DNA of 64,000 nucleotides from a virus. The notes beneath the pieces are model-generated. The model had not been told where the DNA came from. It searched no databases and saw nothing but the letters and a program-made list of their open reading frames with translations. Location: the IMG/VR virus record IMGVR_UViG_3300050821_011467, positions 1 through 64,000 of that record; one strand, given 5' to 3'. Positions within the stretch are counted from its first letter, which is position 1, and each line of letters starts with the position of its first letter. This document shows, piece after piece, positions 1-64,000 of this stretch. The position numbers were made by a program, and so were the translations under genes.

Positions 1-2
1 GG

Positions 3-263
3 CATCCGCCTGACGGGACCTCGGGGATCGGGCTGCCGCTGTTCTGCCTCGATGCCCAGGCCGAGCGATCCTACTGGCTGAGCTTAGACACGGCGGGCGC
101 GGGCGTCGACCAGGCGCCGTTTTTCTACCCCGGCGGTGTGCCGGGCGATCCGGTGCCGCCGGTCGACGTCCCGGCACCGCCGACCGGCGTCCAATTTCCG
201 CCCAACGCCGTTGCCGGGCTCGATTATGGAGCGTGGGCCGAGCACATAACGCCGGCCTCGTAA
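3..263 (+). CDS. 3' end of baseplate wedge protein (DUF2612-like), partial
   Basis: Frame 3 is open from the window edge to TAA at 261-263 (...LPLFCLD...VAGLDYGAWAEHITPAS); directly upstream of the tail fibre, the usual position in this myovirus type. Confidence 0.5.
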   Translation, partial: HPPDGTSGIGLPLFCLDAQAERSYWLSLDTAGAGVDQAPFFYPGGVPGDPVPPVDVPAPPTGVQFPPNAVAGLDYGAWAEHITPAS

Positions 264-277
264 GGGGATCATCCTGA

Positions 278-3200
278 ATGCCGACGAATGACTTTTTGCC
301 GGTAGCGATTGCGCCCGGCGCCAATGTCATGCCGCAAGCGCAGTGGGTCGCGAGCCCGATCCCGCCGACCGGGTTTACCACCGGGCTGCTGCCGTCGCCG
401 ACGCTGAACAAGGCGCACCGCCAGTCGTCGTTCGTCGCTGCGGGCATCGCCCAGATGATGATGAACACGCTGCACGTCGACGTGCTCGACGACGGCAATT
501 TTACGCAGTTTGTCAGCCGGCTGACTTCGGCGATCGCGACACTGGGCGCCACCGGCACCGGCATCTCCGAGCCACCGACCGACGCGAACATTTACGGTCG
601 CGCGGGGGGCGCGCCTGGCTCCTGGGTGGCGACGATCCGCAAGGCCGGCGACACGATGACCGGGCTCTTGGTGCTGTCCGGCCCTCCGACAGCCGCTCTC
701 GGTGCGGTTACCAAGCAGTACGCCGACGCGATCGGCACCATCGCCAACAACGCGGTGCCGCTCGCCGGCGGCACGATGAGCGGGCCGCTGATCCTGTCGG
801 GTGATCCGAGCTCGGCGTTTCAGGCGGCAACCAAGCGCTATGTCGATACCGTCATCGTCGGCGGTTCGGTTGACGCGCCAAATGACGGGTTTGCCTACGG
901 CCGGCAGACGGTCAGCTGGCAAAAGGTTGTGCCGCTGGGCGGCACCGGGGCCAACCCGATGACCGGGCCGCTGCTGCTGTCGGGTGACCCGACCGCGGCG
1001 CTAGGTGCGGCAACCAAGCAATACGTCGACCGAGTGGGTGGGGTCTCCGAAGCGCCCTCGGACGGCACCACCTATGGCCGCCAGAATGGCATTTGGGACA
1101 ACACCCCCAGTTTTCTTGGCACCAGCATCAGCGGGACCAGCCCGGGCTCGCTGATCATCAACCGCAACACCGCCGCACCGCCGCCGCTCGAGGCGGGCAT
1201 TGCCGCCCCCCTGCGGCTGATCGCTGGTGACAGCGAGACCCAGGCGGTGGTGTGGGACTCGTTTGGCGGCAGCGGCGGCATTCCCGACGCGCTGATCCTG
1301 CGTCACGCAGCAGGAACCAACGTCGCGCCGCAGCCGCTCGGTTTGGGGGCGGCGATGGGTTCGATCGCCTGGCGTGGCTACGGGGCTGCCGGGTATGGTC
1401 TGGGTGCCGCGCGGCTGACCGGGGTCACCACCGAGGATTGGACCACCGGTCCCGGCCGAGGGTCAGGGATACTGATCCAAACCACCCAACCGGGTGCCAC
1501 CGCACCGGTCTTGCAGGCGAGCTTTGGCCCCGGTCTGACGGTTGGCAACCCGACGCAGCCGATCGGCGGGATGCAAATCGGCGACCTCAACGTCCAGCGT
1601 CTGCTGGTCCAAGGACAGGTGCCGACCGGGAGCACCACACCCGGCACCGGCGGCATCCCCGAGGCGCCCTCGGACGGCACCAGCTACAGTCGGCAGAGCG
1701 GTGCGTGGACCAACATCCCGCATTTGCTGGGTGCCATCATCACCGGCACCGCACCCGGCACCCTGACGATCAACCGCAACACGGTCCTGCCCGCACCTCC
1801 GGCCTTTACCACACCCTCGCTGCGGGTGATTGCCGGGGACGGCGAATCCAGTGCGGTCGTGCTCGACGGGTTCGCGAACGTGCTCGCGTTTATGATGCGT
1901 AGCGCACGGGGGACCGCTACAGCTCCGGCGGCGCTGCAGACCGGCGATCAGATGGGCAACTACGCCTGGCGCGGCTACGGCACCACCGGGTGGGGGTCGA
2001 CCGGTGTCGCGCGGATCAGCGCGACCGCGGCCGAGAATTGGACCGACGCGGCACAGGGCACCCAGATCCAGTTGTGGACAACGCCAATCGGCGGCGGCGC
2101 GGGCGGCACCACGCCTGTTGTCACCGCACTGCTGGGGCCGGGTCTGACGGTTGGCAATGCGACCGCACCCATAGGCGGCAACCTGCCGGGCGACATCAAC
2201 GCGATGCGCGTCTTGCAGAACGGCAATCCGGTTACCGGCATCGCCGACGCCTTCGCGGACAGCACCAGCTATGCCCGGCAGAACAACCTTTGGACCAACA
2301 CACCGACATTCCGCGGCACCACGATCAGCGGCACCTCGCCGGGTAGCCTGATCATCAATCGCGGCGCCACCTTGCCGACCCCTCCGGCAGGCGTGGTCAC
2401 ACCGTTCTGGGTGGTTTCCGGCACCGGCGAGCCAACCGCTTATGTGCTCGATACATTTGCCGGGTTTGGCGCGCTGTTGTTCCGCCGCGCCAACACCAGT
2501 GCCACCGCGCCGAGCCACATCAGTCTCGGCGATCAGCTGGGCAACATCGCCTGGCGCGGCTATAGCCCGAGCGGCTACACCAATGCGGTTGCCCGGTTTC
2601 AATGTTACGCGCTTGAAGACTGGACCGACCAGGCGCAAGGCGTGTCGGTGCAATTGCAAACCACCTCACTAGGTGGCGCGAATATCCAAACTCAGGCGAC
2701 CTTTGGTCCGGGGCTGACGATTGGCGGCCCCGTCGCGCCGACGACGGCGATGCAGACCGGCGACCTCAACGCCAATCGGATCTACGTCAACGGCGTTCCT
2801 GTGGCCACGGCCACCGGCGGCGCGTTTTTGCCGCTCGCCGGCGGGACGATCTCCGGCACGACCCCGGGCAGCCTGACAATCCAGCGGGCGGCAACGCTGC
2901 CCGCGGGAGCCGCCAGCGCCAACCCGGTGCTATGGGCGGTTGGCGCCATCAACGAAGTTCCCACGGCGCTGATCGACGGCATCGGCGGGCAGGCGATACT
3001 CATGTTGCGCCGCGCCAACGGCAGCGGCACCACCCCGATCGCCCTCGGCGATATCCTGGGCCAAGTGGCCGTGCGGGGCTATGGCACGACCGGATATCAC
3101 ACTCTCGGCAACGCCCGGCTGCAGTTTACCGCGCTCGAACCCTTCACCGATCAGGCGCAGGGCACCAAGATCGAAGTGCTGACCACCCCGCTGACCTCGG

Positions 3201-6200
3201 CAATTCCTGCGCTGCAGGCGACGTTTGGCCCCGGTCTGACGGTGGGCTCGCCGTCGCAGACGCAACCGAGCCCGACGATCGGCGACATCAACGCGCAACG
3301 CATTTTTATCAACGGTCAACCGGTCGCCGCGGGGAGCGGCATTCTCGACGCGACGAGCGACAGCACCAGCTACTCCCGGCAAAACAATAATTGGGTAAAC
3401 AACCTAACGCTGCGCGGTCTGACGGTAATCGGCACGGCGCCTGGCGCGGCCGTCGTCAACCGCGGCACAGCAATGCCACCCGTGCCGGCACTCGCCGTCC
3501 CGACCTTCTGGGGGGTTGGCGCCCCAGGCGAGGGCAATAGCTTTGTTCTCGATGCGGTGGCTGATTTTGGCGCGATGATCCTGCGCCGCGCCAATGGAAC
3601 CGTCGGCTCACCGCTCCCGATCATTTACGGTGATCAGCTGGGCAACCTGGCTTGGCGCGGTCATGACACGACCGACTATACGACCGCGACCGCCCGATTT
3701 CAGTGTTTTGCCCTTGAGAGCTGGACCGACAGCGCATGGGGATCTGCGATCCAATTGCAGACGACCCCGCCGGGACAGAACACCATCACGACGCAGGCAA
3801 CGTTTGGGCCCGGGTTGACGGTCGGAGTTCCGACCCCGCCGCCTGGCGGGATGCTGATCGGTGACGTCAACGCGCAGCGGGTGCTCGTCAACGGGTTACC
3901 GATCACCGCAACCGGCGGTGGCAGCGGCACCCCGGGCGGCTCGCCCGCTCAGGTGCAGTACAACACCGGGACCGGGTTTGGCGGGTCAAGCGGCGCCACG
4001 TTTAACGGCTCGGCATTGACCTCGATGAACATCGCGCTCAGTGGTGACGGCGCAGGCGATATGTACTATCGGGCAGCCAGCGGGGCACTGACCAAACTGA
4101 CTCTCGGGACGGCTGGGCAGATCCTTGGGGTTACCGGGAGCGCGCCTGCGTGGCAAACCGTCTCAACCGGCAGCGGCACGGTCCAACCGGGAACCGCAGC
4201 GCAGCTCGCCCAATATCCGGGGCCGACTTCGAGCTCGGTAGTTGCTGGCGTCACGGTTAGCGGCGACGCGACGATCGCGGCCGGCGGCGTGCTGTCGCTC
4301 ACCAACGCAGTGACAGCCGCGACCGTCCAGGGGATTTCCTTTAACGCCCGCGGGCTGATCACCGGTGCAGCCAACCAGAATTACGTAACCGCGGGCGCGG
4401 TGGCCGCGAGCTACCTGCCGCAGGCAGGAGGCACGATCAGCGGGATCTCGCCGGGTCAATTGATCATCAACCGCAATACGACTTTGCCGCCGGTGCCAAG
4501 CGGTACGGTCACCCCGTTTTGGGTGGTCTCGGGAAATGGCGAAACCGCCGCTTATGTGCTGGACACGTTCGCTAATTTTGGGTCGTTGATCTTTCGTCGG
4601 GCTAATGGCACGCCGTCCACCCTCCTGACACAGATCAACAGCGGCGATCAGCTCGGCAACCTTGCATGGCGCGGCTATGACGGGAGTGCCGGCTTTAGCC
4701 CTACCGGCAACGCGCGCTTTCAGTGCATTGCAACCCAAGACTGGATTGACGCCAATCATCGCGGCACGGCGGTGTCGGTGTGGACGACTCCGACCGACAG
4801 CGGGGCGATAGCGCAGCAGGCCGTCTTTAGCGGTACCGGTCTGGTCGTCGGCAACCCGTCGCCGCCATCGGGCGGCGCCGTATTCGGCGACATCAACGCA
4901 AACCGCATCATGGTGAATGGGGCCGTCGTCGGCACGGGCAGCTTTCCCGAGGCGACCAGCGATGGCACCAGCTATTCCCGGCAAAATGCTGGCTGGACCA
5001 ACACGCCGAACGTTCGCGGCATGGTCGTCAGCACCCCGACCTCATTTGCAACTGCCGCCGTATCCGGCTCGCTGATCATCAACCGCAACACCGCAGCCCC
5101 GCCAGCAATCGAGGGAAGCATTGTGGCGCCCTTGCGGTTGGTTGCCGGCGATCTCGAAACCCAGGTGGTGATGTGGGACTCGTTTGGCGCCAGCGGCGGC
5201 ATTCCCGACGCGCTGATTATGCGCCATGCGAACAACACCAACGCCTCGCCCGCGCCGCTCAACCAGAACGATGCGATGGGCGCGGTTGCCTGGCGTGGAT
5301 ATGGGCAGAGCGGCTACGGTCTTGGGTCAGCGCGGGTGATGGCTGTGGCATCCGAGGCCTGGACCGGCAGCGGGCGCGGTTCGGCGGTGCAGATCTGGGC
5401 CACCCAGGCGGGCGGCCCCACCACCCCGACCCTCCAAGCGACCTATGGCCCGGCAGGGCTTACGGTGGGCAGCCCGACGGGCACGCAGCCAACTCCGGCC
5501 GTCGGCGACATCAACTGCCGTCGCATCTTTATCGACGGCAACCCGTTTACCGGCGGGAGCACCACGCCTGGCGGCTCGACCGGGAATGTCCAATACAACA
5601 CTGGAATCACTTTTGGCGGTTCGACCGGCGCCATCTTCAGCTCGACGCAATTGACCTCGCTGGCGGTCGGAATTGGTGCCGGCAGCGACCAGACCGGCGA
5701 CCTCTACTATCGCAACGCGAGCGGACTTCTGGCACGCCTACCTCTGGGGAATCCGGGTTATCTGCTGCAGGTCTCTGGCGGTCTGCCCTCCTGGCAACCC
5801 GTGGCGACCGGCGGTGGCACGGTCAATTCAGGCACGCAAGGGCAGATAGCCCAATACACCGGACCACTCACGACCTCGGCGGTTGCCGGTGTGACGGTGA
5901 CCGGCGCCATATCGATCGCCAATGGCGGGGCGACGTCGCTCAATTCGGGCGTTGTCGGCTACGGGAACATAGTAGCCGTCTCGGGCGCGCGGCTGCTCGG
6001 CAGCCCGACCGGCGGCACGGTCAGCGAGATTTCGTTAGGAGCGAGTCTCCAGTTTGTCGGTTCCACGCTCAATGTCACCGGCGGTCCATATATCCCGACC
6101 GCGGGTGGGACGATCAGCGGGACGACGCCCGGCACCCTGACGATCAATCGCGCCCCCTCATTGCCGACCGCACCTACCGGCATCACCGCGGTCCCGTTGT

Positions 6201-8572
6201 GGGTTGTCGGCAATAACGGCGAAAACACGGCGATCCTCAATGATGCGATTGGCATCGGGATGTCGTTTCTGCTGCGCCGCGCCAATGGCACCCTGCCCTC
6301 CTCGCTGTCCGGGATCATCCAGAACGATCTGATCGGCAACCTCGCCTGGCGCGGCTATGACACCAGCCCCGGCTACACCACGGCGGTGGCGCGGATCGGC
6401 GCGGTGGCGCTGCAAAATTTTGGCCCCGGCGCGTGGGGCACGCAGCTGACATTTTCTGCCATCCCGTTTAACTCGGCGACGCTGCCAACGTCGATTGCGA
6501 CGATGGGCCCGGGGTTGACGGTCGGCTCGGGAGTTAATCTGCCGCCCGCTCCTGTGGGCGGGGATCAGCCGGGCGACGTCAACTGCTGGCGGTTGCTGGT
6601 CCAAGGGCAGGTGCCGGCAACGGGCAGCGGGTCACCCCCGGGCGGTGCGGCCAACCAGGTTCAGTATTACCTCAGTTCAACCACGTTTGGCGGGTCGACC
6701 GGCGCCACCTTTAGCAGCTCGTCGCTGACTTCGCTTAATATAGCAATCGCCGCCGGCGCGGACGCCACCGGCGATATTTGGTATCGCGCGGCCTCGGGCG
6801 CGCTGACGCGCGTGCCATCCGGTAGCAACGGCAATCTGCTGCAGCTCGTTAGCGGATTGCCCTCCTGGCAGCCCGTTTCAACCGGTGGCGGCCAGGTCAA
6901 TACTGGCACCGGGCCTCAGATCGCCCAGTATTCGTCGGGCATAAGTCAGACAGTTGCCGGGGCCACGATGAGCGGCGACGTGACGATCGCGCAAGGCGGG
7001 GTCACGTCGATCGGTGCGAACCGGGTGCTCACCGCGATGATCAACAACAACGCCGTCAGCTACGCCAAGATGCAAACCACCGTATCGGCGGCGGTCTTGC
7101 TCGGCAATCCGGGGGTGGCGGGAACTCTGAGCGAAATCCCGCTCGGCGCCGGGCTCAACTTTTCCGGCGGCGCGCTGGTTGCCACGGTGACGTCGACCGG
7201 TGTTTCGGGCATGACTTCGGGGCAGATCCCGATCGCAGCTTCGGGCACGACGATCACCTCGAGCGCGAACCTCAGTGGCGATGTGGTCAGCACCGCGACA
7301 ACGCTGGCGACGCTCATTCAGCCCTTGGTCGTGACGACCGGCAAGATCGCCAACCTCGCCGTCACCTACGCGAAGATGCAAAATGTCGCGCTGGCCAGCC
7401 GACTGCTGGGCAACCCGACGGTGACGGCGAACTCGGCCATAACCGAGATCCCGCTGGGCAACAACCTTACGTTCTCGGGCGGCACCACACTCGCCGTGAC
7501 CCCGGCGGGCAGCGCGGGCCAGGTGCAGTTTAACAACGCCGGGACGGCTTTGGGCGGCTGCACGGGCGCGATCTTTAGCACCTCGCAGCTGACCCAGCTC
7601 GCGGTCGGGGTGGGCGCCGGCGCCGACGCCACCGGCGATGTCTGGTTCCGCAACGCCAGCGGCAACATGACCCGTCTCGCGATCGGGACCGCGACCCAGG
7701 TGCTAACCGTATCCGGCGGCTTGCTGCCAAGTTGGGCGGCGCCAACCGGCGGCGGCGGTCTGCCGCTCACCGGCGGCACGATCACCGGCACCGCACCGGG
7801 CAATGTCATCGTCCAGCGGGCCGGCTCGCTGCCGGGTGTGCCGAACCTTGCGACACCGACGTTTTGGGCGGTCGGCAACACGGCCGAGACCCCGACCGTG
7901 GTGATTGATGCGATTGCCGGTGTTCCGGGCATGATCCTGCGCCGCGCCAATGTGACGGGCGCCGGGCCGATCCAAAATAACGATGTGATCGGCAACATCG
8001 GATTTCGCGGATTTGGGGGGTCACAGTATGCCCTCGTCGGCAACGCGCGCATCCTGGTTACCGCGATCCAGACATTTGACGATAGCAATCAGGGCACCAA
8101 GCTCGACATCGTGACCACGCCGCTGAACTCGGCGACACCCCAAGTGCAGGCGACCTTTGACCGCGGTCTGACGGTCGGCCCGACGACACCCGTGCAAGCC
8201 ACTCCGACGGCGGGCGATCTGAACTGTATGCGACTCCTCGTGAACGGATTCGCGATCACTCCGGCCGGGGCCGACACAATAAGCGCTAGCGTTACCGCGG
8301 CGACCGGCGGCCAAGGCACCGTGCCATTGACCAGTCAATTTAATGTCATAACGACCTGCCCCCTCAATGGAGTGGTGACCCTTCGAGCGATCCCGCCGGG
8401 GGATCATTGCATCGTGCGCAACAGCGGCGCTAACCCGCTCGGGATCTATCCATCAAGTGGTGTGCAGATCAACAACCAAGCGGTTAATGCGATACTCGTC
8501 AACACCGTCCTGCCCAACTCGACGATTTACTTCGAGGGGCTAAATTCAACCCAATGTTTCAGCATACCATGA
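278..8572 (+). CDS. Giant tail fibre / receptor-binding protein (2764 aa) with internal repeats
   Basis: N-terminus MPTNDFLP...GANV...GF.TG...LNKAHRQSS...DVLDDG is typical of baseplate-attached myovirus fibres; AATKQY.D and APSDG..YGRQ fibre motifs; nine ~200-aa modules containing W/V/F-RG-Y/H/F. Confidence 0.85.
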   Translation: MPTNDFLPVAIAPGANVMPQAQWVASPIPPTGFTTGLLPSPTLNKAHRQSSFVAAGIAQMMMNTLHVDVLDDGNFTQFVSRLTSAIATLGATGTGISEPPTDANIYGRAGGAPGSWVATIRKAGDTMTGLLVLSGPPTAALGAVTKQYADAIGTIANNAVPLAGGTMSGPLILSGDPSSAFQAATKRYVDTVIVGGSVDAPNDGFAYGRQTVSWQKVVPLGGTGANPMTGPLLLSGDPTAALGAATKQYVDRVGGVSEAPSDGTTYGRQNGIWDNTPSFLGTSISGTSPGSLIINRNTAAPPPLEAGIAAPLRLIAGDSETQAVVWDSFGGSGGIPDALILRHAAGTNVAPQPLGLGAAMGSIAWRGYGAAGYGLGAARLTGVTTEDWTTGPGRGSGILIQTTQPGATAPVLQASFGPGLTVGNPTQPIGGMQIGDLNVQRLLVQGQVPTGSTTPGTGGIPEAPSDGTSYSRQSGAWTNIPHLLGAIITGTAPGTLTINRNTVLPAPPAFTTPSLRVIAGDGESSAVVLDGFANVLAFMMRSARGTATAPAALQTGDQMGNYAWRGYGTTGWGSTGVARISATAAENWTDAAQGTQIQLWTTPIGGGAGGTTPVVTALLGPGLTVGNATAPIGGNLPGDINAMRVLQNGNPVTGIADAFADSTSYARQNNLWTNTPTFRGTTISGTSPGSLIINRGATLPTPPAGVVTPFWVVSGTGEPTAYVLDTFAGFGALLFRRANTSATAPSHISLGDQLGNIAWRGYSPSGYTNAVARFQCYALEDWTDQAQGVSVQLQTTSLGGANIQTQATFGPGLTIGGPVAPTTAMQTGDLNANRIYVNGVPVATATGGAFLPLAGGTISGTTPGSLTIQRAATLPAGAASANPVLWAVGAINEVPTALIDGIGGQAILMLRRANGSGTTPIALGDILGQVAVRGYGTTGYHTLGNARLQFTALEPFTDQAQGTKIEVLTTPLTSAIPALQATFGPGLTVGSPSQTQPSPTIGDINAQRIFINGQPVAAGSGILDATSDSTSYSRQNNNWVNNLTLRGLTVIGTAPGAAVVNRGTAMPPVPALAVPTFWGVGAPGEGNSFVLDAVADFGAMILRRANGTVGSPLPIIYGDQLGNLAWRGHDTTDYTTATARFQCFALESWTDSAWGSAIQLQTTPPGQNTITTQATFGPGLTVGVPTPPPGGMLIGDVNAQRVLVNGLPITATGGGSGTPGGSPAQVQYNTGTGFGGSSGATFNGSALTSMNIALSGDGAGDMYYRAASGALTKLTLGTAGQILGVTGSAPAWQTVSTGSGTVQPGTAAQLAQYPGPTSSSVVAGVTVSGDATIAAGGVLSLTNAVTAATVQGISFNARGLITGAANQNYVTAGAVAASYLPQAGGTISGISPGQLIINRNTTLPPVPSGTVTPFWVVSGNGETAAYVLDTFANFGSLIFRRANGTPSTLLTQINSGDQLGNLAWRGYDGSAGFSPTGNARFQCIATQDWIDANHRGTAVSVWTTPTDSGAIAQQAVFSGTGLVVGNPSPPSGGAVFGDINANRIMVNGAVVGTGSFPEATSDGTSYSRQNAGWTNTPNVRGMVVSTPTSFATAAVSGSLIINRNTAAPPAIEGSIVAPLRLVAGDLETQVVMWDSFGASGGIPDALIMRHANNTNASPAPLNQNDAMGAVAWRGYGQSGYGLGSARVMAVASEAWTGSGRGSAVQIWATQAGGPTTPTLQATYGPAGLTVGSPTGTQPTPAVGDINCRRIFIDGNPFTGGSTTPGGSTGNVQYNTGITFGGSTGAIFSSTQLTSLAVGIGAGSDQTGDLYYRNASGLLARLPLGNPGYLLQVSGGLPSWQPVATGGGTVNSGTQGQIAQYTGPLTTSAVAGVTVTGAISIANGGATSLNSGVVGYGNIVAVSGARLLGSPTGGTVSEISLGASLQFVGSTLNVTGGPYIPTAGGTISGTTPGTLTINRAPSLPTAPTGITAVPLWVVGNNGENTAILNDAIGIGMSFLLRRANGTLPSSLSGIIQNDLIGNLAWRGYDTSPGYTTAVARIGAVALQNFGPGAWGTQLTFSAIPFNSATLPTSIATMGPGLTVGSGVNLPPAPVGGDQPGDVNCWRLLVQGQVPATGSGSPPGGAANQVQYYLSSTTFGGSTGATFSSSSLTSLNIAIAAGADATGDIWYRAASGALTRVPSGSNGNLLQLVSGLPSWQPVSTGGGQVNTGTGPQIAQYSSGISQTVAGATMSGDVTIAQGGVTSIGANRVLTAMINNNAVSYAKMQTTVSAAVLLGNPGVAGTLSEIPLGAGLNFSGGALVATVTSTGVSGMTSGQIPIAASGTTITSSANLSGDVVSTATTLATLIQPLVVTTGKIANLAVTYAKMQNVALASRLLGNPTVTANSAITEIPLGNNLTFSGGTTLAVTPAGSAGQVQFNNAGTALGGCTGAIFSTSQLTQLAVGVGAGADATGDVWFRNASGNMTRLAIGTATQVLTVSGGLLPSWAAPTGGGGLPLTGGTITGTAPGNVIVQRAGSLPGVPNLATPTFWAVGNTAETPTVVIDAIAGVPGMILRRANVTGAGPIQNNDVIGNIGFRGFGGSQYALVGNARILVTAIQTFDDSNQGTKLDIVTTPLNSATPQVQATFDRGLTVGPTTPVQATPTAGDLNCMRLLVNGFAITPAGADTISASVTAATGGQGTVPLTSQFNVITTCPLNGVVTLRAIPPGDHCIVRNSGANPLGIYPSSGVQINNQAVNAILVNTVLPNSTIYFEGLNSTQCFSIP

Positions 8573-10302
8573 AACGCGCTCTTCTGGTTGCATGCTTCTG
8601 CCTGCCATGGGCGGTCGTGTGCTACGCGCAAGGGCTGCGCCCGGATCAGATCTCGCCGGGCACGCCCGATCTTACCTGGCAGCAGGTCGGCAGCGGCTAT
8701 CAGATCGGCTCGACGATCCCATGGCGCACCGAAACAGGTGCCACACTGACGACACCGTTGAGCGCGGCCGACAATGCCAAGATCGTCGAGCTGACATTTA
8801 ACGGAGCGATCTCCACGACGCTGCCCGCCGCGACTTCCGGCAATAACTTGGGCGATGGCGCCGGGTTCGCTCTCCAGGTCGGCCCCGGCACGCTAACCCT
8901 CAGTGCCGCCGCCGGGACGCTCAATGGCGGGGGCTCGCTGACCGTCGGCCCCTACCAGATGGTCTCGCTGGTTTCGAAAAATAGCAAGTGGTACGCCGAT
9001 TTGAGCGTGTCCGCGCCGGGGGTCACTGGCGGTGCGCCGACTATATCCGGGGTTACGCTCTCGAACGGCCTTAATTTTACTACTCCGGCGGCGGCCAACT
9101 CCACGATCGACACACTGACTGCCACCTGTTCGGCGGGAAGTTGCGCCGGGGCGACATTTGGACCATTGGCGACCACGGGGGCTTGCTCGGGTGCGACGAG
9201 CAACGGCAGCTTTGCCATTTCCGGCAGCAATCTCAACATTGGCGGCACCACGATCAGCACTGCCGGCAACTACCCGATCGGCATTCCGGTCACCCTGGCC
9301 GGGGCGACCAACACGGGAACCTGCTATCCCCAGACGTTGGTAGGCGCCGCCAGCGGCGGGGCACCTACCGGGAGCTGCACGGAATCCACGGCGTTCTTTG
9401 CCAGAGTCTGGGCGTTGCCGGCGACACTCGATGGGCCGATACCGATTAGCGGTACCGCAGGCCCGACCAATCACCTCAAAGCTTACGATGACCTGATCTG
9501 CAATCTGAATGGGTCACACGACAACGTTCTGCCGTTCATGGATGCGCTGTGGGTTCCGGCGACCGATGATGCGACCCATACGCTCGCAACCGCGCAGAAG
9601 ATTGCCAATCTCAATCTCAAGAGCAGCAGCTTCACGCTGATCCCTGTTGGCTCCCCAACGTTTGTCGCCAACACCGGATACGTGTCGAACACGACCTCCA
9701 CTCCTCCCACGGAAGGCACGACCGGAATCTATCTCAATACTCAATTCACCCCATCCGCCGGGGGCACCCAATATGTGTTAGGCGGCGCGCTGATCCATGC
9801 CTGGACATTCAGGAGTTGGCACTCAGGGACTCAGTATGAGATTATGGGGGCGGATGACGCCACACAGACTGCTGGAATACTTCCGTGGTCCGCCGGGACC
9901 ACAACCAATTTCCAGGGGAATCTCAGCGATGCCGCGCCTGGCGGAAGCGTCTCCAGTACTGTTAGCGATTCTACTGGCTCATCCGTTGTTGTGCGTCTCT
10001 CAAGCGTCAACACCCCTGGAAGTCTCGTGCTGTATCGCAATGGTGCGGCGCTGAGCTCCACCAACGGAAGCAGCGCCGTGGGATTGGTGACTATTCCGCT
10101 AGACTTGGGTGGAGAGAACTACCACGGCACGCATTATGCGTCGCCCTGGCCGGTGGCGGCGGGCGGGTTTGGCGGGAATTTGACGGCGCCGTTTGTCAGT
10201 AGTCTCCTCACCACTCCGGTAACCAGCGCCAATGCCGCGACGGGGACTGGCCTGGTGCCGCGGATATGCGTGTTTCTGACGGCGGTGCACGGCTCATGCT
10301 AA
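8569..10302 (+). CDS. Ser/Thr/Gly-rich tail-associated or secreted protein with signal-peptide-like N-terminus and lectin/LamG-like C-terminal half
   Basis: ATGA overlap with the fibre stop; MKRALLVACFCLPWAVVCYA-QG leader; paired Cys; fold is an inference. Confidence 0.6.
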   Translation: MKRALLVACFCLPWAVVCYAQGLRPDQISPGTPDLTWQQVGSGYQIGSTIPWRTETGATLTTPLSAADNAKIVELTFNGAISTTLPAATSGNNLGDGAGFALQVGPGTLTLSAAAGTLNGGGSLTVGPYQMVSLVSKNSKWYADLSVSAPGVTGGAPTISGVTLSNGLNFTTPAAANSTIDTLTATCSAGSCAGATFGPLATTGACSGATSNGSFAISGSNLNIGGTTISTAGNYPIGIPVTLAGATNTGTCYPQTLVGAASGGAPTGSCTESTAFFARVWALPATLDGPIPISGTAGPTNHLKAYDDLICNLNGSHDNVLPFMDALWVPATDDATHTLATAQKIANLNLKSSSFTLIPVGSPTFVANTGYVSNTTSTPPTEGTTGIYLNTQFTPSAGGTQYVLGGALIHAWTFRSWHSGTQYEIMGADDATQTAGILPWSAGTTTNFQGNLSDAAPGGSVSSTVSDSTGSSVVVRLSSVNTPGSLVLYRNGAALSSTNGSSAVGLVTIPLDLGGENYHGTHYASPWPVAAGGFGGNLTAPFVSSLLTTPVTSANAATGTGLVPRICVFLTAVHGSC

Positions 10303-11906
10303 CCCGAACGCGCCCCTCATCCCCCTGGCCCCGATTGGGGCTTTTTTTGTGCCTGGGGCTTGCCTCGCAGGCGGCTGCGGCGCCGCCATCCTACACGTCC
10401 TTCGCGATGTGCCTACCGACCGCGCACCTGTTGGCGCCCCCTCAGACCGACTCAACCCCCAATCCGTACTGGTGGTACAACGGCAAGATGTACCTGCTGG
10501 CTCCCTCCGGCAATGTAATGGTGAGCCCCGGCAACAGCTGGAACCTGACCTCGCGCACCACCTACAATCCCGGCTTGACCAGTGGCGGGGCTGTCGACTC
10601 GGCCCCCGACATCAGCAGCATTACCGGATGGGTCAATGCGCAGCGCACCCGCCGCCCGTGGGTGTCCGGGGTCATTAGCATCGGGGCCCCCGGCAGTGAG
10701 GTGCTCTACGGGTTCTACCATGAGGAGCAGGGCGCCTGCCCCTCGACCCCGGCGACGCCGGTCAAATGCACCTCGGCGACGGCGCAGGCCCAATGTCCCG
10801 GAGCGGGCCCATTTTGGCAGTGCTATTGGGACAAGTATTCGTCGCTGCCCGATCCGCGACCTGGCGGTGACGGCTACTGCATGACGACGACGTCCGGTCG
10901 CGCTGGCGTCGCAATGTCGACCGACCATGGCAATACCTGGATCGATCGCGGGCGGATTGTCAGCGAGTCGCTGGCTGCCGAGTACTGCGCAGCGGCAACC
11001 ACCGGGGTAGGCTGGTCTGGCGGCGTCGAATTTCCGGTGCCGATGCTTGATCCGGATGGTTACGTCTATGTCACGATATCAAACCTCAGTGGCGATCCGG
11101 CGAACCCGACGGCATTGGTCAATCAAGGGGTGCTGATCGCGCGGATATCGATCGCGGACCTGGCGCAGCCGGACGCCCAGAACCGATTTAACTTTTGGGA
11201 TAATGTCACGCATAGTTGGACCTTCTCAACCCAGGGAACGTCGGCGAGCGCGGTCCCGCCATGCCCGACCTGCACTTGGGCGAATTATTTGACGCATGTG
11301 CAACCGCTGGCTAATCCACATAATACGCAAAGCTGGTCCACTCCCGGCCCCTACCCGAGCCCGCAAGGGACTTATTCCTTGCCGCAGACCGCCTGGAATA
11401 CGAATTTGGGAACATACATTTTGCAGGCGACCAATTTCATCAGGATCAATGGTGGGACGCAACAGCCCGGGCTGTGGTACTTCGCCGGGGCTTCCCTGGC
11501 CAGCGATCCGCTAAACTGGCAGGGGTTTACGACCTGGAGGACGCCCGACGGGCAGATCTGGCAGGGCAGCGATTGGAATAATTTTACGGATATTGTTTAT
11601 GATTTCACCCCGCCGGGGGGCCCCCATTTGCAATCGCAGTGTCAGTATTATCTAGAGATGGTTGGGGGTGCGGCTAATGCGGGATGCTCGGCCGCCCGCG
11701 GCGGGGGCACCGACGGCCTAGAGACCGACAAGTGCTTTGCTGACGCAGATTGGTACACCAATAATTTCGGCTGCCCTACTCCTGGGACCTGGACCGGCGT
11801 CCACGAGTCTTACATGCAGATCAAATTTCGCGCGGGGGCCGATGCGACGTGCGCGGGGCCCAACACGCCGGTTGCTGCCAGCCCCGGCCGACGTTGGTTC
11901 CCATGA
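10296..11906 (+). CDS. Secreted Cys-rich protein with an Asp-box; possible beta-propeller glycoside hydrolase
   Basis: Hydrophobic leader ending SQAAA-A; Asp-box AMSTDHGNTW; LYGFYHEE and DGYVY motifs seen in propeller hydrolases. Confidence 0.55.
   Translation: MLTRTRPSSPWPRLGLFLCLGLASQAAAAPPSYTSFAMCLPTAHLLAPPQTDSTPNPYWWYNGKMYLLAPSGNVMVSPGNSWNLTSRTTYNPGLTSGGAVDSAPDISSITGWVNAQRTRRPWVSGVISIGAPGSEVLYGFYHEEQGACPSTPATPVKCTSATAQAQCPGAGPFWQCYWDKYSSLPDPRPGGDGYCMTTTSGRAGVAMSTDHGNTWIDRGRIVSESLAAEYCAAATTGVGWSGGVEFPVPMLDPDGYVYVTISNLSGDPANPTALVNQGVLIARISIADLAQPDAQNRFNFWDNVTHSWTFSTQGTSASAVPPCPTCTWANYLTHVQPLANPHNTQSWSTPGPYPSPQGTYSLPQTAWNTNLGTYILQATNFIRINGGTQQPGLWYFAGASLASDPLNWQGFTTWRTPDGQIWQGSDWNNFTDIVYDFTPPGGPHLQSQCQYYLEMVGGAANAGCSAARGGGTDGLETDKCFADADWYTNNFGCPTPGTWTGVHESYMQIKFRAGADATCAGPNTPVAASPGRRWFP
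10328..10348 (+). terminator. Possible weak intrinsic terminator/attenuator
   Basis: GCCCC-GATT-GGGGC followed by a T run just after the stop at 10302, but overlapping the start of the next ORF. Confidence 0.3.
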
Positions 11907-12003
11907 GGGGGTGGCTGTGGCTGTCGCTGGCGGCGGCCATTGCCGGTGCGCTCGTCGCACACGCCATGTAATCTATAGGCACGTAAAAGGAGTTGCAAAG
12001 GAA

Positions 12004-12417
12004 ATGGCACGTAGGATCGAGCTCAAAATTATCGACGTGACCGAAGCCGCAGGGGGCTCGGTCTTCAATTACGGCGAGCTGCTGACCAATATACTGCGGT
12101 TTGGCCCGCCTGGCGGTGGCATGAGTGCCGATGAGGTCCTGCGTTGCGGCAATGCGCAGGAACCGCTTCTGGCGGCGATCAAGGACGAGGCCGATCATTT
12201 TATCATGACCGACGAGCAGTGGCGCACGCTGCGCGACAAGGCGGACAAGTTCCAATATACCGTCGCGATCCAGGAGGTTTGCGACTTTATTCTGATGATC
12301 CGTAACGCCAAGGAGATCGGTGCCGAGGAGGAGAAAGCAAAACGGCCGAGAGCGGGAGCCGATGGCCATAGCGCCCCCAAACCCACCCACGCAGAGGCGG
12401 GAGCTACCCCGATGTAG
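12004..12417 (+). CDS. Hypothetical phage protein
   Basis: Purine-rich RBS (AAAGGAA) before ATG 12004; protein-like composition. Confidence 0.65.
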   Translation: MARRIELKIIDVTEAAGGSVFNYGELLTNILRFGPPGGGMSADEVLRCGNAQEPLLAAIKDEADHFIMTDEQWRTLRDKADKFQYTVAIQEVCDFILMIRNAKEIGAEEEKAKRPRAGADGHSAPKPTHAEAGATPM

Positions 12418-12579
12418 CGGGTGTCGCGGAAAAAATACCGCTTGCCTTTTCGCCTAATTTCCCCGATTATTTTTCTGCACCGAAAAATTCGGGGTCGCTT
12501 CGGCGGCCAGCCACAGCCCCCACCTCGGGGGCTGTTGCGTTTCCAGCTCTTCGCCTACCCAGTTTACCCAAGACCCGGC

Positions 12580-12611
12580 GCCCCAGCCTCAATCGGCTGG
12601 GGCTTTTTTTT
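12580..12611 (+). terminator. Rho-independent terminator
   Basis: 9-bp stem GCCCCAGCC/GGCTGGGGC, 6-nt loop, then T8. Confidence 0.85.
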
Positions 12612-12624
12612 GTTTCTAAAGGGC

Positions 12625-12701
12625 TGGTGCCGGGGGCCGGAGTTGAACCGACAACCTGCCGCTTACAAGGCGGCTGCTCTACCGGTTGGAGCTACCCCGG
12701 C
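12625..12701 (-). tRNA. trnT: tRNA-Thr (anticodon TGT) with encoded CCA
   Basis: Folds as a cloverleaf: acceptor GCCGGGG/CCCCGGC, D stem GCTC/GAGC, anticodon stem GCCGC/GCGGC with loop CTTGTAA, T loop TTCAACT, 3' ACCA. Confidence 0.95.
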
Positions 12702-12928
12702 TGTTCATCGGATGGCCGGCAGACATTGAAATCAGCGTCTTTGTCAGGATCGGTTTGAATCAAAAAGACGTCGTAAGTTCGGCCGCACTCCGCGGCGAAA
12801 CTGCAAATCCACTCCGCGGCAACTTTGCCCATCATTGGGGCACGCTGGGAGTATGCCGCCGCTTCCGGGCACGAAGAGGGATCACCGCATAACAGACCAA
12901 GCCAAGTACATAAGAAGGCGATATGCAT
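12692..12928 (-). CDS. Hypothetical Cys-containing small protein
   Basis: ORF between the PEP-CTERM gene and the tRNA on the same strand; overlaps the tRNA 5' end by 10 nt. Confidence 0.3.
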   Translation of the reverse strand: MHIAFLCTWLGLLCGDPSSCPEAAAYSQRAPMMGKVAAEWICSFAAECGRTYDVFLIQTDPDKDADFNVCRPSDEQPG

Positions 12929-13032
12929 CTCAAGCCATCAAGTTCTCGCGGGCCCCGCCCCTTCGGGTGTTCCTCCTTGCGCGCCATTATCCAACGCGCA
13001 CCGAGACCCGCTCGGCCCCGCCCGCAAGCTTG

Positions 13033-13686
13033 TCAACGGCGCCTAAACCCATGCCGGTGCATCATAAAGCCGAGACCGAGCAGAGCCCCACCGAGCAGGG
13101 CCAGCGAGCTCGGCTCGGGGATGGCAACGGGGGTTCCAACGGCAACAATGCTCACCGAATAAGACGCTGACGGACTCGACAGGCAGGTTGGCACCGGAAC
13201 GGCAGTGCCGGCACAGACGCCTTGGCCAGTCCACTGGCCGGCCCATACAGACTCATCAAATCCGTTGCCCGTGACAACCCCGACCATCGAAAACTCAAGC
13301 GCGTCGCTGCCGAGATCGACAATTTCGCTCATGTCCAGCGGGGTGCGCTGAATAGCACCGATAGCCGTGACATCGAAAGTAAAGCCTCCATAGCTGTAGA
13401 TGGTCCCGCTCGGAGCCAGCAGATTGATTGTTGCGGCAGTCACCGGACCAGCGAGGTTGCAGGCGGGGGCAGCGCTGGTGAATGAGCCGGTGCAAGTGTT
13501 AGACGCTGGCGTCCCTTGGGTGACGATGTTCAAGCTCGATACGATAGACGTGCTCGGCACGGGCGGCACCGTAACGCCGCCATCACTAAGCGAGATTGCG
13601 CCAGTAATTGGTTCAGAATGGAGAGCCGAGGTTCCGGGTAGCAGTGACGCGACAATGGCGGCCGCAGCAAACAATGATAATTTCAT
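13033..13686 (-). CDS. PEP-CTERM sorting-domain surface protein
   Basis: Signal peptide MKLSLFAAAAIVASLL...; C-terminus IPEPSSLALLGGALLGLGFMMHRHGFRRR is PEP + TM helix + basic tail. Confidence 0.9.
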   Translation of the reverse strand: MKLSLFAAAAIVASLLPGTSALHSEPITGAISLSDGGVTVPPVPSTSIVSSLNIVTQGTPASNTCTGSFTSAAPACNLAGPVTAATINLLAPSGTIYSYGGFTFDVTAIGAIQRTPLDMSEIVDLGSDALEFSMVGVVTGNGFDESVWAGQWTGQGVCAGTAVPVPTCLSSPSASYSVSIVAVGTPVAIPEPSSLALLGGALLGLGFMMHRHGFRRR

Positions 13687-13851
13687 CGGCGATTCTCCAG
13701 CACGTTTAATTCTCCGTAAGCTCGTCAGCTCGGGAGGTACCGGATTTTGCGCTTTCTGCTTCGCTCGGCCAAGTTACTTCTTCATGAACAAAATAATCCG
13801 GCACATAGGCCGGGGTAATAAAATTCTTTTCGCTTTGATTTAAATCTTTAT

Positions 13852-14076
13852 TCATTTACCAGGGCGCCGTGGTAATCTTTTGTCCTTCTCCAGCGCCCGA
13901 TATGCCTGCAGCTTGGTCGATCTCAACGCGTTGCGGCCACCACGCTGGTAGAGCCTGACCCATTCGGCAAATTCCTCCTGAGAGATCGCGTACTCGACGA
14001 GGATCGCCACCAGCGAGCGCTCACCGCTGCGGCACGCCTCGATCAGCGCGGCCTTACGCTGGCTGGTCCAGCGCAT
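13852..14076 (-). CDS. sciP: SciP/DUF1153-like protein (CtrA inhibitor family)
   Basis: MRWTSQRKAALIEACRSGERSL...EY.ISQEEFAEW...GGRNALRSTKLQAYR follows the SciP pattern RW...RKA.VV.AVRGG.LS...Y.L..EEF..W...G..GLR.T..Q.YR. Confidence 0.8.
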   Translation of the reverse strand: MRWTSQRKAALIEACRSGERSLVAILVEYAISQEEFAEWVRLYQRGGRNALRSTKLQAYRALEKDKRLPRRPGK

Positions 14077-14275
14077 CGCACCATTCCCACGATCCGTCGG
14101 CCTTGGCGCGCAACACCGCGCCCACGGGTCCGCACGGGATCGCAATCCATGCCATATGTTTTGGCGGACGTGTCAGCAGCTCGCCGACCAGCTTGACCAG
14201 CAGCCAGACGCTCAGGCCGGCGCCGATGCCCAGGATTGCCGACACGCCGATTTGTATGGCGAGGCGCTTCATCAT
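14054..14275 (-). CDS. Small membrane protein
   Basis: N-terminal hydrophobic helix; coupled to neighbours in the leftward operon. Confidence 0.5.
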   Translation of the reverse strand: MMKRLAIQIGVSAILGIGAGLSVWLLVKLVGELLTRPPKHMAWIAIPCGPVGAVLRAKADGSWEWCDALDQPA

Positions 14276-14559
14276 AGCGGGTCGAGCCCGGCCCCGGCCG
14301 CCCGGTACAGCCAGCTGGCGATCGCCGCGCGGCTCGTCAGCCCTTCGACATCGGAACGCAGCTCGGCCAGCCAGCCTCGGCCCTCCTCGGAGACGTCCGG
14401 GTGGTCCCAAACGTCCGACATAATCCACTGGCGGCAGTAAGCCCGCAGGGCGGCGATTTGCGCGCCGGTCAGGGGCTCGTCGTTCAGGTAGGCTTCGACC
14501 GCCGGGCGAAGCACACCGCTAGACTCGTACATCCAATAAACCGGCTTGGTCACGGCCAT
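14272..14559 (-). CDS. Hypothetical phage protein
   Basis: MAVTKPVYWMYESSGVLRPAVEAYL...AGLDPL; stop/start overlaps with neighbours. Confidence 0.6.
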   Translation of the reverse strand: MAVTKPVYWMYESSGVLRPAVEAYLNDEPLTGAQIAALRAYCRQWIMSDVWDHPDVSEEGRGWLAELRSDVEGLTSRAAIASWLYRAAGAGLDPL

Positions 14560-14846
14560 ACGAGCTGCATTGCCGGCTGGCGGTCGAGCCCGTAGCCGGC
14601 AAACACCGCCTTGACCCGGACCCCGCCGTCGAGCGCCCAGGCGACGTCGACATTGCTGGTGCGCGGCACATACCCGAGCATTTGCGCATCGTCGGCCCAC
14701 ACCTGGACCGCCAGAGGATCATGCGGGTTCCCGGGCTCGCGAACCAACTGCAGCGGCGCTCCAAGCGGCAGTGCGTTCAGTTTCTTGGCTGCGCCCCGCT
14801 GGAACACGGCGCCGACGATCGGTACGGTCAGCGGAGGTTTAGCCAT
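14550..14846 (-). CDS. HIRAN-domain protein
   Basis: LQLVREPGNPHDPLAVQV...LGYVPR is the HIRAN signature. Confidence 0.85.
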   Translation of the reverse strand: MAKPPLTVPIVGAVFQRGAAKKLNALPLGAPLQLVREPGNPHDPLAVQVWADDAQMLGYVPRTSNVDVAWALDGGVRVKAVFAGYGLDRQPAMQLVWP

Positions 14847-14974
14847 GCTACACCCGCCCATATCAGTATGGACCCGGCGATGATTGCCAACGGGATCGGC
14901 CAATAGCTTGGCCGGCGGCGCGGTGGCATCGCGACCACCGCCCCGGTCGCCAACAGACGCTGCCATTCGCTCAT
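14828..14974 (-). CDS. Small membrane protein
   Basis: ATGA overlap with the recombinase stop; C-terminal TM helix. Confidence 0.45.
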   Translation of the reverse strand: MSEWQRLLATGAVVAMPPRRRPSYWPIPLAIIAGSILIWAGVAWLNLR

Positions 14975-16233
14975 GCTTGAGCGGCGCCCGCGTTGATCAC
15001 ATTCATCAGGTTCGCGTGGAACATGGGCCATTCGATCTGGAGACGTGCCAACTCGGTCTCGTGGGCCTCGCGGAACCGAACATAATCCCGCGCTGGCCGC
15101 TTCAGTTTGTCCATCTCGCTGAGCTTGAGGCGGGCCGGCATGTGCCATTTACTGATCGTCATGCCATCGAGCAGCGGCACCAGGACATCGTATTGCGGCT
15201 TGCCGTCGTCGGGTTCTGTGGATGTTGCGGCAGGCGCTTCGGCCGCCTCTATCTCGCCCTGCAACCGGCCGTATTCAGCATTGAGCATGTCGGCGGCTGT
15301 GGCGTGGCCGCGCTCGCGCAATGCTGCGAGCAGCTGGCTACCGTTTTGCCAGGTCGCCTCGAGCCGCTGGGGGTTGCCGCGAGCGGCTTCGAGCCGCTCG
15401 GCATAGATGGGGACCACCTCGTCGAGGCTGTCAAACTCGTGCACCTCGCCATATTCGTCGTTAAAGAAATACGGCCGCTCGGCGGGTTCAGCTACGGCGG
15501 TCTCGGCGGGGACCGGCGCTGCCGCCGGCTCCTCAGTTGCCACCGGCTCCTCAGTTGCCACCGGCTCAGTCGCGCGGGGGCGGCCGCGCCGGGGGACGCG
15601 CGGCGCCGCACTGGGCTCGGTAAAGTCTGCGAGCTCGGGGCGCGGTGGCGGGGTGACGTCGGTCAAATGATTGCCCCAGGTGTCCTCGACCTCGTCGGCC
15701 GTAGGCAACCCCATCATTACCTCGGGGCAATACAGCCGGATCAGCCATGTCGCCGACCGCCAGCGTAGCATCTGCTCCGGCATCGAGGTGTATTTGGCGT
15801 TGCGGGTCCAGCCGTCGGCCTTTGCCGTCGCCATCGACACTGTGACCTCGACCCGCTCGCCCTCGCTGACATGCGCGAGATCGCCATAGCATGTTACCTC
15901 CAGATCGATCCCCTGGCCTTTTGTGCGCCAGCGCAGCGGCCCGCGAAAAATCCCGCTGCGGTTGGCCCGTGCGATCATGTAAGCGGCCGACCATCCGGCT
16001 TTGGCATTGACGATGTAAATATTCTGCATGACCATCAACGGGTCCTCACCCATTGCGTCAGCCATCTGCAGTGCAATAAAGCAGTCGGAAATATTTTTCT
16101 GCAAGTGCTCCGGAACGAGTTTTGATTCCGAATAGAGCCGCGCCACCCGTTGGGTGAACTCAAAGCGGCTGGGGTCGCGCAGGATCGAGAGGTGGCCGGT
16201 GGTGGTGGTCGGCAGTCGGGCGTCATCAGGCAT
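14971..16233 (-). CDS. recT: RecT/Bet-like single-strand annealing recombinase with C-terminal extension
   Basis: PLMVMQNIYIVNAKAGWSA...MPEQMLRWRSATWLIRLYCPEVMMGLPTADEVED is typical of phage RecT-family proteins. Confidence 0.75.
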   Translation of the reverse strand: MPDDARLPTTTTGHLSILRDPSRFEFTQRVARLYSESKLVPEHLQKNISDCFIALQMADAMGEDPLMVMQNIYIVNAKAGWSAAYMIARANRSGIFRGPLRWRTKGQGIDLEVTCYGDLAHVSEGERVEVTVSMATAKADGWTRNAKYTSMPEQMLRWRSATWLIRLYCPEVMMGLPTADEVEDTWGNHLTDVTPPPRPELADFTEPSAAPRVPRRGRPRATEPVATEEPVATEEPAAAPVPAETAVAEPAERPYFFNDEYGEVHEFDSLDEVVPIYAERLEAARGNPQRLEATWQNGSQLLAALRERGHATAADMLNAEYGRLQGEIEAAEAPAATSTEPDDGKPQYDVLVPLLDGMTISKWHMPARLKLSEMDKLKRPARDYVRFREAHETELARLQIEWPMFHANLMNVINAGAAQA

Positions 16234-16257
16234 GGGGGAAACCTCCTGTTTGGGGAT

Positions 16258-17079
16258 TTAGCACTTGCGGATGGTGAATCGATCGGCCGAAAATATTCGG
16301 ATGCCGGGAATGTCATCGTCCCGCGCACCTGCTGCGATCAGTTCGCGCACCACCTTGTCATCGATCATCAGACAGCCGCGCGGCACGAGGGCGGGGGCGA
16401 TCTCCTCGTAATCATACTTCTCGACGGAAAATCCGGTCGATCCGTATTCTCCCTTGACCGCGGTGGATGCGGGCGGGCGCTCGATAATCGCAGCTGCCAC
16501 CAACGCCTCGGTTTTGGCGTGCTCGGCGCGTTGGGTCGCCGCCACAGCGCCGGGGCGATCGCCGGCGACTTCTTTGGCGCGGGCCTCCTCGGCCGCGCGT
16601 GCGGCTTCGGCTTCGGCACGCTGCCGGGCCACCTCGGCTTGGCGCTTTTCGGCTGCCTCGCGGCGCCGCTGTTCGGCCTTTTTGATGTCGTGGTATTGCT
16701 GGAGCCGCTTCTCGGTCAGTCCAACGATATCCTTTAATTTTTTTATCGGATCATTAAAAAACCGGTCGACCACATTACCGGTATGCAGATAGGGCGCTTT
16801 TTCCTTGGTGTGGGCTTTGTCGAGCTCGCCCATCAGGTCTTTGACTTGTTTGCCGCCCCAGGTGACGGCCTTTTCGGCTTCAGCCTCGGTGGTAATTTTT
16901 GCCGGCACCTTGGCAAACCCCAAACTGAACTCGGCAACCCGCGCCAGCTGCTCGGGATAGCGGCGCTCGAGCTGCGCGCGCAATACTGCCGGGTCGCTGG
17001 TGACCAGGTTTGCCTCGACCGGCTCGGGGGGTTGATTATGCCCGATCCCCGGTGATTGCAGTGCTGCGCCATCGGCCAT
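16258..17079 (-). CDS. Coiled-coil phage protein (GIGHN.PP N-terminus; IPGIRIF C-terminus)
   Basis: Long ORF just upstream of the recombinase; motifs common in recombination-module genes of alphaproteobacterial phages. Confidence 0.65.
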   Translation of the reverse strand: MADGAALQSPGIGHNQPPEPVEANLVTSDPAVLRAQLERRYPEQLARVAEFSLGFAKVPAKITTEAEAEKAVTWGGKQVKDLMGELDKAHTKEKAPYLHTGNVVDRFFNDPIKKLKDIVGLTEKRLQQYHDIKKAEQRRREAAEKRQAEVARQRAEAEAARAAEEARAKEVAGDRPGAVAATQRAEHAKTEALVAAAIIERPPASTAVKGEYGSTGFSVEKYDYEEIAPALVPRGCLMIDDKVVRELIAAGARDDDIPGIRIFSADRFTIRKC

Positions 17080-17245
17080 AAAATGCCTCTTGAAATGCTC
17101 GGTTTATCCGAGCGGAAATATACTTCATTCGGAATTTCGGTGCAACTGTGAAGGCCAGGGTTTACGCTATTTTCCAAAAAATATGATTTCCCTGGATCCG
17201 CGAAAAAATATTGCCTTTTCCCGGCGCCGCACTATTTTTAATAAA

Positions 17246-17488
17246 ATGACCATGCCGAGCGAAGCCGATCAGGAGCGCGCTAAATGGGCGCTTCTCCAGG
17301 CGCAGATCGATCTTGCCCACGCGCAGGTCGAACAGATCGGCCGACAAGCCCGGTTGGACCGCTGGGAAGTACCAAAGGCGATCGCGATGATCGCGCTGGC
17401 CTTGGCGGCGATTGTCGTCGCCAGCCGGGTGGCCGATCTGGTGCTGCCCGTCCGGCCTCAGACCATAATTGTTCATCTGGAAAAATAG
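17246..17488 (+). CDS. Small coiled-coil + TM protein
   Basis: Amphipathic helix, then AIAMIALALAAIVVA, then PQTIIVHLEK. Confidence 0.55.
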   Translation: MTMPSEADQERAKWALLQAQIDLAHAQVEQIGRQARLDRWEVPKAIAMIALALAAIVVASRVADLVLPVRPQTIIVHLEK

Positions 17489-17489
17489 C

Positions 17490-18017
17490 ATGCCGCGGCT
17501 GCCCGCGCTGCCCTCGCGGCGCCTCCCCATCGAGGTTGCCAAGCGCTTTGCTGGCAAATCATCAACCGACACGCCGCGCGGCTTGCAGACCAGCGATCCC
17601 GCACCCGGCTTTTTCAAGCTGAAGTTCGCCCGCGGCGGCCCGTGGATCCCTGCAATCATTTGGCGACCGTGCCCGTTGGTGATCCCGGAGCCGCTTGAGG
17701 AATATACCGAGCCGCCCGAATATTGGTGCTATCCGACCGAAGCCTCCTCGCCTCCTAGCCAGGTGTGGTCGTGCACACAAGAATTGCCGCCACAGCTGGT
17801 TGCGGAAGGGCCGACCATGTGGTCGGGATTGTGGGCGCGCATCGGCGACGACGAGGTCGACCCGCTCGAAGTATGGGGACGCGGTCCTCAGATCGGCCCC
17901 GCCGAATATTTGTGGCGCCTGCGGCTGCGCGAATGGGCGGTGCAGTTTGCTCCAGCCGAGCCCGAGGCAAACCCAAAACGTCCCGCCGATCTCGCATCGC
18001 TGCCGTCATTATTCTGA
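17490..18017 (+). CDS. Hypothetical phage protein (P.PGFFKLK..RGGPWIPAII motif)
   Basis: ORF in operon with neighbours; Trp/Pro motif pattern. Confidence 0.6.
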   Translation: MPRLPALPSRRLPIEVAKRFAGKSSTDTPRGLQTSDPAPGFFKLKFARGGPWIPAIIWRPCPLVIPEPLEEYTEPPEYWCYPTEASSPPSQVWSCTQELPPQLVAEGPTMWSGLWARIGDDEVDPLEVWGRGPQIGPAEYLWRLRLREWAVQFAPAEPEANPKRPADLASLPSLF

Positions 18018-18055
18018 AGCTTGCCCGTCGCGGGCGAGCGTAATATTCCTCGGTC

Positions 18056-18304
18056 ATGCCGAGTGAGCGGGAGCCGGGTCTGGAAATCGCCATCGATCGG
18101 GCCGGTGGGATTAACGCCTTGGCGCGTGCGCTCAAACTGACGTCTCAAACCGTAGCCGAATGGACGCGAATACCCCAACCGCACGTCCTGCTCATCGAGC
18201 AGCTCTACAAAATACCGCGCACCGAGCTGCGCCCCGATGTCTACCCACCGCCACGCCGTGGCCGGCCGCGACGGCAGCACCCCTTGGGAAAAACCGTTCG
18301 TTAA
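18056..18304 (+). CDS. Cro/YdaS-like HTH regulator
   Basis: AIDRAGGINALARALKLTSQTVAEW..IP...IE....IPRTELRPDVY. Confidence 0.85.
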   Translation: MPSEREPGLEIAIDRAGGINALARALKLTSQTVAEWTRIPQPHVLLIEQLYKIPRTELRPDVYPPPRRGRPRRQHPLGKTVR

Positions 18305-18332
18305 ACGCTCGGTTTGCCAGCCGGCGAGTGAT

Positions 18333-18692
18333 TTAACATTCGTCGTCCTGGAGCTCTGGATCGCGGGTATCAGCGGGCATGGGGCCTTCCAGATAATCGC
18401 TTTGCAGCGCGCGCAGCACCCGTAGGGCGCGCGCCAGATCATCTCCTTTGAGGCCCGCGCAAATAGTGTGCAAGGCATGGGCATCGCCTGGCGGCCAACC
18501 CACCAAGGCTGCCGGGGTACAGGTCAGCGCCTCGGCACAGGCGCGCAAAAATTCCAGGTTACACTCTTGTCGTCCGGTCTCGATTCGGTAGAGGGTCGTG
18601 CAGGATAGATTGAGTTTTTCGGCGAGCTCGATTTTTTTCATTCGCCGCCACTTGCGCCATTCGGTGATATAGTGCCTCTGCTCTGTGGCCAA
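18333..18692 (-). CDS. XRE-family HTH regulator
   Basis: ITEWRKWRRMKKIELAEKLNLSCTTLYRIETG...LRACAEALTCTPAALV. Confidence 0.85.
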   Translation of the reverse strand: MATEQRHYITEWRKWRRMKKIELAEKLNLSCTTLYRIETGRQECNLEFLRACAEALTCTPAALVGWPPGDAHALHTICAGLKGDDLARALRVLRALQSDYLEGPMPADTRDPELQDDEC

Positions 18693-18851
18693 AATTTTTC
18701 TCCCCCGAATTTTTTATATTACCCGATTTGGTCTCCCGCTCGCTCGGTTTTGACGAGTTTTTGACGGCCCGCCGATATTGCACCAAACGAATGGTTTGGG
18801 GTGTAATGAATTTGCAAGAAAAAGAATCACTCGGTCCGGAGGGGGAATGGA

Positions 18852-19403
18852 ATGAACGGGGAAACCTCGGCAGACATCGAAGCGCGCCTGATTAAAATCC
18901 TGAGGCGATTGCGGCCGCGCTTTTTGATCGGCCGCTGCGTCGGGGGGGTGGTGTTAATCGCCGCCGCGGCGATCTTGATCGGTCTTTATCTTGATCCGGG
19001 CTCGCTGCCGACGCGGCTGCATTTTGGCCCGATCATTATCGCTCAGGTCTTTGCGACGCGCCAGATCCACAGCTGGGCCGGCCGGACGGCGGGTGTCGCG
19101 GCTGGTCTGGCGGTTGGCGGTATCGCGCTCAGCGTGACGCTCGTGCTGATGGCTCTGGATGTCCCAAATGCCGGCGACACGCAGTGGTTTGTCAGCCGGG
19201 TTGTTTTCGTGATCGCGGTAATGGCCGGACTGACCTTCCCCACACATAGGTCCGGTAGATCATTTCCTCGAGCGCGGAGGTCACGTTCGGATCAATCGGC
19301 TGGCCTTCGCGACGACGTTTGGTCAGCAGATCATACACGGTCCGAACAATTTCCGCCTCCATCTCGGTTGGCAGCTTTGCGTCGCGCAGACCGCGCCGCA
19401 TAA
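18852..19403 (+). CDS. Multi-pass membrane protein
   Basis: Three to four hydrophobic segments and a GGAGGGG RBS; 3' part overlaps the convergent regulator gene. Confidence 0.4.
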   Translation: MNGETSADIEARLIKILRRLRPRFLIGRCVGGVVLIAAAAILIGLYLDPGSLPTRLHFGPIIIAQVFATRQIHSWAGRTAGVAAGLAVGGIALSVTLVLMALDVPNAGDTQWFVSRVVFVIAVMAGLTFPTHRSGRSFPRARRSRSDQSAGLRDDVWSADHTRSEQFPPPSRLAALRRADRAA

Positions 19404-19659
19404 TTTCCAACGCCATCTGCAGCACGGCCGTCGATACCTCCTCAAACCCCATCGCCTCGGCCAGGCTCCAGTCGGCAGCCCGCGCCAATTTTTCGATCGT
19501 ATCGATCCGCCGACTGGTGCGCGGCGGATGACTAAACGCATCCGGGGCCATCCCGGCAGCGGTCAGTAAATCCCGCACGGGGATGCCGAGTTCGGCGGCG
19601 CGGCGGCGGATCCGGGTCTGAAGGGCCTGCTCCGACCATTCCGGGGTAGACACAGTCAT
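19192..19659 (-). CDS. HTH repressor-like protein
   Basis: RIRRRAAELGIPVRDLLTAAGM...RIDTIEKLARAADWSLAEAMG; divergent from the rightward early operon. Confidence 0.7.
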   Translation of the reverse strand: MTVSTPEWSEQALQTRIRRRAAELGIPVRDLLTAAGMAPDAFSHPPRTSRRIDTIEKLARAADWSLAEAMGFEEVSTAVLQMALEIMRRGLRDAKLPTEMEAEIVRTVYDLLTKRRREGQPIDPNVTSALEEMIYRTYVWGRSVRPLPRSRKQPG

Positions 19660-19756
19660 GGCGCGCCAAGGTGCTGGTTTTAAAGCGAAGGTGTTTATCC
19701 CGGAAATTTATTCCCCGTCGAATAAATTGCCATATTTAATTTTTGCCTGAGCGGCT

Positions 19757-19765
19757 TTATCCACA
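19757..19765 (+). promoter_or_regulatory. Consensus DnaA box TTATCCACA in divergent promoter region
   Basis: Exact 9-mer, followed by a degenerate ATATCCACC copy, in the intergenic region 19660-19867. Confidence 0.45.
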
Positions 19766-19867
19766 GAAATATCCACCTGTAATCTTGCGGCATGCGGCGG
19801 CCCCTGTTGCCAGTTACGTCGGGAAAGACGTAACCTTGACGGCGGCAAATACGCGGGGGGCAAATCG

Positions 19868-20437
19868 ATGAGCGAGGTGCGCGGCGAACTATCCCCAGCC
19901 CCAGCCAGCAACGTCACTCGGGAAACCTTCCTCGGGTTTGTCGAGGAGCTCGACAACGCCGACCAGATGGTCGCCGAGGCGGTCGGCAATCGCAAGGACG
20001 TCTTCAAACGCGCCGAGGGAGCCGGCCTCAAAAAAAGCGCATTGATACAGGCGCGCAAGGTGGCCCAGCAGGCAGGCGAAAAGCGCGAGCAGCACGACCG
20101 CGATTTTCGCCAATACATGCTGTGGTTTGGCAAGCCGCTGGGGTATCAGGGCGATCTGTTCGCCCCCGACGGGCCCGCGCTACGCGCCCGCCCGAGCAAC
20201 GGCGAAGAGATCAGCGAGCACCAGGCCAACCAGATCGCGGCCGAGGGGCGCAAAGCCGGCGAGGCCGGGCGCAACCGCGGCAACAATCCGTGGTCCCCAG
20301 GCACGGATAGCGCCGAACGGTGGGACGCGGGCTGGCTCGAAGGCCAAGCGGCGCTCGCCGCGACGCTGGCGCCGCCTGAGACCCCGCGGCGGCGCGGCCG
20401 CCCGCCGGGCTCGCGCAACCGGCCCAAGCTATCATGA
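19868..20437 (+). CDS. GapR/DUF2312-like DNA-binding protein fused to an Rmf-like motif and an AT-hook
   Basis: FVEELDNADQ.......RKDVFKRAEGAGL...AL...RK......REQ......YM..FG (GapR-like); EGRKAGEAGR....PW.......WDAGWLEG (Rmf-like); RRRGRPPGS. Confidence 0.6.
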   Translation: MSEVRGELSPAPASNVTRETFLGFVEELDNADQMVAEAVGNRKDVFKRAEGAGLKKSALIQARKVAQQAGEKREQHDRDFRQYMLWFGKPLGYQGDLFAPDGPALRARPSNGEEISEHQANQIAAEGRKAGEAGRNRGNNPWSPGTDSAERWDAGWLEGQAALAATLAPPETPRRRGRPPGSRNRPKLS

Positions 20438-20640
20438 CCACACTGGAAGAGCAGATCGCCGCGGTCCGCCGCGAGCTGGCACTGCGCGAACGCGTCTACC
20501 CGCGGTTTGTCGCCAACCGGCAAATGACCAAGGCTAAGGCCGACTACGAGCTGGAGACAATGCGCGCGGTGTTGCGGACGTTGCTCGATGTGAGCGGTGA
20601 TCGCGGCGAACCCGCCAGGGTTGCCGGTTTATTCGATTAA
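20434..20640 (+). CDS. Conserved hypothetical phage protein
   Basis: TLEEQIAAVRRELALRERVYPR.V...M....AD.E...M; ATGA coupling. Confidence 0.7.
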   Translation: MTTLEEQIAAVRRELALRERVYPRFVANRQMTKAKADYELETMRAVLRTLLDVSGDRGEPARVAGLFD

Positions 20641-20812
20641 AACCGGGTGAAAGTCGCATAACCGTGTTTATGAAAAATCCGACCCGAGCATTTCTGCGGA
20701 AAAATCGAATTTCCCGCAAAGCGGGTCCGTCCGATGAATTAACCGCAATAAATTCGGATGGTACCCACTCGTAAAAATAGCATTTGGATCAACCGTCGAT
20801 GAGAGGGGAGAG

Positions 20813-21070
20813 ATGGCTCAAAGCATCCAACCGGTCAGCCGCACATCACAAGGCTTGGTCGACGCGCTGTTTGATACGATCGACAAGCTCAACAGCCATC
20901 AGATCGATGCCGAGCAGGCGCGGGCGATCTCGCACACCGCTCGCACTATCGTCACCGTCGCCGCGCTCGAGCTGGATTTTCGCAAATGGGCTGCCGACGT
21001 CGAGTCGGTGCCGCTGAAATCACTAGTGATCGACAGCGGCGAGGGACCGCCCGCCGAGCCCGCAGCGTGA
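20813..21070 (+). CDS. Hypothetical phage protein
   Basis: GGGGAG RBS; L.DALFDTID.L.......EQARAI pattern. Confidence 0.65.
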   Translation: MAQSIQPVSRTSQGLVDALFDTIDKLNSHQIDAEQARAISHTARTIVTVAALELDFRKWAADVESVPLKSLVIDSGEGPPAEPAA

Positions 21071-21315
21071 TTGTCACACCGCTAACCGGCGCGTGTCGCC
21101 CGCTCTATCCGGTGCATTGCCCGATCTGTGGAAAATTTCTCGGGGCGCTCTATCGCGATGGCCTGAGCCTCAGAGCGGCGGCGAGCCCATGCACTGAGCG
21201 TTGTGTGCGTCTCGCCCGCCATGCCCGAGGCCGCTCGCGCTGGCGGCAACTTCCTTTCCACCTACGCCAGGCATGGCTTGCTGCGGGACTGCTGCAAGAT
21301 GAAGCGAACACCTAA
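21067..21315 (+). CDS. Small Cys-motif protein
   Basis: GTGA coupling; CPICG and CTERC. Confidence 0.4.
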   Translation: MIVTPLTGACRPLYPVHCPICGKFLGALYRDGLSLRAAASPCTERCVRLARHARGRSRWRQLPFHLRQAWLAAGLLQDEANT

Positions 21316-22369
21316 GGACCGGCTGAAGCTCTATTCTCAACTTCTGCCGCAAGCGACGCTTCGCCAACGGGACGGATATGACCCGTTTTTGTGGGAGCAC
21401 ATCAGCCTGCTTTCAGAGGCAACTGTATTTGATTGCCGACAGATGCCGGTGGGATGGGTTCAGAACAGTGGCGACACGGCATGTGACGAGATCGTTGAAA
21501 CCGGAGGACGAGTGCGATTGCCGTTCCCGGTCTGTTACTTTGAATTTTCTGCCGACTCTCCGTTCACGGCCGTACTGGCCGAGGAGGTCGAGGTCTACCC
21601 CACTTCGGCTCTGCCGCCCGGTGCGCCGCCGCTGCCGGGCAAAGCCTACGACAGCTCTTTACATAGGATGATCGATGACCGAGCGGCTGAGATGGACGGC
21701 GAGGTGTTGTGGCGTCGCCCAGCGAGCTCTCTGGGTACCGTCGTCAGAGTGCGGTTCTATTCGAATGTCGATTGGGCGGCGGCGGCAAAGGAGGATCCCG
21801 AGCCGTTCCGCGACATGATGTACGGCGCCCTGTTTAACGGTCTCAGCGCCGATTTTCCCAATGGGGTAATATCTCCAGCTCATCCCGAGGGGGCGTTTTT
21901 TGTGCCGTTTGCCCATTGGGCGGTCCTCGACGCCGATGACGAGCAACAGTGCCGGTTTCTCGCCATCGCAGCGATTTTGTTGATCGGGATAGTCAGTCTG
22001 CTGACCGACAAACTGCTGATCGACAGGTTCGCGCCGGACCCGGCGCCGTGGTGGACGCGCGGGCGGCGCAAAAAGGGCAAGCCGCCGACAAACGGGGACA
22101 CGCACATCCTGACCGTCAACGTGCCTGCGGTGCGCTACGCCGTCAGTCGCAGTGTCGCAATCCGCGGCAATAGCCAAGAGTCACCGGCATTGCACTGGCG
22201 CCGCGGGCATTGGCGCGCCTATCACCGCGGCAGCGAGTTTGAGCATCAGGGCTGGGTGCGGCGCTGTTTGGTTGGCGATCCCGCCAAGGGCTTTGTGCGG
22301 CCTGCGCAATATCGGCTGACCCACGAGCCGCCGCTGCTGCACGTCATTGATGGCGGGCTAGGGCGGTAA
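21299..22369 (+). CDS. Hypothetical protein with C-terminal HWRRGHWR motif
   Basis: SPALHWRRGHWR...WVRRCLVGDP motif recurrent in phage proteins. Confidence 0.65.
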   Translation: MKRTPKDRLKLYSQLLPQATLRQRDGYDPFLWEHISLLSEATVFDCRQMPVGWVQNSGDTACDEIVETGGRVRLPFPVCYFEFSADSPFTAVLAEEVEVYPTSALPPGAPPLPGKAYDSSLHRMIDDRAAEMDGEVLWRRPASSLGTVVRVRFYSNVDWAAAAKEDPEPFRDMMYGALFNGLSADFPNGVISPAHPEGAFFVPFAHWAVLDADDEQQCRFLAIAAILLIGIVSLLTDKLLIDRFAPDPAPWWTRGRRKKGKPPTNGDTHILTVNVPAVRYAVSRSVAIRGNSQESPALHWRRGHWRAYHRGSEFEHQGWVRRCLVGDPAKGFVRPAQYRLTHEPPLLHVIDGGLGR

Positions 22370-22768
22370 CAGAGGGGGTGACGATGATCAACCCGGTCAC
22401 CGACCGGCATCCCGGTGTTTGGCCGCACGGTCTGGCTGGCGGCTTTATCCTGCTGCTGGCACTGTCACTGTGGTGGCTGATCCTGTGGGCCGCCATTGGG
22501 ATTTTCGGGTGAGGGCTAGTCGGGCAGACGTCGAAGTCGGCGTAGCGGCAATCCGAGATAGGTGCGCTGCGGCACAAAATCATGGTCGCGATGATAACGC
22601 GACTCGAACACGTAGCCACCCTGGAACTCCCGGCACCATTTGCACCGGCAAAACTGCCGCTTTTTGTCGTCGCGGTAAAAGACCCGGCGCTTGATCATGA
22701 CTCGACGTATGCGCCAGCGGCGCAATAGCTCGGTGGCCGCGGCCATCTCCTCACGGGTTCCAGGGGGG

Positions 22769-23035
22769 TCAAGTCCCAAAGCCGATCGGCTCCCAATAGC
22801 GCGCCTCGTCGCCGCAATAGACCTGCTTGGTGCGCGGGTCCGTCTCCCAGGATCGTGCGGTTTGACAGTCCAGATGCCACGCCGGTCTGATTTCGCCGGT
22901 GACGCGGCTCGGCGGGCTTGCGGGCATCAGCGAGCTCGAATGCCGACATTCCCAGTCATAGACGCGCTGCATTGACAAGTCGGCAGCGCGGGTGACCGCC
23001 CAGCGGCAGTCCTTGCACAGCTTGGGTTCCGTCAT
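22769..23035 (-). CDS. Small Cys-rich phage protein
   Basis: LCKDCRW...C...C..AR...CGDEARYWEP. Confidence 0.65.
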   Translation of the reverse strand: MTEPKLCKDCRWAVTRAADLSMQRVYDWECRHSSSLMPASPPSRVTGEIRPAWHLDCQTARSWETDPRTKQVYCGDEARYWEPIGFGT

Positions 23036-23307
23036 TCGCGTTCTATGCGCGCGAGGATTTCCTCGGGTTTGAGACCCTCCTCATAATCTTCCGCGATCCA
23101 GTACCAATTGTCCTGGATCCATTCGGGCAGATATTCAATTGTGAGATCGGGGGCCTCGTTATGGTCGACGGTAGCGATGATGATATGATTGGCGAAGATG
23201 GTCCATTGGGAGGGATAGCCGCCCTGCGCGTCAAGCCGCCCACTGTCCTGGCACTCCATTATTAGATTTGCCATCTTTTTTAATTGTTTCCAGTTGATCG
23301 AGTTCAT
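23032..23307 (-). CDS. Hypothetical protein
   Basis: Translationally coupled within the leftward operon. Confidence 0.6.
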   Translation of the reverse strand: MNSINWKQLKKMANLIMECQDSGRLDAQGGYPSQWTIFANHIIIATVDHNEAPDLTIEYLPEWIQDNWYWIAEDYEEGLKPEEILARIERE

Positions 23308-23957
23308 AGCTGTTCGCCGGTGCCGTCGCCAGGCATGCTCGCCAGAAACTTTCTGGCATCTCGAGCCGCAGCGATTAGCTGAATATTGAGATTTCCGAGA
23401 GCGCCGACCATATTTGTCAGCGTCAGCTCAATCGAGCGTTCGATCCCGATGAATTTCATGAACTGCGCTGGGGCACGTTTCGTGATTTTCTCGTCACGCA
23501 TGAGCTTGCCAATGCGACTCCAATGAACAAGTTGATTTTCCATATAAAGCCTTGTCCTCGCAGCCAAGTCGTCTGGCATCTTTTCGAGGTGCTTGGTCAT
23601 CAGGCGTATCTCGTAATTGATGCCCCGTTTGTTGGATTTAATCGAAAACGGCGGCCAAATCGTCTTGCCAAATTCCGCCGCCCGATTGATCATGGCACGA
23701 ATTTCCTGGCGCTTCGCGCCCCGGCCTCGGGCAAAGATTGGGTCGACATCATTATCTGGCGGCAGCTCACCGACTTCCATGAGCCACTTGTCAAACTCCT
23801 GGATGCTAAGCAGGAATAGCTGGTCTTCAGACAATTCCGCCTCGGCAAAGCGATCAGAGAAATCTTCCATAAAGGCCTCCGCGAAGAATGCCTCCCGCGT
23901 GACCGCTGCTTCGTCAGTTTGTTCAAAGAGTTCGGGCAGGTTGTTGGATTTTGTCAT
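23304..23957 (-). CDS. Hypothetical protein
   Basis: AAAGGAG RBS; 217-aa ORF of lower GC. Confidence 0.7.
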   Translation of the reverse strand: MTKSNNLPELFEQTDEAAVTREAFFAEAFMEDFSDRFAEAELSEDQLFLLSIQEFDKWLMEVGELPPDNDVDPIFARGRGAKRQEIRAMINRAAEFGKTIWPPFSIKSNKRGINYEIRLMTKHLEKMPDDLAARTRLYMENQLVHWSRIGKLMRDEKITKRAPAQFMKFIGIERSIELTLTNMVGALGNLNIQLIAAARDARKFLASMPGDGTGEQL

Positions 23958-23986
23958 TTTGATGCTTCTCCTTTGCGGGTTGGGAA

Positions 23987-25636
23987 TTACTGACGGGAGA
24001 TCGCCGACCGGAGCAGAGTAACCTGCCCGGGGATCTCCTTTGCGCCGCGGACATAGCCACTTTTGGCGCGCAACCGTTCGATTTCATCGGTTGCGTGCAT
24101 TTCTAGAGAACGTAGTTTTTCTTCAAAATCGTCTGGCGGGCTGGCACCCTTGTCCAGTAGATCCATCATCTTGGCGACGGCGCCGAATACCGTAGCCGCG
24201 CCTCTTATTGCATTTGCCAACTCGACCTTGAAACTTTCACCGAGGGTACGGGCGCGGCGTTCGTCTTCGCGGGCCGCGCGCTGGTTCTGTTCCAGAAAGC
24301 CCCGGATATAAGAGCCGACGTAGTTCGCCGACAGATGTTCGAGCGCCGACCTGCCCCTATTATCCTTTTCGAATTGCTCGCACATACGCTTAACGAGGGC
24401 CAGCTGCTCGGTGATCGGAAACCAATGCCGGTCATTCGGGTCGGTCACCAACTCACGGAACCGGCTCAAGCAGTTATGATTGCGGAAGTATGGCACGATG
24501 CGGCTGTCGAGCAGAGGATCGGCCTGAGCCGCTTTGGCGGCTAAAGCAAAAAGTTCGGCCTCCTTTTCTTCAGCGGCTAGGCGACGCTTTTCGCGCAGCT
24601 CATTCTGCATTTTCTCGTGTTCACGTTGATCTTTGTCTTTGGCCGCTTGCTCGCGCTCGCGCTGCTCGCGTGCCACTTGTTCGCGGGTCAGTGCCGCGGC
24701 GGCTTCTTGTTCTTGTCGCTGAGCATCTTCGGCCTTGCGTTTTTGTTCCCGCGCCAATTTATCCTGTTGTCGCCGCTGAGCATCCTGCCAAGCCCATTCG
24801 GCTGCCTCGGCGTCCCGGCGAGCGCGTTCCTGACGTTCGCGTTCTTTCCTCTCCCGCTCTAGGGCTTCGCGTTCCTGGCGCTCGGCTTCCTCTTGCTCGC
24901 GCTTGAGACGCCTCTCTTCAGCTTCACGCACCAGGGTCTCGATACGCAGCCGTTCGGTCTCCTCGATAGCACGTTCTTGCCGCACCTTTTCGGTGACCTG
25001 TTCGATGATCCGCTGATAGCCGCCATCGACCTTGAGCGTGGCGATGGAGCTGCGGATCTCGGTAGCGTCCAAACTGCCGGCGGGCGCGTATTTTAGGATC
25101 AGATCCCGACCGATCCCGTCGCCCTTGAGCAGTGTGCCGCGAGCAACCTCAAACGCCTTCTGGCTGTTGAATAACCTCTCTGCGTCGGATCTCTGGAGAA
25201 TTCTCCAGAGATCCTCCAGGCTCTCAGCCCGCAGCAGAAAGTACGCCACCCTTCGGGTGATGGCGGCGACGCTATCGAGCGAGGCGGCGGAATTGTTGAC
25301 CCGTTGCGTGCCGTTCTCTACGGCCAGCATCAGGATCATCTCGTCGTCGTCGTGGGGGCCGACCTCGAGCCGGATTGTTTTGTAGCCGAGGCGCTTGGCG
25401 GCGTCCTTGCGGTGGTGACCGAAGCAGATTTCGTAACTATTCGGTTCCTTTGCCGGGCGCGCCGGCATGGCATGCCAAAGGCCGGTATCGGCGGGAACTC
25501 CGGTTTCCGAAAAGGCTTGAAGCGAAGCCATGAGCCGCGCGATCTGCGCTTCGTCTATCGGGTAGTTCGTGAAATCGCGATAGGGGTTGTCGAGCACCCG
25601 ATCGATATCGGCCTCGACAATGACAGTTTTGGGCAT
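23987..25636 (-). CDS. ParB/Srx-like N-terminal domain protein with long coiled coil
   Basis: NPYR...I..LMASL...EICFGHHRKDAAKRLG...LAVEN.TQR (GxxR motif); Glu/Arg-rich coiled coil; AAGGAGG RBS. Confidence 0.75.
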   Translation of the reverse strand: MPKTVIVEADIDRVLDNPYRDFTNYPIDEAQIARLMASLQAFSETGVPADTGLWHAMPARPAKEPNSYEICFGHHRKDAAKRLGYKTIRLEVGPHDDDEMILMLAVENGTQRVNNSAASLDSVAAITRRVAYFLLRAESLEDLWRILQRSDAERLFNSQKAFEVARGTLLKGDGIGRDLILKYAPAGSLDATEIRSSIATLKVDGGYQRIIEQVTEKVRQERAIEETERLRIETLVREAEERRLKREQEEAERQEREALERERKERERQERARRDAEAAEWAWQDAQRRQQDKLAREQKRKAEDAQRQEQEAAAALTREQVAREQREREQAAKDKDQREHEKMQNELREKRRLAAEEKEAELFALAAKAAQADPLLDSRIVPYFRNHNCLSRFRELVTDPNDRHWFPITEQLALVKRMCEQFEKDNRGRSALEHLSANYVGSYIRGFLEQNQRAAREDERRARTLGESFKVELANAIRGAATVFGAVAKMMDLLDKGASPPDDFEEKLRSLEMHATDEIERLRAKSGYVRGAKEIPGQVTLLRSAISRQ

Positions 25637-25756
25637 ATTTTGCCTCCTTGATCTATAAAGCTGCTCCGGCAAAACAGCATGAGCGTTTATAGTGATGGCA
25701 CTCTGTTATTTCAGATTTGGCTCGTCAAGCCGGTTTCTGCGGTTTACGCAAAATAA

Positions 25757-25800
25757 AAATAATGAATTATTTGAAACTCGCGCTATGAATATTATTATTT
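25757..25800. promoter_or_regulatory. AT-rich imperfect inverted repeat, copy 1 of a shared operator-like element
   Basis: TGAATATTATTATTT at 25786-25800 is identical to 35496-35510. Confidence 0.5.
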
Positions 25801-25813
25801 CTCGGAGGCTACG

Positions 25814-26077
25814 ATGATCTGGCGTGACGCCGCCCGACAGTTCGGGTTACCAACCCTCTTTGTGCTGGTGTGGACGGCGGCTATTCTTGCGTGGGTGGGC
25901 GTCTTCAATGCGCTCCCACTGCCCGACAGCAAGATCAGCCGGCCCGACAGCAAGATCAGCCGGCTATGTGACGAGCAGGTGCAGCAAGTGCTGACGACAA
26001 CAGACCCGGTCGAGCTGCAGCGCGCGATCTTTCTGGTCGGCTGGTTCAATTGCGCCATCGGGCGGCGGCTGCCGTGA
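25814..26077 (+). CDS. Small membrane-anchored protein
   Basis: GGAGG RBS; TM helix; 21-bp tandem duplication encoding PDSKISR twice. Confidence 0.55.
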   Translation: MIWRDAARQFGLPTLFVLVWTAAILAWVGVFNALPLPDSKISRPDSKISRLCDEQVQQVLTTTDPVELQRAIFLVGWFNCAIGRRLP

Positions 26078-26511
26078 CCGCCCGCCCGTTCCGCCTGACC
26101 GCGCCCGAGCCGCTCGAGCAGACGATTCAGGAGCAGGTTTGCGCGGCTTTAGACGCTTTGCTGTTGCCGCCGGCCTTCTGGTTCAGCGCCGGGATCGGCG
26201 CCACCAAATTGACACCGCAGCAGGCCAAAGCGCTGAGCCGGAAAGGTATTAAACGCGGGCTTCCCGATTTATTCTGCGTCTACCAGGGGCTGATTTTTGG
26301 GATCGAGCTGAAGACCCGTACGGGGCGTCTTTCGAAAACACGCGTGGTGCACACCCGCCGCGGGAGCCCCCGGGTGCTGGAAGGCCAAGAGGAGGTATTT
26401 CCGCGGCTGCGGGAGGCTGGGATGACGATCGCCGTTTGCCGCTCGGTCGACGAGGCGCTGGACCAGATTGCCCGGTGGGGCATCCCGTTGCGCGGGAGGC
26501 TCGCCGCATAA
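26074..26511 (+). CDS. VRR-NUC (PD-(D/E)XK) nuclease / resolvase
   Basis: EQTIQ...GIKRGLPDL...IELKTRTGRLS...Q......L...G..IAVCRSVDE. Confidence 0.85.
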   Translation: MTARPFRLTAPEPLEQTIQEQVCAALDALLLPPAFWFSAGIGATKLTPQQAKALSRKGIKRGLPDLFCVYQGLIFGIELKTRTGRLSKTRVVHTRRGSPRVLEGQEEVFPRLREAGMTIAVCRSVDEALDQIARWGIPLRGRLAA

Positions 26512-26527
26512 ACCGCCGGCTGGGGGC

Positions 26528-27673
26528 TTAAGACATTGTGACGGCGGCGCGGCCCCGGCGCGTCAGCGCGATCAGCCCTAACACCAGCGTGGCTAGCGCA
26601 CCCGACAACACCAGCACACCCTGCCAACCGACCAGCGGCAACGCCATCCCGGGGACTTGCACGCCGATCAGGGCGCCGACATTGAAGATCGTGTTGGCCA
26701 GCGCCACCGGCCGGGCTCGCACATCCGGCGGGGTGTATTGCGTGGCCCAGACAATCGCGGTGGGCAGCGTAATCCCGTAGCCGACGGCAAAGCAGAGACC
26801 GGCGGCCAGCGCGGCACCCTGCGACAATGGCGCGACACTGGTCGCGAGCAGCACGTAAAACCCGGCGCCGTATGCGGTCAGTGCCAGGCCGATCGCCAGC
26901 GGCGGTCCGAGCCGCTGCAACTGTTGCAGCTGCAGACGCACCGCTAACAATCCCGCGGCAAACGGTACAAAAAACCACGCGACGGGGATGTGACGCTCGG
27001 TCAATAGGATCGGCAAAAAACTGGTGGCAAATGTAACGCCCAGACCCGACACGGCGGCCGCCAGATTGGGCAGCAACAGCCGCCGATCGGTGATCAAGCT
27101 AAGGTAACCGGCGGGATTTTTGGGGGTTTCGCCGGGAATTGTCGGCAACAGCCAGGTGAGCCCCATCGCTGCGGCCAGCGGGAGCAGCGCCAGAACAAAA
27201 ACCATGCTCTCGCCGGCTTGGTTCAACAACCATTCAGTCAGCGCCGGGGCATAAAAGTTGGGGACCATAAACATCAACGAGAACATGCCGATGGCCCGCC
27301 CGCGCTCGGCTTCGCCGACCACCGCTTGGGCGTATATCTGACCGGCCGGCATGATGCAGGCGGCGGCAATCCCGCGGGCGATATTGACAATCATCGCCGG
27401 CGGCAATTGATCCAGGCAAAACGGCAACGCAGCGATACCGGCGATTGCAAACAAGCCGGCCAACCGGATCACCCGCAACGGGCCATGCCGCGCGCTGAGC
27501 CAGCCGGCCACCGGGATCATCGCGATCATCGTCACGGCAGACGCCGAAAATACCGCGGCGATTGCCGACGGCGCCATCCCGTGATTGTGCAATATCACGC
27601 CCAAGAGGATCATCAGCGAGCTTGATGAGCCCCACAAAAATCCGATCAGCAGTAGGATGGTGAAAGGTCGCAA
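26528..27673 (-). CDS. MFS transporter
   Basis: About 12 hydrophobic segments; motif A-like AGWLSARHGPLRV; ERGRAIG. Confidence 0.85.
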   Translation of the reverse strand: MRPFTILLLIGFLWGSSSSLMILLGVILHNHGMAPSAIAAVFSASAVTMIAMIPVAGWLSARHGPLRVIRLAGLFAIAGIAALPFCLDQLPPAMIVNIARGIAAACIMPAGQIYAQAVVGEAERGRAIGMFSLMFMVPNFYAPALTEWLLNQAGESMVFVLALLPLAAAMGLTWLLPTIPGETPKNPAGYLSLITDRRLLLPNLAAAVSGLGVTFATSFLPILLTERHIPVAWFFVPFAAGLLAVRLQLQQLQRLGPPLAIGLALTAYGAGFYVLLATSVAPLSQGAALAAGLCFAVGYGITLPTAIVWATQYTPPDVRARPVALANTIFNVGALIGVQVPGMALPLVGWQGVLVLSGALATLVLGLIALTRRGRAAVTMS

Positions 27674-27680
27674 GAATGCA

Positions 27681-28163
27681 TCACAGGTAGGTCACATTGC
27701 TTTCCCCATCCGGAGCAGCCATGCCTCGATCGGTGGCAATCCCCGGACAGCGCAGGCACGCCGCCTTGCCCTCCTGATTAAACCAGAGACAGCTTGGGCG
27801 GATTGAGCAGGGCGGCACCCGCACGACTACCGGGTCGAATTGTTCGATGACCCGTTTGGCCAGCGAGCAGGCATCGCCGGTCCAATGACGACAACCACCC
27901 TCTTGGCAATTCGCCGAGATCCGCACAACGGCGCGTGGACTCACCCCATCCGGTAGATTTCGCGGTACCCCAGGCAGTGGCTTGGACAAATACCTAACCC
28001 ACGGCTGCTCGGGGGTGCCGCCAATGATGCCAAAAGTGCGCGCCTCAGGCCAATATTCGGGGGCTGAGGGACATTGCGGCTTTGGGGCGGGCTCTTTGGG
28101 CAGGGGTGCTTCGGGATCTTCCAGTACAGACCCGAGCGCCTCGAAGTCTATCAGATAATCCAT
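27681..28163 (-). CDS. Cys-rich protein, probable metal/Fe-S binding
   Basis: CPSA...C...GC.HW....CSLA...C.IRPSC.WF.QEGKAACLRCP; GGAGG RBS. Confidence 0.75.
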   Translation of the reverse strand: MDYLIDFEALGSVLEDPEAPLPKEPAPKPQCPSAPEYWPEARTFGIIGGTPEQPWVRYLSKPLPGVPRNLPDGVSPRAVVRISANCQEGGCRHWTGDACSLAKRVIEQFDPVVVRVPPCSIRPSCLWFNQEGKAACLRCPGIATDRGMAAPDGESNVTYL

Positions 28164-28193
28164 CACTACCTCCTCCAAAGAGCCCGCGAGTCT

Positions 28194-28400
28194 CTAGTTC
28201 GACGGGTGGTCTTTGGATATGGCGCCCGAGCCGCCGACGCGGATGACCTGCTGGTCGGGCTGTTGCTGCATGCGCTCGGCAACCGCTCGTTCGATCGCCT
28301 GCCGAATTAGATTAGGCACTTCGTTGTATGCGGCCACGGCGATACCGCCGGCGCTGGCCGCAGCGATGCCGATCGAAAGGTAAGCAGTGGTTTTTTTCAC
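28194..28400 (-). CDS. Small peptide with signal-like leader (possible precursor)
   Basis: AAGGAG RBS 8 nt before GTG; MKKTTAYLSIGIAAASAGGIAVAA...VIRVGGSGAISKDHPSN. Confidence 0.6.
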   Translation of the reverse strand: MKKTTAYLSIGIAAASAGGIAVAAYNEVPNLIRQAIERAVAERMQQQPDQQVIRVGGSGAISKDHPSN

Positions 28401-28511
28401 AATCAACACTCCTTGGTGTGTAGGCCCTAAATTCTTTCACAAATTTTTAAGATGTGCAACAGGCACCTTAGGTCACGTGGCTTGCCAAGCGTTGTTGTGC
28501 TTTAATGCGGG

Positions 28512-28676
28512 ATGATGCTCAACCAACGAGTCCCGCTCAACATCGATCCCGATCAGTTGCAGGCGATCGACGAGTGGCGGCGCGTGCAGCCGGACCTGCC
28601 GTCGCGATCCGAGGCGATCAGGCGCCTGATCGATATCGCGCTAGATCGTTCGCAGCAGGCCGTGCGCCGACGTTAG
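28512..28676 (+). CDS. Ribbon-helix-helix (CopG-like) regulator, 54 aa, not in ORF track
   Basis: MMLNQRVPLNIDPDQLQAIDEWRRVQPDLPSRSEAIRRLIDIAL; divergent from the peptide/MFS cassette. Confidence 0.8.
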   Translation: MMLNQRVPLNIDPDQLQAIDEWRRVQPDLPSRSEAIRRLIDIALDRSQQAVRRR

Positions 28677-29419
28677 CTAAGCGGTTCGACGAGCTGACGC
28701 ACCAGGCGGTGGCGCAATTCGTTCTCGGCCTTGAGGCTCAGCAGCTCAGCGTCGCCCGCGCGCTGCAGCATCAGCTCGAGCTCCAGCATCTGCCAGTTGA
28801 CGATGATCTCGCGGCTGCCGAGGCTGGCGCGCACCAATTCCAGCTCGACCGCATCAGCCGGCGGGCCGCCGATCAGCCCGATCAGTCGCCGCGCCGTCGG
28901 GTGATCGAGCACGCCATCGGCGATCGCCTCGTCGAGCGCAATTCCGCTCAGCACGCACAACCGCAGCGCTACCAGAAATTGACGCAGATCGCCCGGCGGA
29001 CGCAATAGACGGTAATCGTCCAGCGCGTACGAATCGGCAACCTGATGTTCGCCCGACGTTCTTGTTGCCGGGTCGGCGGCGACAGGATTATCCTGCCCGT
29101 TTAGGCGGCGCTGCAAGGAGACCGGTCCCCCCGAACCAATCAACCCAGAAATACTTCCACACACCAAAAACCCCCGTTGGCGCGGGGGTTGGCGATCTCG
29201 GTGAAGATCGGAAAAGCTGTAGACAGCGGCTTTTTCCCATTTTCCCGAAAAATAATCAAGCGAATTTTTCGTGACGCCTAAAGTGCGCCCGAATTTCCGC
29301 TGATTTGCTCGCCAGCCCAACAGCTTCCGGGATTTTTTATAAGGAGGCTGAACGCGTGCGACAGGCAAATAATCCGAATATTTTTGGGCTGGCGATTCGG
29401 TTATGAGCGGGCTCGGCAC
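28673..29419 (-). CDS. Hypothetical protein; true start probably near 29040-29100
   Basis: C-terminal ~120 aa look protein-like; the 5' part crosses an A/T-tract region that is probably intergenic. Confidence 0.35.
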   Translation of the reverse strand: MPSPLITESPAQKYSDYLPVARVQPPYKKSRKLLGWRANQRKFGRTLGVTKNSLDYFSGKWEKAAVYSFSDLHRDRQPPRQRGFLVCGSISGLIGSGGPVSLQRRLNGQDNPVAADPATRTSGEHQVADSYALDDYRLLRPPGDLRQFLVALRLCVLSGIALDEAIADGVLDHPTARRLIGLIGGPPADAVELELVRASLGSREIIVNWQMLELELMLQRAGDAELLSLKAENELRHRLVRQLVEPLS

Positions 29420-31001
29420 CGGCTACACCAACGGCCGCGACAAATCCGGCAACGGCTTTCACCACCCGTCGGGGATTGACCCGCTACCGGTGGGGATGAT
29501 CCCGGCGAACGATCACCTCGAGCAGCAGCTGCTCGCCGCGCTCCTCAACGACAACCAGCGAGTCGCTGATGTCGGCAAGCTCAAGCCCGAGCACTTTGGA
29601 CTCGCCGTGCATGGCCGCATCTTTGAGTTGATCCGCTATCTGGTCGACGACGACCTGCCGGCCGCCCCCCAAACCATGAGCTACATGGTCAAGGACGATA
29701 TCGCGCTCGCCGACCGGGTCGATTATCTCGGCTCGCTCGCCCGTTCATCGATTTCCTACACTTCGCACGCGGTCACTCACTACGCCCGCGAGCTTATTAA
29801 CCTCCATTATGCGCGTCTCCTGGCAGGGATCAGCACCGACGCGCCGGCCATTCTGGCTGGCAATGTCAAACAGCCCAGCATGACGCCGCGACTCGAAGCC
29901 ATGCGCAGCGAGTACGAGAACATCTTTCGTGACTGGCGTCAGGATGTTCCCGCAGCCGAGATCGAGCCTGTCCTGTCCCTGGCCGATTGGCTCGAACAGC
30001 CCATTCCCGAGCCCGATTTCTTGTTGGGCGAGCTGATCTCGACAACCTCCCGCATGATGCTGATCGGACCCACTGGCCTGGGCAAGACCAATGTCCTGAT
30101 GGCAATGGGAATGGCAATCTCGCTCGGCAGTTCGTTTCTGCATTGGAAAGGCTGTGGGCGAGCTCGTAAGGTGTTGTTTATCGACGGCGAAATGTCCAAG
30201 CGCCAATTAAAGAAACGCCTCAACGACGCCATTGGCCGTGCCGGGTTCTTCCCCGACACATTTTATGTCCTCAGTGCCGAGGACGCCAATGTCCCGCTGT
30301 TGCTCGACACGGCCGAAGGGCAGCAGCTTATCGACCATCACATCGAGCGGCTTGGCGGTGTCGACCTGATAATTTTCGACAATATCAATTGCCTGTTTAG
30401 CCGTGACGACAGCTTTGGCGCCGACAGCTGGGCCGCCGGCCAAACTTGGCGGCTCGACCTGACCCGCCGCGGCATCGGGCAAATCTACGCCCATCACACA
30501 GGCCAGGATGAAACCCACGGCTACGGCACCAAGACCCGCGAGTGGGCGCTCGACACCGTCGGCATCATGGAAAAGCTCGAAGACGCGGCCCTGGTCGCCT
30601 TCAGCCTTAAATTCGCCAAGGCCCGCGAGCGCGGACCCGACAACTTCGCCGACTTCGAGGACGCCAAGATCACCCTGGCAGATGACCGATGGGCCTATGA
30701 GCGTGGGGATGATGAGGGTATCGTTAATCGGACCCGGGGCCGACCGAGCAAGCTCGAAGACATTGCGCTGCGAGCGCTTGATGACGCTCTTGCTAGCCCG
30801 CTCGCTGCCCCTCACCCCCATCCCAAGATCCAGGGCAAGCTTTGCGTTACCCGTGATCTCTGGTGTCGGCATTTCAAGCAAATCTATGTCGGCGATGCCG
30901 ATGAAAAGTCAGTCCTGCGGGCCTTTCGGATGTACGCCAACAAGTTGCAGGCCGCGAACCGCGTTGGACACTTGGAGGGCTTTGTATGGGTGAACAAATA
31001 G
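29403..31001 (+). CDS. Replication helicase: DnaB-like N-terminal domain + RepA/AAA_25-type ATPase
   Basis: EQQLLAALL.DN...LKPEHF...HGRIF (DnaB N-term); Walker A GPTGLGKT; VLFIDGEM; IIFDN; AHHTG. Confidence 0.85.
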   Translation: MSGLGTGYTNGRDKSGNGFHHPSGIDPLPVGMIPANDHLEQQLLAALLNDNQRVADVGKLKPEHFGLAVHGRIFELIRYLVDDDLPAAPQTMSYMVKDDIALADRVDYLGSLARSSISYTSHAVTHYARELINLHYARLLAGISTDAPAILAGNVKQPSMTPRLEAMRSEYENIFRDWRQDVPAAEIEPVLSLADWLEQPIPEPDFLLGELISTTSRMMLIGPTGLGKTNVLMAMGMAISLGSSFLHWKGCGRARKVLFIDGEMSKRQLKKRLNDAIGRAGFFPDTFYVLSAEDANVPLLLDTAEGQQLIDHHIERLGGVDLIIFDNINCLFSRDDSFGADSWAAGQTWRLDLTRRGIGQIYAHHTGQDETHGYGTKTREWALDTVGIMEKLEDAALVAFSLKFAKARERGPDNFADFEDAKITLADDRWAYERGDDEGIVNRTRGRPSKLEDIALRALDDALASPLAAPHPHPKIQGKLCVTRDLWCRHFKQIYVGDADEKSVLRAFRMYANKLQAANRVGHLEGFVWVNK

Positions 31002-31140
31002 GGGGCGGAAAAAAAGGAAAAAATTCTTTCCGGAATAAATTCCGCATGCGGAAAAAAACCTCCTCTAAAGAGGAGAGGTTTTTTTTCCGCTGGTGATGCC
31101 CGGAATAAATTCCGCTGCCGGATTTTTTTCCGCTTTTGCA
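31002..31140. other. Candidate replication origin (palindromes and iteron-like repeats)
   Basis: Near-perfect inverted repeat GCGGAAAAAAACCTC...GAGGTTTTTTTTCCGC flanked by two copies of CCGGAATAAATTCCGC, directly after the helicase gene. Confidence 0.55.
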
Positions 31141-31168
31141 TATCGTAGGTTGAATAAAGGAATGAGCC

Positions 31169-31426
31169 ATGGCAACGAAGGAATTTGAGAGACGCGCCTG
31201 CGATCGATGTGGGCACGAAGTCGAAATTCAAGGAGCGAGCACCACAACCCGCAACCCGCCAGGTGGGTGGGCCACGCTCCTAGCGCTGGAGGTTGTCCCG
31301 AACACGAACGTGCGGAGGCTGATCATTGGGCGGGTGACAAGTCGCGGTGACCACGACGGAATCGATCTCTGCCCCGATTGCGCGGGGATCTTAAAAGACT
31401 GGTGGGGTGGGCGGGGCGTTTCATGA
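31169..31426 (+). CDS. Zn-ribbon small phage protein
   Basis: CDRCG...DLCPDC. Confidence 0.7.
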   Translation: MATKEFERRACDRCGHEVEIQGASTTTRNPPGGWATLLALEVVPNTNVRRLIIGRVTSRGDHDGIDLCPDCAGILKDWWGGRGVS

Positions 31427-31473
31427 CCCCCCATCCTTGCCAAATTTGACGCGTCTCGCGTGAGGAGAAATCG

Positions 31474-31707
31474 ATGAGCCGCTGGACCGAGTTCGTCCGC
31501 CACCTGCCGGTCGCCCGGCCGGGTGAGGCGATCGACTTTGTCATCTGCGTTCCGTGCGGCGATGGGCACCCGCTGATCTTGCTCGACAACGAGATCGCCG
31601 ATTGCTGCAAGTGCGGCATCCGCGTCCAATTCCGCCCCGAGTGTCCGCCAGCCCCAAAGGTCTGCGTCGGGTGCGCTGTGGCGATCGCGAAGGAGCAGGG
31701 GCTGTGA
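31474..31707 (+). CDS. Cys-rich small phage protein
   Basis: GAGGAG RBS; CCKCG, CVGC. Confidence 0.65.
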   Translation: MSRWTEFVRHLPVARPGEAIDFVICVPCGDGHPLILLDNEIADCCKCGIRVQFRPECPPAPKVCVGCAVAIAKEQGL

Positions 31708-31780
31708 AAATCGAGGCCAAAAATCTGCGGGTGCGCTATCGCGGCGGCACACCGGGTCTGCCCTGAAAGGACAACTTTTA

Positions 31781-32074
31781 ATGTTCAACGTCGAAATGAA
31801 TGCCGCCCAGCTAATCGTGCACCTCAACGAGCCGATGATTGCCGCGACGGCGCTGGTCGCCGGCACAAGCACCTTGATCGCGCTCAATTTGCGTCGGCTG
31901 CGGCCCTACCTGCAATGCGCCGCAGTGGTGGCACTAATGCTGGCAAACGGCGCGATGATGGCGCTTTTTGTGCGAACCGCACAACTCAACGATACTCGCG
32001 CTTACGCTGAGGCGAAGGCGCATCATCCCGAGCTCTTGCGCTATTGGCACCCAGATATCGAGACTGTCGAATGA
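31781..32074 (+). CDS. Small membrane protein
   Basis: AAGGA RBS; two hydrophobic segments. Confidence 0.5.
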   Translation: MFNVEMNAAQLIVHLNEPMIAATALVAGTSTLIALNLRRLRPYLQCAAVVALMLANGAMMALFVRTAQLNDTRAYAEAKAHHPELLRYWHPDIETVE

Positions 32075-32481
32075 TCTCGATTGCCGAGGCGGCGGCTCCG
32101 GTGATCGACAACCTGCGCCGCGTCGTCGAGCTGCGCGAATTAATCGAGGCGCTCGACCGGGGTGCAGGGCCAGCGGGGATGCCGGTGCGGCGCTGGCACA
32201 ATCTGCTCGACGACAGCGCGATGTTTTTTGCCGATGATCCGGGCTGGGGCTTGTTGGCCTTGGACCTTGGCTGGACCCCCCGCCAGCTGCTCGGTGCCAA
32301 TCGCACCAAGCCCTATGCCCGGATCGACCAGCAGGGTCTGCTGTGGTTGGTCGCGGGCAACCACATCGAATATCTCGACGAGGCTGGTTGCGTGCTGATC
32401 ACCCGCTCGAACTCGTTTCTGACGTACCGGGCTCGACCGCACCCGCTCGAGGAAATTTGTATGCCGTGGGAATTCACATGA
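32071..32481 (+). CDS. Hypothetical phage protein
   Basis: F...WG..AL.LGW....L.G......ARID..GLLW pattern; ATGA coupling. Confidence 0.65.
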   Translation: MISIAEAAAPVIDNLRRVVELRELIEALDRGAGPAGMPVRRWHNLLDDSAMFFADDPGWGLLALDLGWTPRQLLGANRTKPYARIDQQGLLWLVAGNHIEYLDEAGCVLITRSNSFLTYRARPHPLEEICMPWEFT

Positions 32482-32729
32482 TCGGCACATCGAAAACCCG
32501 CGAGATCATCGCGATCGTCGAGCAGATCAAGCCGCTGCTGGCCGGGCAAAAGCCCGAGGTCATTGCCGCCGTCCTCGCCGACCTGATGGCGATCCTGCTA
32601 GCCGGGCATTACGCCGAGGGCGACGAAAACGAGACCCGTAAAATGCGCGCCGAATTGTTGGCGATGCACTGTGCCAAGGTCCGCGAGCTGACGAGGATCA
32701 ACGCCGAGATCATGGGAACCACGCCATGA
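32478..32729 (+). CDS. Hypothetical phage protein
   Basis: IKPLLAGQ.PEV..AVLADL.A.LLAGH; ATGA coupling. Confidence 0.65.
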   Translation: MIGTSKTREIIAIVEQIKPLLAGQKPEVIAAVLADLMAILLAGHYAEGDENETRKMRAELLAMHCAKVRELTRINAEIMGTTP

Positions 32730-33001
32730 GGGAGAAGCCGATGCTCAAACGCGCGACGATCCGCCCGGCCCAGCCTCGCCCAAAGGTGCACGAAATTGGC
32801 GTCGGCGCGCATGTCATCGCCGCGGTACATGGCGACGGCAAGCTGCGCATCAACTGGCCCCAGGTTGAGGCTCTGGCTAGCGAGGCGGTTCCCCCTGCGA
32901 GTTTTGACATCATGCTCGACAGCGTGGCCGCGGCGCGAGTGCTCGCTCGCCTGCTGATCGTCGCCCGCAGCTCCGCGCAAGACGGATTAAATGCCCGCTA
33001 A
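32726..33001 (+). CDS. Hypothetical protein
   Basis: ATGA coupling; last gene before the array leader. Confidence 0.55.
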   Translation: MREKPMLKRATIRPAQPRPKVHEIGVGAHVIAAVHGDGKLRINWPQVEALASEAVPPASFDIMLDSVAAARVLARLLIVARSSAQDGLNAR

Positions 33002-33100
33002 GGCCGATTTGCCGGCCGCTGAGTGGCCTTGGCACCGGTGGTCGTGTGGGGGTTCCCCGTCCGGGCGAGAAACGCGCCCCACGGGCTCCGTAGGGGTTTC

Positions 33101-33655
33101 GAGCGAGCCATGAAGGTCGAGAGCACCATTTGAGGAGAGCGAGCCACTACAAGCGAGAGCACCAGAACGTCGGAGCGATCCACATTCCGCGAGAGCACCA
33201 AAGATCGAGAGCGAGCGCGAGCCACTGAGTGAGAGAGTACCAAAGGCGTTGAGCGAGCCAAGGTCAATGAGAGCACCACATTCGGCGAGCGAGCCAGAAT
33301 TGCTGAGAGCGCCATAATCGAGGAGCGAGCCACACCGCGGGAGAGCACCAAAAAGGCCGAGCGAGCCACGTTTGGTGAGAGCACCACAGAGGACGAGCGA
33401 GCCAGGAGGTCCGAGAGTACCAGGGGCCCAGAGCGAGCCAAAACGGAGGAGAGCACCAGGGGGCGTGAGCGAGCCATAACGGCAGAGAGCACCATGGTAA
33501 TTGAGCGAGCCACTGAAGGTGAGAGCACCACTGAAGGAGGAGCGAGCCACGCGCCAGGAGAGCACCACGGAATTTGAGCGAGCCAAAGCGTACGAGAGCA
33601 CCAGTGTCGTAGAGCGAGCCATAACGGCAGAGAGCACCATAAAAGCAGAGCGAGG
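33101..33655 (+). repeat. TIGR-type dual-repeat guide-RNA array, upstream part (15 units of 36 nt)
   Basis: GAGCGAGCCA and GAGAGCACCA alternate, separated by variable 8-nt spacers; only one 6-nt and one 1-nt insertion disturb the period; ends in a partial repeat GAGCGAGG. Confidence 0.9.
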
Positions 33656-33661
33656 AAAAAG

Positions 33662-34459
33662 ATGGCCAACATAGATCTTGAGCCGGTAAGGCGACTGAGT
33701 CGCGATATTCGCCAGGCGGCGCTGGTATTGGGCGACGAAGAAGCCCGCTACCTATGTGATGCTTATTACATCATGCAGGACGACAGAAAGCGGACGTTCG
33801 CGCAGCAACGCACGCTCGGCGAGAACGCCGAGCCCAATCTCGTGATAGGATGGCTGGCCGATCAATCGGCGACACTGGAAACTCAAATCAAGTCGGCATT
33901 GGATGTCTATACCAAAGGCCACGAAATGGGTTCTTGGATGCGGTCGATCTATGGCGTGGGGCCCGTGATCAGCGCCGGCCTGTTGGCGCATATCGACATT
34001 GAGAAATGTCCGACCGTGGGTCACATCTGGCAATTCGCCGGCATTGCCGGGGCTGGTCAAAAGCCCTGGGACAGGGGCACCAAGCGCCCCTTCAACGCCC
34101 AGCTCAAAACTTTATGCTGGAAGGCCGGGCAGTCGTTCATGAAGTTCTCCAATCAGGAGGAGTGCGTTTACGGGCGCCACTATCGAGAGCAAAAAGCCAA
34201 ATACATTGCCAAGAATGATGCTGACGGCTTCCGCGATCGTGCATTAGAACGCGCCCCCAAGGTCGGCAAGACCACAGAAGCCTTTAAGCATTACAGCATC
34301 GGCAAGTTGCCGCCCGGCCATATCGACGCAATGGCTCGGCGCTGGGCTGTAAAGCTGTTCCTCGCGCATCTGCACAGTGAATGGCACCAGCGGCATTTTG
34401 GCAGGCCCGCGCCGCTACCGTATCCGATCGCCGTTCTTGGGCACGCCCATATAATCTAG
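33662..34459 (+). CDS. tasA: TasA-like Nop-domain RNA-binding protein (IS110/Nop related, no nuclease domain)
   Basis: Helical N-terminus, then SIYGVGPVISAGLLAHIDIEKCPTVGHIWQFAG and C-terminal HIDAMARRWAVKLFLAHL, resembling the IS110 C-terminal/Nop fold; no RuvC (DEDD), HNH or catalytic SG motif seen; flanked by the array. Confidence 0.8.
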   Translation: MANIDLEPVRRLSRDIRQAALVLGDEEARYLCDAYYIMQDDRKRTFAQQRTLGENAEPNLVIGWLADQSATLETQIKSALDVYTKGHEMGSWMRSIYGVGPVISAGLLAHIDIEKCPTVGHIWQFAGIAGAGQKPWDRGTKRPFNAQLKTLCWKAGQSFMKFSNQEECVYGRHYREQKAKYIAKNDADGFRDRALERAPKVGKTTEAFKHYSIGKLPPGHIDAMARRWAVKLFLAHLHSEWHQRHFGRPAPLPYPIAVLGHAHII

Positions 34460-34638
34460 CCAAATGGAGAGCACCAAAACGCACGAGCGAGCCACTACAA
34501 CAGAGAGTACCAGGGGGCGTGAGCGAGCCACGCCGCAGGAGAGCACCACGGGATCTGAGCGAGCCAAGGGGTGGGAGAGCACCATTGGTCATGAGCGAGC
34601 CAAGGTTTGAGAGAGCACCAGAAACCCCGAGCGAGCCA
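34458..34638 (+). repeat. TIGR-type array, downstream part (10 repeats at exact 18-nt spacing)
   Basis: Same two repeats alternate from 34467 to 34638; partial AGCCA overlaps the tas stop codon. Confidence 0.9.
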
Positions 34639-34662
34639 GCGCCCTATCGAGAACATGGGGAA

Positions 34663-34863
34663 ATGACGACCGAAAACGATGATCTAGCGTGGACAGAAGT
34701 TGCTCGTTTCTACCTCTACGAGGCGAGCATAACCGATGATTTCGACGAAAGGCGGAAGTTACAGAAAAAAGCTGAATCCGCCTTGAGGAGATGCCTGAAT
34801 CCCGAGACGGTTAGGATGCAGCTTACGGGAACTGTATATCGTGACGATATTCCACAGGATTGA
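34663..34863 (+). CDS. Small acidic hypothetical protein directly after the array
   Basis: GGGG RBS; MTTENDDLAWTEVARFYL... Confidence 0.6.
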   Translation: MTTENDDLAWTEVARFYLYEASITDDFDERRKLQKKAESALRRCLNPETVRMQLTGTVYRDDIPQD

Positions 34864-34884
34864 CGCGGAATATTTTGCGGGTTA

Positions 34885-35457
34885 GTGGCTGCGGGTGTGA
34901 CCCGCCGTCGCCTAAAAGCCCGCCGCGACCGCCGCGGGCGCCCCCGTAAAGCCACCGCCCGGCATCGTGCGACAACCGTTGCCGGCCGCGCCGCGCCGCC
35001 CGATCTGGGCACCGATGAGCTGCGGCGTCATCGGCTCGCCGCAACCACGCAGAGTGGACTGCCCGACGACCTGTTGGGCGTGCTCTATGGGCGCGCGGTC
35101 ATCGATCTCGAGCAATACACCGCCGGCCGCGACTTTTCCGATGTCGTGCGTCTGGTGCGCCTCGGGCTCGGGCTGACCGAGGCCTCGCCGGCGGGGGCCT
35201 GGCGCAATATCCTCAGTGCCGCCAGCGCCGGCCGTGCCACGATTGTCGATGTGGCCTATCCCGGTGCCGACAGCGCGCGGCGCGCACTGATCCGCTTTCG
35301 CCGCGAACTCGGGCGGGCTAGCTGGGCCGCGGTCAATGCCGCTGCCGACAATATTTGGCCGATCGGTGAGTTTCCGCGGTTTGTGATGAATTTGCGGCCG
35401 GGGCTGGATTATCTTGCGGTGCGGTTGCCGCTGTCGAGCCGGCGGGTGGCGCGTTAA
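34885..35457 (+). CDS. Basic DNA-binding protein, possible late-gene regulator
   Basis: RRGRPRK AT-hook; L..LY.R..ID..QY.AG motif; last gene of the rightward operon. Confidence 0.55.
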   Translation: MAAGVTRRRLKARRDRRGRPRKATARHRATTVAGRAAPPDLGTDELRRHRLAATTQSGLPDDLLGVLYGRAVIDLEQYTAGRDFSDVVRLVRLGLGLTEASPAGAWRNILSAASAGRATIVDVAYPGADSARRALIRFRRELGRASWAAVNAAADNIWPIGEFPRFVMNLRPGLDYLAVRLPLSSRRVAR

Positions 35458-35467
35458 ACTTCTATCA

Positions 35468-35510
35468 AAATAATAATATTTATTATCGAGCTTCGTGAAT
35501 ATTATTATTT
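35468..35510. promoter_or_regulatory. 13-bp perfect AT-rich inverted repeat, copy 2 of the shared element
   Basis: AAATAATAATATT-N17-AATATTATTATTT; TTGACG -35-like box at 35537 downstream. Confidence 0.55.
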
Positions 35511-35633
35511 TTTATCGGCGTAATTGTAAATTTTGCTTGACGCCCACAAGATATGCCTAACTATGCGAATTAAAGGAGAATGCGGCGGCGTGCCTCCGCA
35601 GCTCCCTCAGCCGATAATCAGCTTAACGATCGC

Positions 35634-35855
35634 TCACGGCTTGCCTCCGGTGAACCCGCGCATGCCGTGGCGCATGGTTCCGTCAGGCTCGTGGTCTTCG
35701 TAGGCAGTTTCCATAGCCTCGATCTCGGCCTTGTGGTCGGCGTCGATGGCGGCAAATGCCTGGTTGATTTCGCGGATGACGGCGGCCCGCAAGGGCACAT
35801 AGTCACCGCGGCTCTCGCTGACCGCGATATGCCAGATTTGCTCACCCAAGGTCAC
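35634..35855 (-). CDS. Small hypothetical protein
   Basis: GTGA-coupled to the upstream gene. Confidence 0.55.
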   Translation of the reverse strand: MTLGEQIWHIAVSESRGDYVPLRAAVIREINQAFAAIDADHKAEIEAMETAYEDHEPDGTMRHGMRGFTGGKP

Positions 35856-36049
35856 GGCAGGCTGTCCCTGGCTGAGCGGCGGATGTAGAGCGGCACCTGG
35901 CGCCACAGCACCGTGGCGTCGAGTGACCGATCGGCCGCGCCCATGCGCCAGGCGCGCAGCTTGCGGGCGCCGCGTCTGGTGGGTTCGATGACATAGGTCT
36001 GGGCGCTGGCAATGTCGGTAACCATCAGCCAGGGCAGGGGCGTCGTCAC
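35852..36049 (-). CDS. Small hypothetical protein
   Basis: Starts in the conserved junction linker. Confidence 0.55.
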   Translation of the reverse strand: MTTPLPWLMVTDIASAQTYVIEPTRRGARKLRAWRMGAADRSLDATVLWRQVPLYIRRSARDSLP

Positions 36050-36219
36050 GGCCGTCCTCCATCGCGCCGTAGCCTCAGATGGATAAAAATGTTGTCGGCG
36101 CTCCTATGCATTCCGGCATCAGTCAGGGTCGTCGCTGCCTGTCGTAGGACTGCGGGCGAATACTGATATTTGTTTGGGTCGTCAGCGATCTCTGTTGCTT
36201 CCCGCAGTTCCTTCGTCAC
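36046..36219 (-). CDS. Small hypothetical protein (57 aa), not in ORF track
   Basis: GTG start in the linker; MTKELREATEIADDPNKYQYSP...RDGGRP. Confidence 0.6.
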   Translation of the reverse strand: MTKELREATEIADDPNKYQYSPAVLRQAATTLTDAGMHRSADNIFIHLRLRRDGGRP

Positions 36220-36401
36220 GGCCGGCCTCCATCGCGCAGCTCGCCGTCCCCTTCAAAGGACCGGGCCAAGATGTCGCGCTCTAGCAGCAGCACATATCCG
36301 CCGTTCGCTTGGGCGTCGTCGCTCGCACGCTTAAACGAGCGATAGAGGCCGAAAGCTCTAGGATTCGTCTTCTCGTCAGTGATGACGATATAGTTCGTCA
36401 C
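36216..36401 (-). CDS. Small hypothetical protein
   Basis: GTG start in the linker; ends LRDGGRP. Confidence 0.6.
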   Translation of the reverse strand: MTNYIVITDEKTNPRAFGLYRSFKRASDDAQANGGYVLLLERDILARSFEGDGELRDGGRP

Positions 36402-36616
36402 GGCCGGCCGCCATCGCGCAGGCATTCGTCATGCAGCCGCACCAGGGTCTGCTTGTCGCAGCTACCAAAGGCGCATTTCTTCTGCTCGTCGTAGTAGAGC
36501 CGGCAGCTGTAGGGTGGTGGCTGCTCGGATGCGGCGACCTGCGTCGGCTGATAGTGTGGCTTGGGCGGCGCCTCGGCGCAGGCCACTAGGGCCAGCGCCA
36601 GGATCAGGGGTTTCAT
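36398..36616 (-). CDS. Small lipoprotein
   Basis: MKPLILALALVA-C lipobox; four further Cys; ends LRDGGRP. Confidence 0.65.
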   Translation of the reverse strand: MKPLILALALVACAEAPPKPHYQPTQVAASEQPPPYSCRLYYDEQKKCAFGSCDKQTLVRLHDECLRDGGRP

Positions 36617-37023
36617 CGTGATGCAGCTTTTTGAGCGGCACGCCAGATGTATTTGGCGTCCTTGTGGCGGTTTCGTACTTTACAGTACTGGCTAAGGAGT
36701 AATGCGCCTAATAACCAAAGAAGGATGGTAAGCGGGAAAAAGACGAACAAGGCGAAGATACCCGCCCCAAAAAGTGCCAATGACATTGGAATTACAAATA
36801 TCAAGCTTAACAGTCCGCTTACAAGGCCAAACCGATTGCGCTTGTAATTGCGGTTTGCTTGAGCAAGAGCGACCGCGGATGCAACGTCAAGACGGGGTGG
36901 CGAGGGTGATGCGGTTGATTGAGTATTGGTCCGTCGCCTGATTGTCGTCGGCGGGAGGGTGAAATAGCGGGTCGTCCTTTGGAAGGGAATGGCCGGAACT
37001 GCCGGCGTCTTGAGTGTGTTCAT
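36613..37023 (-). CDS. Membrane protein (lower GC)
   Basis: Long hydrophobic hairpin; ATGA coupling. Confidence 0.55.
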   Translation of the reverse strand: MNTLKTPAVPAIPFQRTTRYFTLPPTTIRRRTNTQSTASPSPPRLDVASAVALAQANRNYKRNRFGLVSGLLSLIFVIPMSLALFGAGIFALFVFFPLTILLWLLGALLLSQYCKVRNRHKDAKYIWRAAQKAASR

Positions 37024-37111
37024 TCGAATTTGCTCCGTATGTCATTTACCGTCGTCTCGATGCGATCGAGACGCCCGTCCATAGCGATAAGCCGCTCCTC
37101 GACCGCGGAGT

Positions 37112-37330
37112 TTAGACGGCGATGTAGAGCAGCAGTTCTTCGGCACCAAAAACCTGCTCGGCGCCGCAACTCTCGCAGGTGTAGTTGCAGGCATCGGGTT
37201 CGACGCCGTCGACGTCGGTGCCGCAGTTCAAGCAAAAGCCTGGATTGTCGAGGCTCACCATCTCGCGTTCGACCGCCTCGACGATGCGATCCTCGGTGAG
37301 CGACGGGTGCCACAGTTTGCGTGCGATCAT
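37112..37330 (-). CDS. Zn-ribbon small phage protein
   Basis: GFCLNCG...GVEPDA..Y.CESCG...VFGAEELL. Confidence 0.8.
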   Translation of the reverse strand: MIARKLWHPSLTEDRIVEAVEREMVSLDNPGFCLNCGTDVDGVEPDACNYTCESCGAEQVFGAEELLLYIAV

Positions 37331-37515
37331 TGCTCAGTACTCGCTCGGCAGCAGGACTCGCTCCATACCAGTTTGTCATCCTGGTAAACCGCGACTTCCT
37401 TCACCTCGGGTCGGTTCAACAAAGCTACCGCCAACTCTCTGGCGCTGCTGCTGCTGCGACGACGCGTCTGCACCACTTCCCCGTTATGGTAGGTGATCAT
37501 TACAGCGTGCTTCAT
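37327..37515 (-). CDS. Small hypothetical protein flanked by 26-bp direct repeats
   Basis: ORF lies between identical 26-mers at 37331-37356 and 37518-37543. Confidence 0.5.
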   Translation of the reverse strand: MKHAVMITYHNGEVVQTRRRSSSSARELAVALLNRPEVKEVAVYQDDKLVWSESCCRASTEQ

Positions 37516-37520
37516 GATGC

Positions 37521-37877
37521 TCAGTACTCGCTCGGCAGCAGGATGACGTTATTGGTGAGCCACAAGGCGATCTCCGGCTCCGGGAAATCGGTGTACGGGA
37601 TTAGCTGGCGGTACACTTCATTGTCGTTGCCGTCCTCGCAGGTGAGGATTGCAACGGCGTTGCTGCTGACCGCCAGCTTCCACACCTGAAACTCTTCGCT
37701 GCTGATCTTGCTGATCCGCTGGGCGAAGACGATTTCGTCCAATAGCCAAAAAGCGCCGGCGGTTTCGGCGACATATTTCACTCCGTCGGTATAGGTGATT
37801 TTTGGGGCTGCCCAATGGCGGTACCACCGCTCGGTCCCGGTGAATTGGGCGAGGGTCGTCTGGTCAAGCTTTGGCAT
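37521..37877 (-). CDS. DUF6876-like protein
   Basis: LAQFTGTE.WYRH...YTDGVKYVAE.AGAFWLLD.I...EFQVWKL...CEDGN...IPYTDFP...LLPSEY. Confidence 0.75.
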   Translation of the reverse strand: MPKLDQTTLAQFTGTERWYRHWAAPKITYTDGVKYVAETAGAFWLLDEIVFAQRISKISSEEFQVWKLAVSSNAVAILTCEDGNDNEVYRQLIPYTDFPEPEIALWLTNNVILLPSEY

Positions 37878-37919
37878 GGATTGTCTCTTTTGAAAGGGAA
37901 TGGCCGTTCTGATAAATTG

Positions 37920-37948
37920 AACATATGCGCGATATGCGTATATTTCAA
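37920..37948 (-). promoter_or_regulatory. Sigma70-type promoter of the leftward early operon with overlapping operator
   Basis: TTGAAA-17 bp-TATGTT on the minus strand; imperfect palindrome ATAT.CGC-N5-GCG.ATAT across the spacer. Confidence 0.6.
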
Positions 37949-38151
37949 GGGCTATTTTTAGTCGGCGGCGGATTATTTTTGAGCCATGCGGCGTAGCGTT
38001 CTAACCAGCTCGCCTTATCGTCCGGGAGCCGCGCTCGACCGCGCTCGGCTTGGCGCAGTGAGGCTTCCGAGGCATAGCCCAGCAGGCGTGCGAGATTGCC
38101 GCGGCTGCGTCCAATGGTGGCGATGATCTGGCGCAATCGCTCGGGGGTCAT
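37945..38151 (-). CDS. Small HTH regulator
   Basis: MTPERLR..I..IG.S...LARLLG......R..ERG...P. Confidence 0.7.
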   Translation of the reverse strand: MTPERLRQIIATIGRSRGNLARLLGYASEASLRQAERGRARLPDDKASWLERYAAWLKNNPPPTKNSP

Positions 38152-38591
38152 GCGTGCTCGGCTAATAGGTCGCGCAGCTGCTGCTCGGAAAACACTGACG
38201 CGACGATTTGCTTGCCGGCTCTCTCGCCAATTTCGGTTAGCCAGCCGCCCAGCTTGACGCATTCGGTGCCGGTCGATTGGCCGAGCGTTTTGCCAGTTGG
38301 TAGCATGAAATCGAGCAGGCAAATTTGCGCCTTGATGCTGTCGATCATCTCCCGTGACGGCAGCCGGGGCGCGGTGTGGGCGTAGGATCGATAGTTGTTG
38401 ATAAACCAATACTCAACGATGCTTTCGATATATTCCGGATGAGCCTCAATTTCGGCGAGGCAGAGGTCAAGCAATTCTTCCCTGCTTGCCTGTGGATTAT
38501 CGGCAGCTAGTTGAAAGAGCAGAGCGCGCGGGTTATCGGCCTTGTAAGATTGGGCTTTGGTCGCTCCCCAAGGGGCAAGTGTTCGATTCAT
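38148..38591 (-). CDS. Hypothetical phage protein
   Basis: LLDFMLPTGK.LG..TG.EC..LGGW pattern; ATGA coupling. Confidence 0.65.
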   Translation of the reverse strand: MNRTLAPWGATKAQSYKADNPRALLFQLAADNPQASREELLDLCLAEIEAHPEYIESIVEYWFINNYRSYAHTAPRLPSREMIDSIKAQICLLDFMLPTGKTLGQSTGTECVKLGGWLTEIGERAGKQIVASVFSEQQLRDLLAEHA

Positions 38592-38911
38592 ATCTTGATC
38601 CCCAGTTCTTTGAGTGCAATCAACGCTGCTCGCTCGCGCTGACGGCGCTCGCGTTTGTATTCGAGCTGTTGGGCATTTTTGGCGGTACGGTCGCGCGTCA
38701 GATCGTGCCAGCGCCACGCACAGCGCTTGGAGCATTGTTTTTGATCCGATCGTCGCGGGGAATAGTCGCGACCACACACTCGGCATTTGCGGAGTTTTAC
38801 GGATTGCCCCGCCGATCCCACAGAAAATCGGATGGCTTGCCCGGTTTCATTTGCGCAGCCCCGCCAAACAGGTCCGGCAATATATATAAGCGCGTTCCAC
38901 GCATAAGGCAA
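38588..38911 (-). CDS. Zn-finger protein; start uncertain
   Basis: CRVCG..Y.PRR..Q..CS..C. Confidence 0.5.
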   Translation of the reverse strand: MPYAWNALIYIAGPVWRGCANETGQAIRFSVGSAGQSVKLRKCRVCGRDYSPRRSDQKQCSKRCAWRWHDLTRDRTAKNAQQLEYKRERRQRERAALIALKELGIKI

Positions 38912-38954
38912 ACGGGCAATTGCAGGCCGCCGCTGCGCTTTGGGGGCGAGGCCG

Positions 38955-40961
38955 ATGTTCCATCGCTACATCCCCCAGGTCCGATTGCACCTGTGGTGGC
39001 ACGGCGCGCGTGATGCGGGTGAGTTTAAGGAGAGCGAGCACCCGCGCGAGAAGAGCAGCGGCAAATTCACCAAAGGGGGCGGTGGCGGCGGCTCTGGCGC
39101 AAAGGCGGTTCCGACGCCCCCGCAGATCAAGTCGACCCATGCGACCAATGTCGGCAAGCAGAAGCATTTGAACGCGCTGCATGCGCTGGCCGAGGCGGGC
39201 TCGTGGGAGCAGATCGCGGCGTACCCGACACCGGGCTCCAACACCTACGCCAAGATGGTGCAGAAGTACAAAGCCGACCTGCTCAAACATGCCCCGGAGG
39301 GCACGCCCGAGCCGGCCGAGATTAAGACGCCGGAACCAAAAGCCGAGCCGAAAGCGGCGGTCTATGGGCCGTTAAAAAACGCGATAAAGGCCAAGGGGTT
39401 TCAGCCAGTCGGTGGCGCCACGGCTTCAGGCAAAGAACTGTACAACCATCCTGAAACCGACTTTAGCGTGATTGTGGAGCCGCCGACTAACCCAAGCAGC
39501 ATGATGGGCTCGTCAGCCTGGACGCTCTACAGTCCGGACGGCGACGCGGTCGCCAACGATTTCGGTTGGGTGTCGCTCTCGAACGCGATCTCGAAAGCAA
39601 ACCAGGCCGCGGCCGCTCCAGCCGCGCCAAAGCACAATATTGCCGCCCCCGTCGATCTCGCCGGGATGGAGCAGACCGGCCCCAAGCTCGGCAGCAATCC
39701 AGGCGGCACCTACAAGGCTCCGGACGGCAAGGAGTATTACGTCAAGATCCCCAAGAGCGACGATCACGCCAAGAATGAAATGCTGGCCGCTGCATTGTTC
39801 GGCGCAGCGGGCGGCAACACCCTGGTCTATCATCCGGTCAACACCCCCGACGGCAAGCTCGCAGTCGGCACCGAGAAGGAAAAGCTTGATAAGGACAATA
39901 TCTCGCAGCTGAGCCCAGCGGAGAAACAACAGGCGCAGCGCGATTTCGCACTGCACGCCTGGCTCGCTAATTGGGATGCTGCCGGGCTGACCGGCGATAA
40001 TGTCGGCACTGTCGGCAACACCGTCTTGCCGCTCGATTTTGGCGGGTCGTTGCTCTATCGCGCGCAAGGCGCCCCTAAGGGCGCAGCCTTTGGCAACCAG
40101 GCCGACGAGTGGACCACTCTGCGGAACTCGTCCAAGAACCCGTCATCGGCCAAGCTCTACGGCGACATGACCAAGGAGCAACTGCTCGAATCGGCGCAGC
40201 GGCTCGGCTCGATCAGCAATCAGGATATCGTCGACCTCGTCAACCGGTTCGGCCCGGGCGATCTAAAAGCCAAGGTTGAGCTTGCGCAGAAACTCGCCGA
40301 ACGCCGCAACAACGTGATGCAACAGGCGGCTGCCGAGGCCAAGAAGCCCGCACCACCGCCGCCCGAGCCGCCCGACACGCCCAAGCCGCTGTCGTCCGCC
40401 GCTGCGGCGCCGCCCAAGCCGCACGCGGAAATCAAAGAGTTGATCGACAGCAAGCAGTTTAGCGCCGCTTACCACGCGCTTGAATCGCACGCGCCGAAGA
40501 TCACCGATACCCAGGCGAGCGCTTTGAGCAATTACAAGGGCGCCTCCTACCAAGACATGAATGAGTGCATGCGCAGCCAGGACAACTGCAAGGATGTCCG
40601 GGTAAAGGAGCTGCAGGATTGGCTGGCGCAGGCCAAAACGCCGATGCCGATGACAGTGTGGCGCCGGCTCAAAGGGGCATTCGCCGACGCGCTCTATTCG
40701 GTCGGCACGGTCGGCATGCGTTTTCAGGAGCGCGGCTTTCTGTCGACCTCGCTTGATCCGGGGCCGATGTCAACCTGGGGCAAACTGACGATGGAAATTC
40801 AGGCGCCGGAGGGAATGCCCGGCACCACCGTCAACAACAACACGGAAAGCGAAGTGCTGTTCAATCGCGGCATCCACCTGACGATCAAGAGCTTTGACCG
40901 CAACAAAAAGCACATGGTGGTGACGATGGACGCGGGTAAGCCGGGTGAGGAGTTGGGCTAG
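38955..40961 (+). CDS. Polyvalent protein: kinase-like (PI3/4K/HipA-type) domain + ADP-ribosyltransferase (R-STS-ExE)
   Basis: N-term FKESEHPR...GKFTKGGG; YYVK...NE, WLANWD...N, LDFG; C-term VWRR...GFLSTS...ESEVLF. Confidence 0.75.
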   Translation: MFHRYIPQVRLHLWWHGARDAGEFKESEHPREKSSGKFTKGGGGGGSGAKAVPTPPQIKSTHATNVGKQKHLNALHALAEAGSWEQIAAYPTPGSNTYAKMVQKYKADLLKHAPEGTPEPAEIKTPEPKAEPKAAVYGPLKNAIKAKGFQPVGGATASGKELYNHPETDFSVIVEPPTNPSSMMGSSAWTLYSPDGDAVANDFGWVSLSNAISKANQAAAAPAAPKHNIAAPVDLAGMEQTGPKLGSNPGGTYKAPDGKEYYVKIPKSDDHAKNEMLAAALFGAAGGNTLVYHPVNTPDGKLAVGTEKEKLDKDNISQLSPAEKQQAQRDFALHAWLANWDAAGLTGDNVGTVGNTVLPLDFGGSLLYRAQGAPKGAAFGNQADEWTTLRNSSKNPSSAKLYGDMTKEQLLESAQRLGSISNQDIVDLVNRFGPGDLKAKVELAQKLAERRNNVMQQAAAEAKKPAPPPPEPPDTPKPLSSAAAAPPKPHAEIKELIDSKQFSAAYHALESHAPKITDTQASALSNYKGASYQDMNECMRSQDNCKDVRVKELQDWLAQAKTPMPMTVWRRLKGAFADALYSVGTVGMRFQERGFLSTSLDPGPMSTWGKLTMEIQAPEGMPGTTVNNNTESEVLFNRGIHLTIKSFDRNKKHMVVTMDAGKPGEELG

Positions 40962-41188
40962 CGCTTGTCGTAATGGACGTGAATTTGCGGTCGGCGCCGG
41001 GCGCGATCCTGCTCGCGTTGCTTGTGCCGCCACAACTCGCCGAGGCTGACCTTCTCGCCGTCGGGCATCACCACGTCGACTTGGTCGGCATGCTCGGCGA
41101 CAAAGCGGTTTTCATCGGTTGGCTCGGGCAACTGAGCCGGTGGGTCTTGGGCCAGATTTCTTCTCCTTCGTGTTAGAGATATAATCAT
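40958..41188 (-). CDS. Small hypothetical protein convergent with the ART gene
   Basis: Ends PQIHVHYDKR; start uncertain. Confidence 0.45.
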   Translation of the reverse strand: MIISLTRRRRNLAQDPPAQLPEPTDENRFVAEHADQVDVVMPDGEKVSLGELWRHKQREQDRARRRPQIHVHYDKR

Positions 41189-42129
41189 TGCCTGCGAAAA
41201 TTGCGACCGCGCCGCACGGGGCCGAGCGCATCGCGCTGCGCGCCACGGCTGCCTTGATACCCTACGCCCGCAACCCGCGCACCCATTCTGACGATCAGGT
41301 GGCGCAGATCGCCGCTTCGATCAGGGAATTCGGTTTTACCAACCCGGTGCTGGTTGACGGCGCCGGCGGGATCATCGCCGGGCATGGCCGCGTGCTGGCG
41401 GCGCAGCAGCTCGGCCTGGCCGAAGTGCCGACCATCGCGCTGGGCTATCTGACGCCGATACAGCGCCGTGCCTACGTCATTGCCGACAACCAGCTCGCGT
41501 TAAATGCCGGCTGGAACCTTGAGCTGCTGCGCCTCGAGATGCAGGCGCTCGACACCGATCACTTTGACCTGTCGCTGACCGGGTTTGGCGAGGATCAGCT
41601 CGCCGATCTGTTGGCTGGGCGCGATCTGCCTGAATTCACCGGCGAGTTTGAGTGGTACACGCCAGCAGAAATCATCGAACCTGCACGATCCGTCCTCGGT
41701 GGGATCGATCTAGACCCGGCTTCGAGCGAGACGGCACAACGCACAATCCGGGCGAAGCGGTACTACACCCGAGAGGATGACGGGCTGAGCAGGAAGTGGC
41801 GCGGGCGCGTCTGGCTCAATCCTCCGTATGCGGCCAATCTGGTCGGCAAGTTCGTCGCCAAGCTCTGCGAGCATGTTGCTGCGGGTGATGTTAAGGCCGC
41901 AATCATGCTGGTCGACGACAGAACCGATACTAGGTGGTTTCACGCGGCCGCTGTTGCGGCGGAGCGGATCTGCTTTCCTGCAGGTCGCATCCACTTCGTC
42001 CGTCCCGCGGGCGATCCGGGCGGGCCGCTGAACGGCTCGGCGCTGTTCTATTTTGGCGGTGCGCCCGATGCTTTCGAGGATGTCTTTGGCAAGATCGGCT
42101 TGGTGTTATGTCGGACCACTAAACCATGA
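41188..42129 (+). CDS. ParB-like domain fused to phage N6-adenine DNA methyltransferase
   Basis: LIPYARNPRTHS..Q..QIA.SI.EFGF.NP...IIAGHGR; EWYTP...DLDPAS...DGL...W...VWLNPPY. Confidence 0.9.
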   Translation: MPAKIATAPHGAERIALRATAALIPYARNPRTHSDDQVAQIAASIREFGFTNPVLVDGAGGIIAGHGRVLAAQQLGLAEVPTIALGYLTPIQRRAYVIADNQLALNAGWNLELLRLEMQALDTDHFDLSLTGFGEDQLADLLAGRDLPEFTGEFEWYTPAEIIEPARSVLGGIDLDPASSETAQRTIRAKRYYTREDDGLSRKWRGRVWLNPPYAANLVGKFVAKLCEHVAAGDVKAAIMLVDDRTDTRWFHAAAVAAERICFPAGRIHFVRPAGDPGGPLNGSALFYFGGAPDAFEDVFGKIGLVLCRTTKP

Positions 42130-42602
42130 AAAACCGTTTTAAGATCGAGCAAGTCGCCGAGGCGCTGCGCAAGAGTGCCGGCATTCAGGCGGGCGCCGCA
42201 AGAATTCTCGGCTGCACCCGTCAGGCCATCAGTCTATACGTCGCGCGCTATCCGCAATTGGCGCGGGTCGTCGACGACGCGGTAGAATTTAATCTCGACC
42301 TCGCCGAGACCAAGTTGATCGACGCGGTCAACCAGGGTGAGATGACCGCGATCAAATTTTACTTAGAAACCAAGGGTAAGAGCCGCAACTACACCAGGCG
42401 CCATGAAGTCACTGGCGCCAACGGTGGTGCAATCGAGGTGACCGGTGCCCGAGACAGACTCATCGCAACCCTCGACGAAATGGCAGAACGTCTTGCCATC
42501 GGGAATGCCGAGCTTGGATCTATCACCAGCCGAGCGCCTGATTCAGGAGCTAAACCAAACGGAGCGGGCGCAATTACTGAGGAAACAACTCAGCGACATT
42601 GA
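42126..42602 (+). CDS. terS: Terminase small subunit
   Basis: N-terminal HTH, AIKFYL..KG, EVTGANGGAI; directly upstream of the large subunit. Confidence 0.7.
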   Translation: MKNRFKIEQVAEALRKSAGIQAGAARILGCTRQAISLYVARYPQLARVVDDAVEFNLDLAETKLIDAVNQGEMTAIKFYLETKGKSRNYTRRHEVTGANGGAIEVTGARDRLIATLDEMAERLAIGNAELGSITSRAPDSGAKPNGAGAITEETTQRH

Positions 42603-43845
42603 CGCGGCGGGGCTGGTTTATGATTGGCCGTTCTGGGCCCGCCCCTCGCAATTGCCGCCGGCTGACCCCGATTGGGTCTATTTTATGCTCATGGCCGGGC
42701 GCGGAAGCGGCAAAACCCGCAGCGGCGCCGAGTACATTCGAAACGTTAAAAATGTCGCTTCGCCAATTGCCCTGATCGGCGCCACCGCGGCTGACGTCCG
42801 CGACGTCATGGTGCGCGGCCCGGCGGGGTTGCTCTCCATTGCGCCGCCCGGTGACTATCCCGACTACCAGCCGAGCAACCGGCGGGTCGTGTGGAAGAAC
42901 GGCGCCGAGGCGCTGATGTTCTCGGCCGAGGAGCCGGACCGGCTGCGGGGACCGCAGTTTGCAGCAGGTTGGTGCGACGAAATTTCGAGCTGGTCTTATC
43001 CGGACGACACCTGGTCAAACTTCCTGTTTGGGCTGCGCCTCGGCAAAAACCCGCGTGCGGTAATCACCACGACCCCGCGACCGATCAAGCTGGTCCGCGA
43101 GCTGATCGCCGACCCGCAATGCCGCGTCAGCCGGACCTCGAGCTACGCCAACCGCGCTCACCTGGCGCCCGCATTCTTTTCAAAGATCATCGCCCGGTAT
43201 GAGGGGACGAGGCTCGGCCGCCAGGAGATCTATGCCGAGCTCCTCGATGATGTGCCGGGTGCGCTATGGACTCGCGACAACCTCGAACGCGACCGGTTGC
43301 CGTTTGGCACCAAGCTTCCCGAGATGGCGCGCATCGTCATCGGTCTTGATCCCGCAGTCACCAGCGGTGAAGACTCGGACGAGACCGGCATTATCGTTTG
43401 CGCCAAAGATTATCAGGGGCAAGCCTACGTGCTGGCCGACCGCAGCGGGCACTATCAGCCGACCGAGTGGGCGCGCGAGGCCGTCGCGCAGTACCACCAT
43501 CCTGACCGCCCCGCCGACCGCATCATCGCCGAAATCAACAACGGCGGCGAAATGGTCGAGCACACCTTGCGAATGGTCGACCCCGGCGTCCCGGTCAAGA
43601 CGGTGCACGCTTCGCGCGGCAAGGTCATTCGCGCCGAGCCGATATCCGCGCTCTACGAAAAGGGGCGCGTCCATCACGTCGGGTTTTTCCCGCTGCTCGA
43701 AGATTCAATGACGAGTTTCACGGTCGACTACGACCGGTCGGTCAATGGTTCGCCGGATCGAATTGATGCTCTGGTTTGGGCCTTAACCGAGCTGTTGGTC
43801 GAGGACGCGGGTAATGCCTATCTCGAATCCTGGGGAAGGTGGTAG
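42505..43845 (+). CDS. terL: Terminase large subunit
   Basis: Walker A AGRGSGKT; LRGPQF...WCDE; TTTP; nuclease IGLDP...DETG...SPDRIDA. Confidence 0.95.
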   Translation: MPSLDLSPAERLIQELNQTERAQLLRKQLSDIDAAGLVYDWPFWARPSQLPPADPDWVYFMLMAGRGSGKTRSGAEYIRNVKNVASPIALIGATAADVRDVMVRGPAGLLSIAPPGDYPDYQPSNRRVVWKNGAEALMFSAEEPDRLRGPQFAAGWCDEISSWSYPDDTWSNFLFGLRLGKNPRAVITTTPRPIKLVRELIADPQCRVSRTSSYANRAHLAPAFFSKIIARYEGTRLGRQEIYAELLDDVPGALWTRDNLERDRLPFGTKLPEMARIVIGLDPAVTSGEDSDETGIIVCAKDYQGQAYVLADRSGHYQPTEWAREAVAQYHHPDRPADRIIAEINNGGEMVEHTLRMVDPGVPVKTVHASRGKVIRAEPISALYEKGRVHHVGFFPLLEDSMTSFTVDYDRSVNGSPDRIDALVWALTELLVEDAGNAYLESWGRW

Positions 43846-44138
43846 GCGGACCGGTCGGAGGGGACGTCGGTTATTTGATGGTCCGCTGGCTCAAATTCGG
43901 GGAGAGGGTTTTTACTGCCCATAAATACTACCCAGCGTTTCCATTGGCGCTCATCGCCAGCCTCTTGCCAATCGCGCCACGGTCCTGCCGACCAACCGAG
44001 ACGGTGATAGCACCAGTGCTCGCAGTAATGCCCAGGATAGCCAGGTAGAGGGTCTCCTCGTTTGCAGAGTTGCACATTGCGTATTTCGTGCTTATTGCGT
44101 GGCCATCCTTGTTCATCAATGCGATTCGACTGAGCCAT
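43818..44138 (-). CDS. Hypothetical protein, antisense insertion
   Basis: Fills the gap between terminase and portal; AGGGGG RBS. Confidence 0.5.
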   Translation of the reverse strand: MAQSNRIDEQGWPRNKHEIRNVQLCKRGDPLPGYPGHYCEHWCYHRLGWSAGPWRDWQEAGDERQWKRWVVFMGSKNPLPEFEPADHQITDVPSDRSAYHLPQDSR

Positions 44139-44187
44139 CTTGCCCCCTAAACAATGTTGTACCTTTTTATCAGCGCGGGAGAAATGA

Positions 44188-45795
44188 ATGCTTACTCCCG
44201 AGCCGATGCGCGTGCGGGTGGCGGCGAGCAGCCGTGATCTAAAGACCGGCGAGATCAGTCACCCATCCGGACCGGTAAGCGACAGTTATCAGAACTTTCT
44301 GGCCAGTATTGGCCAACACACCAACAACCTCTCGGCCGGCAGCACTTATGGGTTTAACCCGCTCAGTCGCGAGCGGATCATGCTCGAGTGGATGTATCGC
44401 AGCAGCTGGGTGTGCGGTGTCGCTGTCGATGCTGTCGCCGACGATATGGTCAAGATGGGCATCGATTTTGGCGGCACGATCCCGCCCGAGGATGCCGATC
44501 AGCTCGAAAAGACGTTGAATACATTGCAGCTTTGGGCTTCGCTTAACGAGCTCATAAAATGGGGGCGCTTATACGGTGGCGCCATTGCCGTCATCGATAT
44601 CGAGGGGCAAGACCCGGCGACGCCATTGCGGGTCGAGACCGTCGGCAAGGGGATGTTCAAGGGGCTGTCGGTCTTTGATCGCTGGATGGTCGAGCCGTCG
44701 CTGAATGATCTGATCACCCAGATGGGCCCGGATCGCGGGTTGCCGAGGTATTATCGCACCCACGCCGACGCCTACAGCATCCCGCAGATGACGGTGCATT
44801 ACAGCCGCATCATTCGTTACGAGGGCATTCCGCTCCCTTACTGGCAGCGGGTGCAGGAAAATCTCTGGGGCATGTCTATTTACGAGCGCCTGTGGGACCG
44901 GCTAACGGCGTTTGACAGCTCGACCCAGGGTGTCGCGCAGCTGGTCTATCGGGCCTATCTGCGCATCGTCAAATTGAAGGATCTGCGCGAAGTCGCTTCG
45001 ATGAGCCAGGAGGCGCAGCGCGGGCTGATGCGCCGGATCGAGCTGATGACCCGGTTTCAATCGAGCGAGGGCATCACCGTGCTCGGCGAAGGCGACGAGT
45101 TCCAATCGATCGCTTACGCCTTTGGCGGGCTCGACAGCGTGCTTCTCCAGTTCGGTCAGCAGTTGTGCGGCGCGCTCCAGATCCCTGGTGTGCGTCTGTT
45201 TGGCCAGTCGCCCGCTGGGCTGAACGCAACCGGCGACTCGGACTGGAGAAACTATTTTGATGGCATTCACCAGCAACAGGAATTGCGCCTGCGCCGCCCG
45301 GTGACCACCGTGCTGCATGTGCTCGCTCAGTCGGACGGGGTCAAATTGCCCGATGAATGGAATTACCAGTTCCGCAACCTGTGGCAGATGACCACGGTCG
45401 AAAAATCCCAGGTCGCCGAGACCAACACCCGCACCATCCTGGCCGCCGACGAGCTCGGCATCCTGCCGCGCAAGACCATCCTCCAGGAGCTGCGCCAGGC
45501 CAGCCGCGAGTCGGGGATCTGGCAGACCATCACCGACGAGCAGATCGAGGCGGCGGATATGCAGCTGCCGCCCGGAATGCCCGGAATGCCCGGAATGCCC
45601 GGAATGCCCGGAATGCCGGGACAGCCGCAAGCCGGCGTGGCGGGGCAGTCTGGGAAAGCTGAGCCGCCGGGCGGGAAACCGCCGGTACCGCTGCCCAAGA
45701 TCCCTGATCTGCACCTGCACGCGCCCACGGGGCAAACCGCGGTGCTGCACACCCACTATGACGAGCCGCCTGATAAATCCAACGGCGCGGGATGA
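44188..45795 (+). CDS. Portal protein (DUF1073/HI1409 type)
   Basis: MYRSSW....VD..ADDM...WGRLYGG...LFGQSPAGLNATG.SD..NY; position after TerL. Confidence 0.9.
   Translation: MLTPEPMRVRVAASSRDLKTGEISHPSGPVSDSYQNFLASIGQHTNNLSAGSTYGFNPLSRERIMLEWMYRSSWVCGVAVDAVADDMVKMGIDFGGTIPPEDADQLEKTLNTLQLWASLNELIKWGRLYGGAIAVIDIEGQDPATPLRVETVGKGMFKGLSVFDRWMVEPSLNDLITQMGPDRGLPRYYRTHADAYSIPQMTVHYSRIIRYEGIPLPYWQRVQENLWGMSIYERLWDRLTAFDSSTQGVAQLVYRAYLRIVKLKDLREVASMSQEAQRGLMRRIELMTRFQSSEGITVLGEGDEFQSIAYAFGGLDSVLLQFGQQLCGALQIPGVRLFGQSPAGLNATGDSDWRNYFDGIHQQQELRLRRPVTTVLHVLAQSDGVKLPDEWNYQFRNLWQMTTVEKSQVAETNTRTILAADELGILPRKTILQELRQASRESGIWQTITDEQIEAADMQLPPGMPGMPGMPGMPGMPGQPQAGVAGQSGKAEPPGGKPPVPLPKIPDLHLHAPTGQTAVLHTHYDEPPDKSNGAG
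45571..45615 (+). repeat. (CCCGGAATG)5 tandem repeat encoding (PGM)5
   Basis: Direct observation in the portal C-terminal tail. Confidence 0.9.
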
Positions 45796-46241
45796 AGGTG
45801 CCCATTAGCTTTTGCCGTTACCTGCTGTAACCGCTTCAATCGCGTGGCCGAGCGCTGGCGGGCGATTTTCAACTCCTTCTGTAGCTTCTTGTTGTCGGCT
45901 TCCAAGCGCTCGCGGACTTGATCGCGCCATGTCCCATTCAGATACTGGTCGGCAGACTCTATGGTCGGCAGCGCGTTCGGTTCGAATTGTCCACAAAAAT
46001 GATTTGACCAATATTCTTTCCACTCAGGAAAGAGCGTGCAGCGGATTTTAATCGCTCTGTTCGCCGCGCGCACATACTCACGGGCGTGCCGCCAATCCCA
46101 CTCGCACTGTCGTTCGGCCAAATGATCGGCGCAGGGCACCTCGCGCCAGTTCCCGGCAGGCGGCTCAGACAATCGTGAATGAGCGCATTGCAAACATATG
46201 ACGCTCTGTGCGCCGCCCGAATACGTACGAAATACGGTCAC
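45756..46241 (-). CDS. Cys-motif hypothetical protein, antisense insertion
   Basis: CLQCAH...C...FCGQF and C-terminal coiled coil; fills the portal-MuF gap. Confidence 0.55.
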   Translation of the reverse strand: MTVFRTYSGGAQSVICLQCAHSRLSEPPAGNWREVPCADHLAERQCEWDWRHAREYVRAANRAIKIRCTLFPEWKEYWSNHFCGQFEPNALPTIESADQYLNGTWRDQVRERLEADNKKLQKELKIARQRSATRLKRLQQVTAKANGHLHPAPLDLSGGSS

Positions 46242-46296
46242 TAGCTCTACTCCCTGTGAAACTCGGATGGCTCCGGCATTTTAATGGTACGGCGGA

Positions 46297-47256
46297 ATGA
46301 GAGGCAACCAGCGCGGCGTTTCCGAGAGCTACGATCCCGAAGGCTCCTGGTTCCGTGGTTGGTCGCCATTCGTCACCCGCCCCGGCGGGTTGCTCGGCCG
46401 CGGCGCCCATGTCGGGTTTGAGGCAGCCAGGCGAGCGGCCACACGAGCTCGCCGGGCCGAGACCCAGTTCGCCCAGCAGCTGCGTCACATGGCGCGCACG
46501 ATCGGTCACATCGTCGGCTCGATGTACGAGAGCGATCCGACCGAATGGTGGCGCATCCGCGAGGCGCTCGAGCATTATGGACAGCTGATCACGCCATGGG
46601 CCAACGCAGTCGCACAGCGTCAGCTCGCCGAGGTGTCGCGCCGCGACGCTGCGTCATGGCATGAGCACGGGCGACTAATCAGCCGGGCGCTTGGGCAGGA
46701 GATCGCCACAGCGCCGCTCGGCCCGACCCTGCAGGGGCTGCTCGCTAACCAGGTGCATCTAATCACCAGCCTGCCGCGCGAGGTCGCCGAGCAGGTGCAG
46801 CAGTTGTCGGTCGAGGCGATGACCGCCGGCAGCCGATGGGAAGACTTGGTGCCGTGGGTCAAGGAACGGCTGATCGCCACCGGCGGCAATGCATTAGCCC
46901 GCGCCAACTTGATCGCCCGCACCGAAACCGGCCGCGCCGCAACCGAGATCCAGCGGGTGCGCGCCGAGCACGTCGGCAGCGAGGGGTATGTGTGGCGAAC
47001 CGCTAGGGATCGCGACGTGCGCCAGCGTCACAAGGAGCTCGAGGGCACTTTCCATAGATGGGATGACCCGCCGGTGGCCACTGATCGCGGGCAGCGCGAG
47101 GTCAGGGCGCACCCCGGGTCGATCTACAACTGCCGGTGTTTTCCCGAGATCGTGCTGCCGAGCGAAGTGCCGCAGCTGGGGCCACGGCTACGCAACCCGG
47201 CCCACTTAGCCGCGCTGCGCGCCCAGGGCTACACCGAGGGCACCGCCTTCGAATAG
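46297..47256 (+). CDS. Head morphogenesis protein (MuF / SPP1 gp7)
   Basis: RANLIARTE...YVWRT..D..VR..H..LEG...W.DPP...HPG.IYNCRC. Confidence 0.9.
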   Translation: MRGNQRGVSESYDPEGSWFRGWSPFVTRPGGLLGRGAHVGFEAARRAATRARRAETQFAQQLRHMARTIGHIVGSMYESDPTEWWRIREALEHYGQLITPWANAVAQRQLAEVSRRDAASWHEHGRLISRALGQEIATAPLGPTLQGLLANQVHLITSLPREVAEQVQQLSVEAMTAGSRWEDLVPWVKERLIATGGNALARANLIARTETGRAATEIQRVRAEHVGSEGYVWRTARDRDVRQRHKELEGTFHRWDDPPVATDRGQREVRAHPGSIYNCRCFPEIVLPSEVPQLGPRLRNPAHLAALRAQGYTEGTAFE

Positions 47257-47413
47257 GTGAGGCGAGAAGCCAGCGAGTCCTGCCCAAGGCGCGCCGGTTA
47301 ACTCATCCGCTTCCTCGATGGTCCCGGCGAGGTCGCGATCCCCGATCCTGCCATCGTCAACCCTTGTTGGGCCGCCTCGCTGACGATCCTAAACAATGCG
47401 GCGGGGGTCGCCA

Positions 47414-49015
47414 ATGCAATATCACACGGTCGAAACGATCGGCCCCAAGCGCTCGCGCACGGCGCACGGTTTTATGCTGTGCCAGGACGTGCCGATCGCG
47501 CGTACTGGCATGCAGCTCTATGGCCCCGACGAGACGCCAATCAGAGCCGGTGCCGCTGACGTAGTGCGCATTGAGCGCGATGCCGAAGAAGTCTTTCACC
47601 CGGACTGCATTGCCTCGCTGCAGGGGGTGCCGATTGTCAACGAGCACCCGACTGATGAGTTTGGCGGTCGGGCCGACGTAACTATCGACAACTGGCGCGA
47701 CCTGGCGGTCGGCCATGTTCTCAATCCACGACGCGGATTGGGTGCAGACGACGACGTGCTGATCGCCGATCTGCTGTTTACCGATGCCGACGCTATTGGA
47801 CTGATCAACGCCGGTAAGCGTGAACTCAGTTGCGGCTACGACGCTGAGTACGACGAGCTGGGTCCCGGCCACGGCCGTCAGCGCGCTATCCGCTGCAACC
47901 ACGTAGCCCTCGTCGAGCGCGGGCGCTGCGGCGCGCGTTGCAGCATTGGCGACCACGACCTGGTCGGCATCACTGAATGCCAAATCACCGAACAACCCGA
48001 CGCCACGGAGGACAGGGCGATGCGAAAAGGACTGACCTGGGCCGATCGGATTCGCGCCGCCTTTAAAGCGCGTGACGCCGACGCGCTCGAAAATGTGCTG
48101 GGCGAGGAGCCGGAAGAAGAGCCGGGCAACGGCAATGCCGAGCACCACGTGCATGTCCATCTGCCTGGCGCGCCCGAAACCCCCGCAGGCACGCCGGCGG
48201 CTGAAAAAGGCGACGGTCTGACACCAGCCTCGCCGGCGCCGGCGACGCCCTCGCCGCTCGACCAGCCGGCTGAGGCGGCACCTGAGGAGGCTCCGGCTAA
48301 TGGCGGCGATCTCTCGCAGGCGTTTCAGCAGCACGTGCAGCAAAACAACGCCGAGCACGAGGAGCTGTGGAACGCGATCGAAAGCCTGGCGGGTGCGGGC
48401 AATGGCGCCGAGGCACCGACCGCCGGTAACGGTGATGCAGCCCGCCCACACCGTGATGCGCGCCGGCTGCGCGACAGTGTTCGAGCAAAGGACGAGCTCG
48501 GCGAGGCGCCGCCGGTCGAGGAGGGCACCACGGTGCTTTCCGGGTTTGAGATGGAGGCGCCACCGGGCACTCAGCAAAACGACATGCGGCGAGCTCGCGA
48601 CTCGGCGCTGTTTGTCGACAGCTTTAACGACACGGTAGCGCTGGCCGAAATCATCGTGCCGGGCATCCGGCTGCCGACCTATGACCAGGCGGCCCCACCC
48701 AAAAAGACCTTTGATGCGATCTGCGCGTTTCGCGCCCAGGTGCTCGACACAGCATGGCGCGAGCCCGAGACCCGCGAGATCATCGAAGAGATCACCGGGG
48801 GCCGTTTTAGCAGCGCCAAAAATATGACGTGCGACAGTGTCCGCGTGCTGTTCCGCGCCGTCGGCAATGCCAAAGCTCGGGCCAATAAAGCGGCGATGGG
48901 CGGTGCCGCACGAGCCTTTGCGGGCGACGTCCAAACCGGTGGCGAGATCCGCTCCCCCAAAGACCTGCAGGCGGTGCTCAACGCGCACTACGCCGCGCAG
49001 CGCCACCACACCTAA
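47414..49015 (+). CDS. Prohead protease/scaffold (DUF2213)
   Basis: VPIARTG...EVF...SL.G.P...HP...RELSCGY...NHVALV.RGRCG. Confidence 0.9.
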   Translation: MQYHTVETIGPKRSRTAHGFMLCQDVPIARTGMQLYGPDETPIRAGAADVVRIERDAEEVFHPDCIASLQGVPIVNEHPTDEFGGRADVTIDNWRDLAVGHVLNPRRGLGADDDVLIADLLFTDADAIGLINAGKRELSCGYDAEYDELGPGHGRQRAIRCNHVALVERGRCGARCSIGDHDLVGITECQITEQPDATEDRAMRKGLTWADRIRAAFKARDADALENVLGEEPEEEPGNGNAEHHVHVHLPGAPETPAGTPAAEKGDGLTPASPAPATPSPLDQPAEAAPEEAPANGGDLSQAFQQHVQQNNAEHEELWNAIESLAGAGNGAEAPTAGNGDAARPHRDARRLRDSVRAKDELGEAPPVEEGTTVLSGFEMEAPPGTQQNDMRRARDSALFVDSFNDTVALAEIIVPGIRLPTYDQAAPPKKTFDAICAFRAQVLDTAWREPETREIIEEITGGRFSSAKNMTCDSVRVLFRAVGNAKARANKAAMGGAARAFAGDVQTGGEIRSPKDLQAVLNAHYAAQRHHT

Positions 49016-49042
49016 CCCGACTTTCGAAAGGAGAGGACTGCA

Positions 49043-49591
49043 ATGCCGCTCGCCGACAATATGAATTTTGGCTATCGCATGGGGGCGGGGTTTCCCGGCG
49101 AGGTCACCCGCATGACCCCGGCGGCGATTATCGAGCCGTGCGCCACTGACCCAACCACGCCACCGCTGTTTGTCGGGCAAGTCGTCACGATCGACGCCAC
49201 TAGCGGCTGCGCGCGCCCCATCGCGCTAGCAACCGAGGTGGCTTATGGCATCGTCGTGCGCAGCTTCCCGACCCAGGCGCCCAACGCCACCGGCTATTAC
49301 GGCGCTGCGGGATTTGGCTCGGTGTCGCCCTGGCTTACCACGGGGCAGCCGCAAAACGCGGTCGATGTCCTGCGCCAAGGCTACATAAATGTGAATGTCA
49401 ACGGCGCCACCCGAAAAGGCGGCCCGGTGTTTGTCTGGACCGCCGCCACCGCGGCGCCACACGTCCAGGGCGGGCTTGAGGCCGCAACCCCCGGGGCCAA
49501 CGGCTTCCAACTGCCCGCGTCCTGCACCTACCAGGGGGCGGCCGACGCCAATGGCGTCACCGAAATCGCATTTAACATCGGCCTCAGCTAG
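49043..49591 (+). CDS. Head decoration/cement protein
   Basis: RMGAGFPGEVTR...YGIVVRSFP...DVLRQGYINV; between scaffold and capsid genes. Confidence 0.8.
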   Translation: MPLADNMNFGYRMGAGFPGEVTRMTPAAIIEPCATDPTTPPLFVGQVVTIDATSGCARPIALATEVAYGIVVRSFPTQAPNATGYYGAAGFGSVSPWLTTGQPQNAVDVLRQGYINVNVNGATRKGGPVFVWTAATAAPHVQGGLEAATPGANGFQLPASCTYQGAADANGVTEIAFNIGLS

Positions 49592-49603
49592 GGGGACCAG
49601 ACA

Positions 49604-50800
49604 ATGCCTTTTGACGGCTTGCTAACCAGCACGGCGCTGAGCGCTCCGGCGATCATTCATCGCGGGCGGTGGCGCACCGCCGACGATCTGTCGCTGCTTG
49701 ATCAGCGGCGTCCCACCTACGATGCCGGGGGCAACCATCTCGGCCGCCAGTACGACCGGCCCTACCGGTCGCATGACGGCAAGTACTACGACAGCTCGGG
49801 CGCGTTCTATCACGGCGAGCTGGTCCGCCTCGACCAGGACCTGCACTTGCCGCTGGCCTCGATCAGCTGGGGGCGCGACATCGATCTGCGTCAGGACGTG
49901 ACGATTGCCGACGAGGCGACCGCGTGGACCCTGTCGACCTTTGCCTCGCCTGGCGGGCTTGGGATGGGCAACGCGATCACCGGCGGCAAAGCGTGGATCG
50001 GCAAGAGCACCACCGAAATCGCCGGTGTCAGCGTCGATATCGCGCAGATCACCAAGCCGTTGCGGCCCTGGGCGATCGAATTGAAGTACACGGTTCTCGA
50101 ACTCGAGAGCGCCCTAAAAATGGGTCGCCCGATCGATCAACAAAAATACCAGGGCATGAAGCTCAAACACCAGATGGACATCGATGCCATGGTGTATGTG
50201 GGCGACACCGATACTGGGGATAAGGGCCTTGTTAACTTGCCTGTTGCTGCACCCGGTGTTCCTGGTGTTGGTACTATTACAAATCTACCAGCGGGGGCTG
50301 GCGGCAGCACGGGCTGGTCGGTCGGCGGCACCACCGGCAAAACCCCCGCCGAAATCCTCGCCGACGTCAACTTTGCGCTAAACTTGACATGGAGCAATTC
50401 GGCGTGGGCTGTGGTGCCGAACCGCCTCCTATTGCCCACAGCGCAATATGGCTACATCGCGACCCAGCTGGTGTCGACCGCTGGCACAACCTCGATCCTC
50501 CGCTATGTCGAAGAAAATAACCTGCTGTCGCGCAGTGGCGCCGGGCGGTTAGAGATTTTCCCGTGCAAATGGTGCAATGGCGCTGGTGCAGGCGGCACGA
50601 TCGGCACTCCAGCGCCGGGCGCGAATGACCGCATGGTGGTCTACACCAAGGACAAGGAATACATCCGCTATCCGATGACGTTACTTGGTCGGACGCCAAT
50701 ACAGTATGACGCAATTTGGCAAAAATCTACATATTATGGCCGGCTTGGAGTAGTAGAGGTGGTTTACCCCTCAACTATCGCTTACTTTGATAAACTCTAA
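49604..50800 (+). CDS. Major capsid protein (DUF2184)
   Basis: DSSGAF..GEL.RLD..L..PL....WGRDI.LR.DV...GRPID.QK...YVGD. Confidence 0.9.
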   Translation: MPFDGLLTSTALSAPAIIHRGRWRTADDLSLLDQRRPTYDAGGNHLGRQYDRPYRSHDGKYYDSSGAFYHGELVRLDQDLHLPLASISWGRDIDLRQDVTIADEATAWTLSTFASPGGLGMGNAITGGKAWIGKSTTEIAGVSVDIAQITKPLRPWAIELKYTVLELESALKMGRPIDQQKYQGMKLKHQMDIDAMVYVGDTDTGDKGLVNLPVAAPGVPGVGTITNLPAGAGGSTGWSVGGTTGKTPAEILADVNFALNLTWSNSAWAVVPNRLLLPTAQYGYIATQLVSTAGTTSILRYVEENNLLSRSGAGRLEIFPCKWCNGAGAGGTIGTPAPGANDRMVVYTKDKEYIRYPMTLLGRTPIQYDAIWQKSTYYGRLGVVEVVYPSTIAYFDKL

Positions 50801-50825
50801 GTAAATCGCATGAAAGGATCGCGTC

Positions 50826-51227
50826 ATGGCGCAGTCAGGACCCCCACCGCGGCAACCGCCTCATCCGGAGCCGCATCCAGCGCCTCATCCAGCGCCTCCG
50901 GCCGCGCCGCAGGAGACCGAGGCTGAGCGGCGAGCGCGTGCCGTCGCCGAGGAAGAGGCGACGCGTGCGAAGGCGGAGGCGGCGACGGCACATCTGCCGC
51001 GCCAGGGCACGCCCCTGGGCGACCCAATGAGCGCGCTCGCGGCGTTTCCCGATGAGCCGACTGTGTTGATGAACTTCCCCGACACGGTGACGCTGACGCT
51101 GAGCGGCGAGAAGGGTTACACGATGGTGACCTTCCCGGCTGGGGTTCAGCCGGTGCCGGAAAGCCTCGTCGACGAGCAGTATCTGAAGGACAGCGGCGTC
51201 ACGCCCGTCACCGCGCCAAAGAGCTGA
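50826..51227 (+). CDS. Hypothetical virion-associated protein
   Basis: FPAGVQ.VPE C-terminal motif; follows the capsid gene. Confidence 0.6.
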   Translation: MAQSGPPPRQPPHPEPHPAPHPAPPAAPQETEAERRARAVAEEEATRAKAEAATAHLPRQGTPLGDPMSALAAFPDEPTVLMNFPDTVTLTLSGEKGYTMVTFPAGVQPVPESLVDEQYLKDSGVTPVTAPKS

Positions 51228-51230
51228 GCC

Positions 51231-51848
51231 ATGCCGCTTACCGAAAAGGGCTCCAAAGTTCTGTCTGCAATGAAAGAAGAATACGGCCCAGAAAAGGGCG
51301 AGTCCGTTTTCTACGCGTCTCGGAACAAGGGAACCATTAGCGGGGTAGACACCATGGCTAGGGAAACCTCACGACCGTTTGGCGCCGAAGATCCGGTGAC
51401 CAAAGGCGAGAGCATCAGCGGTGACCAGGAGGGGCCGCAGCATGAGCGCCCGCTCGATCCGGTGCCGGAGACCGAGCACCCGCAAAAAGACCCGGGCGAG
51501 TCGACGGACCCCGAGCCAGCGACTCCGGGCGGCGACGATGCGCCTCCAGCGCCCGTGGCAGCCGATGCGCGCCCGTTTGGTGCCGAGGACCCGGTTGACT
51601 GCGGCGACCAGATGGCAACTGCAATGCCCTCGATGCCGCCCCCGGTCGGCGACGACATCGCGAGCGGGTTCGCCGACATCAACGGCGGAATTACCGGTGG
51701 CGCCATCCCGCAGACCTGGGGCACCCAATGGCGCGGCCCGACCAGCGATGCATTGCCAACCGAGTGCAGCCTCGCCGACATGATGCGCGATGGGGACCGG
51801 TATTGGGGGCAATGGACGCCGCGCCCACTGGGGCCTGATCAGAAGTGA
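51231..51848 (+). CDS. Conserved phage protein with acidic low-complexity tail
   Basis: MPLTEKG.K....MKEEYG.EKGE.VFYAS.NKG.I.GV; RPFGAEDPV repeated twice. Confidence 0.65.
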   Translation: MPLTEKGSKVLSAMKEEYGPEKGESVFYASRNKGTISGVDTMARETSRPFGAEDPVTKGESISGDQEGPQHERPLDPVPETEHPQKDPGESTDPEPATPGGDDAPPAPVAADARPFGAEDPVDCGDQMATAMPSMPPPVGDDIASGFADINGGITGGAIPQTWGTQWRGPTSDALPTECSLADMMRDGDRYWGQWTPRPLGPDQK

Positions 51849-52315
51849 CCACGCCTCAAGCGCCGCTGACCGTCGATCAATTCCGGGCGATCTTCACGAC
51901 TTTCTCCGACCCGGCGGCCTATCCCGATCCAGCGGTGCAATTTTGGCTTGATACGTGCCCGGCCGACCCCTGCGCCTGGGGCAGTATGTATCAAGCGGGG
52001 CAAGGATGGTGGACAGCGCACGAACTATGGAAGTTTGGCCCGGCCAATGCGCTCCCGGGGGTTCCTCCGCCAGGTATATCGGGGCCGATTTCATCAAAAG
52101 GTGTCGGGCCGGTCAGCGTCGGCTACGATCCCAATATCGGCACGGAAGAAGGGGCTGGGCAATTCAACCTGACGCCGTGGGGTAAGCAGTACTATCATTA
52201 CGCGTGCCTTTTTGGCATGGGGCCAATCCAGGTTGGCGCCGTCACCGTGCCGCCCTATGGCGTGCCGGGATTTGCTTGGGTCGGGCCGGTCCCGCTGCCT
52301 GGATGGTTTGGCTGA
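51845..52315 (+). CDS. Head-tail connector (DUF4054)
   Basis: FR..F..F.D...YPD..VQFW...AH.L...SSK.VG.VSVGYD...NLT.WG. Confidence 0.85.
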   Translation: MTTPQAPLTVDQFRAIFTTFSDPAAYPDPAVQFWLDTCPADPCAWGSMYQAGQGWWTAHELWKFGPANALPGVPPPGISGPISSKGVGPVSVGYDPNIGTEEGAGQFNLTPWGKQYYHYACLFGMGPIQVGAVTVPPYGVPGFAWVGPVPLPGWFG

Positions 52316-52328
52316 GGAGAGGCTATCG

Positions 52329-52721
52329 ATGAGCATTACCAGGCGCGTGCTGCTATGTGCGCCAGCCGTCCCGTTGCTGCTGTCGCCGGCGCGGGCACAG
52401 TGTTCGGGGGTGAACATCACCGTCAACGGCTCGTCGCAAGCGCCGACCGTGCTAGCCGGCACCCCGCTGGCAATCGCCGTATTCAACGGTCCGGCCAAGC
52501 CGACCGATTGGGTGGGGATCTCGCTGGTCGAGACGCCTGATGATGCGGTTATCGAGCGCTGCTATCTCAACGGCGCGCAGACGCCGCCGCCGGTTGGTTT
52601 GCGGTTTGCCAATTTCACGATGACCGCACCCACGAATATGTGGATCTACGAAGCGCGGCTGTATTTTGAGAACACATTCTCGATATTGGCGCGGGCGACG
52701 TTTGTAGTGCACACCGCCTGA
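52329..52721 (+). CDS. Exported Ig-like small protein (twin-Arg leader)
   Basis: MSITRRVLLCAPAVPLLLSPARA-Q; DWVGI...YEAR. Confidence 0.6.
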   Translation: MSITRRVLLCAPAVPLLLSPARAQCSGVNITVNGSSQAPTVLAGTPLAIAVFNGPAKPTDWVGISLVETPDDAVIERCYLNGAQTPPPVGLRFANFTMTAPTNMWIYEARLYFENTFSILARATFVVHTA

Positions 52722-52727
52722 GCAAGC

Positions 52728-52880
52728 ATGGACCTGCTGCTTATCGTTCTCGTCATCATTCTCCTTTTCGGCGGCGGCTTTGGCTATTCCCGCTGGGGGT
52801 ATGGCGGCGGGCTCGGCATCGGCGGCATCTTGCTGATCGTGTTGGTGATCTACCTGCTGGTCGGCCGCGGCCGGTTGTGA
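52728..52880 (+). CDS. DUF3309-like 50-aa membrane protein, not in ORF track
   Basis: MDLLLIVLVIILLFGGGFGYSRWGYGGGLGIGGILLIVLVIYLLVGRGRL. Confidence 0.75.
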   Translation: MDLLLIVLVIILLFGGGFGYSRWGYGGGLGIGGILLIVLVIYLLVGRGRL

Positions 52881-52900
52881 CTTAGGTAGGAGGCAGGCTG

Positions 52901-53116
52901 ATGCTGTACCTCGTTCTGTTGGTATTCGCTTTTGTCTTTGCGATTATTGCCGCGCTGGTTCGGGTGCGCGAGCCGGCTACCGTAGGTTATTTCGGATTGG
53001 TGCACTGGGGCTGGCTGTCCTTCGCATTTTATCTGGCGGCTTTACTTTTTGGCCCGGGTGGTCCGGTGACGCATCTTGGCCGGATTGGCAGCCTAGCCAG
53101 GGTGTGGATCGGGTGA
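52901..53116 (+). CDS. Small two-TM membrane protein
   Basis: AGGAGG RBS; two hydrophobic helices. Confidence 0.65.
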   Translation: MLYLVLLVFAFVFAIIAALVRVREPATVGYFGLVHWGWLSFAFYLAALLFGPGGPVTHLGRIGSLARVWIG

Positions 53117-53331
53117 TCGATCACGACGACGCGCCGCCCGAATTGATGCCGCTAGAGCGGTGTGACTGTTGCCGCGTCGAGGTCTCGTATCGCCGGGGAT
53201 CTATCTGGCATGGCCAGGCGCGGATTTGCCGCCCGTGTTTTTACATCTGGTATGACGGCGGTGTGGTCACCCCCGCCGAGATCCGCGCCGAACGGTTGCG
53301 CATCTATGGCACCAGCGACGCCGACCCCTGA
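53104..53331 (+). CDS. Small Cys-motif protein
   Basis: CDCC...CRPCFYIWYDGG. Confidence 0.55.
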   Translation: MDRVIDHDDAPPELMPLERCDCCRVEVSYRRGSIWHGQARICRPCFYIWYDGGVVTPAEIRAERLRIYGTSDADP

Positions 53332-53708
53332 TGAGTTGGAAGGCCGAGCACCCCGAAGAGCATGAGGGGCGCGTTGTCCACAACGGACAATGCGTCCGTT
53401 ACGTGCAGGAGTGCGCCGGGTTGCCGCACACCAGCCAGTGGAGACGCGGTGTGCAGGTGCGCGGCAACGATGTCGAGACCGGCACGGCCATCGCCACTTT
53501 TGACCCAAACGGCAATTATGGCAACCACACCGATGGCCGCTCGCACGCTGCGATCTTTATCGCCGAGCTGGACGAAGGCCTGCGCGTCTGGGACCAATGG
53601 AGGGGTCACCCGGTTTCGCGGCGCACGATCTTCTTTCGCAACGGTGTCGGCAAAAAGGTGAACGACGGAGATCAATTTTTTACAATTATATCGGTCGACG
53701 AAACATAA
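53331..53708 (+). CDS. Tae2/BPSL0067-like NlpC/P60 peptidoglycan amidase (candidate endolysin)
   Basis: NGQCV..V......TSQWRRG..V......GTAIATF...G.Y.N....SHAAIF......V.DQW (Cys-His dyad). Confidence 0.8.
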   Translation: MSWKAEHPEEHEGRVVHNGQCVRYVQECAGLPHTSQWRRGVQVRGNDVETGTAIATFDPNGNYGNHTDGRSHAAIFIAELDEGLRVWDQWRGHPVSRRTIFFRNGVGKKVNDGDQFFTIISVDET

Positions 53709-54070
53709 TCCTTACATTTATCAAGATGATAACGATGTAGATTTCCCAGGTGGGCTTCTAACCCGCAATGTGGGCAACGACTTTTAATCGTAAAGCCGCC
53801 TCTGATGCTGGTTGGTTTGGATATCCCTTTCTGGGCGTTGCCGATATTTATTCGATGTTCAGGTGTAAGCGTTTTCCCTTTGTGACTTTTACTGGCCTTG
53901 GCACGTGACTCTGGCGACCATGGATTGATAATTCGCCCATTCCAAGCGGCTTTTCTTTTGGCGCGCGACTCTGGAGATGCCTTAGCTCTAGGTAAGCCAC
54001 GCCGTCGCGCGTTTGCCGCACTAATTGCGGCGCTGTGTGCTGGCGATATCGGCCCGTACTTGCGCCCCAT
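53672..54070 (-). CDS. NUMOD3-repeat DNA-binding protein with Zn-knuckle, no nuclease domain seen
   Basis: SPESRAK (twice), SKSHKGKTLTPEHR.NI, CPHCG...RYH.DKCK. Confidence 0.7.
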   Translation of the reverse strand: MGRKYGPISPAHSAAISAANARRRGLPRAKASPESRAKRKAAWNGRIINPWSPESRAKASKSHKGKTLTPEHRINIGNAQKGISKPTSIRGGFTIKSRCPHCGLEAHLGNLHRYHLDKCKDYVSSTDIIVKN

Positions 54071-54264
54071 CGCGGGCTCCTGCAGCCGGTGGTGTCAAGG
54101 GCGGTGCCGGTGCGATCAACACAAGCGCCGCCCGCTTTATGTCCGTTTGCGGGGGCAAATGCAATGAGCGAGCAAGCCCCCGCGCGTGGTGACACAGCGC
54201 GTCGCTGAACCCGTTCTAGGTGCGCTAGTCGGATCGCTTCTCCCCACCTGCGCGGAGGTGTCCA

Positions 54265-55365
54265 ATGCCGCGTGGGTACTCGGCCGACTCCTTCGGGGGC
54301 CGGCCTTTTTTAACCCGCCGCTCGCTGTTGCGGGTTGGTGCGCTCTCGCCGCTGATCATTCCGGGCCGGAGCCTTGCGCGAGTTGGCGGGGCGCCCGCGG
54401 TGGTGACTGGGCCGTGTGGTAGCCCGACCCCGGTCTTTACCTCCAACGCAACCGAGATAATCGGGCCGGGCTGCTATGCTTTGCAGAATGATATTACCGA
54501 CATTCCCGCATTATCCACCATGGGTGGGCTGACGATATTGGGCAATGGGCACTCGGTGACCCCGCCGCCCGGCAACTTTTTTAAAATTGGTTTTGGATTA
54601 AATGCATTTGTACACACCATTCGGGATTTGACCGTCACTGCGGATGGCATAGAAATTAACGGCAACGTCAGCACTACACAGACCAGCCCGTGTGTTTATC
54701 TGTACAATGTCACGATGAACGCCACGGGTGCTGGCGGAACGGGATCGGTCGGTTCCCTGGTACACATGAGCGGATCAAACATTGTCCTGGAGAAGTGCGC
54801 GATCAACACGTGGGCAAGCGGAGGGACCACTGGCTACGATGACGGCGTGATATTAAGCCCGTTTTCCGGCGTAGGGAATGTGCCGGCGTCGTATGTCACA
54901 TTCGACACTGTAACCTTTGGACCCAATTGGGACGTGGCGATTGAGGGGTTTAGCACTCAGGGAACGGCGGTCTCGCCGCACTGGAACCATGTAACTATCA
55001 AGAATTGCGTAACCACCTTCAGCCCCTTTTCGGTCGCGGGGGCCGACTTTGGCGGATACTACGGAGGCCCTAATTCTGGCGATTTGACTTTTACATTTCA
55101 GAATGGCGTATTTACCGGCAATACCCTGAAAACCGGCGGTTGGTTTTTTGCCAATGCAGCCCACACTAATTATGATCGTGCGGACAGCGATGCTGCAGCC
55201 AACGGGCTTTGGGCCGCAACCGGAAATGCCTTTGGCGCCAACACCTACCTTGCGTTGACCCGCGAGCAGTGCGAGGCACGCGCCAAGCTGTGGGCCGCCA
55301 ATCGCCGCAACCCACCGCCGGGGCCGCCGCCCGAGGTGTGGAACGAGAAAATCATCTGTCCGTGA
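54265..55365 (+). CDS. Tat-signal protein with probable beta-helix (pectin-lyase-like) fold
   Basis: LTRRSLLRVG leader; I.GPGCY.L.NDI...TI.GNGHSV; Asn/Thr/Gly-rich strands. Confidence 0.6.
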   Translation: MPRGYSADSFGGRPFLTRRSLLRVGALSPLIIPGRSLARVGGAPAVVTGPCGSPTPVFTSNATEIIGPGCYALQNDITDIPALSTMGGLTILGNGHSVTPPPGNFFKIGFGLNAFVHTIRDLTVTADGIEINGNVSTTQTSPCVYLYNVTMNATGAGGTGSVGSLVHMSGSNIVLEKCAINTWASGGTTGYDDGVILSPFSGVGNVPASYVTFDTVTFGPNWDVAIEGFSTQGTAVSPHWNHVTIKNCVTTFSPFSVAGADFGGYYGGPNSGDLTFTFQNGVFTGNTLKTGGWFFANAAHTNYDRADSDAAANGLWAATGNAFGANTYLALTREQCEARAKLWAANRRNPPPGPPPEVWNEKIICP

Positions 55366-55994
55366 GCGACCCAAAGCCGCCGCCCGATCGCGGCAGCCTG
55401 ATCGGCGGCACCATCGCCCAGGCACTTGGCTATATGGACAAGCCCTGGAAGGCGCTGGTGCTGATCGTGCTGGTGATCCTCGGCGGGCTTGGCTGGGTCG
55501 CCTATAGCCACCAGGACGAGCTGATCGAGGCGTGGCTTACACCGTCGTCGGTCGAACTAAAGATGGCCGACATTCCCGAGGCGCTGACCAAGCTGGGCGA
55601 GGAGACCAGCGCCGACCTGGTACAGATCTGGGAAGTCGATCTGAGCACCAACAGCCAGCGCTTTATTGCGGCGCGCCGGCATGACGGCGAACGCCCGGTG
55701 ATCCCCTCACCGCGGCGGCTGCCGATCATCGTCACCGTGTCGGACGTGCGGGCGCTGGAGCATATTCTGGACGGCCGCCCGGTGTGCGTGCAGATCACGG
55801 AATTTGGTTCGCCGTTGGCAAGACGACTTGCCGAGCGCGGCATGACGCGCGGGTGCGCCATTCCGATCCCGCCGGGGGGCCAGAAATTTCTCGGCGTGAT
55901 ATATCTCGCATGGACAAAAGCGGTCGATGAAACTGCCGAGAACGTCGCGGTTGGGGCGGCGCGCGAGATTGCCGCACAGCTGGTTAGCCGCTAG
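55362..55994 (+). CDS. Single-TM + GAF-like protein; T4 gpT-like holin candidate
   Basis: One N-terminal TM, then a soluble domain with two Cys and CAIPIPP....LGVIYL, the architecture of T4-type holins. Confidence 0.5.
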   Translation: MSDPKPPPDRGSLIGGTIAQALGYMDKPWKALVLIVLVILGGLGWVAYSHQDELIEAWLTPSSVELKMADIPEALTKLGEETSADLVQIWEVDLSTNSQRFIAARRHDGERPVIPSPRRLPIIVTVSDVRALEHILDGRPVCVQITEFGSPLARRLAERGMTRGCAIPIPPGGQKFLGVIYLAWTKAVDETAENVAVGAAREIAAQLVSR

Positions 55995-56024
55995 GTTCCT
56001 GGTCGGTTCTCACATTTTGGGAAA

Positions 56025-56040
56025 TGTTTCACGTGAAACA
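56025..56040. promoter_or_regulatory. parS: parS site 1
   Basis: Perfect TGTTTCACGTGAAACA. Confidence 0.9.
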
Positions 56041-56066
56041 ATCGCGTCAACTGAGCGGGGTGCCCG

Positions 56067-56342
56067 ATGGCCAAGATCATCCAATCCCCGCGAAACCCTG
56101 ACCCGCCGCCCAAGATCCAGGAGCCCGACGGCGAGCCCACAAACGATGATTGGCGGGATCACGATTATCCCGATCCCGACTATGTCGATGACCTCGAGGT
56201 CGAGGTTGCCGAGCTGATCACTCAGCTAAAAACCGAGATCGGTTTGCGCTACTGCTCGTTTCCGCTGCGGTTGCAAATCGAGAAGATCGAGGTCTTGATC
56301 CTGGATCGATCGCGGGACCGTGCCGACCGATGTTTCACGTGA
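56067..56342 (+). CDS. Acidic hypothetical protein between two parS sites
   Basis: ORF whose stop codon lies inside parS site 2. Confidence 0.5.
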   Translation: MAKIIQSPRNPDPPPKIQEPDGEPTNDDWRDHDYPDPDYVDDLEVEVAELITQLKTEIGLRYCSFPLRLQIEKIEVLILDRSRDRADRCFT

Positions 56343-56346
56343 AACA
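56331..56346. promoter_or_regulatory. parS: parS site 2
   Basis: Perfect TGTTTCACGTGAAACA. Confidence 0.9.
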
Positions 56347-56355
56347 TTTCGCCTG

Positions 56356-56856
56356 ATGGACCCCGAGGACATCGAGAAGGCCATCCGGCGGCTGGCGTCG
56401 CGCCAGCTGCTGATCGGCATACCGGCGGACCACGATGCGCGGCCCGGCGACCCGATTGGCAATGCTTCGCTTGGCTATATCCACGAGACCGGTTCCCCCG
56501 CGCGCAACATTCCGGCGCGCCCGCACCTCGTTCCGGGCGTCGAGCAGGCGCTGCCGGCGATCACCAAGCGGCTCGAAGAGGCGGCCCGTGCGGCACTCGA
56601 GGGCAACATCGCCGGTGTCGACCAGGGCTTTGGGCGCGCTGGGGTCGAAGCCGTCAACTCGGTGCGCGCGGTCATCCAGGCGGGTATCCCGCCGCCACTG
56701 GCGCCCGCGACCGTGGCGGCACGCCGTCGGCGCACGCCGGGCTCGAGCTATCGCCGGCAGGCAACGACCGCGGCCGACGTGACACCGCTCATAGATTCCG
56801 GGGACTACATTAAGAATCTGACGTATGTTGTCAGAGATCGCAGCCGACAGGGCTGA
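56356..56856 (+). CDS. Neck / virion morphogenesis protein
   Basis: LIGIP....R.....NA.LGYIHE.GSP..NIPARP.L.PG...PLIDSG. Confidence 0.8.
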   Translation: MDPEDIEKAIRRLASRQLLIGIPADHDARPGDPIGNASLGYIHETGSPARNIPARPHLVPGVEQALPAITKRLEEAARAALEGNIAGVDQGFGRAGVEAVNSVRAVIQAGIPPPLAPATVAARRRRTPGSSYRRQATTAADVTPLIDSGDYIKNLTYVVRDRSRQG

Positions 56857-56936
56857 CGATCTCCCTAGTACTCCCTAGACTTGGGCATCCCGGCTTGCCC
56901 CCCCCCGGAGGCCCGTCCCTTTTGCGGGAGCCTGCG

Positions 56937-57380
56937 ATGACCGTAGCGCTGTCCGCTTTCACCGATCTGACCATCGTTTCGATCGAATATGCAGCCAACG
57001 GCCTCGATTGGGCGCGGCTCTACGACAACCACGCCATCGGCTGGCTGGTCGACGAAACCACCCCGATCGTGGCACCCGGAGAATTGAAGCCGGTGACAAC
57101 CGGAACGCACGAGCCGTTTCCGATCATCCTCGGCTCGCTGCCAGTCCCGGCGCCGGTCACTGCGCCAATCCAATCGCCGCAATGGTGCAAATTTATCAAT
57201 CCCGCGCTGCTTATCGCCGATGGGGCGCGGTTTAGAAACCTCTGGGACTTCTTGACCTGGCTGGCGACCAACAACGGCGCGCACCGTCTTCTGGAGTCGC
57301 AGTTTATCGTTGAGCCCGTCCTGATCGACGAATTTGCCAGCTGGGCGAGCACGCACACCGACCTGGTCTATCGACCATAA
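56937..57380 (+). CDS. Hypothetical protein, paralog A
   Basis: Shares WARLYDN, SPQW and TWLATNNGAHR with the next gene. Confidence 0.7.
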   Translation: MTVALSAFTDLTIVSIEYAANGLDWARLYDNHAIGWLVDETTPIVAPGELKPVTTGTHEPFPIILGSLPVPAPVTAPIQSPQWCKFINPALLIADGARFRNLWDFLTWLATNNGAHRLLESQFIVEPVLIDEFASWASTHTDLVYRP

Positions 57381-57391
57381 AGGGAAAGCAA

Positions 57392-57799
57392 ATGGCCGTT
57401 ATTCCTACGACCGGGATCATTATTGCGATCGAGTATCCGGGCGACGACGCCAAGCGCTGGGCGCGGTTGTATGACAACCGGGTGCGCGCCTTGATCGTCG
57501 ACGAGACGGGAGCAACCCCAATGAAACCGCAGATCATGGGAGGCTTTCCGCTGGCTGCGACCGACACCGCGCCGATTCTGTCGCCGCAATGGGCGGGGTT
57601 TGACGCGCCCGCGGTCGTCGTCGAGAATTTGTGGCGCGGCACCGTCTCCGACTTTTTTACCTGGCTGGCGACCAACAATGGCGCGCACCGCCCATTGCAG
57701 GCGCGCTTTGTCATCGAGGCGGAACTGGTCAACAGCTTTGCCATCTGGGCAAACCTGCACCCCGAGCTGGTGTTTGACGGCGAGCCGCCGGCGCCCTGA
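57392..57799 (+). CDS. Hypothetical protein, paralog B
   Basis: Tandem paralog of 56937-57380. Confidence 0.7.
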   Translation: MAVIPTTGIIIAIEYPGDDAKRWARLYDNRVRALIVDETGATPMKPQIMGGFPLAATDTAPILSPQWAGFDAPAVVVENLWRGTVSDFFTWLATNNGAHRPLQARFVIEAELVNSFAIWANLHPELVFDGEPPAP

Positions 57800-57990
57800 T
57801 GCGTTGCCCGCGCTGCGCCAACAGCTCGACCCCCGGCTGGATCGTGATGACGGTTCAGCGAGCAAGCGGCATCTATCGGATCTACGAGCCATGCTCGGAG
57901 TGCATCGGGGGTGTTGCAAGCTGTTGCGATACGGCGGGCTCGGCGCAACCCGAGCCGAGTGTTTCACGTGAAACACCGCCGCGGAAGTGA
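57799..57990 (+). CDS. Small Zn-finger protein containing parS site 3
   Basis: CPRC...PCSECIGG..SCCD. Confidence 0.6.
   Translation: MRCPRCANSSTPGWIVMTVQRASGIYRIYEPCSECIGGVASCCDTAGSAQPEPSVSRETPPRK
57960..57975. promoter_or_regulatory. parS: parS site 3
   Basis: Perfect TGTTTCACGTGAAACA. Confidence 0.9.
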
Positions 57991-57996
57991 GGCCAA

Positions 57997-58380
57997 ATGC
58001 CTACCCTCGACGTAAGCGACGTCGTCGTCTGCGAAGAATTCGCGGACAGATTCGATGTCATCAGAAGGCCCGAGGGGATCAGCCAGAGCGGGCGCTCGAC
58101 GGTCAGTCAGGTCACCGTACCCGGTCTCTACGGCACGATCTACGCGACTGGCGACAATTCGTTGACCCGGGTTGCCGACTTTGAGCACGGGCGCAAAACG
58201 CTGACGATTTGCACCAAGTATCGGCTGCAGCAGGCGGCACCCGGCTATCAGCCGGATCTCGTGCTCTACCGCGGCAATCAATTCGTCGTTACCAACGTCA
58301 AAGATTGGTCGCCCTACGGCGCCGGCTTTATCGAGGCCGAGTGCTCCTCGATTCTGGCGATCGAAGCGCCGCCGCAATAA
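57997..58380 (+). CDS. Head-tail adaptor / head closure protein
   Basis: MP.LDVSDV....F.D.F.VIRR...D.V.YRG..F.V..V.D.S.YGAGF..A.C. Confidence 0.8.
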   Translation: MPTLDVSDVVVCEEFADRFDVIRRPEGISQSGRSTVSQVTVPGLYGTIYATGDNSLTRVADFEHGRKTLTICTKYRLQQAAPGYQPDLVLYRGNQFVVTNVKDWSPYGAGFIEAECSSILAIEAPPQ

Positions 58381-58540
58381 ACGCCACCCGCCAATCCGTC
58401 ACAGCTCACGAGTATGCCGGCCCGGGCGGACCCCCTCCCGGTTCCGGCAGAGGGTAGGGCCGTACTCGCAGGCCCCTGCGAGTACTGGGTTGGGTGTGAA
58501 CTGCGCGAGGGGCCTCGTGCTTCACCAGAAAGGAAATTGC

Positions 58541-59227
58541 ATGCCTACTTTTGACGCCACGTTTGTCGGCAAGCTCATTCTGCCAGAGGTCAGCACCGGA
58601 CCAGTGCCGCCTGGGCCAGGTAAGCCGCCGGGCATCTGGGGGCCGACTGATCCGCGGCCGACGCCGCCGATCTATATCCCGGTGGTGCCGCCCGGTCTGA
58701 GGCCCGAGCATCCGATTTACATTCCGGTCTACCCGGCGCACCCGATCGTACTGCCGCCGGACAATGTCGGCGAGCCGCCGGTGGTTTGGCCGCCCTTGCC
58801 GCCGCCGGGCATCTGGGGGCCGACTGATCCGCGGCCGACGCCGCCGATCTATATCCCGCCGAGCACGCCAGGCACGCCACCTCCGGGCATTTGGGGCGGA
58901 GCCAATGAGCCGTTCCCGACACCCCCGATCTATATTCCAATAGTGCCGCCAGACGGGCCGCCGCCGGAAGCAGGGGCGCCGCCGCAGGTGACGCACCCGA
59001 TATATCTGCCGGTCTATCCGACGCATCCGATCGTTCTACCGGGGCATCCGGAGCACCCGATCGTGATTCCGCCCGAGCTCCCGCCGGCCTTTATCAGCCC
59101 GCCGACCAGCTCCCGTGGCTATTGGGGGTACAGCCCCTATTACGGATCGCCGGTGTTTGTTCCGTACGCAGGCACGGCGCCGTCAGCACCCGGAGTGACG
59201 CCCTCAGCGGCACCATCACGTCGCTAG
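58541..59227 (+). CDS. Proline-rich repeat protein
   Basis: GIWG...P.PTPPIYIP three times and P.HPIxxP about six times; identical 58-bp DNA repeat at 58624-58681 and 58801-58858. Confidence 0.75.
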   Translation: MPTFDATFVGKLILPEVSTGPVPPGPGKPPGIWGPTDPRPTPPIYIPVVPPGLRPEHPIYIPVYPAHPIVLPPDNVGEPPVVWPPLPPPGIWGPTDPRPTPPIYIPPSTPGTPPPGIWGGANEPFPTPPIYIPIVPPDGPPPEAGAPPQVTHPIYLPVYPTHPIVLPGHPEHPIVIPPELPPAFISPPTSSRGYWGYSPYYGSPVFVPYAGTAPSAPGVTPSAAPSRR

Positions 59228-59296
59228 CAGACTGCGGCAATTGCGGAAGGGCCTCGGGCTCGCCCGGGGTCCGATCCGCTGGGTCAGGAGACGCCG

Positions 59297-59959
59297 ATGA
59301 TTCCCAATCAGGCGCCTGATTCAAGCGTAGCGGGCTATCTCCAACCAGGCCGCACCGACGATTTCGCGCTCGACCAGCCGCCGGGGCTGGATCAGGGCGT
59401 CTTCGAGCTGCCCAATCTGGAGGGGCCGCTCCTCGACGATTATCTGCAGCAATTTGTAGCGGGTATCTCTGGGCTCGACGGGACCCTGGTTCGGCCCCGC
59501 TGGCAGCCGGAACCGCCGAATATCCCCGACTTTGGGACGACATGGGCGTCGTTGGGAATTATGCGTCGACGCTCGCTCGGCTTTGTCGGCGCCACACTGC
59601 ACGACCCGGCCGGCAATGGTCACAGCATCATGCTGCGGCATGAGCAACTCGAAATCCTGATTTCGTTCTACGGCCCGCAGTGCGACGAGGCTGCGGGCAA
59701 TCTGCACGACGGGCTGATGCTCGAGCAAAACCGCATCGTCTTGCGGTCGATGAACATGGGGCTGGTCGAGATCACCGACGGCATCAGCAACCCCGAGCTG
59801 ATCAAGGAGCGCTGGCTGGACCGCGTCGACAAGACGCTGTTTATCAACCGCTGCATCGCTCGCGAATATCCGGTGCTCAATCAGTTGACGGCGAGCGGCA
59901 CCGTCATCCCCGACCCGGGCGGCGGCTACCAGGCGCCGTTCACCGTCAACCCGCCTTAA
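59297..59959 (+). CDS. Tail terminator / neck protein
   Basis: GISGL.G.LVRPRWQP.PP..P...W...RHE.LE.L.SFYGP...R.D. Confidence 0.85.
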   Translation: MIPNQAPDSSVAGYLQPGRTDDFALDQPPGLDQGVFELPNLEGPLLDDYLQQFVAGISGLDGTLVRPRWQPEPPNIPDFGTTWASLGIMRRRSLGFVGATLHDPAGNGHSIMLRHEQLEILISFYGPQCDEAAGNLHDGLMLEQNRIVLRSMNMGLVEITDGISNPELIKERWLDRVDKTLFINRCIAREYPVLNQLTASGTVIPDPGGGYQAPFTVNPP

Positions 59960-60146
59960 TCCACACCGCCAACGCCTGCAGATCGTCGGCGCTGAAGTCG
60001 CCGTCAAGACAGATCGTCGTGGTGCCGGGAACCCACAGAAGATAGGGCACTCCTAAGGAAACCCCGCCGTCAACGGCGATCTCGATCCCGCGTGCAATCA
60101 GATGGGCGCGGGCCGCCGCTCGCGCGCTTTCATCAATATCAGTCAT
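59946..60146 (-). CDS. Small hypothetical protein, antisense insertion
   Basis: LDGDFSADDLQALAVW; fills the gap before the sheath gene. Confidence 0.5.
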   Translation of the reverse strand: MTDIDESARAAARAHLIARGIEIAVDGGVSLGVPYLLWVPGTTTICLDGDFSADDLQALAVWIKAG

Positions 60147-60159
60147 GGAGACTTTATAC

Positions 60160-61677
60160 ATGCTGAGCACCGGCTTGTCGGTCAGCCGACTCGTGTCCGT
60201 TTCCGTCTCGTTGACAACACCGGCGATCACCGCGCCGGCGATCAACGCGCTGCTGATCTTGGGCAGCAGCAATGTGATCGGCTCGGCCGAGCGCATGCGA
60301 GCCTATGGCTCCATCTCGGATGTCGGGGCCGACTTTCTGACGAGCTCGCCCGAGTTCCAATCGGCGGATATGTGGTTTAGTCAGGCGCCGTCGCCCGAGG
60401 TCGTCTACATCGGGCGCTGGTTTAAGACACCCGCGGCAGGCCAACTGGTCGGCCGTCCGCTGACCGGCACCGAGCAGACGATCGCCACCTGGAACGCGAT
60501 CGTCGCCGGCGGATTCTCGGTGACGATCGACGCGTTGCCGATCATCCATGTCACCGGGCTGACCTTTGCCGCGGCGGGCAATCTGAACGCGGTGGCCGCG
60601 GCGATCCAGGCTAATGCCAGCATCACCGGTAAAGCGACGGTGGTTTGGGACAGCGCAAACGCGCGCTTTGTAATGACCAGCGTCACCACCGGCATCGCCT
60701 CGGCGGTGTCGTTTCTAACCGCACCGACCGCCGGCACCGACATTTCCGCGATGCTCGGCATGACGGCGGCCGACGCTGCGAGCGGCGCTTTCTCGGGCCC
60801 CGGGGTGGCGACCGAGAGCGCGCTGACGGCGCTGACCGTCATCGATGGGTTGTTCTCGACGCAGTTCTACGGCGTGGTGTGCCCGGAGGGGGTGGCGGCT
60901 GATCACCTGGCTCTCGCCAATTATTGCGAGGCCGCCGATCCGCCGCACTACTACGGGGTGACGACCGGCGATCCGCTGACGCTGACGGCCGAGCCACCGA
61001 GCACGCCGGGCACGCCGGGCAGCCTCGCCAACCAGCTCGCCGCACTCGGCTACAACCACACCGCGGTGCAGTTCTCGACCAGCAACCCCTATGCGATCTC
61101 GAGCTATCTGGCGCGCATCCTGACCACCGCTTGGACGGGGTCCAATACGACGATCGACCTGATGTACAAGCGCGAGCCGGGGGTCGCACCCGAGCAGCTC
61201 AACGCCACCCAGGCCAATAGACTGGCCGACAAGAGCTGCAACGTCTATGCCGCCTATGCCAATGGTGCGACGATGATCCAGCACGGTGTGTCGTGCTCCG
61301 GGGTCTACACCGACACGATCGTCGGCGCCGACGCTATGGCCGGCGATGTCCAGGCCGCGATCTTTAATACAATGTACACCTCGGCGACCAAGGTGCCCCA
61401 GACGGATGCCGGCATGAGCCTCTTGTTCACTGCCGCGACGTCAATCTGCAACCAATACGCCCGCAACGGCTACATCGGCGACGGGATATGGACCTCGCAG
61501 GGATTTGGCACGCTGAACGCGGGCGATCATCTGCCCGGCTTCTATGTCTTTGCGCCGTCGATCCTGACGCAATCGACCGCTGACCGGGCGGCCCGTAAAG
61601 CGCCCCTGATTCAGATCGCGGCGAAAACTGCGGGAGCGATCGAGTCGGCTGACATCTCCATCTTCGTCAACCAGTAA
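60160..61677 (+). CDS. Tail sheath protein (DUF3383)
   Basis: GL.VSRLV.V.V...ER.R.Y.S...V..DF...SPE...A..WF.Q.PSP...IGRW...KVPQTDAG...AGAI. Confidence 0.9.
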   Translation: MLSTGLSVSRLVSVSVSLTTPAITAPAINALLILGSSNVIGSAERMRAYGSISDVGADFLTSSPEFQSADMWFSQAPSPEVVYIGRWFKTPAAGQLVGRPLTGTEQTIATWNAIVAGGFSVTIDALPIIHVTGLTFAAAGNLNAVAAAIQANASITGKATVVWDSANARFVMTSVTTGIASAVSFLTAPTAGTDISAMLGMTAADAASGAFSGPGVATESALTALTVIDGLFSTQFYGVVCPEGVAADHLALANYCEAADPPHYYGVTTGDPLTLTAEPPSTPGTPGSLANQLAALGYNHTAVQFSTSNPYAISSYLARILTTAWTGSNTTIDLMYKREPGVAPEQLNATQANRLADKSCNVYAAYANGATMIQHGVSCSGVYTDTIVGADAMAGDVQAAIFNTMYTSATKVPQTDAGMSLLFTAATSICNQYARNGYIGDGIWTSQGFGTLNAGDHLPGFYVFAPSILTQSTADRAARKAPLIQIAAKTAGAIESADISIFVNQ

Positions 61678-61692
61678 TCAGGAGACCGGGCA

Positions 61693-62202
61693 ATGGCGAC
61701 GCCGCTATACGGCAACTATTCATTCGTCGATGTCGTGGCCACAATTTTCGGCCCCGGCGGCGCCTTTACGATCGCCGGACCCGACACCGCGACGGCCGAG
61801 GAAGGGATCACGATCACCTGGGGTGAAGAAATGAACACGCAGACCATTGGAGCCGATGGGGCGGTGATGAACTCACTGCACGCCTCGATGGCCGGCACGA
61901 TGAATATTCGGCTGCAAAAGATCTCGCCGGTAAATCAGAAGCTGACCCAAATGATCCGCTTTCAGCGCTCGTCATCGGCGGTATGGGGGCAGAACACGAT
62001 CACGGTCCGCGATCTGGCGCGTGGCGATATCTACAATCTGGTCGGCTGCGCCTGGAAGCGGTTCCCAGTAAACGCCTACGCCAAGATCGGCAACGTCTTG
62101 GATTACGAACTCGATATTGCCCAGATCGACCCAAATTTGGGCGCGCCACTACAGCAATTCGGGCTGACGGCCGGCGGTCTGGTTACCGGATTTGGAGGAT
62201 AG
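61693..62202 (+). CDS. Tail tube protein (DUF3277-like)
   Basis: YSF.DV.A.I.GPGG...AEEGITI......N...IGADG..M.SL.A...G. Confidence 0.9.
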   Translation: MATPLYGNYSFVDVVATIFGPGGAFTIAGPDTATAEEGITITWGEEMNTQTIGADGAVMNSLHASMAGTMNIRLQKISPVNQKLTQMIRFQRSSSAVWGQNTITVRDLARGDIYNLVGCAWKRFPVNAYAKIGNVLDYELDIAQIDPNLGAPLQQFGLTAGGLVTGFGG

Positions 62203-62206
62203 CCAC

Positions 62207-62881
62207 ATGCTCACCGAGGCTCGATACCAGACCGAGGCGCAGGCGGCCGAGACGCGGCGCGCATCAGCCAAAAGCGACGACGAGGCGCGGGTGTTTGGCG
62301 AGATCGCCGGCGCCTACGCGACGGCGGGGCGGCACGTCCGGTTTCATGGCGAATGGTCGCGGCGGGCGGCCAGCGAGCGCCAGGCGGCACGGCTCGGGCC
62401 GCTGCGCGTCGGCGGCGGCTACGGTCCGATCAACCCGGCGCAGCAAGCGGCAGGCTTGGCGCAGGCCGAGCAGAGCGCGCAGATTGCGGCCAACCACAAG
62501 GGGATGGCTGAGGCCTATCAAGAGGCGGCCGAGGGGCTGCTGCCGACATTGCCGGCGCCGCCGGGCCCTGATCAGGGGCTGCCGCCAGGCGAGCCCGGCA
62601 CGCCCGACCAGAGCCTGCCGCTGGTGTGCAACGACACACCCTATGTCGATGGTGCCGGAACCGTGGGTTCGACGCTGACCTGCACGATGGGCAACTGGAC
62701 CGGGTCGCCCTCGAGCTACGCCTATCAATGGAAGAGCGACGGGACGGCAGACATCGGGACCGGAGCTTCGTACGTCGTCGTCGACGCCGATGTCGGGCAT
62801 AGTCTGACCTGCGTGGTGACCGCGAGCAATTATCTCGGGTCCGCTACTGCGCCGCCGTCGAACGCTGTCTTTGTGACTTAG
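62207..62881 (+). CDS. Protein with C-terminal Ig-like domain
   Basis: P...G...VGSTLTCT.GNW.G.P.SYAYQW......G....Y.V...DVGH.L.C.VTA.N. Confidence 0.7.
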   Translation: MLTEARYQTEAQAAETRRASAKSDDEARVFGEIAGAYATAGRHVRFHGEWSRRAASERQAARLGPLRVGGGYGPINPAQQAAGLAQAEQSAQIAANHKGMAEAYQEAAEGLLPTLPAPPGPDQGLPPGEPGTPDQSLPLVCNDTPYVDGAGTVGSTLTCTMGNWTGSPSSYAYQWKSDGTADIGTGASYVVVDADVGHSLTCVVTASNYLGSATAPPSNAVFVT

Positions 62882-63138
62882 CGCGGCACCTGAATGATGA
62901 TCGGGGCCGGCGGGGTCGAGCCGATCCTGTAGCCGGCCAGCCCAGCGACGAGCCCGACGAGCACGGCGAGCGCGGTCATGCCGGCGATCAGCGTCTTGGA
63001 AAATTCAAGCCGATAAAGTCCGGGGGCCAGCTCGATCTCCTGGCGCTTGCGGTCGGCGTCGGCGCGCAGTTGATCGCTGCGGGCCAGCTCGGCGCGCACC
63101 CACACCTGAAAGTCATCGGGTATAATTGGGTCAGCCAT
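62878..63138 (-). CDS. Small coiled-coil + TM protein, antisense insertion
   Basis: GAGGG RBS; ends TM-PPAPIIIQVPR; same layout as 17246-17488. Confidence 0.6.
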   Translation of the reverse strand: MADPIIPDDFQVWVRAELARSDQLRADADRKRQEIELAPGLYRLEFSKTLIAGMTALAVLVGLVAGLAGYRIGSTPPAPIIIQVPR

Positions 63139-63221
63139 TGTCGATCGTTTCCCTCGACGGTGGTTAGAGGCCCGCACCGTCTGCACGGCGGCTGCGGGCC
63201 TCGTCTTTTGCGGAACATAGC

Positions 63222-63692
63222 ATGAGCGAAATTCAAATAAACGGCGACATATTCCTGTGCGGGCGAATGAATGCCCGTAAGCAATTTCACGTCGCCCGGC
63301 GACTGACGCCGATCATCAACCATCTGGTGCCGTTGATGAACGGCACCCCGATGCTGGTCAATGACGGGACCGGCACAATGGTCCCGTCACTCGGCAATCT
63401 GGGTATCGTGCAGGCAATAGCGGCGATTTCCGACACGATCCGCGAACTTCCCGACGCCGACGCCGACTATGTGATCGACACCTGTCTGGACGCGGTCAAA
63501 TTCCGCTCGGGCAACAGCTGGGCGCCATTGCGCGCACCAGGAAGCCCCCCGGGCGGCGGGCTGATGTTGGGCAGCGCCGACCGGTTTGACACTCAGATGC
63601 GTCTGGTGGGGGAGGTGTTGTGGGAGAACCTCTCGGATTTTTCTTTAGAGACCGTACTGCCATCCCAGACGGAGAATGGTCAAACGGCGTAG
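63222..63692 (+). CDS. Tail assembly chaperone
   Basis: E.QING..F..G.MNA.KQFHVARRL.P...LPD.DADYVI..CL; after the tube gene. Confidence 0.8.
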   Translation: MSEIQINGDIFLCGRMNARKQFHVARRLTPIINHLVPLMNGTPMLVNDGTGTMVPSLGNLGIVQAIAAISDTIRELPDADADYVIDTCLDAVKFRSGNSWAPLRAPGSPPGGGLMLGSADRFDTQMRLVGEVLWENLSDFSLETVLPSQTENGQTA

Positions 63693-63886
63693 AGCTGGTG
63701 CATCTGAACAGCGGCGAAGAATGGCTGTTGCGCCCGGTACTGTCTCAACTCTGCCGCTATGAAAGCCTGGTCGACGGCACCCTTAATCTCGCCGACATCG
63801 ATGTGATGAACGAATTCCTCGACGTGCGCGACGAGAACGAGCGGCGGCTCGCCGAAGCGTATAGACGGAGCCACCCGCATGGCTGA
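63620..63886 (+). CDS. Second chaperone ORF (DUF6889-like); possibly reached by -1 frameshift
   Basis: GEEWLLRPV....C.YESL.DGTL.LADI..MNE.LDV..ENE; in the -1 frame relative to the chaperone. Confidence 0.7.
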   Translation: MGEPLGFFFRDRTAIPDGEWSNGVELVHLNSGEEWLLRPVLSQLCRYESLVDGTLNLADIDVMNEFLDVRDENERRLAEAYRRSHPHG

Positions 63887-64000
63887 CGCAGCGGTCCTAA
63901 AGGAGTTCCTTGTCGGGGTCGGCTACAAGGTCGATGAATCCAGCCAGGATCGCTTTACCAAGGGCCTGGCGGGTGCCGGTGCCGCGGTAGCTAAGGTTCA
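63879..64000 (+). CDS. Tape measure protein, 5' end (partial)
   Basis: MADAAVLKEFLVGVGYKVDE N-terminus typical of this phage type; follows the chaperones. Confidence 0.75.
   Translation, partial: MADAAVLKEFLVGVGYKVDESSQDRFTKGLAGAGAAVAKV

Follow-up and report, generated by a model that had tools for sequence, protein, structure and literature searches.

TIGR-Tas systems, a recent discovery, are compact, bind DNA under the guidance of RNA and do not depend on a motif beside the target. By the published definition, a TIGR array comprises two alternating repeats of 8-12 nt (edge and loop) and variable spacers of 8-12 nt, and its guide is a 36-nt tigRNA (PMC12045711). [quoted passage not shown] In dual-repeat systems, edge and loop repeats alike have a conserved box D at the 5' end and box C (CCA) at the 3' end, and these co-vary between the two repeats. 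One of the closest described systems is the FpTIGR-type dual-repeat TasA of Flavonifractor plautii (Faure et al., Science 2025, PMC12045711), a solo-Nop Tas protein that carries no nuclease. In tasParB-associated TasA operons, a parB-like gene is part of the tasA operon (Faure et al. 2025, fig. S14). A second close system is SpTIGR-TasH of Salicola phage CGphi29 (NC_020844; PDB 9w03, 9w04, 21kl), in which an N-terminal HNH nuclease cuts DNA. Residues Y289 and H296 of SpTasH are catalytic for cutting of the guide precursor, and this Tyr/His processing pair in the C-terminal Nop loop has been reported as a conserved feature of dual-repeat systems that stem-loop systems lack (PMC13421893).

Here we describe a phage locus that we identify, with high confidence, as a dual-repeat TIGR-TasA system located in the replication-gene block of a contractile-tailed phage of ~74.2 kb. 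Like the FpTIGR-type system, it pairs a nuclease-free solo-Nop Tas protein with two alternating short repeats and two short spacers per 36-nt unit, has arrays both upstream and downstream of tas, is phage-borne, and is a single-protein system without adaptation genes. It differs from FpTIGR, compared here by description, in having spacers of 8 nt (16 nt per guide) rather than 9 nt (18 nt per guide), and unlike FpTIGR-type systems its tasA has no operonic tasParB. The SpTIGR array, which reads AAGCGAGCCA-N8-AAGACAACCA-N8, has an identical 10+8+10+8 layout. Its edge repeat AAGCGAGCCA matches ours at 9 of 10 positions, and its loop repeat AAGACAACCA differs from ours at 3 of 10. SpTIGR has one downstream array with a truncated edge repeat and a clear terminator, whereas the present locus has two flanking arrays and no detected terminator.

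Two arrays of alternating repeats flank tasA

The features below are numbered from the first letter of the window, which is the whole 64,000-nt stretch of viral DNA that was analysed.

33101..33655, + strand: TIGR array 1, with 15 complete 36-nt units (script parse and TRF period of 36); each unit is edge GAGCGAGCCA, 8-nt spacer A, loop GAGAGCACCA, 8-nt spacer B
33648..33655, + strand: terminal edge repeat of array 1, 3'-truncated (GAGCGAGG), from the sequence
33662..34459, + strand: tasA, a 265-aa solo-Nop Tas protein with a coiled-coil helical hairpin and a Nop domain, without HNH or RuvC
34421-34423 and 34442-34444, + strand: codons of the candidate catalytic pair Y254 and H261, in the conserved C-terminal motif PLPYPIAxLGHAH
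34458..34462, + strand: 5'-truncated edge repeat (AGCCA) that overlaps the tasA stop codon, from the sequence
34467..34638, + strand: TIGR array 2, with 5 loop and 5 edge repeats and 8-nt spacers (script parse)
41188-42129: ParB-like gene, a ParB-N/methyltransferase fusion beside the terminase gene; no other ParB-like gene was found in the window

A script parse bore out the strict alternation of repeats and 8-nt spacers, in 15 units plus 10 further repeats, that had been recognized in an initial annotation made from the sequence alone. Array 1 holds 16 edge-type (GAGCGAGCCA) and 15 loop-type (GAGAGCACCA) repeats, and array 2 is made of four complete units preceded by a half unit (4.5 units) and ends in a full edge repeat. 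The two arrays thus present 41 repeats of 10 nt in unbroken alternation. Spacers in array 1 are 8 nt long throughout, with a single exception of 9 nt (33531-33539), and one edge repeat of this array carries a 6-nt internal duplication (33209-33224). The estimate of about 39 mostly distinct spacers proved accurate (39 counted, 37 distinct), and the CCA noted at the end of both repeats is seen in 40 of 40 repeats in the detected chains of the window. The genomic unit is 10+8+10+8 = 36 nt, a period that TRF returned independently. This length matches the expected tigRNA size, and the size of the RNA is thus a prediction from the genomic unit. Spacers in the window lack C at position 2, a bias that disappears in a pooled set of 261 spacers.

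Directly after the truncated terminal edge repeat of array 1 comes tasA, and GAGCGAGG overlaps a Shine-Dalgarno-like GAGGA located 6 nt upstream of the tasA ATG; in two relatives (L009 and L029) the first in-frame ATG of the tas ORF is likewise preceded by an edge repeat at a distance of 6 nt. On the other side of the gene, AGCCA is followed by only 4 nt (AATG) in place of an 8-nt spacer, and therefore array 2 seems to begin with a defective unit. In ten relatives, a (G)CCA comes after the stop codon and is separated from a loop repeat by 8 or 9 nt. Given this order, the AGCCA-AATG of the window is a version of the conserved arrangement shortened by 4 nt.

Exact copies of GAGCGAGCCA or GAGAGCACCA outside the arrays are absent from both strands of the 64-kb window, as judged by script. 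A simple scan of the + strand around the arrays found neither a sigma-70-type promoter nor an intrinsic terminator, and an Rfam search of positions 32000-36000 gave no match. The initial annotation had also placed a hairpin leader just ahead of array 1. This feature is not supported, since the segment 33002-33140 folds no better than its dinucleotide shuffles (z = +0.37; 131 of 200 shuffles as good).

Overall, the alternating 10-nt repeats, 8-nt spacers, 36-nt unit and CCA 3' ends agree with the published definition. A truncated terminal edge repeat closes array 1, directly before tasA, and a full one closes array 2. The use of 8-nt spacers with 10-nt repeats had been taken as the mark of a possible distinct subtype. 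We do not retain this proposal, because SpTIGR has the same layout and is assigned 16 nt of variable sequence in PMC12045711.

The repeat pair is conserved among related loci

Scanning contigs with the single TasA sequence returned no loci, and scanning with an alignment returned 20. The repeat pair recurs in related loci, of which about 15 are independent, and its strand is that of tas in every case. Among the fetched loci (15 non-redundant), a repeat detector recorded 381 repeats on the tas strand and 0 on the opposite strand. Of 263 pairs of adjacent repeats in the non-redundant set, 253 consist of one edge and one loop repeat. Nearly all repeats across the loci start with GAG. In locus L004, CCG replaces CCA in 21 of 21 repeats, both edge and loop, and this co-variation is as expected for a symmetric dimer. 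All eight spacer positions are variable, and no spacer is common to two loci. A regular array accompanies the tas gene across phyla.

These loci also bear on whether the repeat is instead coding, such that each 36-nt unit specifies 12 residues of a tandem-repeat protein on the minus strand (ORFs 32987-33640 and 32998-33672). The period is a multiple of three, and two minus-strand frames do cross array 1 without stop codons. However, the 9-nt spacer shifts the frame, and for this reason the predicted peptide repeat changes partway from WCS..WLA to VVLS..VARS. Furthermore, the homologous arrays of L001 (37-nt period) and L022 contain stops in all six frames, the variable 8-nt blocks have no codon-like constraint, and the apparent 'families' of neighbouring ORFs shared by the loci amount to no more than these spurious frames over the arrays. 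Translation of the repeat had been named at the outset as an observation that would speak against a TIGR array; what we find is that the frames are broken in homologous arrays. The comparative data rule out a translated repeat, to which we assign a vanishingly small probability.

TasA is a nuclease-free relative of TasH and TasR

The ORF at 33662-34459 was initially described as a nuclease-less protein with an IS110 C-terminal/Nop-like motif, and this motif is present at residues 98-127. In a PDB sequence search with TasA as the query, the best match is TaTasR (PDB 9mty; 8e-11), followed by TasH (1e-7). A profile search of the PDB gave 9e-17 for 9mty, 1.8e-12 for TasH and 1e-5 for IS621 (PDB 8wt6). 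In the profile alignment, TasR is matched from residue 145 and TasH from residue 104, past the nuclease domains of both proteins. No nuclease domain is detected in TasA by Pfam at E values up to 1, where the only matches are a sub-threshold Transposase_20 (E 0.0034) and an insignificant DUF1016_N. These results agree with the nuclease-less description. The protein is of the TasA subtype, not TasH or TasR, as the N-terminal HNH or RuvC nuclease domain is absent.

The AlphaFold2 model of TasA (pLDDT 84.5, pTM 0.82) is all-helical, with a coiled-coil hairpin formed by residues 14-86. A structure search had been suggested as a check on the Nop assignment, and the ten best PDB matches returned by Foldseek are all TasH or TasR (probability 1.00, TM-score 0.5-0.64). 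The very best of these are SpTasH chains, which share the Nop plus coiled-coil fold and come from a protein that is likewise phage-borne, although identity between SpTasH and TasA is only ~26% over the aligned part and TasA has no HNH domain. TaTasR and IS621 have a Nop-type RNA-binding domain in common with TasA, and both TaTasR repeats end in CCA (box C). Unlike the present system, TasR has a RuvC nuclease, 9-nt spacers and repeats that start with UG.

By sequence, TasA belongs to a family of 2,489 relatives, and most of the best 120 are similar in length and cover nearly the whole query. The closest homologs (P0002 and P0003) are 86-88% identical, and the set P0002-P0007 spans 79-88% identity. 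Among 20 homologs, H261 is invariant and Y254 nearly so, and in a MAFFT alignment these residues match H296 and Y289 of SpTasH, respectively. Y254 and H261 are therefore a candidate pair for guide-precursor processing by TasA of the window.

Some of the same searches might suggest a different origin for the gene, namely decay from an IS110-family transposase through loss of the RuvC-like domain, with the repeats as unrelated debris or bridge-RNA remnants. Transposase_20 does match weakly, although below the family cut-off, IS621 and ISCro4 are among the weaker matches by both sequence and fold, and PHROG 4285, which matches TasA over its full length (3.9e-40), is labelled 'transposase'. However, TasR and TasH are far stronger matches than IS621 (9e-17 and 2e-12 versus 1e-5), and Foldseek ranks IS621 and ISCro4 after ten Tas chains (1.5e-2 versus 2e-7 for Tas). 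Decay is also at odds with a large family of near-uniform length, with the association of gene and regular array across phyla, and with conservation of the Tas-specific Tyr/His pair, and the 'transposase' labels are older than the discovery of TIGR-Tas. We consider such an origin very improbable. Membership of the IS110 family itself was rejected: there is no Pfam match to DEDD_Tnp_IS110 (PF01548), Transposase_20 is below its cut-off, the IS621 match at 1e-5 is much weaker than those to Tas, and IS110 enzymes combine RuvC-like and catalytic serine domains with one bridge RNA, whereas the window has an array.

The identification of a TIGR array with a Nop-type TasA on a phage, as originally put forward, is supported by sequence, fold, array anatomy and comparison with related loci.

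The locus lies among phage replication genes

Because the ends of the contig overlap, the phage genome appears complete. Searches with PHROGs and Pfam found genes for terminase, portal, protease, sheath, tail fibre, RecT and helicase, and the TIGR-TasA locus has a DnaB-like helicase-primase gene on one side and other early genes on the other. No Cas families were found among 20 ORFs compared with the PHROGs library, four of which were also compared with Pfam.

Among the genes suggested earlier as partners of TasA, the ORF at 34663 and the ParB-like gene at 41188 were followed across ~35 related loci. Neither recurs beside tasA in any of them, and no gene co-occurs with tasA across loci. The ParB-like gene is 6.7 kb from tasA, past a block of minus-strand genes, and no homolog of it was found near tasA in the related loci. 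A tasParB-type operon, in which a parB-like gene is operonic with tasA, is not present in the window.

Guide targets and a model for TasA function

The 19 complete units were compared with the 74-kb phage genome in two geometries, A+rcB and rcA+B. No match with one mismatch or fewer was found in either geometry. At two mismatches there were 2 matches, where shuffled spacers predict 1.1-1.2 per geometry, and matches at two to three mismatches in the phage genome equal the shuffled control. The 8-nt words of the guides are neither enriched nor depleted in this genome (118 observed versus 120.8 expected). The spacer search proposed in the initial annotation thus yields only chance-level matches in the phage genome, and the guide targets are not in the phage's own DNA.

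In one unit, spacers A and B are near-identical, and therefore its predicted target is an inverted repeat. A probe of a viral collection with this target (unit 12 only, as a 16-nt target is too short for a database-wide search) gave 9 matches per geometry, at 7 and 8 unrelated sites. This is the level expected by chance. For scale, exact 16-nt matches to 38 patterns would arise by chance only about 0.1 times in 5 Mb of DNA.

Based on these observations and on the described Tas proteins, we propose the following model. Array 1, tasA and array 2 would be co-transcribed from the + strand. By analogy with the TasR and TasH structures, a TasA dimer would bind each precursor unit through the conserved repeat ends, 5' GAG at the box D position and 3' CCA as box C. 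Conservation of Y254 and H261 suggests that this pair cuts within edge repeats, which would release ~19 mature 36-nt tigRNAs, each consisting of half an edge repeat, spacer A, a loop repeat, spacer B and half an edge repeat. By homology, each ribonucleoprotein may then read a 16-bp DNA site, in which one strand would be paired by the 8-nt spacer A and the neighbouring segment of the opposite strand by the 8-nt spacer B. Because TasA has no nuclease domain, binding and bending of DNA without cutting would be expected. The most likely role would be a reversible block of transcription or replication directed at a host gene or a competing mobile element.

Some features fit this model less well. 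Array 2 closes with a full edge repeat, and no terminator was detected 3' of it. In addition, box D of the repeats in the window is GAG, versus UG for TasR and AAG for SpTIGR, such that only the G is in common.

RNA-guided repression of transcription by TasA has been reported (10.64898/2026.09.09.750476), as shown for a stem-loop-type protein (MbTasA) of a different clade from TasA of the window. The silencing role suggested in the initial annotation agrees with this 2026 preprint on TasA repression (10.64898/2026.09.09.750476). A true TIGR-TasA could also do another job, either as a DNA-bending or architectural factor in phage replication, recombination or packaging, or in the recruitment of an effector encoded elsewhere. 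The founding paper mentions DNA bending and assistance to integrases as possible functions of TasA (PMC12045711), the locus is placed between the helicase-primase gene and other early genes, and the searches of the phage genome and viral collection gave no deciding target. We nevertheless regard another job as rather unlikely: no guide matches the phage genome above chance in either geometry, the count of guide words there is close to expectation, no gene co-occurs with tasA across loci, and TasA alone can repress in published assays (10.64898/2026.09.09.750476).

The position of the repeats at both ends of the gene could have a regulatory consequence. The last edge repeat of array 1, a predicted processing site, coincides with the tasA ribosome-binding site, and the first edge repeat of array 2 contains the stop codon. 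Production of TasA could therefore be subject to feedback from the maturation of guides. We view feedback control as the weaker of two ideas considered here.

Possible array turnover and significance of the locus

An independent metagenome contig (L012), which like the contig of the window comes from soil, is 99.84% identical to the phage of the window over 1,901 bp that include array 2. Only three differences separate the two (34611, 34618 and 34624); they fall within 14 nt, and all are in the last unit of array 2. Spacers are also duplicated inside arrays: within loci, they share 11 same-strand 7-mers, versus 0.93 expected (~12-fold). No such excess is seen on the opposite strand or between loci. 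It is possible, although we put this forward only tentatively, that arrays of this clade expand and are renewed through local duplication of units followed by point mutation, with the far end changing fastest.

This locus is a true yet unexceptional representative of the TIGR-Tas family, which was published in 2025, and it leaves the picture of TIGR-Tas unchanged. It is a clean example of a dual-repeat TasA with its self-processing residues intact, and as a specimen it offers 19 complete natural guides on an apparently complete phage genome. The analysis further shows that 'transposase', the name attached to PHROG 4285, is a wrong description of these phage proteins. The array is of almost the same type as that of the biochemically characterized SpTasH, which could ease the swapping of guides. 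Finally, the locus provides small but quantified hints that TIGR arrays evolve through internal duplication and far-end decay. Duplication-driven turnover, if true, would contrast with the CRISPR-style acquisition of foreign DNA.

Architecture of the tasA locus

Two repeat arrays, both parsed by script, surround a single protein-coding gene in the window:

33101–33655, + strand: array 1, with 16 edge (E) and 15 loop (L) repeats
33662–34459, + strand: tasA, a 265-amino-acid open reading frame (ORF) between the two arrays
34467–34638, + strand: array 2, comprising five L repeats and five E repeats

Script parsing and direct reading both reveal strict alternation of E (GAGCGAGCCA) and L (GAGAGCACCA) on the + strand from 33101 to 33655. 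Furthermore, a 36-nucleotide period was recovered independently by Tandem Repeats Finder, and 37 of the 39 spacers in the two arrays are distinct. These findings bear out the alternating dual-repeat, dual-spacer array proposed in the initial annotation. Spacers in array 1 are 8 nucleotides long throughout, except for a single 9-nucleotide gap at 33531–33539. One E repeat of this array carries a 6-nucleotide internal duplication (33209–33224), and its final E repeat is shortened at the 3' end (GAGCGAGG). Script searches of both strands of the 64-kb window yielded no further exact copies of either 10-mer. A proposed hairpin leader did not hold up, as the predicted folding of positions 33002–33140 is no more stable than that of dinucleotide-shuffled sequence (z = +0.37).

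The gene and the arrays overlap at both junctions. The truncated last E repeat of array 1 (GAGCGAGGA; 33648–33664 region) overlaps the likely Shine-Dalgarno sequence (ribosome-binding site) of tasA, and tasA terminates within a 5'-truncated E repeat (TAGCCA) that opens array 2, so that its stop codon is part of this repeat (34457–34466). Ten relatives carry a stop-(G)CCA sequence followed by 8 or 9 nucleotides and then a loop repeat, whereas in the window just 4 nucleotides follow the stop-CCA, not 8.

Dual-repeat TIGR arrays have been described as two alternating 8–12-nucleotide repeats with short spacers, which yield 36-nucleotide tigRNAs after processing (PMC12045711). [quoted passage not shown] The window fits this definition with two departures: box D is GAG, and a truncated terminal E repeat is present in array 1 only. 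The suggestion that the locus might represent a distinct subtype is unsupported, because the SpTIGR array of Salicola phage CGphi29 (AAGCGAGCCA-N8-AAGACAACCA-N8) already has the same 10+8+10+8 layout, with 16 nucleotides of variable sequence per guide (PMC12045711) and an edge repeat identical to that of the window at 9 of 10 positions.

TasA resembles the Tas proteins TasR and TasH

Pfam searches with the tasA product yielded a sub-threshold match to Transposase_20 and nothing else, and thus no nuclease domain. Among sequences of solved structures, the top match is 9mty (TIGR-TasR with tigRNA and DNA; 8e-11), followed by TasH (1e-7), with IS621 well behind (0.011). A profile built from 20 homologs strengthened these matches to 8.9e-17, 1.8e-12 and 1.3e-5, respectively. 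The AlphaFold2 model generated from the same alignment is confident and all-helical (pLDDT 84.5, pTM 0.82). When this fold was searched against the PDB with Foldseek, TasR and TasH chains took all of the top ten places, at probability 1.00, TM-scores of 0.5–0.64 and E-values from 2e-7 to 8e-6; the IS621 and ISCro4 bridge recombinases came next.

Profile alignments begin past the nuclease domains, at residue 145 of TasR and residue 104 of TasH, and 265 residues leave no space for such a domain. On this sequence evidence, the window protein is assigned to the TasA type. Full-length TasA is also matched by PHROG 4285 (3.9e-40), a phage protein family whose label, 'transposase / integration and excision', appears to predate TIGR-Tas and misdescribes its member proteins. 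Some close homologs (P0008, P0038 and P0060 in our alignment) carry a Cys/His-rich insertion of ~34 residues (e.g. ...WCAVCHGHSPEEC...SCPT) after window residue 113. This insertion resembles a zinc-binding module embedded in the Nop domain and is absent from the window protein.

According to a 2026 study in NAR, SpTasH, the Tas protein of the Salicola phage, matures its own guides via Y289 and H296 in a flexible C-terminal region (PMC13421893). In the translated phage record these residues lie within ...RPLYVQEKLGH..., and MAFFT pairs them with Y254 and H261 of window TasA. A C-terminal motif, PLPYPIAxLGHAH, is conserved in the clade of the window protein, with Y254 nearly invariant and H261 invariant.

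Arrays accompany tas genes in related loci

The tasA product has 2,489 sequence relatives, nearly all metagenomic and unnamed. Related loci were drawn from viral contigs, metagenomes and prokaryote genomes, the last including Propionivibrio, Nitrosomonas, Halomonas, Acidobacteriota, Alphaproteobacteria, Effusibacillus and Gemmatimonadota, where the tas copies presumably sit in prophages. One repeat detector applied to both strands of these loci recovered 381 repeats in 36 chains. Every chain runs on the same strand as tas, and the other strand yielded no repeats. Across the 15 non-redundant array-bearing loci, 253 of 263 neighbouring repeat pairs consist of one E and one L. Locus L004 has CCG in place of CCA in all 21 of its repeats, both E and L. 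All eight spacer positions vary (261 pooled 8-nucleotide spacers), and no spacer or unit is common to two loci.

Translation of the repeat into protein would offer another explanation for such arrays. This reading is ruled out by two related arrays (L001 and L022) that carry stops in all six frames, and by the 9-nucleotide spacer in the window, which alters the repeat peptide partway along.

Array change

Spacers within the window share 7-mers on the same strand far more often than expected (4 versus 0.24), as do spacers within loci when pooled over the 15 loci (11 versus 0.93). In the pooled set, neither opposite-strand comparisons nor comparisons between loci showed an excess. Array 1 contains the spacer TAACGGCA twice, GGGGGCGT is common to arrays 1 and 2, and TGAAGGTC and CTGAAGGT are offset from each other by 1 nucleotide. 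The two spacers of unit 12 are near-identical (CTGAAGGT and CTGAAGGAG), so this unit is predicted to recognise an inverted repeat.

The same phage recurs as an independent contig (Ga0210399_10153992) from a metagenome, with 99.84% identity over 1,901 bp. The two sequences differ at only three positions (34611, 34618 and 34624 of the window), all within a 14-nucleotide stretch of the final array 2 unit: two in the loop repeat, one of them disrupting box C, and one in the spacer. This distal end of the array seems to change fastest, although an assembly error in the repeat is also possible.

Phage genome and gene neighbourhood

The phage genome is a single 74,260-bp contig. Comparison of positions 1–98 with 74163–74260 revealed that at least the first 50 nucleotides (fewer than 100) are repeated at the end. 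The start recurs at position 74,163, so the contig closes on itself, consistent with a complete ~74.2-kb genome that is circular or terminally redundant. Its genes encode a tail fibre, RecT, a DnaB-like helicase-primase, a ParB-N/methyltransferase fusion, large terminase, portal, head protease and tail sheath, and the source is a contractile-tailed phage. The top GenBank phage matches of the portal, from Burkholderia and Bordetella phages, reach only ~50% identity. Two ORFs were considered individually:

278–8572, + strand: giant ORF of 2,764 amino acids, residues 1–87 matching a tail-fibre PHROG
41188–42129, + strand: ParB-like N-terminal domain fused to a DNA methyltransferase; the large terminase gene lies immediately downstream

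A short segment of the giant ORF also matches the fibritin neck whisker family, and its product probably serves as a giant tail fibre or in host recognition. The arrangement of the ParB/methyltransferase gene is frequent in phages, and this gene is unrelated to the tasParB partner described in the literature. Neither the window neighbours of tasA nor any other neighbouring gene family recurs beside tasA in related loci, and the tasParB arrangement is absent; the partner genes suggested earlier are not supported. Given this lack of recurrent neighbours, the module consists of tasA and its arrays.

Guide targets and proposed function

A 16-nucleotide target is too short for a database-wide search. 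Within the phage genome, no guide target was found at ≤1 mismatch in either geometry, including the proposed juxtaposition of spacer A with the reverse complement of spacer B. Matches at 2–3 mismatches equal control counts, and guide 8-nucleotide words are not depleted (118 observed versus 120.8 expected). Probing a viral collection with unit 12 returned nine scattered matches per geometry. The founding authors likewise reported no natural targets for TIGR systems generally (PMC12045711).

The array anatomy, the sequence and fold matches to TasR and TasH and the comparison with related loci identify the locus as a genuine dual-repeat TIGR-TasA system, and the original identification of a TIGR-Tas system with a nuclease-less Nop-type protein was correct. 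Another TasA represses transcription in an RNA-guided manner (10.64898/2026.09.09.750476). For the window locus, we observed the array anatomy, the protein fold, the residue conservation and the pairing of array and gene, and we infer its transcription, processing, binding and biological role. By homology, array 1, tasA and array 2 would be co-transcribed, and the 36-nucleotide guides processed from the transcript would steer TasA to 8+8-bp sites on opposite strands, which the protein would bind without cleavage.

Follow-up and report, generated by a model that had tools for sequence, protein, structure and literature searches.

Why should a phage carry several perfect copies of a bacterial chromosomal centromere site among its virion genes, and which protein could read them? 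The question is raised by a stretch of DNA of 64,000 nucleotides, here called the window, which corresponds to bases 1–64000 of an IMG/VR record. In a first-pass annotation of the window, three exact copies of one 16-mer had been noted, beginning at 56025, 56331 and 57960, and had been taken for the conserved chromosomal parS that is bound by ParB. We confirmed the three copies and found a fourth, and on balance we favour the reading that all four are predicted cis-acting loading sites for the ParB of the host, the pay-off being that unintegrated phage DNA is inherited or positioned and perhaps that the late genes are damped.

A complete myovirus with a long late operon

The record is a complete myovirus genome of 74,260 bp with a GC content of 62%. 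Its ends share a 97-bp terminal overlap and its completeness rating is 100%. It is a genuine phage: misassembly of host DNA, which the annotation had named as a way in which its proposal could fail, can be ruled out, since the phage is complete and a relative (L231, see below) has the sites in equivalent phage surroundings.

The late operon is long and co-directional, with all of its genes on the + strand. A gene on the same strand for a fusion of a ParB N-terminal domain with a Dam methyltransferase (41188–42129) adjoins the terminase gene, and the genes for the large terminase (42445–43845), the portal (44188–45795), a DUF2213 protein (47396–49015) and the major head protein (49604–50800) come next. 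Further downstream lie a virion-module gene of phrog_31287 (55209–55994), which has no assigned function and whose true start is probably internal, and, beyond the parS region described below, the genes for the neck terminator (59297–59959), the sheath (60145–61677) and the tape measure (63879–66926), the last followed by baseplate genes. The operon runs on across the start of the record to the gene for a tail fibre of 2764 aa (278–8572). After the tail-fibre genes this phage has a tRNA-Thr and ORFs without assigned function.

Several other features were considered and rejected. An ORF of 388 aa (21203–22369) was tried as an actin-like ParM; the Atlas favours an AcrVA2-like family. Arrays with a period of 36 nt at 33100–33660 and 34467–34656 resembled P1-type iterons, and the ORF between them (33662–34459) was considered as a Rep gene. 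It encodes a TIGR-Tas RNA-guided endonuclease, and the argument for a plasmid replicon was therefore dropped. The profile of GC skew, examined in case it marked an origin or terminus at the parS cluster, was noisy, with several local maxima, and uninformative.

Four exact parS sites at gene junctions

The 16-mer TGTTTCACGTGAAACA occurs in exact form at 56025–56040, 56331–56346 and 57960–57975 in the window, and again at 70593–70608 of the genome (L005:10593–10608), beyond the window. All four copies match the chromosomal-type parS consensus TGTTNCACGTGAAACA exactly, and the annotation was right in its identification, as TGTTTCACGTGAAACA equals the published chromosomal consensus (PMC10197239, citing Livny 2007). 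The window contains no additional copy, even when three mismatches are allowed. The claim that the repetition exceeds chance was borne out as well: shuffled windows gave a mean of 0.12 expected matches and none of the 100 shuffles reached three, while 4.1e-6 exact copies are expected in the genome from its base composition. The 16-mer is the most frequent palindrome of 10–16 nt in the genome. If four sites were placed at random, three of them would cluster within 1.95 kb with a probability of 0.008. The copies show no relationship to each other in their 40-nt flanks, and the repeated unit is therefore the 16-mer alone.

The first site (56025–56040) is intergenic, downstream of the phrog_31287 gene, and ends 27 nt before the ATG at 56067 of an acidic ORF of 91 aa (56067–56342, +), which is conserved in relatives and lies between sites 1 and 2. 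The second (56331–56346) includes the TGA stop codon of this ORF (56340–56342) and ends 10 nt before the ATG at 56356 of the gene for the Neck1 or tail-completion protein (phrog_222; 56356–56856, +), a protein of 166 aa according to the gene call of a public collection. Between sites 2 and 3 are two paralogous ORFs with no assigned function (56895–57380 and 57392–57799, both +). The third site (57960–57975) falls within the final codons of a Cys-rich ORF of 63 aa (57799–57990, +), 22 nt before the ATG of the gene for a head protein of phrog_939 (57997–58380, +). The fourth (70593–70608) lies within a baseplate-wedge gene, in its non-homologous 3' tail, and precedes a tail-fibre gene. All four sites are thus at gene junctions of the late operon, among its neck and baseplate genes, as had been noted for the first three. 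They have no parAB beside them anywhere in the 74 kb, and lie apart from the usual chromosomal surroundings near oriC and parAB. Proximity to oriC and parAB is the usual chromosomal placement of parS and not a property of the site itself.

No promoter or terminator was predicted at any of the four sites. Each of them can form a small RNA hairpin, and a role as hairpin or terminator was rejected on the grounds of weak stems, the lack of a U-tract and the lack of a predicted terminator there. We also considered whether the site could form part of a start codon. A GTG inside it could start an ORF in one relative (L155); at all sites of the window it is out of frame or soon followed by a stop.

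The genome encodes no recognisable parS reader

The annotation had remarked that the window has no parA, and this extends to the whole genome. Six-frame searches of the complete genome for ParA-type ATPases (AAA_31 and CbiA; PF13614 and PF01656) were negative at E ≤ 1 and at E ≤ 10, and all 14 of 14 control genomes were positive. Likewise, no HTH_ParB domain (PF17762) was found at E ≤ 10 and no tyrosine or serine recombinase was found in six-frame searches of the complete genome, with all control genomes positive in both cases. The phage thus has neither of the parts of a self-contained partition cassette, namely a Walker-type ParA of its own and a ParB of its own with N domain, HTH and dimerisation domain. 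Since the genome lacks ParA, HTH_ParB and integrase, a reader supplied by the host is the simplest explanation, in agreement with the first proposal that host ParB is used.

Two ORFs have the N-terminal (CTPase) fold of ParB and no more of it, and both of their products align with canonical ParB over the N domain only. Both had been overlooked in the first-pass annotation, and neither has a parS-reading domain. One is the Dam fusion described above, which lacks an HTH domain and does not read parS; ParB_N–Dam methyltransferase fusions are a common phage architecture (PMC12704722).

The other is an orphan protein of 561 aa encoded on the − strand (23987–25672), in which ParB_N (residues 16–125) is followed by a helical domain, a long coiled coil and a C-terminal helical domain. 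Its AlphaFold model has a pLDDT of 87.5. Compared with the structures of Noc, ParB and KorB, the model gave strong matches over the N domain only (Z about 13, rmsd 2 Å), and one alignment with KorB spans residues 17–215 (Z 10.8). The orphan has a helical domain where ParB carries its DNA-binding domain. In a profile–profile comparison with a canonical ParB from a bacterial genome, the alignment ended at residue 128. The family of the orphan has 897 representatives; among 50 members tested, ParB_N was matched in 36 and HTH_ParB (PF17762) in none. No homologue was found in any relative searched, including one (G009) that has an exact parS. The orphan is the sole conceivable phage-encoded reader and is unlikely to act as such. 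A second palindrome, ATCAGGCGCCTGAT, was considered as its cognate site; it occurs twice, and 7 of 100 shuffles reached two copies, so that its occurrence is not beyond chance.

Sites are kept, gained and lost among relatives

The contig IMGVR_UViG_3300050821_002038 (L231, the same as L127; L150 is a piece of it) is 88–93% identical to this phage in DNA and starts just after site 1. It retains sites 2 and 3, both that the contig covers, each with 16 of 16 matches and in the same phage context. Identity in the 60-nt flanks is 67% and 43% for site 2, 90% and 38% (downstream) for site 3, and there is an insertion of about 690 nt after site 2 and a replaced stretch after site 3. At 55% identity, the chance of 16 of 16 matches is 7e-5. 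The sites are exact, far beyond chance, kept beside diverging flanks and confined to junctions, a sequence pattern which indicates that they are under selection.

Neck1 homologues were aligned and 159 Neck1-related loci were fetched, 1.74 Mb in total. In these loci, sites with up to two mismatches were confined to the closest clade (Neck1 at least 54% identical) and were always in the neck region; about 0.5 would be expected. Relatives more distant than L231 have at most one exact or near-exact site each. Neck1 homologues of 64–77% identity were found. In a genome of 69 kb (G009, L233), one exact parS follows Neck1 at about 500 nt and adjoins an MFS-like insert. Contig L151 has a one-mismatch site, TGTTCCACGTGAAACA; a duplicated stub of the 5' end of the phrog_939 gene follows 24 nt downstream, and the junction is the same as that of site 3 in the window. 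Upstream of the homologue of the 91-aa ORF, at a distance of one gene, we found TGTTTCATGTGAAACA in L155/L244 and TGTTCCATGTGAAACA in L152/L243. Two sister contigs vary at position 5 of the site, the base that separates the TGTTTC and TGTTCC forms.

Contig L230, whose Neck1 is 77% identical, has no site, and a remnant with 11 of 16 matches is present exactly at the site-2 junction. It follows that the site evolves in situ; insertion does not account for it. A complete relative (G011) has no parS site either, and the trait is therefore patchy and dispensable. Judging from these comparisons, the sites evolve in place, and are gained and lost while recurring in one region.

G011 shares its gene order with this phage over the whole structural module and has a tyrosine integrase gene just after its tail-fibre genes, so the clade includes temperate phages. 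Integrase is absent from this phage (four sites) and from G009 (one site), and the sole integrase found is that of the parS-less G011. Within the clade sample, parS and integrase never occur together, in a comparison that covers three or four genomes only. This hints that the sites may take the place of integration.

Probable host and wider occurrence of the site

The host is weakly indicated to belong to the Pseudomonadota. The portal is about 50% identical to portals of Bordetella, Burkholderia and Acinetobacter phages, Neck1 is 45–47% identical to proteins of Burkholderia prophages, and the MFS transporter of the phage is nearest to clusters from Pseudomonadota. Searches of GTDB genomes with the portal and Neck1 gave nothing closer than 40–51%, and those with the MFS transporter yielded no relatives that bear a name. 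The GC content of 62% and the affinities of portal, Neck1 and MFS transporter argue against a spore-former of the Bacillus type. Nothing points to Caulobacter in particular, nor to the MipZ and PopZ that the first-pass annotation had named; these details are unsupported. The related contigs bear names in the style of soil metagenomes.

The annotation had also suggested scanning phage databases for parS clusters and correlating them with the absence of integrase. The exact site is present on at least 119 IMG/VR contigs, and at least 34 of these carry two or more exact or near-exact sites. The correlation stands on the three or four genomes of the clade described above. Among the matches listed in the exact-site scan, no other contig is related to this phage.

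Discussion

The reading that we favour on balance is that of borrowed host ParB. ParB–CTP loads at parS and then spreads. On this phage, clamps of host ParB–CTP would load at the phage sites and slide over several kb, and a partition complex would form on the late half of the genome. Host ParA (and SMC) would then hold unintegrated phage genomes on the nucleoid and divide them with it, and a carrier-state, pseudolysogenic or plasmid-like prophage would reach both daughter cells. In a host that does not sporulate, this would be the equivalent of the use which phi29 makes of Spo0J. Chromosomal Par proteins together with a single parS can stabilise unstable plasmids (PMC7022226). Bound upstream of starts, ParB may also damp late-gene expression during dormancy, because three of the sites lie 10–27 nt upstream of start codons.

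A more far-reaching form of this proposal is that the phage is a temperate myovirus without integrase, living in a non-sporulating Gram-negative host and maintained as an episome by four borrowed centromere sites alone, with ParB serving both as the inheritance device and as part of the dormancy switch that holds the late operon down. We regard this as doubtful. No repressor–operator switch or plasmid replicon was recognised in the genome, where one XRE-type regulator was the only such gene seen, and a dormant episomal state is therefore conjectural in the favoured reading as well, against which the patchiness of the trait among relatives also counts.

The main rival to inheritance or positioning is titration of ParB in a host takeover. 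Copies of a lytic phage, hundreds of them with four sites each, would soak up ParB–CTP and with it SMC loading and ParB-dependent division control, and host segregation and division would stall with no role in inheritance. Host-type sites with no phage reader would suit such a sponge, and sites that are perfect and not degenerate would maximise affinity; no lysogeny module was recognised, and dispensability among relatives would fit an accessory takeover device. However, a sponge needs no set position, whereas the sites of relatives recur in the same neck junctions, and one to four sites per genome are few, so that single-site relatives would titrate little. We hold titration to be possible but well short of probable. 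The damping of late genes could, on the other hand, be the whole function: host ParB upstream of neck and tail genes would throttle late transcription according to the cell-cycle or ParB state of the host, and partition would play no part. The distances from the ends of sites 1 to 3 to the start codons (27, 10 and 22 nt) agree with this, as does the finding that in P. aeruginosa ParB at the intergenic parS3 and parS4 represses downstream genes, silencing rising with the level of ParB (PMC7022226). Silencing by chromosomal ParB is mild in general, though, and promoter prediction gave nothing at the sites. Moreover, the genes belong to a long operon read in one direction, and a roadblock there would also shut off essential tail genes in lytic growth; silencing as the only role therefore seems improbable.

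Equally improbable, in our view, is that the reader is the 561-aa orphan, acting as the phage's own KorB- or Noc-like clamp which regulates or organises the late region. The confident model, the clear structural match of its ParB_N fold, the helical domain that follows this fold together with the longer KorB alignment, and the large size of the family would be compatible with such a clamp. Yet there is no HTH_ParB signal in the protein even at E ≤ 10 or in the family members tested, the likeness to canonical ParB stops at the end of the N domain, and it would be left unexplained why the site of an unrelated DNA-binding domain should coincide exactly with the universal parS. Moreover, G009 has the exact site without the protein, which has no homologue in the relatives searched. 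It is very unlikely, finally, that the sites have no link with ParB at all and are RNA hairpins, terminators, operators of another regulator or neutral hitch-hikers on inserted cassettes. They do lie at mosaic breakpoints, with indels beside sites 2 and 3 in L231 and the MFS-like insert beside the site of G009, and every one of them forms a small hairpin; but the match to parS is that of one palindrome in 65,536, the unrelated flanks mean that there is no shared cassette, the hairpins are weak and without a U-tract or predicted terminator, and the remnant in L230 speaks for evolution in place and not for insertion.

If host ParB does load on this phage, the phi29 trick would be a general phage route into the chromosome-segregation machinery of the host and not a curiosity of sporulation. 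The sites would then be a simple sequence marker of phages that live in a carrier state or as episomes, lifestyles that are difficult to recognise in metagenomes, and a natural test bed for the behaviour of ParB–CTP clamps on a small, heavily transcribed foreign replicon.

Comparison with known systems

Integration and partition appear as alternatives also in actinobacteriophages, in which, as Dedrick and colleagues reportedly described in 2016, parABS cassettes replace the integrase. The likeness to the present clade is that integrase is found in the parS-less G011 and not in this phage (G000) or G009, in a comparison of three or four genomes; the difference is that the actinobacteriophages have full parA–parB–parS cassettes of their own. 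A related paper is PMC7157519.

The plasmid-prophages N15 and P1 are similar in having single palindromic centromere sites scattered on a phage genome, which in their case serve the inheritance of an unintegrated prophage. N15 uses SopAB with four separate inverted-repeat centromere sites (PMC7205306), and P1 has ParAB–parS. These phages have their own ParA- and ParB-type proteins and private centromere sequences, whereas the phage studied here encodes neither protein and carries the sequence of the host. With the parS clusters of chromosomal ParABS systems (Livny et al. 2007; PMC7022226) it shares the identical 16-bp sequence and the presence of several sites within about 2 kb, but its sites are not beside parAB or an origin and lie on a virus, between virion genes.

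The closest parallel is Bacillus phage phi29, which has five parS sites and whose genome is brought into the prespore by the host protein Spo0J (Meijer et al. 2005, as summarised in PMC2731898). As far as that summary goes, the two phages are alike in carrying several host-type parS sites with no ParB of their own and in exploiting the partition protein of the host, which in the present case is deduced from sequence; the helical domain after ParB_N in the 561-aa protein is a caveat to the lack of a parS-reading ParB here. Phage-borne host parS read by host ParB is thus already known in kind from phi29, and no general description of it beyond that phage was found in the literature searched. phi29, a podovirus with protein-primed replication and 19 kb of DNA, infects a spore-former, and its known gain is to be trapped in the forespore, in concert with Spo0A boxes. 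In contrast, the phage described here is a 74-kb myovirus with 62% GC, probably of a non-sporulating pseudomonadotal host, that carries four perfect sites in its late operon and shows no sign of a link to sporulation. What would be new in comparison with phi29 is therefore the type of phage, the probable phylum of its host, the position of the sites at junctions of the late operon and the hint that they replace integration.

Insertions and paralogues in the neck region

The junctions between the neck genes are hot-spots for insertion. In the relative that is ~90% identical to the window phage, an insertion of ~690 nt follows immediately after the second parS site (L231:283-970). In the related contig L151, an ORF of 91 aa was found inserted after a near-parS sequence, and the 5' end of the phrog_939 head-protein gene is duplicated. 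The neck region of G009, a relative with one exact parS site, carries an inserted MFS-like segment (L233:11557-11671) located ~600 nt from that site. Between parS sites 2 and 3, the window phage itself has two tandem paralogous ORFs of 161 and 135 aa (56895-57799), which are ~44% identical to each other; the number of copies varies among related contigs, one being present in L230 and two in the L155 group.

Orphan ParB-like protein and other genes

The phage also encodes an orphan ParB-like protein of 561 aa (23987-25672, minus strand), whose family has ~900 representatives. In a confident predicted model, the ParB_N fold is followed by a helical domain, then by a coiled coil about 160 residues long, and a second helical domain forms the C-terminus. 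The protein could, we speculate, interact with the N domains of host ParB.

Also on the minus strand, a RecT-like annealing protein and an exonuclease are encoded at 14971-17079, and an MFS transporter in the early region at 26528-27673. The sole candidate switch protein detected was an XRE-type HTH regulator of 119 aa (18333-18692, minus strand), matching phrog_8, phrog_4583 and phrog_3. Directly after the tail-fibre module lies a tRNA-Thr(TGT) gene (12625-12701, minus strand), whereas in the syntenic complete relative G011 this position is occupied by a tyrosine integrase (60560-60961).

Similarity to known systems

Upstream of the packaging genes, a 673-aa protein (38940-40961, plus strand) has an ADP-ribosyltransferase domain at its C-terminal end (PF03496, E 6.5e-15). 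The 388-aa ORF at 21203-22369 (plus strand) had no match in Pfam, PHROG or NCBIfam; its neighbours in the protein Atlas were clusters resembling AcrVA2 (anti-CRISPR V-A2), with scores of 0.97, and we regard an AcrVA2-like identity as a lead only. The phage also carries a TIGR-Tas locus (33100-34656), in which an ORF of 265 aa (33662-34459) matches NF052498 TIGR_Tas_endo with 207 bits (cut-off 100) and is flanked on either side by arrays with a 36-nt period, of ~15 and ~5 units, the repeat unit being GAGCGAGCCA-N8-GAGAGCACCA-N8.
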